19,971 nucleotides of DNA from positions 1-19,971 of the forward strand of contig JAQTOB010000010.1 in the NCBI GenBank assembly GCA_028713575.1, in the 5' to 3' direction. This document shows, piece after piece, positions 1-19,971 of this stretch (the stretch's first letter is position 1; each line of letters opens with the position of its first letter). The DNA is from Patescibacteria group bacterium (GTDB lineage: Bacteria > Patescibacteriota > Patescibacteriia > UBA2591 > UBA6264). The notes below the pieces were generated by a model. The model made no database searches and was not told where the DNA came from. It worked only from the letters and a program-made list of their open reading frames with translations. The translations under genes were made by a program, and so were the position numbers.

Positions 1-695
1 ATAATTATGCATCCTTGGAACATTGGCTCTCCAGGTGGACCATCTTATCCCGAAAAACTTGCTATATTCATGGGATCAGAAAAGAATGTAGAACAAGCTA
101 ACAAAATCATGTACAAAAAACTTACAACGACACTTGAATGGCTGCGAAATAAAAATGTAATGTAAAGATTATCTATGTTATGCCAGATAGTGTAGTAGAA
201 AAATTTTACAGCCAATTCGGGTTGCCACCGTCCTATTTAGAAATTCCTATTACTCCCTCACTTGACGTCCCATTTTATCAAAAATCCGGCGATTTTCCTG
301 ATAACTACGGAAGCATACGTAATAATGCTACACACGGTACGGGTTATAATACTTGGGCTGGATGGCGAGATTTAGCTATTAGCTCATATGTTTCACCAAA
401 AGAAGGCGACATCGTTGTCGGTGATTATGAGGGCGGTAGGCTAGATAAATGGCTGCGCGACAACGGCATTCACACATTATTATATGCCGGATTCTCAACT
501 AATCTTTGCGTTATGATTAACCCAATCGGACTTCAGGATATGTTTCGTCGTCATTACAGGCTTACTATTTTAAGAGATTGTACTATGGCAACAGAATACG
601 ATGATACTTATAGATCTCGCAGAGTTACTAATTTAACCATTCGCTATATTGAAACATATTTAGGAGCCTCAACGGTTATTCCCGCATCTCGTTGA
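1..695 (+). pseudogene. Isochorismatase-like (cysteine hydrolase superfamily) gene split between two frames by a 5-bp tandem duplication; 5' end lies outside the window
   Basis: Frame 1 is open from nt 1 to TAA at 163-165 (..IIMHPWNIGSPGG..LEWLRNKNVM*). Frame 3 is open from 153 (KCNVKIIYVMPDS..) to TGA at 693-695. ATGTA occurs twice in tandem at 155-159 and 160-164. Deleting one copy gives the continuous reading LEWLRNKNVKIIYVMPDS. The C-terminal part has the family-typical LLYAGFSTNLCV..ILRDCTMA segment with the nucleophile Cys. The canonical Asp and Lys positions look substituted, so it is a divergent member. Confidence 0.5.
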
Positions 696-773
696 CGAGT
701 CACGCCCCATTATAAAAATTTATTATAATAAAGATATACCAAAATTATTTCGCGGTAGATTACTGTTATATAT

Positions 774-2084
774 ATGGAAACCATTCTTATACTACTATTA
801 TTTATTGCTACGGCAATTATTTCTCTATTAGTCCTCTATATTTCAGCTGGAACTTTTAAAATCTTGACTCTGCCAACCGTTTGGTTTATTTTTTATTCAA
901 TCTGTATTTATATTCGGGCTCCTCAAATCTTTTTTGAAAATGGAGCGACCAATACTCCTTATCTATGGGCTGTTTTGTCGGGATTATTACTGTTCCCAAT
1001 TGGGGCCGTAGCGGCAAATATCTTCTTTCGATTCCACCCCAAAAAAGAAATAAATAAATATTTATCTAGTCCGCTTGTAGATAGTCAGAAAAAAGAAACC
1101 TTTCGTCTTGTTTTCTTTCTAATGGTCGCTGTCTGTTTGATCGTTGTTTTAATATATTTTATAAAAATAAAAATTGGGAGTGCTCTGCCCTTTCTGGCAC
1201 TAATTAAAGGTTATGGCGAACAAGCAATCAGTACCCGAATTTCTATTACTAATCTTTTCCCACATTTTTGGCGATACCGTTTTATTTTTTCTACAGTAAT
1301 TCCATTATTATCAATTATTGCTTTATTAAAAATGTTTACCTCCCCAAAAGAAAAAATATTCTGGCGCAATACTTTTATTATATTGATAACCATTCCCGCT
1401 TTAATCTTTATTTCTTTAGGTTTTAAATTATATTTTGGGATACTTTTTTTCTTAATTTTCTTGGCCGTCACATTGGCAAAAAATAATCTAAACTTTAAGT
1501 CTATATTGCTTATAATATTTATAATTTTACTAGCTTTTATTGGAACATATCTTTTAAGTCTCGGCTTTGATGAAAACGTTTTTTTTACCCTAATGAGAAT
1601 TTTTAGAGCCTTATTTAACAGGGCTACCTATGCCTATTCTAATATACTTTATTATATATTCCAAGTCTTTCCTTTCCGGCACGATTATCTTTATAAATTA
1701 TATCTTCCTAATCCAGGAAGAATTTTTTCTTTTGAATCATTTTCTCTACCGTCCTATATGCATAAGATAATGAATCCAGAGTCGTTTGGCGGCTCCTCTC
1801 CAACCGTATTTTTTGGAGGTATATACGCCAGTTTGGGCTATCTGGGTATGCTTTTAAGCATACCTTTAGTAGGATTTCTATTTCAGACAATTCAAATATA
1901 TTTTATTCGCCGAAAAAAATCGATCATCAATGTCACTTTTCTAATAATCTTGTGTTACTATGCGCTTTTTACCGCCGTTAGTTCTATTTTCGATTTTTTC
2001 TCCCTAATTTTAATTGTTTTGACCTTTATTTTTCTTTTTTTAAAAGCTGGGCCAATTATTTTATATAAAATAATTAAAGATTAA
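774..2084 (+). CDS. Polytopic membrane protein, Wzy-like oligosaccharide repeat-unit polymerase (O-antigen polymerase/ligase-like)
   Basis: 436 aa, roughly 10-12 hydrophobic segments. There is one larger aromatic/Arg-containing loop (RALFNRATYAYSN..FRHDYLYKLYLPNPGRIFSFESFSLPSYMHK). It sits first in a glycan operon. No MATE-like Wzx signature was recognised. Confidence 0.5.
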   Translation: METILILLLFIATAIISLLVLYISAGTFKILTLPTVWFIFYSICIYIRAPQIFFENGATNTPYLWAVLSGLLLFPIGAVAANIFFRFHPKKEINKYLSSPLVDSQKKETFRLVFFLMVAVCLIVVLIYFIKIKIGSALPFLALIKGYGEQAISTRISITNLFPHFWRYRFIFSTVIPLLSIIALLKMFTSPKEKIFWRNTFIILITIPALIFISLGFKLYFGILFFLIFLAVTLAKNNLNFKSILLIIFIILLAFIGTYLLSLGFDENVFFTLMRIFRALFNRATYAYSNILYYIFQVFPFRHDYLYKLYLPNPGRIFSFESFSLPSYMHKIMNPESFGGSSPTVFFGGIYASLGYLGMLLSIPLVGFLFQTIQIYFIRRKKSIINVTFLIILCYYALFTAVSSIFDFFSLILIVLTFIFLFLKAGPIILYKIIKD

Positions 2085-2086
2085 TT

Positions 2087-3925
2087 ATGTGTGGAATAGC
2101 CGGAATTATTAATTTAGACCAAAAACCAGTTGATGAAAAAAAAGTAGAAAAGATGATAAAAATTATAAAGTATCGCGGTCCTGACGACGAGGGCTATTAT
2201 ATAAATGGAAGTGTTGGACTGGGTCACTGTCGCCTGTCTATTATTGATTTATCAAAAGCCGGGCACCAACCAATGACGAATGTAAGCAGGGACTTATGGA
2301 TGGTTTATAATGGAGAAATTTATAACTATCTTGAATTAAGAGAAAAACTAAAAAAAATCGGCTATCAATTTAAATCTAACACCGACACCGAAGTGATTAT
2401 TTACGCCTATAAAGAATGGGGAGAAAAATGTTTAGAAAAATTTAATGGGATGTGGGCGTTTGCTATTTGGGATGATAAAAAACAACGGCTTTTTTGCGCT
2501 CGAGATAGATTTGGCATTAAGCCATTTTACTACTACCTTGATGATAAAAAATTCATTTTTGCTTCGGAGATAAAGGCAATTTTAGAAAACAATGATATTA
2601 AACGACTGCCAAACGACCGGTTAATCTACGATTATCTGGTTTACGATCAAGAAGAACACACTGACAAAACATTTTTTAAAGGAATATTCAAATTACCTCC
2701 GGGCCGTTATCTGCTCATTAAAAACAAAAAACTAGAAATTAAAACCTGGTGGCAATTAAACCCTAAACCACTCAAACTCAAAAAAGAAACTGATTATCAG
2801 GAAAAATTTCATCGACTTTTAAATGATTCAATCAAACTTCGATTACGGAGTGACGTTCCAATTGGTACCTGTTTAAGTGGCGGATTGGATTCATCTTCGA
2901 TTGTCTGTATAGTTAATAAACTGATGAAACAGGATGGTGAAACTAACAAGAAAACTACTTTCACCTCCTGTTACAATAATCAGCCCGCCATAGACGAGAG
3001 GGAATATGTTGAAGAAATTGTTAAAAAAATTGGGGTGAAAAAAAATTATATTTTCCCAGCCATTGAGGATTTACAAAAAAACCTAAATCGTCTAGTCTGG
3101 CACCAAGAAGAACCTTTTAGTAGTTTAAGCATATATGCTCAATGGGCGGTAATGGAAAGGGGTAAAGAAAAAAAAGTTAAGGTTATTTTGGACGGACAAG
3201 GAGGAGACGAGGTGTTGCTGGGGTATGAAAGATATTATGTCTATTTTTTACTCAGATTGATTAAAGAATTTAGGTTTATCCGAATGATTAAGGAGGCTAA
3301 TCAAATAATAAAAAACTCTAAATTAAATTTCTTTCAATTTTTTAAATATTTCCTTTATTTTTCCGCGCCCAAAATTCGGTCTATTTACTTGAATAAAAGG
3401 GCTAAAAAAATACTGAATAAAAACTTTTTGAAAAGCAAAAAGGAAAAAACGTCTTCCATTCATTCAAAAAGGCCAACCGATCTCCAACTGTTGCAAAAAT
3501 TGGAAATAACGAGACTAAATTTGCCTAATTTGCTAAAATACGAGGACAAAAATTCATCGGCATTTTCTATAGAAGCTAGGACGCCTTTTCTCGACTATCG
3601 ATTAGTAGAATTTGCCTTTAATCTTCCCTATGATTTAAAAATCAAAAATGGTTGGTCAAAATATTTACTCAGGAAATCAATGAAAAATATTCTCCCCGAA
3701 AAAATCCGTTGGCGCAAAAATAAAATAGGGTTTGAGGTGCCTCAAAAAGCGTGGCTAACAACAATTAAGACTGAAATTAAAAAAATTTTTAGTCAAGAAA
3801 TTCACGCCTCAAAATACTTAAATCGTTATCAAATACTAAAATGCGTCGAAAATAATAATTTTGACGACAGAATATTATGGCGCGCCCTAAATCTAGAGTT
3901 ATGGATGCGAATTTTTAAATTATAG
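2087..3925 (+). CDS. Asparagine synthase (glutamine-hydrolysing) family amidotransferase, AsnB/WbpS-like
   Basis: N-terminal MCGIAG (Ntn Cys2 nucleophile), SGGLDSS PP-loop ATP-pyrophosphatase motif, 612 aa. The start lies 2 nt after the stop of the upstream gene. Confidence 0.9.
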   Translation: MCGIAGIINLDQKPVDEKKVEKMIKIIKYRGPDDEGYYINGSVGLGHCRLSIIDLSKAGHQPMTNVSRDLWMVYNGEIYNYLELREKLKKIGYQFKSNTDTEVIIYAYKEWGEKCLEKFNGMWAFAIWDDKKQRLFCARDRFGIKPFYYYLDDKKFIFASEIKAILENNDIKRLPNDRLIYDYLVYDQEEHTDKTFFKGIFKLPPGRYLLIKNKKLEIKTWWQLNPKPLKLKKETDYQEKFHRLLNDSIKLRLRSDVPIGTCLSGGLDSSSIVCIVNKLMKQDGETNKKTTFTSCYNNQPAIDEREYVEEIVKKIGVKKNYIFPAIEDLQKNLNRLVWHQEEPFSSLSIYAQWAVMERGKEKKVKVILDGQGGDEVLLGYERYYVYFLLRLIKEFRFIRMIKEANQIIKNSKLNFFQFFKYFLYFSAPKIRSIYLNKRAKKILNKNFLKSKKEKTSSIHSKRPTDLQLLQKLEITRLNLPNLLKYEDKNSSAFSIEARTPFLDYRLVEFAFNLPYDLKIKNGWSKYLLRKSMKNILPEKIRWRKNKIGFEVPQKAWLTTIKTEIKKIFSQEIHASKYLNRYQILKCVENNNFDDRILWRALNLELWMRIFKL

Positions 3926-4016
3926 GTTAAAAAATCTCTATATATTATAATCTTATTCCCTCAACATCTAAAAACACTATCTTTAAACCTCCCGTTTGTT
4001 ATAATTATATATAAAT

Positions 4017-5132
4017 ATGTCCAAAAATAAAAAAATGATTTGCATTTTAACCTCAGCTCATCCGATTTTTGATATCCGAATTTTTAATAAACAGGCTAAA
4101 ACTCTAGTTCAAGCTGGTTATGATGTTACTTTAATCGCCCAGCATGATAAAGAAGAAGTAGTTGATGGTATAAAGATTATTCCTTTACCAAAACCAAAAA
4201 AAAGATTTGAAAGATTTCTTAGGACAGATTATTTAATCTATAGAAAGGCTTTAGAGCAAAGAGCTAATATTTATCATTTTCATGACCCAGAATTATTACC
4301 TTGGACATTAAGATTAAAAAAGAAGACGGGGGCAAAAATAATCTACGATGCGCATGAAGACTATCATCAGGCAATATTATCAAAACCATGGCTCCCGTCA
4401 TTCTTAAGAAAAATAACTGCATCTATCTTCAATTTCTATGAAAAACATATATCTAAAAAATTCGATTATATTATTACCGCTACTCCACACATAACACAAA
4501 CATTTAAACAAAAAAACGTTGCTGACGTAAAAAATTATCCCCTAATTGATAAAAAAATCATAATAGATAATAATCTTAAGAAAAAAAATATCACCTTAAT
4601 ATATACTGGCGGGATAGAAAAAATTCGAGGAATAAAAGAAATTATTAGATCCTTAAGATATATTAAATATGACATAAGCTTGAAATTAATTGGCTGCTTT
4701 TCTGATAAAAATTTTGAACAAGAAATAAAAATGATGCCGGAATGGAAAAAGGTTGATTTCTCAGGACAAATAAAATTTGAACACATTAATCGTGAATTAG
4801 AGAATGCTAACATTGGATTGGCTCTTTACTGGCCCGAACCAAATCATATAGAAGCTCTCCCAAATAAAATATTCGAATATATGACTGCTGGTTTACCAAT
4901 AGTTGCCTCAAACTTCCCTTTATGGAAAGAAATTGTTGAAAACAACAATTGCGGAATCTGCGTAAATCCGTTAAAAGTAAACGAAATTGCTGAAACAATT
5001 GAATATTTAATAGAGCACCCCGATGAGGCAAAAAAGATGGGAGAAAATGGAAGAAAAGCGACTTTTGAAAAGTATAATTGGGAAAATGAAAGTAAAAAAT
5101 TATTGAAAATTTATAATAAATTGCTAGAATGA
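4017..5132 (+). CDS. GT-B fold glycosyltransferase, family 4-like
   Basis: 371 aa. C-terminal E-x7-E-like region (EALPNKIFEYMTAGLPIVASN). N-terminal GT4-like domain (HFHDPELLPW). Confidence 0.8.
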   Translation: MSKNKKMICILTSAHPIFDIRIFNKQAKTLVQAGYDVTLIAQHDKEEVVDGIKIIPLPKPKKRFERFLRTDYLIYRKALEQRANIYHFHDPELLPWTLRLKKKTGAKIIYDAHEDYHQAILSKPWLPSFLRKITASIFNFYEKHISKKFDYIITATPHITQTFKQKNVADVKNYPLIDKKIIIDNNLKKKNITLIYTGGIEKIRGIKEIIRSLRYIKYDISLKLIGCFSDKNFEQEIKMMPEWKKVDFSGQIKFEHINRELENANIGLALYWPEPNHIEALPNKIFEYMTAGLPIVASNFPLWKEIVENNNCGICVNPLKVNEIAETIEYLIEHPDEAKKMGENGRKATFEKYNWENESKKLLKIYNKLLE

Positions 5133-5163
5133 ATAAATAATCTAATATTATCCTAAAAAATTT

Positions 5164-5802
5164 ATGTTTAACAACTTTAAAAAAATTTTAATTTTAGCCC
5201 CACACACGGACGACGGGGAATTTGGTTGTGGAGGTACAATCGCTAAACTTATTAAGGGAGGTAAAAAAATTTATTATGTCGCCTTCTCAACCTGTGAGGC
5301 ATCGGTGCCAAAGGATTTTCCTAAAGATATTTTAAAAAAAGAGCTTAAACAAGCGACTAAAACACTTGGTATTAAGTCAAAAAATCTAACTATTTTAAAT
5401 TATCCCGTTAGACATTTCCCTCAAAATCGTCAAGCCATCTTAGAAGATATGATAAAACTTAAAAATAAAATTGTTCCTGATTTAATTTTCATGCCATCAC
5501 TACACGATATTCACCAAGATCATCTAACCATTGCTCAAGAAGGGCTCCGAGCATTTAAACAAAGCAGTATTTTGGGCTATGAAGACGTCTGGAATAATTT
5601 AACCTTTAATACCATCTGTTTTGTCCATTTAACGGAATTGATTATTAAGAAAAAAATTGAAGCTATAAAAAAGTATAAATCTCAGTCTAAAAAGCTTTAT
5701 GCCACCGCAAAATTTATTAGAAGTTTAGCCCATGTGAGGGGGATTCAAATAGGCACAGAATATGCAGAAGCCTTTGAAGTTATCCGTTGGATTATTAATT
5801 AA
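5164..5802 (+). CDS. PIG-L/LmbE family de-N-acetylase
   Basis: ILILAPHTDDGEFGCGGTIAKL (AHPDDE-type zinc motif) and the downstream HDIHQDH motif. 212 aa, typical size. Confidence 0.85.
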   Translation: MFNNFKKILILAPHTDDGEFGCGGTIAKLIKGGKKIYYVAFSTCEASVPKDFPKDILKKELKQATKTLGIKSKNLTILNYPVRHFPQNRQAILEDMIKLKNKIVPDLIFMPSLHDIHQDHLTIAQEGLRAFKQSSILGYEDVWNNLTFNTICFVHLTELIIKKKIEAIKKYKSQSKKLYATAKFIRSLAHVRGIQIGTEYAEAFEVIRWIIN

Positions 5803-5813
5803 AATATTAAAAT

Positions 5814-6875
5814 ATGCAAAAAATAAACATTCTTATCACCGGCACCGGGGCGCCAGGAGCGCCGAGTATAATACAAAGCCTAAGAGTAATTAACAGAAAA
5901 ATTAAAATTATCGGGGTAGATATGGATGAAAACTCTGTCGGTTTTTCAATGGTTGATAAATATTATTTAGTCAGACCGGCTGAAAACAAAAATTTCATCA
6001 AGGACATATTACAAATAGCAAAAAAGGAAAAAATAGATGTTATTATTCCTTTGGTTACAAAGGAATTGCTAAAATTTTCGGAAAACAAAAAACTTTTTGA
6101 AAAGGAAAACATCAAAGTATCTATTTCGGATCCTTTGGGATTAAAAATAGCTAATAATAAATATCTTTTAATGAAACATTGCCTAAAGGAGAATATTCCC
6201 GTTCCCGAGTTTAAATTAGTCAAAAATTATAATGAATTTAAAAGGGCTGTTTTTGATCTAGGATATCCTAAAAATAATGTGTGCTTTAAACCTCCAGTCT
6301 CAAATGGAATGAGGGGTTTTAGGATTCTAACCAAATCAATTAATAGGCTGGATATTTTACTCAATCAGAAACCCGATGACGTATTAACTTCATTGGAAGA
6401 AATTGCCCCCGTTCTTAAAGGTGCCAAATCCTTTCCTGACCTTTTGGTGATGGAATATCTCCCTGGACAAGAATACAGTGTTGACATTTTGGTTGACAAC
6501 GGGAGGTGTATTGTTGTTGTTCCCCGTTCTAGGGATAAACTAAAAATGGGAATTAGTTTTGTGGGAACAACGGTTAAGGATCAAGAAATTATAAAGTATT
6601 CAAAAAAAATAGTTGAAACACTAAAATTAAATGGAAATATCGGGCTACAATTTAAACGAGATAAAAAAGAAATTCCTAAAATTATAGAATCTAATCCCCG
6701 GGTTCAAGGAACGATGGTTTTAGCTACGGCGTCTAAGGCAAATTTAGTATATGGGGCCGTGCAACTATGTCTTGGAGAAAAAATTAAACCGTTTAAAATA
6801 GCCTGGGGGACAAAAATGATTCGCTATTGGAAAGAAGTATATTATGATAAGAGAGGACACTCATTTACACTCTAA
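5814..6875 (+). CDS. ATP-grasp superfamily ligase (carbamoyl-phosphate-synthase-L-like)
   Basis: N-terminal Rossmann-like ILITGTGAPGAPS. Central VCFKPPVSNGMRGFRIL and MEYLPGQEYSVDIL. C-terminal IESNPRVQGT (Mg-ATP site pattern). Confidence 0.75.
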   Translation: MQKINILITGTGAPGAPSIIQSLRVINRKIKIIGVDMDENSVGFSMVDKYYLVRPAENKNFIKDILQIAKKEKIDVIIPLVTKELLKFSENKKLFEKENIKVSISDPLGLKIANNKYLLMKHCLKENIPVPEFKLVKNYNEFKRAVFDLGYPKNNVCFKPPVSNGMRGFRILTKSINRLDILLNQKPDDVLTSLEEIAPVLKGAKSFPDLLVMEYLPGQEYSVDILVDNGRCIVVVPRSRDKLKMGISFVGTTVKDQEIIKYSKKIVETLKLNGNIGLQFKRDKKEIPKIIESNPRVQGTMVLATASKANLVYGAVQLCLGEKIKPFKIAWGTKMIRYWKEVYYDKRGHSFTL

Positions 6876-7488
6876 TTTTTCTGATGGGAAAAATAGTATT
6901 GAAGAAATGGCCCAAACTGCTATTAAATTAGGGTTAAAAAAAATAACATTTACCGACCATGTTTGGGAAACAAGCGACTGGATAGATGATTATGTGGAAG
7001 AAATTAAAGAAGTTCGGAAAAAATATCCAAAGATAAAAATATATTCTGGGATAGAGGCAAAAGTAATTGACTTAAGTGGGAATATTGACGCTAATAAATC
7101 TTTCTTTAATAAAGTTGATTATGTTTTGGGTGCTTTCCATAGAATACCAACAGGGAAAAGGACTTATCTCTCTAGTGAAGAAATTATTAAAAATAAAAAG
7201 ATAGCTCTTAATTTCTGGTATAAAGCAATAATAAACTTATTGAAAAATAAAAATGTAGATATTATTGCTCATCCTACATTTATTCTAAAAAGATATAAAA
7301 TAAAATTACCGAAATGGCTGAAAAAGGAAATTGCTGAAAATGCTCGAAAAACAAATAAAACATTTGAGATTAATAGAAAACACAAAGTCCCAAATAAAGA
7401 ACTTATAAAAATACTAAAAGAACATAATATAAAACTTATATACGGTAGCGATAGTCACAATATTAAAGAGCTTAAAATGTTTAATTAA
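6844..7488 (+). CDS. PHP-domain metal-dependent phosphoesterase (histidinol-phosphatase-like)
   Basis: MIREDTHLHSNFSDGK...ITFTDH...AHPT...GSDSH, the His/Asp ladder of PHP/HisK-type phosphatases. Overlaps the ATP-grasp gene by 32 nt. Confidence 0.75.
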   Translation: MIREDTHLHSNFSDGKNSIEEMAQTAIKLGLKKITFTDHVWETSDWIDDYVEEIKEVRKKYPKIKIYSGIEAKVIDLSGNIDANKSFFNKVDYVLGAFHRIPTGKRTYLSSEEIIKNKKIALNFWYKAIINLLKNKNVDIIAHPTFILKRYKIKLPKWLKKEIAENARKTNKTFEINRKHKVPNKELIKILKEHNIKLIYGSDSHNIKELKMFN

Positions 7489-7503
7489 TAAATATTTAAA
7501 AAT

Positions 7504-8310
7504 ATGAACAAAAGAAGTTTAAAAAAAATTTTTTCTTATTTTTGTTATATACCAAAAATCCCAAAAATAATTTTGTTGATTAAAAATTGGCCATCTTATT
7601 TTTTAAATTGGCTGGGCATTACCAAAAGAAATGTTACCTATTACTTTCGGAATGGTTATAAAATAAAAACAGTTGAAGCCATTGATGTCTGTACAATCAA
7701 TGGTATTTTTATTATTGAACAATACAAGAATGCCACGGAAAACTATAATAACACCACTAATCCTGTCGTAATTGACTTGGGAGCCAATATTGGACTTTTT
7801 TCTATTTATACAAAAATGAAAATTCCAAACGCCGAAATATTCGCTTACGAACCGGTCCCAAAAAATTTTGACATTCTCTTAGAAAATATAAAAAAGAATG
7901 ATCTAAAAAAAATAACACCCTATTGTCTTGGAATTTCTGGCAAAGAAGAAAAACGATATTTATATTTAGAAGACTCTGTCTCGCACTCTATTTACCTTAA
8001 TAATCAAAATAAAGGGAAGCAATGTATTAACATAACCTGTATAACTCTTGAAAAAATTTTAAGGGATAACAAAATTGATATTTGCGACATTCTAAAAATA
8101 GATACAGAAGGGTCTGAATATGAAATTCTCTATAACTGCTCGAGGAACACTTTAGAAAGAATTAAAAAAATTATATTGGAATGCCACCACATTAAATCAT
8201 TTGAAAATTATAATAAAAAATCTATGGAAAAATTTTTAATAGATAATGAATTTTCAATAAGTGATGTCGATGAGAATATCATATATGCGGTAAATAAAAA
8301 AAATAAATAA
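7504..8310 (+). CDS. FkbM-family SAM-dependent methyltransferase
   Basis: VIDLGANIGLFSIY (SAM motif I), FAYEPVPKNF, and ILKIDTEGSEYEIL typical of the FkbM family. Confidence 0.8.
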   Translation: MNKRSLKKIFSYFCYIPKIPKIILLIKNWPSYFLNWLGITKRNVTYYFRNGYKIKTVEAIDVCTINGIFIIEQYKNATENYNNTTNPVVIDLGANIGLFSIYTKMKIPNAEIFAYEPVPKNFDILLENIKKNDLKKITPYCLGISGKEEKRYLYLEDSVSHSIYLNNQNKGKQCINITCITLEKILRDNKIDICDILKIDTEGSEYEILYNCSRNTLERIKKIILECHHIKSFENYNKKSMEKFLIDNEFSISDVDENIIYAVNKKNK

Positions 8311-8330
8311 ATAAATAATGGGATATATCT

Positions 8331-9329
8331 ATGAATTTAAGAAATAAAAAAATTTTAATTGCTGGCGGAGCTGGATTTATTGGCTCACATTTGTGTGAAA
8401 AACTATTAAAAGAGAAGGGGGAAATTACTGTTTTTGATAACTTTAGTACTGGAAAATCATCAAACCTAGAATCAATTAAAAATAAAATTAAAATAATTAA
8501 AGGAGACATACAAAATGCCAAAGAAATAGATAAAGCATCTAAGGCTCAAGATATTATTATTCACGAAGCCTTTCCTTATGGTGCGGCCACAAGGAGTGTT
8601 GATAAACAATTTGTTGGAGACGGAACTATTGGCACGTTTAATGTACTTCGTTCGGCCTTAAAAAATAATATTAAAAAAGTGGTCTATGCCTCTACTGTCG
8701 CGGTTTACGGAATCAAAAAAAATTCTCCTCAAAAAGAAGAAATTGAAAAAAATCCATTTTTACCATATGGAGCCACTAAATATTTAGGAGAACTATACTG
8801 TTCTAGTTTTTCTAATGTATATGGATTAGAAACTGTTAGTCTAAGGTATTTCAACGTATTTGGCCCTCGATATGCCACTTTTGATCACAGCGCCATGATT
8901 CTCTTTCTAAAAAGGGCAATTCAAAACAAAGACTTAATTATTTACGGAGATGGACGGCAAATCCGTGACTATACCTACGTCGACGATATAGTGGAAGGAA
9001 CTATCCTGGCCGCTAAAAAAGAAAAAAATCATGGGACTGTTTATAATCTCGGTAAAGGACGTGGACTAAGTATTTTTGATCTGGCTAAAAAAATCGTTGA
9101 ATTAACCGGGTCTAAAAGTAAAATCCATTTTGGGAAAAAAAGCGAATATAAGATTCTCAAACGAGGCCTTCCTTATGGAGTTACCAAAAAAATAAACGGA
9201 AATTTTGTCGATGAAAGAAATTATGTAGCAAACATAAATAAAGCAAAAATAGAATTAGGATATCTGCCTAAAATATCCCTAGAACAAGGAATAATAAAAA
9301 CTTTTCAATGGATGAAAGAAAAAATTTAA
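8331..9329 (+). CDS. Extended-SDR NAD-dependent nucleotide-sugar epimerase/dehydratase/reductase
   Basis: ILIAGGAGFIGSHL, DNFSTGK, YGATKYLGE (YxxxK), RYFNVFGPR. Confidence 0.9.
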   Translation: MNLRNKKILIAGGAGFIGSHLCEKLLKEKGEITVFDNFSTGKSSNLESIKNKIKIIKGDIQNAKEIDKASKAQDIIIHEAFPYGAATRSVDKQFVGDGTIGTFNVLRSALKNNIKKVVYASTVAVYGIKKNSPQKEEIEKNPFLPYGATKYLGELYCSSFSNVYGLETVSLRYFNVFGPRYATFDHSAMILFLKRAIQNKDLIIYGDGRQIRDYTYVDDIVEGTILAAKKEKNHGTVYNLGKGRGLSIFDLAKKIVELTGSKSKIHFGKKSEYKILKRGLPYGVTKKINGNFVDERNYVANINKAKIELGYLPKISLEQGIIKTFQWMKEKI

Positions 9330-10348
9330 AAGATAGAATATCTCTTCCTTTGGTTTCAATAATAATAGCTTGTCGAAATGAAAAAGAAGTCATTGATAAA
9401 TGCCTTGATTCTCTAATTGGACAAACTTACCCCAGCCATAAAATAGAGATTCTTGTAGTTGATGGAATGAGCGAAGACAAAACTCGTGAAATTGTTAGGG
9501 GATACTCTAAAAAATATTCTTCTATTCATTTATTCGACAATATTAAAAGAAATACTCCGTGTGCTTTTAACATTGGTATCAAAGAATCAAAGGGTGAGGT
9601 TATCACAATAGCAAGCGGTCACGCGATTTATCAAAAAAATTATATATCCACATATGTAGAATCATTAAAAAAATATAATGCCGATTGTGTTGGCGGATTA
9701 CAAACAACCTCTACTTCAAAAAATTCTTATGTTGCCAAATCAATTGTTTTTTGTCTTTCTTCTTTATTCGGTGTTGGTAATGCTCTCTATAGGATAGCAA
9801 ATACCCATCAGCAACCAAAAATTGTTGATACCGTTCCTTTTGCCTGCTACAAAAGAAAAGTGTTTGAAAAAATTGGTTTATTTAATGAAAAATTAGTTCG
9901 TAGCCAAGATATGGAATTTAATATAAGATTAAAAAGAGCAGGGGGCAAAATTATCTTAATTCCTGAGATTATGGGCTGTTATTATCCCCAGAACACTAAC
10001 CTTAGAAAATTTTTCATATACCACCTAAAAGACGGATTTTGGTCTACTTATCCCCTAAAATTTGTTAAAACACCCTATAAATTAAGACATTATATTCCTT
10101 TGATTTTTTTAATGAGTCTATTTGGAATGGGGATATTGGGAACTTTTTCTTTATTTTTTTTCCGGTTGTTTCTATCTATATTCGGATTATACCTTTTAGC
10201 TAATCTTTATTTTTCTATAGAAACTGCCATAAAAGAAAAAAATTTTAAATATTTTTTTATTATGCCAATAGTATTTGGTATTCGTCATATTGGATATGGA
10301 TTGGGTTCAATTTGGGGTTTAATAAAAATACTAAAACCTGAGAAATAA
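9308..10348 (+). CDS. Family 2 glycosyltransferase with a C-terminal multi-helix membrane anchor
   Basis: VSIIIACRNE, VVDGMSEDKT (DxD-like), RSQDMEFNIRL. The C-terminal roughly 90 aa are strongly hydrophobic (3-4 helices). Overlaps the upstream gene by 22 nt. Confidence 0.85.
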   Translation: MDERKNLKDRISLPLVSIIIACRNEKEVIDKCLDSLIGQTYPSHKIEILVVDGMSEDKTREIVRGYSKKYSSIHLFDNIKRNTPCAFNIGIKESKGEVITIASGHAIYQKNYISTYVESLKKYNADCVGGLQTTSTSKNSYVAKSIVFCLSSLFGVGNALYRIANTHQQPKIVDTVPFACYKRKVFEKIGLFNEKLVRSQDMEFNIRLKRAGGKIILIPEIMGCYYPQNTNLRKFFIYHLKDGFWSTYPLKFVKTPYKLRHYIPLIFLMSLFGMGILGTFSLFFFRLFLSIFGLYLLANLYFSIETAIKEKNFKYFFIMPIVFGIRHIGYGLGSIWGLIKILKPEK

Positions 10349-10352
10349 CTCT

Positions 10353-10970
10353 ATGCTAAAAAGACTATTTGATATTATATTCTCTTTCTTGGGAATAATA
10401 TCAACCCTTCCTTTATTAATACTAATTACTATAACAATAAGAATAGATTCAAAAGGACCAATTTTTTATAAAGGAATACGAATGGGCAGATTTAATAAAT
10501 CCTTCAAAATTCTCAAATTCAGAACTATGTTTGTTAATTCTGAAATAAATGGTCCGCCCATAACCATTAAAAACGACACAAGAATTACAAAGGTGGGAAG
10601 ATTTCTAAGAAAATATAAGTTAGACGAATTACCACAGTTTATAAATGTATTAAAAGGAGAAATGAGTTTAGTCGGGCCAAGGCCCGAAATTCCCCTTTAT
10701 TTCAAATATTATACTGAAGAAGAAGAAAAAATAATCTTATCTGTCCGTCCCGGGATAACGGATTATGGCTCAATTGAATTTCATGATGAAAGTAAACTTC
10801 TTGCCGGAAGTAAAAATCCTGTTGAAGACTATGTAAAAAAAATAAAAGATAAAAAAGTAAAACTTCAATTGCAATATATTAAAAATCAATGTTTATGGCT
10901 TGACGTTAAAATTATTCTCAAAACCATAAAAACTATAATCTATACGAGATTGTATAAAAAAAACATATGA
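10353..10970 (+). CDS. Small monotopic phosphoglycosyltransferase (bacterial sugar transferase, PglC/WbaP-C-terminal-like), initiating enzyme
   Basis: LKRLFDIIFS + re-entrant helix, KGPIFYKGIRMG, KFRTM, DELPQFINVLKGEMSLVGPRP. Confidence 0.9.
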   Translation: MLKRLFDIIFSFLGIISTLPLLILITITIRIDSKGPIFYKGIRMGRFNKSFKILKFRTMFVNSEINGPPITIKNDTRITKVGRFLRKYKLDELPQFINVLKGEMSLVGPRPEIPLYFKYYTEEEEKIILSVRPGITDYGSIEFHDESKLLAGSKNPVEDYVKKIKDKKVKLQLQYIKNQCLWLDVKIILKTIKTIIYTRLYKKNI

Positions 10971-12208
10971 AAAAGACCCTGAATCTCACTTGGAATACTT
11001 TAAATAATCTAGAAAATATTTATGGAGAGTCTTTTTATTTATTAGATTCGGAAAAATTCAAAAAAAATTACAATGAATTTCTTAAATCATTCCGAAAGAT
11101 TTATCCTAATTCTTTTATAGCATATTCATATAAAACAAATTATATTCCTAAACTCTGCAAATTAGTTAATCAAATGGGAGGATATGCAGAAGTGGTTTCT
11201 GAAATGGAATTCAATTTAGCTATTAAAATCGGAGTCACTCCTAAAAAAATCATTTATAACGGTCCGTATAAAAGCGAAAATTCCATTAAAAAATGTTTAT
11301 TAAACGGCGGCATGGTTAATTTAGATTCTCTCTCTGAGGTAGATATAATTGAAAAAATTGCCCATAAATACCCTAAAATAAATATGTCTGTGGGATTAAG
11401 ATGTAATTTTGACATCGGAACTCCTCTAATATCAAGATTTGGACTTGATATAAATGAATTTTCTGAAGCTTTTAAAAGGATAAACAAAATTAGGAATATT
11501 AATGTTAAGGGAATTCATTGTCATTTCCCGAACAGATCTCTGGAAACATTCATCTCTCGAATTGATAAAATGCTATATTTATCCAAAAAATTCTTTAAAA
11601 ATTCTCCCGAATTTATTGATATCGGCGGAGGATATTTCGGAAAAATGGATTTAGTTCTAAAAAAACAATTTAACTGTGAAATACCAAGTTATCAAGAATA
11701 CGCAGATATTATTGCTACAAAAATAGAAAATGCTTATAAAAATATAAATAATTCAAAAAAGCCTAAACTTTTCCTTGAACCCGGAACAGCTCTTGTGGCA
11801 GATACAATGAAATTTGTAGTAAAGGTTATTAGTACTAAAAATGTGCGCAATAAATGTATTGCAATTGTTTCGGGAAGTAAATTTAATATTTCACCAACAT
11901 CAGATACTATAAATTTACCCATTAAAGTGTATCGTCAATGTAGAAAAAATATTGCCAATAAACAGAAAACTATTGATATAGCTGGCTATACCTGCATTGA
12001 GAACGATTATTTATACAAAAAATATAAAGGAAACTTAGAAATAGGTGATTACATTGTGTTTAACAATGTAGGGTCATATTCATTAGTTATGAAACCACCA
12101 TTTATTTTGCCAAATTGTGCAGCCATTGAACATTCTCCTAAAAAGGGATATAATATTATTAAAAGACAAGAAAATTTGAAAGATATTTTTAATACTTTTC
12201 GCTTTTAA
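10967..12208 (+). CDS. PLP-dependent decarboxylase, fold type III (Orn/Lys/Arg/DAP decarboxylase family)
   Basis: AYSYKTN (PLP-Lys), EVVSEMEFNLAIKIGV..IIYNGPYKS, GIHCHF, IDIGGGYFG, EPGTALVAD, GYTCIENDYL. ATGA start/stop overlap with the upstream gene. Confidence 0.8.
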   Translation: MKKTLNLTWNTLNNLENIYGESFYLLDSEKFKKNYNEFLKSFRKIYPNSFIAYSYKTNYIPKLCKLVNQMGGYAEVVSEMEFNLAIKIGVTPKKIIYNGPYKSENSIKKCLLNGGMVNLDSLSEVDIIEKIAHKYPKINMSVGLRCNFDIGTPLISRFGLDINEFSEAFKRINKIRNINVKGIHCHFPNRSLETFISRIDKMLYLSKKFFKNSPEFIDIGGGYFGKMDLVLKKQFNCEIPSYQEYADIIATKIENAYKNINNSKKPKLFLEPGTALVADTMKFVVKVISTKNVRNKCIAIVSGSKFNISPTSDTINLPIKVYRQCRKNIANKQKTIDIAGYTCIENDYLYKKYKGNLEIGDYIVFNNVGSYSLVMKPPFILPNCAAIEHSPKKGYNIIKRQENLKDIFNTFRF

Positions 12209-12251
12209 ATCTACTACTATTTTTTAAAATTATTACTTTTAAAATAAATTT

Positions 12252-13178
12252 ATGAAATCTTTAGGTTCTAAAAAAAATAATCTTGTTTGGTTGGCTGGTA
12301 AAATTATATCTAGTCAAGAAGCTAAAATATCTATTTTATCCCCCACATGTCAATATGGTCTCAATGTCTTTGAAGTAATTAGGTGTTATTTAGATAAAAA
12401 AAATGATCAACTCTTAGCTTTTAGGCTAAGGGACCACCTTCTACGACTTTTCCGTTCTGCAAAAATAATGAGAATCAAACCTAAATATACAATAAATGAA
12501 ATACAAAGTATATTTATTAAAACAGTAGCTGCAAATAAATATAAGGAGGATATCACTGTCCGTATAGTCCTCTTTATAAATGAGTCTGGAAGCTGGAATT
12601 CTGAATATAAGGGTGAATTATTAATATCTCCTATTTCTCGAGGAAGGACCCACGGTTTTAAGACTGGAATTAGTTGTTGTATCAGTTCATGGGAACGTAT
12701 AAATGATAAATGCCTCCCCCCTCGAATAAAAACAGGAGCCAATTACATTAATGGGCGAATGGCTCAACTTGAAGCAATAAACAATAAGTATGATTCGGCC
12801 CTCTTTCTTAATAACAAGGGTAATCTCTCTGAAGCCCCGGGTTCTTGTATTTTTATTGTAAAGGAGAATAAATTAATAACTCCGCCCATTACTGCATCAA
12901 TCTTGGAAAGCGTTACAAGGGACAGTATCATAAAAATATCCCAAGAAGAACTGGGAATTTCTATTGTGGAAAGAGACATAGACAGAACTGAGCTATATCC
13001 CTGTGACGAGGTGTTTTTATGTGGAACAACGATGGAAATCGTTCCAGTGATATCTGTTGATAGAATAAGAATCGGAAATGGCAAAATCGGACCAATAACT
13101 AAGACTATAAGACAAAAATACTTCAACGTCATAAAGGGAAAAATTAATAAGTATAAAGGGTGGGTTACCGCTTTTTAA
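12252..13178 (+). CDS. PLP-dependent aminotransferase, fold type IV (branched-chain / D-amino-acid aminotransferase family)
   Basis: GLNVFEVIRCY, RIKTGANYINGRMAQLEA (catalytic Lys context), EAPGSCIFIVKENKLITPP, ILESVTRDSII, 308 aa. Confidence 0.8.
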   Translation: MKSLGSKKNNLVWLAGKIISSQEAKISILSPTCQYGLNVFEVIRCYLDKKNDQLLAFRLRDHLLRLFRSAKIMRIKPKYTINEIQSIFIKTVAANKYKEDITVRIVLFINESGSWNSEYKGELLISPISRGRTHGFKTGISCCISSWERINDKCLPPRIKTGANYINGRMAQLEAINNKYDSALFLNNKGNLSEAPGSCIFIVKENKLITPPITASILESVTRDSIIKISQEELGISIVERDIDRTELYPCDEVFLCGTTMEIVPVISVDRIRIGNGKIGPITKTIRQKYFNVIKGKINKYKGWVTAF

Positions 13179-13200
13179 TATAAAAATAACATAGATTGAA

Positions 13201-14013
13201 ATGGAATTTATATTTATCACAAATAATCCTGAAATGGCGGCATACGCTCAAAAAATAGGGGTTGAAAGAATTATGGTTGATTTGGAATATATAGGGAAAA
13301 AAAAACGCCAAGGACATTTGGATACCTTAATATCTAACCATTCTATAAATGATATTAAAAAAGTAAAAAAAATCATTAATCATTCAAAACTTTTAGTTAG
13401 GGTAAATCCAATATATGAAAGATCTAAAGAAGAGATTGATAAAGCCATTTCTAATGGCGCGGAAATCATTATGCTTCCAATGTTCAAAACGGTTTCGGAG
13501 GTTGAAAAATTTATATCAATAATCAATGGGAGGGTCAAAAATATTCTCCTGCTTGAAACGTCACAAGCCCTAGTGAGAATAAATGAAATATTAAAAATAA
13601 AAGGAATTAACGAAACCTATATAGGACTTAATGACCTTCACTTATCAATGGGATTAAATTTTATGTTTGAATTATTAAGTGGAGGCATTATCGAATATTT
13701 AGCCAATATTTTTAAAAAACATCAAATGAAGTGGGGATTTGGCGGTATAGCAAAAATTGGACAAGGAGACCTCCCTGCTGAATATATTTTAGCAGAACAC
13801 GTAAGGCTAAATTCTCAAATGGTTATATTGTCTCGCACTCTACACGAAAAGAGTCAAACAATCCAAGAATTAAAAAGAACTAATTTTATGAAAGAGATCC
13901 AAAAACTGAGGAGAAAGGAAAAAGAAATTAAAAATTGGCCGGCGGAAAAATTCATTAAAAATAAATCTATTATGGAAGAAAAAGTGAAGCGGATAGTTAA
14001 AAAATTACAATGA
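13201..14013 (+). CDS. HpcH/HpaI aldolase / citrate-lyase-beta-like TIM-barrel protein with a Lys-rich helical C-terminal tail
   Basis: VRVNP...AISNGAEIIMLPMFKTVSEVEKF...ILLLETSQALVRINEIL...YIGLNDLHLSMGL follows the family pattern (R..n, PmV.s.eE, iET, iG..DLs). The last roughly 60 aa (KEIQKLRRKEKEIKNW..KVKRIVKKLQ) are an extra charged helix. Confidence 0.55.
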   Translation: MEFIFITNNPEMAAYAQKIGVERIMVDLEYIGKKKRQGHLDTLISNHSINDIKKVKKIINHSKLLVRVNPIYERSKEEIDKAISNGAEIIMLPMFKTVSEVEKFISIINGRVKNILLLETSQALVRINEILKIKGINETYIGLNDLHLSMGLNFMFELLSGGIIEYLANIFKKHQMKWGFGGIAKIGQGDLPAEYILAEHVRLNSQMVILSRTLHEKSQTIQELKRTNFMKEIQKLRRKEKEIKNWPAEKFIKNKSIMEEKVKRIVKKLQ

Positions 14014-14026
14014 TTAACGCTTAAAA

Positions 14027-14509
14027 ATGTCATTAAAAATAAAATCTAAAATTCATCACAAAAAAATTCCCCGGCAGGGATTTTCTGTCCAGTCACTAAA
14101 ACAAGCCAATCCAAAAAACTCGCGAGGAAGACGAACGTGGGAATATAAAATGGCCAAAGGGCAACAATTGTCGTTTTATCAACGATTGAAAGGGGAAAAA
14201 TTCGGAAATCACTTCCATAAAGGCGAAGACCCTTCAAAAAATCCGGAAATAATTATTTTTACTTCCGGCATTGTTCAGATAAAATTTACTTATTTGTCAG
14301 GCAAAGAAAAAAATGTCATTATTGATGCTACTAAAGCGCCACAAAAACTTCTCCTCTTTCCATATGTTTTACATGCTAACGAGGCAAAAACAGATTGCAC
14401 TTATGTCGAGTATAGACAGACTTGGTTTGATAAAAAAAGGCCTGACACTTTCTCTGAGAAAGAATTCCTGAAAATGCAATCGCAAAAAAACAGGCCGCGT
14501 AATCAATAG
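14027..14509 (+). CDS. Small cupin-fold protein (WbuC/FdtA/CapF-C-terminal-like sugar-modifying cupin)
   Basis: GNHFHKGEDPSKNPEIIIFTSGIVQIKF resembles the cupin G-x-H-x-H...E...G motif. 160 aa. Its GC is intermediate between the island and the backbone. Confidence 0.45.
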   Translation: MSLKIKSKIHHKKIPRQGFSVQSLKQANPKNSRGRRTWEYKMAKGQQLSFYQRLKGEKFGNHFHKGEDPSKNPEIIIFTSGIVQIKFTYLSGKEKNVIIDATKAPQKLLLFPYVLHANEAKTDCTYVEYRQTWFDKKRPDTFSEKEFLKMQSQKNRPRNQ

Positions 14510-14595
14510 TTCAAATATAATTAAAACGAGGACTGTCCCCGAAAAGATTCATTTTCTTAGCCGCATCAATACTGGATTGTAACCCGATTTTTGAA

Positions 14596-14625
14596 AAATA
14601 GTCGATATTCGACTATTTAATTTTT
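14596..14625 (+). terminator. Hairpin plus T-run, candidate intrinsic terminator of the 14-gene operon
   Basis: AAATAGTCGA-TAT-TCGACTATTT (perfect 10-bp stem, 3-nt loop) followed by AATTTTT. Lies 87 nt after the cupin stop. The stem is AT-rich, so strength is uncertain. Confidence 0.4.
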
Positions 14626-14687
14626 AGAGGCTCAGTCTCCAAAATCGGACCTACAAAGTATTTAAAAATTAAAGGGGGTTAAAAACC

Positions 14688-14718
14688 TTGGTGGCCGAGC
14701 CACCAAAAGCCACCAAAA
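14688..14718. repeat. GC-rich hairpin overlapping a tandem 10-mer
   Basis: TTGGTGGC-CGA-GCCACCAA (8-bp stem, 14688-14706). GCCACCAAAA is repeated in tandem at 14699-14708 and 14709-14718. Confidence 0.6.
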
Positions 14719-14748
14719 CCAAAACGAAGTAAAAATCAAAATAGACAT

Positions 14749-14771
14749 ATGTAGGGGTTCAACCCCTCCAG
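14749..14771. repeat. Solo copy of a dispersed repeat (ATGTAGGGGTTCAACCCCT[C/G]CAG)
   Basis: 22/23 identity with 19794-19816 in the same orientation. It contains the internal mini-palindrome AGGGGTT-C-AACCCCT. Confidence 0.7.
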
Positions 14772-14865
14772 AACACCAATATATATCCCCTCTTTGCTTG
14801 AAAATAACTGAAAGGAAAAGGGCTAGAAAAAGGAGGTGCGAAATAGAAATAAGGAAAGTTTAGAT

Positions 14866-14900
14866 AAAAAAGTTTGGGAACTAAGTTCCCAAACTTTTTT
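14866..14900. terminator. Strong bidirectional rho-independent terminator
   Basis: AAAAAAGTTTGGGAAC-TAA-GTTCCCAAACTTTTTT: perfect 16-bp arms (GC core GTTTGGGAAC), 3-nt loop, A6 upstream and T6 downstream. Confidence 0.8.
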
Positions 14901-14902
14901 AA

Positions 14903-14943
14903 TTGACATAAATTTCAATGGATATATACTGAATATATCCATT
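14903..14943 (+). promoter_or_regulatory. Sigma-70-like promoter with an overlapping 11-5-11 perfect inverted repeat (operator-like), upstream of the capD/pglF-like gene
   Basis: TTGACA (14903-14908), 16-nt spacer, TATACT (14925-14930). AATGGATATAT-ACTGA-ATATATCCATT spans 14917-14943 and covers the -10 element. Confidence 0.5.
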
Positions 14944-15038
14944 TCATTTATTTTACATTATGGTAAAAAAACTGAAATAAGTCTATGAATTTAAAAAATA
15001 AAAAATATTGAGATTCCCTAAGACGGGAAAATATCAAT

Positions 15039-16958
15039 ATGAACCTATTTAAAAAGACCAATTTAAAAAGAGTTTTGCTGTTTTTGCTTGGCGACGTTAT
15101 TTTGGTTTCCCTGTCCTGTGTCCTGGGATTTTTATTGCGTTTTGACGGCCAAATCCCCTCTCATTACTGGCCCATGATTAAGGGATTTATTATTATTGCC
15201 ATTCCTTCAACCGTTTTCTTTTTCTTTCTGGAACGCCTTTATTCTATCTCATGGACCTATATCAGCGTCCGCGAACTCTTAAGAGTGACGCGAGGAGTGA
15301 TTGCCGCTTTCTTGGGCGTTGGCGCCGTCTTGTTTTTAGTCCGCCATTTTCCAGTTTTTGAAGGATTCCCCCGCTCCATTATCTTCATTTCCGGATTTTT
15401 AAGTCTTCTTTTGGTGGGCGGATTCCGTTTTTCCAAAAGAATCTATTTGCACGGCTTTAAGATTGGCTTTAACCATAATAACAAAACCGCCGGTCGCCCA
15501 GTTTTAATTATCGGCGCCGGGGAAGCCGGGGAACAATTAGCCAGGCATATTTTGGGGTCAAAAGAAGCCATTTATTCCCCTCTCGGATTTGTTGACGATG
15601 ACCCCTCAAAACAAAATGTAATGATTCATGGCATTAGGGTTTTGGGGAAAAACAGCGATTTGCCGGAAATCCTTGAAAAAAATAAAGTGGAAGAAATCTT
15701 TATTGCCATGCCTTCGGCCAGTCAAAAAACCATTAAACAAACCGTTTCTTTAGCCCGAATCGCCGGAGTGGGAAAAATAAAAATTTTACCCAGCACTAAA
15801 GAAATCTTGGCAGAAAAAATCAGTTTGAGCCACTTGCGGGAAATATCCATTGAAGACCTTCTAGGACGCAACCCGATAAAAATAGACACTCAATCAATTA
15901 AAAACTACATTGCCGGTAAAACCATTTTGGTAACCGGAGCCAGCGGTTCAATCGGTTCTGACCTTTGCCAACAGATATTGAAATTCCAGCCCCGCCATTT
16001 AATCGCCCTTGACCAAAGCGAAACCGGCACTTTTTATCTGAAAAATGATTTAAACAAATTGTTTCCAGAAATAAAAAAGACGTTTATCATTGCTGACATT
16101 TGCGACCAAAATAAGATTGATAAAATTTTTGAAAATTTCAAACCGCAAGTTATTTTTCACGCCGCGGCTTATAAACATGTTCCCTTGATGGAAGAAAATC
16201 CGGACGAAGCGATAAAAAACAATGTCTTTGGCACTTTAAATCTTGGGCAAAACGCTTTAAAACACCAAGTGGAAAAATTCGTGATGATTTCCACGGACAA
16301 AGCAATTAACCCCACTTCCATTATGGGCGCCAGCAAAAGGGTCTGCGAGATGATTATGGTTTGGTTAAATAAATCTTCTAAGGCGGTCGCGCCTGATAAT
16401 TCTGGCAAGGATGGTCCCGTGACAGGAACAACGCGTTTCTGCGCAGTCAGGTTTGGCAATGTTCTCGGCAGCCAAGGCAGTGTGGTACCGGTTTTTAAAA
16501 AACAAATTGAAAAAGGCGGACCAGTAGAAGTAACCGACCCAGAAATGAAAAGATATTTTATGATTACCGCTGAGGCCTGTTTACTGGTGATGCAGGCCGG
16601 AGCCATTGGCCAGGGCGGCGAGGTTTTTGTCCTGGATATGGGTAAGCCGATTAAAATCGTGGATTTAGCCAAAGAAATGATCCGTTTAGCCGGCTATCGC
16701 CCGGACGTGGACATTCCTATTGTCTTCACTGGCTTGCGGCCTGGAGAAAAACTATTTGAGGAAATCTTGACTAAAAACGAGATTCCTACTAAAAACGAGA
16801 AAATATTCATTGCTAAAATGGCTGAGATAGATGAACAAAAGCTGACAGACGGACTAAATCAATTTCAGAGAGGATTAAAAGAAGGCAATAAAGACATTTT
16901 AATCAAAGTCCTGAATAATTTGGTGCCAAAATACCAGAATCATCAAAATATATCTTAA
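15039..16958 (+). CDS. Membrane-anchored nucleotide-sugar 4,6-dehydratase, CapD/PglF/WbpM family
   Basis: About 4 N-terminal TM helices. Two Rossmann regions (LIIGAGEAG; LVTGASGSIGSDL). FHAAAYKHVPLME, STDKAINPTSIMGASKRVCE, VRFGNVLGSQGSVVPVFKKQIEKGGPVEVTDPEMKRYFM. Confidence 0.9.
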   Translation: MNLFKKTNLKRVLLFLLGDVILVSLSCVLGFLLRFDGQIPSHYWPMIKGFIIIAIPSTVFFFFLERLYSISWTYISVRELLRVTRGVIAAFLGVGAVLFLVRHFPVFEGFPRSIIFISGFLSLLLVGGFRFSKRIYLHGFKIGFNHNNKTAGRPVLIIGAGEAGEQLARHILGSKEAIYSPLGFVDDDPSKQNVMIHGIRVLGKNSDLPEILEKNKVEEIFIAMPSASQKTIKQTVSLARIAGVGKIKILPSTKEILAEKISLSHLREISIEDLLGRNPIKIDTQSIKNYIAGKTILVTGASGSIGSDLCQQILKFQPRHLIALDQSETGTFYLKNDLNKLFPEIKKTFIIADICDQNKIDKIFENFKPQVIFHAAAYKHVPLMEENPDEAIKNNVFGTLNLGQNALKHQVEKFVMISTDKAINPTSIMGASKRVCEMIMVWLNKSSKAVAPDNSGKDGPVTGTTRFCAVRFGNVLGSQGSVVPVFKKQIEKGGPVEVTDPEMKRYFMITAEACLLVMQAGAIGQGGEVFVLDMGKPIKIVDLAKEMIRLAGYRPDVDIPIVFTGLRPGEKLFEEILTKNEIPTKNEKIFIAKMAEIDEQKLTDGLNQFQRGLKEGNKDILIKVLNNLVPKYQNHQNIS

Positions 16959-16990
16959 AATTTCTAATTGACTTAATTTCTAATTGACCT
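16959..16990. repeat. 16-bp tandem direct repeat x2 immediately after the capD-like stop codon
   Basis: AATTTCTAATTGACTT (16959-16974) and AATTTCTAATTGACCT (16975-16990), 15/16 identical. The TAATTGAC word also forms the -35 region at 14900-14907. Confidence 0.8.
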
Positions 16991-17245
16991 AATAAAATCC
17001 CAATAATCAATAGCTGAATGACCAAGAATTCTTAGACATTGGGATTTGGGAATTGGGCATTTATTAAAATAATTAGGTTAATTAGAATAATTTAGTCATT
17101 GATGGGGACGCACCCATCACTAACTAAAAAGGGTTAAAATCACACCAAATTGAAATTTTCGCTCTATAATCCTCTATTGATGCGGGCTTTAGAAGAGATG
17201 TTTATGGGGTCAGACCCCAGGTCCCAGACTCCGGGATAAAATATG

Positions 17246-17274
17246 TTGATTTATCTTGATAAAAATGATATAAT
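17246..17274 (+). promoter_or_regulatory. Extended -10 sigma-70-like promoter for the Wzz-like gene
   Basis: TTGATT (17246-17251), 17-nt spacer, TGaTATAAT (17266-17274). The start codon lies 44 nt downstream. Confidence 0.5.
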
Positions 17275-17317
17275 AAACAAATAATAGACAAATAATAAAT
17301 TAAATGAAAAAATAAAT

Positions 17318-18298
17318 ATGGAAAATTATAACATTCATCTTGACCAAAACCGGATGAAAAAAGAACCCGAAGAACACAAAGAAGTCCTTTATCATGAAGA
17401 AGACGAAATAGATTTACGGGATTATATCAACGTCCTGCTTAAAAGAAAACGAATTATCGGCGCCATTTTTCTGGTGGCCGTCATCGCGGCCGTAGTAATC
17501 AGCCTACTGATGACGCCCGTCTATGAAGCGACCAATCTGATAGAAATCGGAAAAATAAAAAACGAAACTATTGAAACTTTTGATGACATCAAGGCCGTTT
17601 TTAGCCGACCAGCAATCTTAAAAGAAGTCCATAATAAACTCGGCTTGCCAAAAAACGTTAACGTGGAAAGCGTAGTGGGAAAATTTACTTTAGAAAAGGA
17701 AAATGAAACCAATGCCAGTAAATTCATTAAAGTAAGCGGCCGGGCGGAAACGCCGGAAAAATCAGTAGAAGTAGCCAATGTCGTGACGCAAATTTTACTT
17801 GACCGACATCAACAATTATTCAGTGAAGCAGAAAGAATGTTTGAAATAGAAATGGAAAGCATTAATAAAAATAAGGAAAAAACGGATAAAGATATTGTTC
17901 AGGTCCAAAAAGACATCGTCCGACTGGAACAAGATGTAAAAATATATGAACAAAGAATAAATCAAAAAGACAATGCCCAATCAGACGCGCAGGGGCGAAT
18001 TGCTGAAAGCTATATTAATCTTTTGGCTACTGTAAAAAACCAAAAGGAAAACAAAGAATATCAATTACTTAACTTAGAACAGCAACTAGTTAATTTAGAC
18101 CAACAAATTCAGGAAAAAGAATATGAAAAGGCCTATCAAACCAAGACAACGGAAGTAGAAATTCCCGCCACCCCGCCGGAAACAAGGATTAGTCCCAAGA
18201 GAAAACAAAATGTGATGATTGCCGGTGTGTTGGGTTTGTTTGTCGGCATTCTCTACGCTTTTGGCGCGGAATACTTCAGTAAAGAAAAAATGGTGTGA
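17318..18298 (+). CDS. Wzz-like polysaccharide co-polymerase / chain-length determinant (no kinase domain)
   Basis: DEIDLRDYINVLLKRKRIIGAIFLVAVIAAVVISLLMTPVYEA (Wzz N-terminal motif plus TM1). Long coiled-coil middle. Pro-rich segment, then C-terminal TM (VMIAGVLGLFVGILYAFGAEYF). Confidence 0.8.
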   Translation: MENYNIHLDQNRMKKEPEEHKEVLYHEEDEIDLRDYINVLLKRKRIIGAIFLVAVIAAVVISLLMTPVYEATNLIEIGKIKNETIETFDDIKAVFSRPAILKEVHNKLGLPKNVNVESVVGKFTLEKENETNASKFIKVSGRAETPEKSVEVANVVTQILLDRHQQLFSEAERMFEIEMESINKNKEKTDKDIVQVQKDIVRLEQDVKIYEQRINQKDNAQSDAQGRIAESYINLLATVKNQKENKEYQLLNLEQQLVNLDQQIQEKEYEKAYQTKTTEVEIPATPPETRISPKRKQNVMIAGVLGLFVGILYAFGAEYFSKEKMV

Positions 18299-18395
18299 AT
18301 ATGAAGATGATTATCAAAAGTAAATGGTTAAAAAGTTATCCACACTATAACCCTTGTCCTTATATATATTTATCTTATAATATAAACACTATGAT

Positions 18396-18440
18396 CACTG
18401 CCCCTATTGGCATCTTTGATGCTAATAAGGGCAGTTTTTT
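18396..18440 (+). terminator. Rho-independent terminator downstream of the Wzz-like gene
   Basis: CACTGCCCCTATTGGCATC-TTT-GATGCTAATAAGGGCAGT (18 positions, 1 mismatch, 1 G-T wobble) followed by a T6 run (18435-18440; its first T is also the last stem base). Confidence 0.75.
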
Positions 18441-18451
18441 ATTCTAGATTT

Positions 18452-19006
18452 ATGAAAATTTTTAGAAAACAAAAAGTCTGTATCTATATTGATGGGAATA
18501 ATTTCTATAAGTATCTGAAAAACAAAGAAATTGATTTCCCAAAAGGAACAAAGTTTGATTTTAAAAAATTCTCCGAATATTTAACGGGCGAAAGAGAATG
18601 TATTTCTAAAAGATATTATATCGGCATCGTAAGAAATTTCGACCATAGTAAAAGAAGCCAAGAATTGGTAATGGGACAACAAAAATTCATCTCTAAAATA
18701 AAAAATGACGGATTTATAGTAAAACCCGGACGGATAATATATGATCAAGGAAAAATAAGAGAAAAAGGTACTGATGTAAAAATCGCCGTCGATTTAATTA
18801 CAGGTGCAATTGATGACTATTACGATACCGCCATTCTAGTAAGTTCTGACACTGATTTGATTCCCGCAATAAAATACGTAAAATTCAAAAATAAAAGGAT
18901 CGAATATATCGGCTTTTCCCACCGACCATCACTGGGTATACAAAAGTATGCCACTTTGTCAAAATTACTTTCTTCGGATGATCTGGAAAAATTTAAGGGT
19001 ATATAA
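18452..19006 (+). CDS. NYN-domain (LabA/DUF88-like, PIN-related) predicted ribonuclease
   Basis: KVCIYIDGNNFY, KGTDVKIAVDLI, AILVSSDTDLIPAI (acidic catalytic residues of NYN). Start moved to ATG 18452 because the track's TTG start at 18407 lies inside the upstream terminator hairpin. Confidence 0.8.
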   Translation: MKIFRKQKVCIYIDGNNFYKYLKNKEIDFPKGTKFDFKKFSEYLTGERECISKRYYIGIVRNFDHSKRSQELVMGQQKFISKIKNDGFIVKPGRIIYDQGKIREKGTDVKIAVDLITGAIDDYYDTAILVSSDTDLIPAIKYVKFKNKRIEYIGFSHRPSLGIQKYATLSKLLSSDDLEKFKGI

Positions 19007-19032
19007 AAATATTTATTAAAGATGAAAAATAT

Positions 19033-19374
19033 ATGAAGATCATCAAGGATAATATTTCCATCAAAGAACTGGAGGAAATGGCGCATAACCTGTTTGATAA
19101 TCTGGTAAAAATCGTGGTGGATATAGAAAAAGGAATTATGGCGGTTGATGCCGGACTTCATTCCGATGAAGAAGAAACGCTCTTACAAAACGGCTCCAAA
19201 CAGCAAGATTTATGGGGCATCAACATCTATCCGGAAAAACAGGACGATTCCTGGATTGAATTTGACTCCATGATAAATTTGCGGCCGATGCAAGGAAACC
19301 GCAGTCGCGGGATAGAAAATCCGGAAATTAAAGAAAAAATAAGAAAAATCATTAATAAATTAATCCTTCGCTAA
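19033..19374 (+). CDS. Small conserved hypothetical protein (113 aa)
   Basis: Backbone-like GC and no internal stops. The motif string VVDIEKGIMAVDAGLHSDEEETLLQNGSKQQDLWGINIYP...NLRPMQGNRSRGIENPEI looks like a family I recall seeing as a DUF in uncultured bacteria (possibly DUF5674). This is unverified. Confidence 0.55.
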   Translation: MKIIKDNISIKELEEMAHNLFDNLVKIVVDIEKGIMAVDAGLHSDEEETLLQNGSKQQDLWGINIYPEKQDDSWIEFDSMINLRPMQGNRSRGIENPEIKEKIRKIINKLILR

Positions 19375-19381
19375 AATTAAA

Positions 19382-19726
19382 ATGGAAAATAAACCGACAT
19401 ACCAACATCAGGATTTAGCCGACGGCCGCTGGTTTGAATTGAATTTCATGGAGCAGATGGCCAACGTCGGCAGCGAAGTGGGACGAACAATGTCATGGAA
19501 GGAAAAAGGAGATAATGAATACAGTCAGAAAGCTTTTGCCCGGGCCCTGGAACTACTTGATCTAACCATTGAAGACCGAAAAAACAGATCAAAATTAAAG
19601 GAAATCGTCAGATTGCGCGAAGTTTTAGTTGATTACTTCTTTGGCGAAAATCAATACGGATCATCCAACCGGCTTTGGCATAATTACTTCTACGCCTTCA
19701 ACTTTGCCGCCAGAAGAAACCGCTAA
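19382..19726 (+). CDS. Small helical hypothetical protein (114 aa)
   Basis: Starts 7 nt after the upstream stop. About 50% GC in a hand-counted line. Predicted mostly helical (ARALELLDLTIEDRKNRSKLKEIVRLREVLVDYF). No family recognised. Confidence 0.5.
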   Translation: MENKPTYQHQDLADGRWFELNFMEQMANVGSEVGRTMSWKEKGDNEYSQKAFARALELLDLTIEDRKNRSKLKEIVRLREVLVDYFFGENQYGSSNRLWHNYFYAFNFAARRNR

Positions 19727-19750
19727 AAAAATTGTTTTTAAAATACCATT

Positions 19751-19786
19751 AAAATAAAATCCTCTTTTAAAAGAGGATTTTATTTT
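19751..19786. terminator. Bidirectional rho-independent terminator between convergent genes
   Basis: Perfect 36-bp palindrome AAAATAAAATCCTCTTTT|AAAAGAGGATTTTATTTT, with A-run/T-run flanks on both strands. Confidence 0.8.
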
Positions 19787-19793
19787 ATCAGTT

Positions 19794-19833
19794 ATGTAGG
19801 GGTTCAACCCCTGCAGGGGTTGAACCCCTACAT
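19794..19833. repeat. 40-bp perfect nested palindrome made of two inverted copies of the dispersed repeat
   Basis: ATGTAGGGGTTCAACCCCTG|CAGGGGTTGAACCCCTACAT. Each arm also contains its own 7-1-7 mini-palindrome. It ends 2 nt from the recA stop codon. Confidence 0.9.
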
Positions 19834-19835
19834 GA

Positions 19836-19971
19836 TTATTCCGCTTTCTCTTTTTCTGCTTCTTTAACCGCTTTTAAAATGTCTTTTTTCAAGTCCTGAG
19901 CTATTTTCTTATTATCCTTTAAAAACTTCTTGGCGTTTTCCCAACCAACGCCCAATTTATTGTCTCCATAA
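19836..19971 (-). CDS. recA: RecA recombinase, C-terminal 45 codons (5' part beyond the window)
   Basis: The reverse-strand translation YGDNKLGVGWENAKKFLKDNKKIAQDLKKDILKAVKEAEKEKAE* aligns by eye with the E. coli RecA segment [35 protein letters not shown]. Stop codon is at 19836-19838. Confidence 0.75.
   Translation of the reverse strand, partial: YGDNKLGVGWENAKKFLKDNKKIAQDLKKDILKAVKEAEKEKAE

Follow-up and report, generated by a model that had tools for sequence, protein, structure and literature searches.

A conserved deacetylase, ATP-grasp ligase and phosphatase module of bacterial and archaeal surface-sugar gene clusters, most likely joining a phosphorylated building block to a sugar

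Within the window, the whole 19,971-nt stretch of a Patescibacteria group (CPR) contig analyzed here, four ORFs follow one another in the order PIG-L, ATP-grasp, PHP and FkbM: the first two lie 11 nt apart, ATP-grasp and PHP overlap by 32 nt, and 15 nt separate PHP from FkbM. Both the coordinates and the junction sequence agree with what an earlier sequence-only reading had described, and every motif that it quoted for the four families is present. No terminator-like sites were found on the + strand within 4017–8310, the only ones nearby being weak sites at 8362–8386, inside the next ORF. Further downstream are genes for a PLP decarboxylase and an aminotransferase, whereas WbpA, WbpB, WbpE and UDP-sugar dehydrogenase genes are absent from the window.

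Positions and profile matches of the window features considered in this work
Feature	Position	Strand	Profile match
AsnB-type glutamine amidotransferase	2087-3925	+	PF00733 with GATase domains
GT4-type glycosyltransferase	4017-5132	+	Pfam Glycos_transf_1 / Glyco_transf_4
PIG-L ORF	5164-5802	+	PF02585
ATP-grasp ORF	5814-6875	+	ATPgrasp_Ter PF15632
PHP ORF	6844-7488	+	PF02811
FkbM ORF	7504-8310	+	PF05050, TIGR01444
GT2 glycosyltransferase	9308-10348	+	PF00535
Wzz-like gene	17318-18298		

The family assignments of the sequence-only reading hold, with Pfam matches of all four proteins above the gathering cut-off. The first product scores 71 bits against its Pfam profile (cut-off 28.2), carries the motifs APHTDDGEFGCGGT and HQDH and has catalytic and metal residues (H14, D16, D17, H117, D119, H120) conserved among 54 homologues. 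It is predicted to be a PIG-L/LmbE-family metal-dependent de-N-acetylase, and its top NCBIfam match, BshB1, stays below the cut-off (68.6 vs 182.5). The PHP protein (66.7 vs cut-off 26.4; motifs DTHLHSNFSDG and TDH; AF2 model pLDDT 97.8) has all nine metal ligands conserved among homologues (H7, H9, D14, H39, E71, H99, H143, D203, H205). With Foldseek matches to the PolX PHP domain, histidinol-phosphate phosphatases and YcdX, and a hisJ_fam score of 72.9 under the cut-off of 90.2, it is a predicted trinuclear-metal phosphoesterase of the HisJ / YcdX / PolX-PHP type. The fourth product, with the motif LKIDTEGSEYEIL, matches PF05050 (Methyltransf_21; 71 vs cut-off 22.7) and TIGR01444 (101 vs 37.7) and is an FkbM-family SAM methyltransferase.

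The ATP-grasp protein scores 116.9 against ATPgrasp_Ter (cut-off 29.1), also matches PylC-like_N and ATP-grasp_3, and contains MEYLPGQEYSVD and ESNPRVQG. We found 1056 homologues at E<=1e-5 (identity 55–81% across phyla), with K159, E214, E292, N294 and R296 invariant. Among solved structures its AF2 model (pLDDT 90.9) is closest to PDB 2pn1 (TM 0.76/0.86, 16% identity), an uncharacterized Exiguobacterium sibiricum protein labeled 'carbamoylphosphate synthase large subunit, split gene' that is also the nearest PDB sequence match. The nearest named family is NCBIfam PRK12767, 'carbamoyl phosphate synthase-like protein', with NCBIfam scores under the cut-offs; neither of the two has an assigned function. 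More distant structural matches (14–19% identity) are RizA, PurK, PurT, biotin carboxylase, CPS and Ddl. A housekeeping identity, part of the outcome that had been named as damaging to the sequence-only reading, was rejected, as the scores lie far under the cut-offs for PurT, CarB, LysX and cyanophycin synthetase. The protein is best described as a putative carboxylate-amine ligase of the uncharacterized 'CPS-like' PRK12767 / ATPgrasp_Ter / PylC-like group.

We compared 79 loci carrying relatives of this ATP-grasp, from CPR, WOR-3, Bacteroidota, Firmicutes, methanogens, haloarchaea, DPANN and Asgard. PIG-L lies beside the ATP-grasp in 53 of them, directly upstream within 150 nt in 49, and no additional PIG-L copies were found in the searched flanks (4 kb, 8 kb). 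By far the most specific partner of the ATP-grasp is PIG-L, and an amine-generating enzyme is found near the ATP-grasp in most loci. The deacetylase slot can also take a different fold, as in two genomes of Brevibacillus, where CE4 (PF01522) is encoded directly 5' of the dehydrogenase, ATP-grasp and PHP genes. A phosphatase is present in 64/79 loci, within 150 nt of the ATP-grasp in 57, and in 47 of the 53 loci with PIG-L. For PIG-L and phosphatase alike, the linkage is far beyond chance. The PIG-L / ATP-grasp / PHP trio, whose synteny across genomes the sequence-only reading had left to be checked, is a conserved, co-transcribed unit within a polysaccharide locus, with the ATP-grasp as its constant element. 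Genomes with the triad include those of Methanoculleus sp., Methanofollis, Methanoregula and Methanosarcina, and the module is nearly always placed inside glycan assembly loci with a flippase, polymerase, priming transferase and Wbp genes.

The conserved core consists of the deacetylase, the ATP-grasp and a phosphatase (PHP or HAD), without FkbM. The four-gene cassette of the sequence-only reading thus survives in its first three genes and loses its fourth, since FkbM is near the module in just one of the 79 loci; it is confined to the closest CPR relatives (81% identical), in which it sits between ATP-grasp and PHP, and is a lineage-specific accessory. Methyltransferases of other folds occur within 8 kb in 17/79 loci and within 2 kb in 6/79. 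Better-supported partners are GT4 and GT2, which that reading had left out. In 43–44 loci a GT1-cluster gene is found no more than 8 kb from the ATP-grasp, and close orthologues of the window GT4 (E 3e-66 to 2e-75) adjoin the triad in a Methanophagales archaeon (locus L004), a Planctomycete (L034), Methanosarcina (L054) and L051. The window GT4 reaches none of the NCBIfam equivalog cut-offs, matching BshA, MshA and GlcNAc-PG synthase weakly, and is probably the partner that places the sugar on which the module acts. GT2 orthologues (E 3e-56, 3e-44, 1e-42) are found directly 3' of PHP or ATP-grasp in L006, L077 and L055, a GT2-cluster gene follows PHP in L001 and a GT2 does so in L081; GT2-cluster genes lie within 8 kb in 24–25/79 loci. 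In a 77%-identical relative (L084, L085) PHP and GT2 are fused into a protein of 551 aa, and GT2 probably works in partnership with the phosphatase.

Together with GT4 and GT2, the recurrent outer partners are Wbp-pathway genes: WbpB-like GFO in 29 of the 79 loci, WbpE-like DegT in 28 and a UDP-sugar dehydrogenase within 8 kb in 19, with a recurrent order dehydrogenase-GFO-DegT-c13-PIG-L-ATP-grasp-PHP. This connection to the Wbp 2,3-diamino-uronic acid pathway was missed by the sequence-only reading. AsnB-like genes occur within 8 kb of the triad in 8/79 loci and directly adjoin PHP in Haloferax (L059) and a Methanobacteriaceae member (L073). The AsnB-type protein of the window (499 bits against TIGR01536) is possibly an enzyme amidating a uronic acid of the same glycan, or forming an acetamidino group, by functional analogy to WbpS (PMC7468200).

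The phosphatase position is filled in two ways. PHP overlaps the 3' end of the ATP-grasp gene in the window and in 30 of the 79 loci; PHP is the phosphatase in 30 loci, and in 30–34 others the same slot holds a HAD hydrolase of unrelated fold (HAD_2 / PF13419, Pfam E from 1e-12 to 1e-23), which carries the motifs DxDxT and GDxxxD. A rough NJ tree of the ATP-grasp, built without support values, indicates at least seven independent switches between PHP and HAD. Two unrelated folds repeatedly fill this slot, and dephosphorylation therefore appears to be a required step and not the activity of a chance neighbor. The 'ligate then dephosphorylate' logic of the sequence-only reading gains strong indirect support from this replacement, and either of the two chemistries that it offered may apply. 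PHP-fold tyrosine phosphatases occur in Gram-positive capsule loci and the window contains a Wzz-like gene, so that PHP could instead be a CpsB/YwqE-like protein-tyrosine phosphatase controlling chain length through Wzz/BY-kinase, beside the ATP-grasp by accident. This is already disfavored and highly improbable: neither Pfam and NCBIfam nor the top 50 Foldseek matches gave a CpsB-type hit, a kinase partner for PHP is absent from the window, the overlap with ATP-grasp recurs in both domains of life, small-molecule-type HAD_2 hydrolases replace PHP, and the module is also present in archaea and in minimal operons without nearby chain-length genes.

Most likely, the module joins a small phosphorylated building block to a sugar and later removes the phosphate. 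What we observe are the order of the genes, the families they belong to, their intact active sites and a linkage conserved in both bacteria and archaea; from these we infer the substrates, the order of the steps and the polarity of ligation, and tentatively propose a three-step sugar tailoring within a glycan assembly operon, often flanked by GT4 and GT2. Judging by its family, PIG-L would de-N-acetylate a sugar derived from GlcNAc, leaving a free amine; in many loci this sugar would be a 2,3-diacetamido-uronic acid of the Wbp pathway. The ATP-grasp would then activate a small phosphorylated acid (3-phosphoglycerate and O-phosphoserine are the best candidates) at its carboxylate, as an acyl-phosphate, and link it to the amine as an amide. 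Finally, as the repeated non-orthologous displacement suggests, a dedicated phosphomonoesterase (PHP in the window, HAD elsewhere) would strip the phosphate, the product being a sugar of the N-glyceroyl or N-seryl type. In the CPR lineage of the window, FkbM may add a further methyl group and the AsnB-type enzyme would probably amidate a uronic acid of the same glycan.

Several observations argue for this acylation of a sugar amine: the linkage of PIG-L with a phosphatase, the two-fold phosphatase slot, the CE4 stand-in and the Wbp context. The modeled ATP-grasp has as structural neighbors RizA, PurT, PurK and biotin carboxylase, which activate small carboxylates, and the PHP model is nearest to histidinol-phosphate phosphatases, enzymes of small phosphomonoesters. 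The amine partners of these ATP-grasp neighbors are larger phosphorylated molecules. Sugars resembling the predicted product exist: Porphyromonas gingivalis makes 2-N-seryl-3-N-acetylglucuronamide through Wbp enzymes, then a deacetylase, an aminoacyl transferase and the AsnB-type WbpS (PMC7468200), and Methanoculleus marisnigri has a C-6 amidated 2,3-diaminoglucuronic acid bearing N-acetyl and N-glyceroyl groups (PMC11407970). Counting against acylation, the top 120 relatives found for the ATP-grasp of Methanoculleus do not include M. marisnigri itself, and the triad is connected to its sugar by analogy only.

The Wbp/Vim pathway of P. gingivalis and Tannerella forsythia (WbpA/B/E/D, VimE deacetylase, VimA aminoacyl transferase, VimF GT4, AsnB-type WbpS) resembles the proposed chemistry in that one N-acetyl of a Wbp-derived di-N-acetyl uronic acid is swapped for Ser or Gly as a small acyl group (C2/C3), with a GT4 and an AsnB-type amidotransferase acting alongside (PMC7468200). 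The genomic company is also shared, with Wbp genes near the module in 39/79 loci. However, all tailoring folds differ (PIG-L here and CE4 there, ATP-grasp here and a FemAB-like GNAT there), a phosphatase step is missing from the Vim pathway, and the window is devoid of Wbp genes, which counts against the acylation reading. Also against it, PIG-L is missing from 26/79 loci and an adjacent phosphatase from 15/79, and the locus of the closest relative encodes a FemAB-like GNAT (PF13480) that could itself aminoacylate.

With the polarity reversed, the ATP-grasp would activate the C-6 carboxylate of a uronic acid (glycan or nucleotide sugar) and couple it to a phosphorylated amine (ethanolamine-P, serinol-P, phosphoserine or aminopropanol-P, for example), which PHP or HAD would dephosphorylate, PIG-L being a separate tailoring enzyme of the same glycan. 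We regard this as unlikely, yet it has a direct biochemical precedent. In the Campylobacter jejuni HS:2 capsule, as the sequence-only reading had accurately stated, the C-terminal ATP-dependent amidoligase of Cj1438 ligates a phosphorylated partner and the HAD phosphatase Cj1435 removes the phosphate afterwards; the phosphorylated amines are made by Cj1436/Cj1437 (PMC11800397). An ATP-dependent amide ligase and a dedicated phosphatase in a surface-polysaccharide locus, of the HAD superfamily as in ~30 module loci, are common to both systems, and as a precedent for this sequence of events the pair favors acylation as well; the same order would apply to the module. The uronate-carboxylate polarity is proven for HS:2; for the module it would be one of two candidate polarities. 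The ligases themselves are not detectably homologous: Cj1438C is TupA-like (PF14305), with no detectable profile similarity to the window ATP-grasp (hhalign probability 0.1%). Cj1435 belongs to PF12710, unlike the PF13419 HADs and the PHP of the window, and HS:2 has no PIG-L partner.

Uronic acids would be supplied by the Wbp association, and in Firmicutes a UDP-sugar 6-dehydrogenase lies directly 5' of the ATP-grasp. A Neobacillus operon is made up of dehydrogenase, ATP-grasp, PHP and GT alone, and neither a deacetylase nor an aminotransferase lies near it; reverse polarity is the sole reading that makes it self-sufficient and explains it more simply than acylation does. The decarboxylase and aminotransferase of the window are of the functional classes of Cj1436 and Cj1437, and the histidinol-phosphate phosphatases that PHP resembles act on an amino-alcohol phosphate. 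But the tightest partner, PIG-L, is left unexplained, the dehydrogenase is near in a minority of loci and absent here, and the module is not accompanied by any conserved enzyme that makes phosphorylated amines; of the decarboxylase, aminotransferase and HpcH-like genes in the window, none was found within 6 kb of the ATP-grasp in any of the 79 loci. Where an AsnB-type gene adjoins a triad with a single uronic acid pathway (L059, L073), a C-6-directed ATP-grasp could be redundant.

The resemblance to mycothiol and bacillithiol synthesis (MshA/MshA2/MshB/MshC; BshA/BshB/BshC), in which a GT4 places GlcNAc, a PIG-L enzyme deacetylates it and a ligase or acyltransferase re-acylates it, raises another, rather improbable reading. 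GT4 or GT2 would put GlcNAc on a phosphorylated acceptor (inositol phosphate, glycerol phosphate or 3-phosphoglycerate, for instance), the phosphatase would act like MshA2, GpgP or SPP, and after PIG-L the ATP-grasp would add an ordinary acid or amino acid, giving a side-chain or small-molecule glycoside, as in mycothiol or glucosylglycerate pathways. GT-phosphatase fusions such as the PHP-GT2 protein are typical of pathways with phosphorylated acceptors. In teicoplanin/A40926, too, GlcNAc is deacetylated and then re-acylated. Mycothiol synthesis also requires a phosphatase (PMC7278568), and all four of its functions (GT4, phosphatase, PIG-L deacetylase, ligase) are adjacent in the window. The best PIG-L match and the weak GT4 matches given above point the same way, but the BshA, BshB and MshA scores are all far under the equivalog cut-offs, and re-acylation in the two thiol pathways relies on MshC, a homologue of Cys-tRNA synthetase, or on BshC, and not on an ATP-grasp. 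The context of the module, moreover, is one of glycan assembly and not of thiol metabolism, many triad loci (e.g. L028, L030, L043) have no adjacent GT, and the overlapping ORFs tie the phosphatase to the ATP-grasp, not to GT4.

We found no description of this module in the literature consulted, and it is apparently an uncharacterized system that is widespread in the surface-sugar gene clusters of bacteria and archaea. If our reading is true, it would couple a small phosphate-bearing building block to a sugar and then strip the phosphate.

The window is a complete contig (19,971 bp) of a metagenome-assembled Patescibacteria (CPR) genome. All its substantial ORFs are on the + strand, and the genes considered here, encoding a PIG-L (LmbE) deacetylase, an ATP-grasp ligase, a PHP phosphatase and an FkbM methyltransferase, are surrounded by a glycan assembly locus. 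A sequence-only reading had proposed that these four genes form a sugar-decoration cassette. ORF calls and the junction sequences reproduced its positions and spacing (an 11-nt gap, a 32-nt overlap and a 15-nt gap), the motif strings it cited were all found in the proteins, and its four family assignments all scored above the Pfam gathering cut-offs: PF02585 for the deacetylase (71 bits vs 28.2), PF15632 (ATPgrasp_Ter) for the ligase (116.9 vs 29.1), PF02811 for the phosphatase (66.7 bits vs 26.4) and PF05050 for the FkbM protein (71 vs 22.7; TIGR01444, 101.4 vs 37.7). A terminator scan found no + strand terminator within 4017–8310.

Features of the glycan assembly locus in the window
Feature	Position	Strand	Remark
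Putative repeat-unit polymerase		+	before AsnB-type gene
AsnB-type amidotransferase	2087–3925	+	
GT4	4017–5132	+	directly before the four genes
PIG-L ORF	5164–5802	+	Pfam
ATP-grasp ORF	5814–6875	+	Pfam
PHP ORF	6844–7488	+	Pfam
FkbM ORF	7504–8310	+	Pfam
SDR epimerase/dehydratase		+	between FkbM ORF and GT2
GT2	9308–10348	+	
PglC-like priming transferase		+	after GT2
PLP decarboxylase, IlvE-type aminotransferase, HpcH-like protein	10967–14013	+	
Probable flippase remnant, then PglF-like dehydratase, then Wzz		+	3' part of window

Inside the polysaccharide operon lie a DAP-decarboxylase-like PLP decarboxylase, an IlvE-type class IV aminotransferase (298 bits, passing the NCBIfam branched-chain aminotransferase cut-off of 279) and an HpcH/HpaI-like aldolase-fold protein. 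Judged from their sequences, this trio looks like a route that starts from pyruvate and an aldehyde and runs through a 4-hydroxy-2-oxo acid and an amino acid to an amino alcohol, and it could provide an amine or acid substituent specific to the window; none of the three genes turned up in the 6 kb around the ATP-grasp gene in 79 related loci. Further downstream, the region 14027–15038 holds a 160-aa ORF, probably a flippase remnant, with a weak Polysacc_synt_C match only; several hairpins lie in the 530 nt of non-coding sequence behind it. A clean terminator on the + strand (~14873–14902) and the best promoter-like site in the window (14903–14930) indicate that the transcription unit ends at ~14.87–14.93 kb; the promoter-like sites of the window are not above chance expectation. 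Together with a shift in GC from ~0.30 to ~0.41 downstream, these features fit a border at this point, with a variable glycan island on one side and a better-conserved PglF-like/Wzz block on the other. Three ORFs lie 3' of the Wzz gene (18407–19726), encoding an NYN-domain protein, a DUF5674 protein and an unannotated product of 114 aa, and at the end of the window there is a 17-bp perfect palindrome (19750–19787) that resembles a bidirectional terminator. Scanning the window for Rfam families and tRNAs gave no hits.

The ligase also matches PylC-like_N and ATP-grasp_3. Its AF2 model (pLDDT 90.9) has the three-domain ATP-grasp fold and is related to many ATP-grasp structures with a Foldseek probability of 1.0, and the ATP/Mg residues K159, E214, E292, N294 and R296 are invariant among 22 sequences. 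A glycine-rich loop near the N terminus (G10–P17) is invariant too. The closest structure is 2pn1, an uncharacterised structural-genomics protein, behind which come RizA, PurK, PurT, biotin carboxylase, CPS and Ddl at 14–19% identity and a TM of about 0.6. NCBIfam models for housekeeping enzymes scored far below their cut-offs (CPSase large subunit 31.7 vs 1027, PurT 16.8 vs 339, LysX 15.3 vs 275.6, cyanophycin synthetase 15 vs 850). A housekeeping ligase lacking conserved linkage to its neighbours was what the sequence-only reading had named as evidence against its proposal. With scores below the cut-offs and distant structures, the profile-HMM and Foldseek checks it called for place the ligase outside the housekeeping families. 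Relatives in metagenomic data are numerous (1056 at E≤1e-5), and those of 55–81% identity span Parcubacteria, WOR-3 and Bacteroidales.

For a view of the gene neighbourhoods, 80 species-level genome loci were fetched, of which 79 could be analysed (ATP-grasp identity 37–66%), spanning CPR, WOR-3, Bacteroidota, Firmicutes, Chloroflexota, Planctomycetota, methanogens, haloarchaea, DPANN, Asgard and Hadarchaeota. Of the 79, 53 contain a PIG-L gene, which in 49 lies within 150 nt of the ATP-grasp gene. It is almost invariably the next gene upstream, in the same orientation, and the searched flanks contain no further PIG-L copy. In the window protein both PIG-L motifs, (A/P)H(P/T)DD and HxDH, are intact (P13-H14-T15-D16-D17 and H117-Q118-D119-H120), and their residues are at least 93% conserved among 54 module-linked homologues. 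The protein falls short of the NCBIfam equivalog cut-offs for the thiol-pathway deacetylases BshB1 (68.6 vs 182.5) and BshB2 (40 vs 195).

The FkbM gene fared differently as a cassette member. It lies near the module in only one of the 79 loci, and its position shuffles even among close relatives, the nearest of which (81% identity) have the order GT4-GT4-PIG-L-ATP-grasp-FkbM-PHP-GT2. We therefore rejected it as a core member and regard it as a lineage-specific accessory. Methyltransferases of other folds occur within 8 kb in 17 of the 79 loci, and within 2 kb in 6.

The third position of the resulting triad is held by a phosphatase in 64 of the 79 loci, at 150 nt or less from the ATP-grasp gene in 57, and in 30 loci the PHP ORF overlaps the 3' end of the ligase gene. 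The PHP metal ligands (H7, H9, D14, H39, E71, H99, H143, D203, H205) are complete and conserved, and the Foldseek matches of the AF2 model (pLDDT 97.8) include the PolX PHP domain, the HisJ/HisK histidinol-phosphate phosphatases and YcdX; the HisJ subfamily cut-offs are not reached (TIGR01856, 72.9 vs 90.2; NF005996, 47.5 vs 133). A CpsB-like tyrosine phosphatase was also considered and rejected, as Pfam, NCBIfam and the top 50 Foldseek matches held nothing of the CpsB type. In about 30 other loci the same slot is filled by a HAD_2 hydrolase of ~210 aa with DxDxT and GDxxxD intact, and at least seven changes of the PHP/HAD character are needed on a rough neighbour-joining tree of the ligases. 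Repeated recruitment of two unrelated phosphatase folds to a single slot argues strongly for dephosphorylation as an integral step. An explanation of the data has to bring de-N-acetylation, ATP-dependent amide ligation and phosphate-ester hydrolysis together.

Such coupling of a phosphatase gene to a ligase gene recalls the HS:2 capsule of Campylobacter jejuni, with its amidoligase Cj1438C and HAD phosphatase Cj1435. The resemblance is one of logic and not of descent, since no profile similarity is detectable: Cj1438C (sequence from the supplement of PMC11800397) is a PF14305 TupA-like protein (E 1.3e-37), the window protein has no PF14305 match, and hhalign of Cj1438C against the ATP-grasp family alignment gave a probability of 0.1%.

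In the reading that we tentatively favour, PIG-L would free a sugar amine, the ATP-grasp enzyme would acylate it with a phosphorylated acid of central metabolism, and the phosphatase would then unmask the hydroxyl. The substrates are inferred, 3-phosphoglycerate and phosphoserine being the best candidates. We prefer it because it accounts for all three activities and because the sugars it predicts exist. To our knowledge, no ATP-grasp reaction has been described in which a phosphate ester is the acyl donor onto a de-N-acetylated sugar. Against this stands a mycothiol-like or glucosylglycerate-like variant, in which a GT would use a phosphorylated acceptor. It is supported by a fusion of PHP and GT2 into one 551-aa protein, seen in two independent assemblies of a relative 77% identical in the ATP-grasp protein (loci L084, 1219–2874, and L085, 1607–3262), but the phosphatase gene overlaps the ligase gene and some triads have no adjacent GT, which weakens a variant that we hold to be improbable.

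When all neighbouring ORFs were clustered without bias and then annotated with Pfam and NCBIfam, the outer partners in the 79 loci proved to be GT1/GT4 (44 loci), a WbpB-like GFO/IDH/MocA oxidoreductase (29), a WbpE-like DegT aminotransferase (28), GT2 (25), a WbpA/WecC-like UDP-sugar 6-dehydrogenase (19), flippases (16) and AsnB-like genes (8 or more). Close orthologues of the window's own GT4 and GT2 adjoin the triad in distant taxa. An order found repeatedly in Firmicutes and archaea, dehydrogenase-GFO-DegT-c13-PIG-L-ATP-grasp-PHP, implies that the module often terminates a Wbp-type pathway for 2,3-diacetamido-2,3-dideoxy-uronic acids. At least one Wbp-type gene is present within 8 kb in 39/79 loci and at least two in 27/79; the 20-kb window, a whole contig, has no WbpA, WbpB or WbpE. 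The family labelled c13 in this order is an uncharacterised one of ~260 aa, found in 15 loci (including L009, 3920–4732, and L043, 8570–9352) between DegT and PIG-L or ATP-grasp and, in haloarchaea, before GT2-ATP-grasp-HAD. RHDxD, GHE...H and further His residues are invariant in c13, which has no Pfam or NCBIfam match; sub-threshold CE4 hints and a negative hhalign comparison with the Brevibacillus CE4 did not establish it as a CE4 deacetylase.

Sugars of the predicted kind are known. Porphyromonas gingivalis makes 2-N-seryl-3-N-acetylglucuronamide by the Wbp enzymes and then the CE4 deacetylase VimE, the FemAB-like transferase VimA and the AsnB-type WbpS (PMC7468200), and the S-layer N-glycan of Methanoculleus marisnigri carries 2,3-diaminoglucuronic acid with N-acetyl and N-glyceroyl groups, amidated at C-6 (PMC11407970). 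Unlike the P. gingivalis route, the window uses PIG-L and ATP-grasp for deacetylase and ligase, and Pfam found neither CE4 nor Acetyltransf_6 in it. The locus of the closest relative (L081, 81% identity) does encode an Acetyltransf_6 (FemAB-like GNAT) protein at 2417–3421, as well as a pyruvyl transferase; Acetyltransf_6 is, we presume, the family of VimA, and two different amide-forming systems may act there on one glycan.

Archaea that carry the triad include Methanoculleus sp., Methanofollis, Methanoregula and Methanosarcina, and Wbp genes, triad and AsnB form one block in Haloferax sp. YSSS75 and one Methanobacteriaceae genome. M. marisnigri was not among the best 120 ATP-grasp relatives, and its glyceroyl group is linked to the module by analogy only. 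A more specific proposal, which we consider unlikely, is that the module supplies the enzymes so far lacking for N-glyceroyl or N-seryl amino-uronic sugars: the ATP-grasp enzyme would draw its acyl group from 3-phosphoglycerate or phosphoserine, and a PHP or HAD phosphatase, one exchangeable for the other, would complete that group. Candidate products would be the methanogen S-layer N-acetyl-N-glyceroyl-diaminoglucuronamide and analogues of the seryl "linking sugar" of P. gingivalis.

In Bacteroidales (loci L005, L007, L008, L010, L012, L015, L016, L020, L021 and L025) GT4-PIG-L-ATP-grasp-HAD is always directly 3' of the housekeeping glycine-tRNA ligase gene, and a conserved block including dihydrouridine synthase adjoins the module where flanks suffice. 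The module has a fixed chromosomal position here, followed by variable glycan genes. The class-II aaRS-like gene was rejected as a functional partner, being a genuine GlyRS (671 bits vs 312), and the genes beside it reflect synteny shared within the lineage.

Cultured Firmicutes carry the compact module as well, in Brevibacillus and Neobacillus; cultured Methanosarcina and Haloferax have the ATP-grasp gene, with the whole triad in the Haloferax strain named above. The operons of Brevibacillus choshinensis and Brevibacillus sp. read CE4 deacetylase-dehydrogenase-ATP-grasp-PHP-C5-epimerase-like-GT, and that of Neobacillus dehydrogenase-ATP-grasp-PHP-GT only, so the deacetylase slot can be filled by another fold or left empty. 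These operons favour the main rival to phospho-acid acylation, in which, with the polarity proven in Campylobacter, a uronate C-6 carboxylate would be coupled to a phosphorylated amine before the phosphate is removed: of all partners the dehydrogenase is linked most tightly in them, and a deacetylase is missing from Neobacillus. We nevertheless hold this polarity to be somewhat unlikely, since PIG-L is left unexplained and no gene for the synthesis of a phosphorylated amine accompanies the module. The protein after PHP in Brevibacillus resembles PF06662, the glucuronyl C5-epimerase C-terminal domain (L086, B. choshinensis LJJB01000010, 10790–12094; L088, 8801–10105), which hints at polymer-level uronic acid epimerisation as in heparosan- or alginate-type pathways.

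A limited literature collection yielded nothing on ATP-grasp combined with LmbE, PIG-L, PHP, amidoligase or glyceroyl. Precedents for the chemical logic are Cj1438C/Cj1435, Wbp/Vim, mycothiol and teicoplanin; we know of none for the enzyme set. Surface glycans of archaea, CPR bacteria and Bacteroidota bear unusual N-acyl and amide decorations such as glyceroyl, seryl, glycyl and threonyl. Some have important roles: in P. gingivalis, type IX secretion cargo is anchored to the seryl amine of the linking sugar. We know of few biosynthetic enzymes for such decorations, and this compact, apparently uncharacterised three-enzyme module offers candidates for these steps. A phospho-acyl-donor mechanism, if true, would extend the known chemistry of ATP-grasp ligases, would be a second, independently evolved case after Campylobacter capsules of using a phosphorylated metabolite and then dephosphorylating, and would improve the annotation of proteins whose current database names, "carbamoyl-phosphate synthase large subunit" and "HisJ family histidinol phosphate phosphatase", are generic or misleading. 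Should the module indeed make N-glyceroyl and N-seryl amino-uronic sugars, CPR bacteria, Bacteroidota, Firmicutes and archaea would have a sugar-decoration route in common.

Follow-up and report, generated by a model that had tools for sequence, protein, structure and literature searches.

A conserved decarboxylase, aminotransferase and aldolase-like gene trio in a patescibacterial glycan locus and its possible role in forming a carbon-branched amino sugar

The decarboxylase, the aminotransferase and the aldolase-like gene that follow a phosphoglycosyltransferase (PGT) gene in the window (the whole stretch of 19,971 nucleotides analysed here) form a conserved, widespread trio. We propose that the trio acts not on free metabolites but on the nucleotide- or undecaprenyl-linked first sugar of a glycan, tailoring it into a carbon-branched amino sugar by way of pyruvate added at C4, a reading that we judge evenly poised between right and wrong. 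The earlier interpretation of these genes, together with a fourth encoding a cupin, as a pathway for amine supply is partly supported. The genes considered are the following.

9308..10348, + strand, GT2 glycosyltransferase (Glycos_transf_2, 83.5 bits), directly upstream of the PGT gene
10353..10970, + strand, small monotopic phosphoglycosyltransferase, PglC-like (Pfam Bac_transf, 207 bits)
10967..12208, + strand, fold-III PLP decarboxylase (Orn_Arg_deC_N, PF02784, 97 bits; Orn_DAP_Arg_deC, PF00278, 34 bits)
12252..13178, + strand, fold-IV aminotransferase resembling branched-chain aminotransferase, BCAT (Aminotran_4, 159.5 bits)
13201..14013, + strand, distant HpcH/HpaI-like class II (metal-dependent) pyruvate aldolase-type TIM barrel (PF03328, 42.6 bits, cut-off 25)
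14027..14509, + strand, CapF-C-terminal-type metal cupin (family profile against Cap5F residues 247-357, E = 2e-8)
15039..16958, + strand, PglF/WbpM-type membrane-anchored UDP-GlcNAc 4,6-dehydratase (Polysacc_synt_2, 379 bits, with CoA_binding_3; PseB-like, 187 bits)

The coordinates of the open reading frames bear out the layout originally described: the four genes from decarboxylase to cupin are co-directional, the first shares an ATGA start/stop overlap with the Bac_transf gene, and the successive gaps thereafter are 43, 22 and 13 nt. The family assignments were likewise correct at the level of Pfam or profile matches, although for the last gene the name cupin stands at profile level only, with no Pfam cupin model above threshold. 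The identical gene set is also present on independent assemblies (L001-L003).

Conservation was assessed in 31 metagenome loci anchored on the decarboxylase, each with 3 kb or more of flanking sequence on either side. The aminotransferase and the HpcH-like gene both accompany the decarboxylase in 28 of them, and on the same strand within 4 kb there is a PGT gene in 23 and a PglF-like gene in nine. The trio is found in Patescibacteria, Bacteroidota, Firmicutes, Acidobacteria and Methanococcus, with examples in M. maripaludis, Ornithinibacillus, Bacteroidales, Acidobacteriaceae and one archaeal MAG. The steady partners of the trio are a small PGT and a 4,6-dehydratase, either PglF-like or soluble; in archaeal-type loci a LegB/RmlB-like soluble dehydratase adjoins the trio instead of the PglF-like enzyme. 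The immediate neighbours of PglF-like genes are most often HpcH-like genes (9), then PGT genes (6). Three loci (L127, L152 and L167) carry the contiguous block PglF-HpcH-decarboxylase-PGT-aminotransferase, which mirrors PglF-PglE-PglD-PglC, the trio standing where PglE and PglD would be. Across 68 loci, GT2 is the sole recurrent unannotated family around the trio (23 loci).

Natural fusions join the same functions: PGT-decarboxylase (P0123, P0125 and L111), decarboxylase-aminotransferase (proteins of about 718 aa, including that of L011), PGT-HpcH (L056), PGT-GT4-HpcH, GT4-HpcH and HpcH-DegT. The fusion of decarboxylase and aldolase-like domains to a membrane PGT or to GT4 points to a glycan-bound substrate.

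Judged by its sequence, the decarboxylase belongs to a distinct, highly conserved glycan-locus family and is not LysA. It scores 159 bits against the lysA model TIGR01048 (cut-off 298) and 153 bits against the FslC model (cut-off 500), and its relatives are 50-79% identical across phyla, Methanococcus included. The PLP lysine K56, H184/H186, a GGG motif and C343 are invariant; ELGR/EPGR of FslC and DAPDC corresponds to EPGT in the family consensus. Among solved structures the N-citrylornithine decarboxylase FslC comes closest to the family profile (170.8 bits), with DAPDC and BtrK next; all three act on amino acids with a large polar distal group.

The aminotransferase exceeds the NCBIfam IlvE cut-offs (298 vs 279; 277 vs 246), and since this places it in an L-specific type, the suggestion that it makes a D-amino acid finds no support. 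In 61 cassette-type homologues the residues for PLP and the alpha-carboxylate are kept, including R97 of BCAT, which binds the latter. The position of BCAT Y95 is never Tyr, W126 is replaced by Lys or Arg in 53 of the 61, and all 61 lack the M107-V109 loop. The enzyme is BCAT-like with a remodelled side-chain pocket, in which small residues and a Lys or Arg replace the hydrophobic lining.

The AF2 model of the HpcH-like protein (pLDDT 94) has its best Foldseek matches in HpcH/HpaI/YfaU aldolases (TM ~0.6, 14-16% identity); citrate-lyase beta and pyruvate kinase barrels come next in the list. E119 and D145, both invariant, align with the YfaU metal ligands E153 and D179, and R67 is invariant as well. 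The protein has more than 7700 homologues, and those examined all sit in glycan loci. Among 80 genome loci anchored on the HpcH-like gene, a PGT gene lies within 3 kb in 52, and the other neighbours include a 2-hydroxyacid dehydrogenase (37), AsnB (7), the fold-IV aminotransferase (5) and the decarboxylase (4). Outside the trio the gene pairs with 2-hydroxyacid dehydrogenase or AsnB, and also with an aminotransferase alone. All of these partners work on an alpha-keto acid or on its carboxylate group, which fits an order of keto acid, amino acid and amine; together with the decarboxylase-aminotransferase fusions, this makes that part of the original prediction plausible.

The cupin is an accessory gene outside the conserved cassette, being found in none of the 31 decarboxylase-anchored loci. 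It belongs to a small family (220 representatives) with a conserved H-x-H...E...H motif. Its only Pfam match is PF14667, at 21.4 bits below the cut-off of 28.7, a model matched by 27 of 38 relatives; the AF2 model (pLDDT 42) was too low in confidence for use. In CapF the cupin domain acts as a Zn-dependent epimerase on the 4-keto product of CapE (PMC5393024). The window cupin is homologous to this domain, which handles UDP-4-keto-6-deoxy-HexNAc, and by analogy it is possibly an epimerase of a 4-keto sugar.

What is seen directly is which families the genes belong to, how well the trio is conserved, which partners and fusions it has and which active-site patterns it shows; from these we infer every chemical step of the following scheme. 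The PglF-like dehydratase, which we propose supplies the 4-keto acceptor, would convert UDP-GlcNAc to UDP-2-acetamido-2,6-dideoxy-hexos-4-ulose, which in this window alone the CapF-type cupin may epimerise. The HpcH-like protein, proposed as the metal-dependent, C-C bond-forming branching enzyme, would add a pyruvate enolate to the C4 ketone and so yield a 4-C-(CH2-CO-COOH) sugar. The aminotransferase would turn the 2-oxo acid of the side chain into an alpha-amino acid, and the decarboxylase would strip its carboxylate to leave a 4-C-(2-aminoethyl) sugar. The PGT, proposed recipient of the finished UDP-sugar, would load the lipid carrier with the sugar phosphate, which the GT2 enzyme would extend, probably by adding the second sugar. 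We know of no 4-C-(2-aminoethyl) sugar. The O-antigen of S. putrefaciens A6 contains shewanellose, a 4-C-(3'-carboxamide-2',2'-dihydroxypropyl) sugar, and an 8-epi-legionaminic acid. The proposed branch has the carbon skeleton of shewanellose, a likeness of composition and chemical logic only; the AsnB-type HpcH loci, mainly gammaproteobacterial and with NeuA or NeuB in 4 of 8, match the composition of this O-antigen.

Several points speak against this scheme. Class II pyruvate aldolases usually act on aldehydes, not ketones. A PglF-like gene is near the trio in just the nine decarboxylase loci mentioned, and within 10 kb in 20 of the 80 HpcH-anchored loci. The aminotransferase still classifies as IlvE by HMM score. 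HpcH-DegT fusions and nearby PglD-like acetyltransferases may imply that the sugar is first aminated at C4, in competition with aldol addition there. Finally, HpcH-family aldolases in glycan clusters can produce free keto acids, as do MMAR_2331 and the BphI-like ErwI (PMC9306805).

On a model that follows the original prediction, the aldolase (with pyruvate and a small aldehyde), aminotransferase and decarboxylase would deliver a free amine or amino alcohol, with which the ATP-grasp enzyme at 5814-6875 would amidate a uronic acid; a PHP protein would then remove a phosphate, as with Cj1436/Cj1437/Cj1438C/Cj1435 of C. jejuni. Within one operon the ATP-grasp (PylC_N/ATPgrasp_Ter) and PHP phosphatase-like genes do share an overlap of 32 nt, an ATP-grasp amidoligase goes together with a phosphatase in the C. 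jejuni precedent, and the free gamma-hydroxy keto acids made by HpcH-family and BphI-like aldolases in branched-sugar clusters are consistent with such a supply. In one Lachnospiraceae locus (L020), PIG-L, a fold-III decarboxylase that is more remote, and an ATP-grasp homologue (230 bits) are adjacent. However, the window's ATP-grasp and PHP genes are each absent from all 31 decarboxylase-anchored loci, and either occurs in only one of the 80 anchored on HpcH. L176, which at about 80% identity is the nearest relative, is ordered GT4-methyltransferase-GT2-PGT-decarboxylase-aminotransferase-HpcH, its GT2 at the same position as ours with 47.6% identity; it has no cupin, and a single methyltransferase takes the place of the PIG-L/ATP-grasp/PHP/FkbM/SDR block of the window. 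Among the window's genes none was recognised as a UDP-sugar 6-dehydrogenase, the enzyme that would provide a uronic acid. Around the trio in the 68 loci there is no recurrent ligase, nucleotidyltransferase or ThDP enzyme, and so nothing to attach a free amine. Fusions to PGT and GT4 are unexpected in enzymes of free metabolites. Supply of the ATP-grasp enzyme is therefore unsupported, and we consider this account unlikely.

Equally doubtful is amination of C4 first, by a DegT enzyme elsewhere or by the fold-IV enzyme, with a pyruvate-derived unit then placed on N or another position and trimmed by the decarboxylase to an N-substituted bacillosamine-type sugar. Classical substrates of PglC-type PGTs in the Pgl pathway are indeed 2,4-diamino-2,4,6-trideoxy sugars, and among the 80 HpcH loci there are HpcH-DegT fusions in 14 and PglD-like acetyltransferases nearby in 13. 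Against this, neither DegT nor PglD was found in cassette loci with the trio. An N-linked pyruvate adduct lacks the free alpha-amino acid that a fold-III PLP decarboxylase requires, and the retained R97 argues in the same direction. A free alpha-keto acid side chain also explains the AsnB and 2-hydroxyacid dehydrogenase partners more simply.

It is very improbable that the HpcH-like barrel acts on PEP, for instance as a mutase-like or transferase-like enzyme giving phosphonopyruvate or a similar keto acid that partner enzymes pull towards a hydroxy acid or 2-aminoethyl compound as in phosphonate pathways. The fold lies in the PEP/pyruvate-binding barrel superfamily, where pyruvate kinase barrels score almost like aldolases, one homologue matches PEP-utilizers_C, and enzymes coupled to PEP mutase resemble the partner set of 2-hydroxyacid dehydrogenase or aminotransferase. 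Yet PEP mutase and isocitrate lyase are absent among the 50 Foldseek matches listed, no nucleotidyltransferase or phosphotransferase recurs near the trio to attach a phosphonate, this reading accounts for neither the AsnB partner nor the PGT and GT4 fusions, and to our knowledge only the PepM family forms C-P bonds. The counter-case named in the original prediction, in which the two PLP enzymes are a housekeeping LysA and IlvE that merely adjoin a glycan locus, agrees with the IlvE equivalog scores but is practically untenable and is refuted by synteny with the HpcH-like gene and PGT across phyla, besides the decarboxylase score at half the LysA cut-off, the fusions to each other and to PGT, and the unconserved BCAT side-chain pocket.

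The likeliest role of the trio is thus to make a new carbon-branched amino sugar, not to supply a free amine.

All glycan genes of the window lie on one strand according to the ORF and family calls, and follow one another in the order below.

Wzy-like gene, +, first in the order
2087–3925, +, AsnB-type glutamine amidotransferase (AsnB)
GT4, +, between AsnB and PIG-L
5164–5802, +, PIG-L deacetylase
5814–6875, +, PylC-like ATP-grasp
6844–7488, +, phosphatase-like PHP phosphoesterase
FkbM, then SDR, +, between PHP and GT2
9308–10348, +, GT2
10353–10970, +, small Bac_transf, PglC-like phosphoglycosyltransferase (PGT)
10967–12208, +, fold-III decarboxylase
12252–13178, +, fold-IV aminotransferase
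13201–14013, +, HpcH/HpaI-like aldolase-type gene (HpcH-like)
14027–14509, +, cupin, with a 529-nt gap behind it
15039–16958, +, PglF-type 4,6-dehydratase, membrane PglF-like
Wzz, +, after the dehydratase

The decarboxylase, aminotransferase, HpcH-like and cupin genes directly follow the PGT gene, and the original prediction had described them accurately, as four ORFs with an ATGA overlap and gaps of 43, 22 and 13 nt. The ATP-grasp and PHP genes share 32 nt and form a tight block with PIG-L (5164–7488); the AsnB-type gene is located 7 kb upstream of the cassette in the same operon. G+C rises from 0.26–0.34 across the glycan genes to 0.40–0.42 across the PglF-like gene (14510–17000), and the gap 5′ of the latter carries hairpins and a near-consensus promoter-like site, TTGACA-16-TATACT (14903–14930). 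The dehydratase gene may thus form a transcription unit of its own, more conserved and flanking a variable low-GC cassette. Downstream of Wzz, at 18407–19726, are genes for an NYN-domain protein and a DUF5674 protein, and an unassigned 114-aa ORF.

Eighty metagenome loci anchored on the decarboxylase were collected, and the 31 with at least 3 kb on both flanks were counted for partners within 4 kb on the same strand. The aminotransferase and the HpcH-like gene accompany the decarboxylase in 28/31, the PGT in 23/31 and a PglF-like dehydratase in 9/31. The conserved unit is the trio of decarboxylase, aminotransferase and HpcH-like gene plus the PGT; the cupin is found in none of the 31 loci, nor in L176, the nearest relative. 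Contiguous blocks such as PglF-HpcH-decarboxylase-PGT-aminotransferase recur (L127, L152, L167), and in archaeal-type loci devoid of PglF and PGT a LegB/RmlB-like soluble 4,6-dehydratase adjoins the trio instead. L176 has the order GT4-methyltransferase-GT2-PGT-decarboxylase-aminotransferase-HpcH, with the last four products ≈ 80% identical to those of the window. Since L176 keeps the cassette without it, the PIG-L/ATP-grasp/PHP/FkbM/SDR block of the window is a variable insert. When the unannotated ORFs surrounding 68 trio loci, 294 in all, were clustered without labels, GT2 was the only family to recur, and a hidden ligase or nucleotidyltransferase partner was rejected on this result. The arrangement resembles the Campylobacter Pgl bacillosamine module, PglF-PglE-PglD-PglC, in that a PglF-like membrane dehydratase and a PglC-like PGT bracket the tailoring enzymes; unlike there, PglE (a fold-I aminotransferase) and PglD (an acetyltransferase) are replaced by the aldolase-like protein, the fold-IV aminotransferase and the fold-III decarboxylase.

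The decarboxylase belongs to the Orn/DAP/Arg fold-III family (Pfam PF02784, 97 bits; PF00278, 34 bits), combining an N-terminal PLP-binding barrel with a C-terminal β-sheet domain, and both the PLP lysine and the catalytic cysteine are present. Across 25 relatives K56, H184/H186, G220-G221 and C343 are invariant and G222 is nearly so. Among solved relatives the N-citrylornithine decarboxylase FslC is the closest, with diaminopimelate decarboxylase (DAPDC) and BtrK next, although the window protein scores far below the FslC cut-off (153 vs 500 bits) and the genomic context differs. FslC (N-citrylornithine) and BtrK (γ-Glu-ACP) both decarboxylate an α-amino acid tethered to a large distal group. 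The family consensus reads EPGT where DAPDC has EPGR, a Thr replacing the Arg of the ELGR/EPGR motif of FslC and DAPDC, and the LysA equivalog is missed by a wide margin (TIGR01048, 159.2 bits; cut-off 297.9). Relatives of 50–79% identity occur in Patescibacteria, Bacteroidota, Firmicutes and Methanococcus maripaludis, and include natural Bac_transf-decarboxylase and decarboxylase-Aminotran_4 fusions. Some decarboxylase subtypes stand without aminotransferase and aldolase partners (L134 5538–7989; L135 5020–7471; L125, L131, L132); one of them adjoins a NeuB-like synthase, another a DegT aminotransferase and a gene weakly resembling ATP-grasp.

The aminotransferase matches Aminotran_4 (fold IV) with 159.5 bits and also passes the NCBIfam IlvE cut-offs (NF005146, 298.3 vs 279 bits; TIGR01122, 277.1 vs 245.6 bits). 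An alignment of 61 cassette-type homologues to E. coli IlvE showed the residues for PLP and the α-carboxylate to be conserved, the equivalents of K159, Y164, E193, R59 and R97 being kept in 60–61 of 61. The positions that we take, from the BCAT literature, to form the hydrophobic side-chain pocket of IlvE (Y95, W126, Y129, V109* loop) are altered: Tyr stands at Y95 in none of the homologues, Lys or Arg takes the place of W126 in 53/61, Y129 has mostly become Thr or Ala, and all 61 have lost the 107–109 loop. Judging from these residues, the side-chain pocket is rebuilt and not of the BCAT type. Housekeeping LysA and IlvE, orthology to which the original prediction had named as its own refutation, are ruled out by the scores (159 vs 298 bits for LysA), the synteny of the cassette, the fusions and the rebuilt pocket. 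In the active-site comparison it had proposed, the decarboxylase family consensus lacks the EPGR Arg of DAPDC, and the aminotransferase is IlvE by HMM but not by pocket. Having passed curated equivalog cut-offs, the latter will be named a branched-chain aminotransferase by automatic pipelines, just as some source annotations call relatives of the decarboxylase ‘diaminopimelate decarboxylase’; both names are misleading, above all in CPR genomes, where they feed metabolic reconstructions.

The product of the third gene falls within the HpcH/HpaI class II aldolase/citrate lyase β superfamily. It passes the HpcH_HpaI threshold weakly (PF03328, 42.6 bits; cut-off 25) and belongs to a family with more than 7700 matches and 63% mean column identity. 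An AF2 model (pLDDT 94) submitted to Foldseek is most like the class II pyruvate aldolases HpaI, YfaU and HpcH (probability 1.0, TM ≈ 0.6), followed by citrate-lyase β and pyruvate kinase barrels. With HpaI/HpcH and YfaU (RhmA) it shares the TIM-barrel fold and a Glu/Asp pair of metal ligands, in that E119 and D145, both invariant, align with E153 and D179 of YfaU; the invariant R67, after strand 3, corresponds to the pyruvate-binding Arg by sequence position, not by residue-level superposition. It differs from these enzymes by an identity of 14–16%, an extra C-terminal helical tail, a strictly glycan-locus context and its proposed acceptor, a ketone on a nucleotide sugar. The HpaI and RhmA (YfaU) equivalogs are remote (TIGR02311, 20 vs 368.8 bits; NF007521, 18 vs 441 bits).

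Genome loci anchored on the HpcH-like gene were surveyed in species genomes, counting partners within 3 kb on the same strand. Among the 80 top-ranking of at least 591 loci, we found the PGT in 52/80, a D-2-hydroxyacid dehydrogenase in 37/80, PglF in 16/80 (20/80 within 10 kb), DegT in 14/80, a PglD-like acetyltransferase in 13/80, AsnB in 7/80, the aminotransferase in 5/80 and the decarboxylase in 4/80. The HpcH-like gene is the most frequent immediate neighbour of PglF. Hosts of the whole family of more than 7700 comprise gut Clostridia, Bacilli, Bacteroidota, gammaproteobacteria, CPR bacteria and methanogens. Cultured carriers of the trio include Ornithinibacillus halotolerans (L010) and the M. 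maripaludis strain of GCA_014207325.1 (L009), and Enterococcus eurekensis CCUG 61259 and Salimicrobium halophilum DSM 4771 carry the reductase type. The loci with AsnB are chiefly gammaproteobacterial, with NeuA or NeuB in 4/8, and in some loci, L053 (11363–13144) among them, AsnB lies directly beside the HpcH-like gene and PGT. The HpcH-like domain also occurs in PGT-HpcH, PGT-GT4-HpcH (≈ 880 aa), GT4-HpcH and HpcH-DegT fusions (multi-domain proteins at L021 2485–5151; L036 8183–10828; L027 8693–10816; L056 9392–10825; L023 3493–5487). A 2-hydroxyacid dehydrogenase domain is fused to GT4 at L069. In several Firmicutes loci a protein of ≈ 530 aa is encoded behind HpcH and 2-hydroxyacid dehydrogenase (L006 10895–12493, L019, L022, L035, L065), its sole family match being a faint one to Asn_synthase (E = 4e-4).

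The cupin has no Pfam cupin match above threshold (PF14667, the CapF C-terminal cupin, 21.4 bits; cut-off 28.7). Its family profile matches Cap5F (E = 2e-8), and the H-x-H...E...H metal site is conserved in its His and Glu residues. An AF2 model built from 4 sequences reached a pLDDT of 42, and the placement therefore comes from sequence profiles. The cupin domain of CapF is a Zn-dependent epimerase of the 4-keto sugar product of CapE (PMC5393024).

The partners of the HpcH-like gene, namely a reductase, an amidotransferase, a transaminase, or a transaminase with an amino-acid decarboxylase, would all act on an α-keto acid or its carboxylate, and the fusions to PGT and glycosyltransferases suggest that the keto acid is placed on a glycan intermediate. 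The product of the dehydratase, a 4-keto-6-deoxy sugar, is the only carbonyl acceptor that these loci provide. We therefore propose pyruvate-aldolase action on the ketone of UDP-4-keto-6-deoxy-HexNAc as the predicted activity of the HpcH-like enzyme. In the window, the dehydratase would make the 4-keto-6-deoxy sugar, which the cupin might optionally epimerise; the HpcH-like aldolase would join pyruvate to C4, giving a 4-C-(CH2-CO-COOH) branch; the aminotransferase would transaminate the side-chain keto acid and the decarboxylase remove the carboxylate, leaving a 4-C-(2-aminoethyl) sugar; the PGT would then transfer the branched sugar for extension by GT2. We infer every chemical step, and give the route as a whole an even chance of being correct.

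Amination of C4 ahead of branching is a less probable alternative, for which the HpcH-DegT fusions speak. The original prediction, that the trio and cupin supply a free amine to the ATP-grasp ligase, is weakened. Neither a window-type ATP-grasp nor a PHP gene is found within 4 kb of the decarboxylase on the same strand in any of the 31 loci, the predicted co-occurrence being likewise confined to 1/80 of the HpcH-anchored loci (best 80 of at least 591) and wanting in L176, and the fusions speak against it as well. In its favour, L020 (Lachnospiraceae, 2430–5499) unites PIG-L with a homologous ATP-grasp (230 bits) and a fold-III decarboxylase that is more distant (333 bits), a set recalling the BtrJ/BtrK logic of ligation followed by decarboxylation. 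The window ATP-grasp could nevertheless decorate the amine newly placed on the sugar. The C. jejuni HS:2 glucuronamide system, Cj1436/Cj1437/Cj1438C/Cj1435 (PMC12409886), is similar in that PLP enzymes make an amine within a glycan locus, and the window has an ATP-grasp and a phosphatase-like PHP as well; it differs in that the folds are unrelated and that these two genes are not co-conserved with the cassette (0/31). A PEP-mutase-like reading of the HpcH-like barrel is unlikely, given how the folds rank and that genes for attachment are missing.

A scheme in which a ThDP carboligase uses a free keto acid made by the aldolase as its donor, as in ErwI/ErwE and MMAR_2331/2332, is excluded because no ThDP enzyme turned up when the window and ≈ 170 fetched loci were searched with E. 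coli IlvI. YerE, ErwE and MMAR_2332 catalyze ThDP-dependent C4 branching of NDP-4-keto sugars, with the aldolase ErwI or MMAR_2331 supplying the donor (PMC9306805). There too, pyruvate-derived carbon is put onto C4 of a 4-keto-6-deoxy nucleotide sugar within glycan clusters and, for MMAR_2331 (PMC9306805), an aldolase/citrate-lyase family protein takes part; in the cassette, by contrast, it is the aldolase itself that would attach the carbon to the sugar, leaving the carboxylate in place for later processing.

The aldol branching proposed here would have a chemical counterpart in shewanellose, 2-acetamido-2,6-dideoxy-4-C-(3′-carboxamide-2′,2′-dihydroxypropyl)-D-galactose, which is chemically established, with hydrated keto group and amidated carboxyl, in the O-antigen of Shewanella putrefaciens A6, together with an 8-epi-legionaminic acid (PMC4052302). 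Its skeleton is that expected if pyruvate were joined by an aldol reaction to C4 of a PglF-type 4-keto-6-deoxy-HexNAc, and the composition is matched by the loci combining HpcH-like and AsnB with nonulosonic-acid genes. It differs in that the hydrated keto group and the amide are kept, whereas the window cassette would transaminate and decarboxylate. In the literature searched, which covered HpcH proteins in O-antigen and capsule contexts and pyruvate aldolases for nucleotide sugars, we found neither biosynthetic genes for shewanellose nor a description of the trio cassette. The enzyme superfamilies and the class of carbon-branched sugars are already known; the aldolase step on a nucleotide sugar and the amine product would be new.

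We consider it nearly, though not quite, an even bet that the HpcH-like proteins are pyruvate aldolases of a large family, so far unrecognised, that introduces C-branches into nucleotide sugars, and that the window makes an undescribed 4-C-(2-aminoethyl)-6-deoxy-HexNAc as reducing-end sugar of a surface glycan in Patescibacteria. If so, carbon-branched sugars would be made by an aldolase acting directly on the nucleotide sugar and not by a ThDP enzyme, and the sugar-borne α-keto acid would, depending on the locus, be reduced, amidated (shewanellose), transaminated, or transaminated and decarboxylated. This would provide the first genetic explanation for shewanellose, and would predict unknown acidic, amide, amino-acid and amine-bearing surface sugars in many gut and environmental bacteria and in some archaea.
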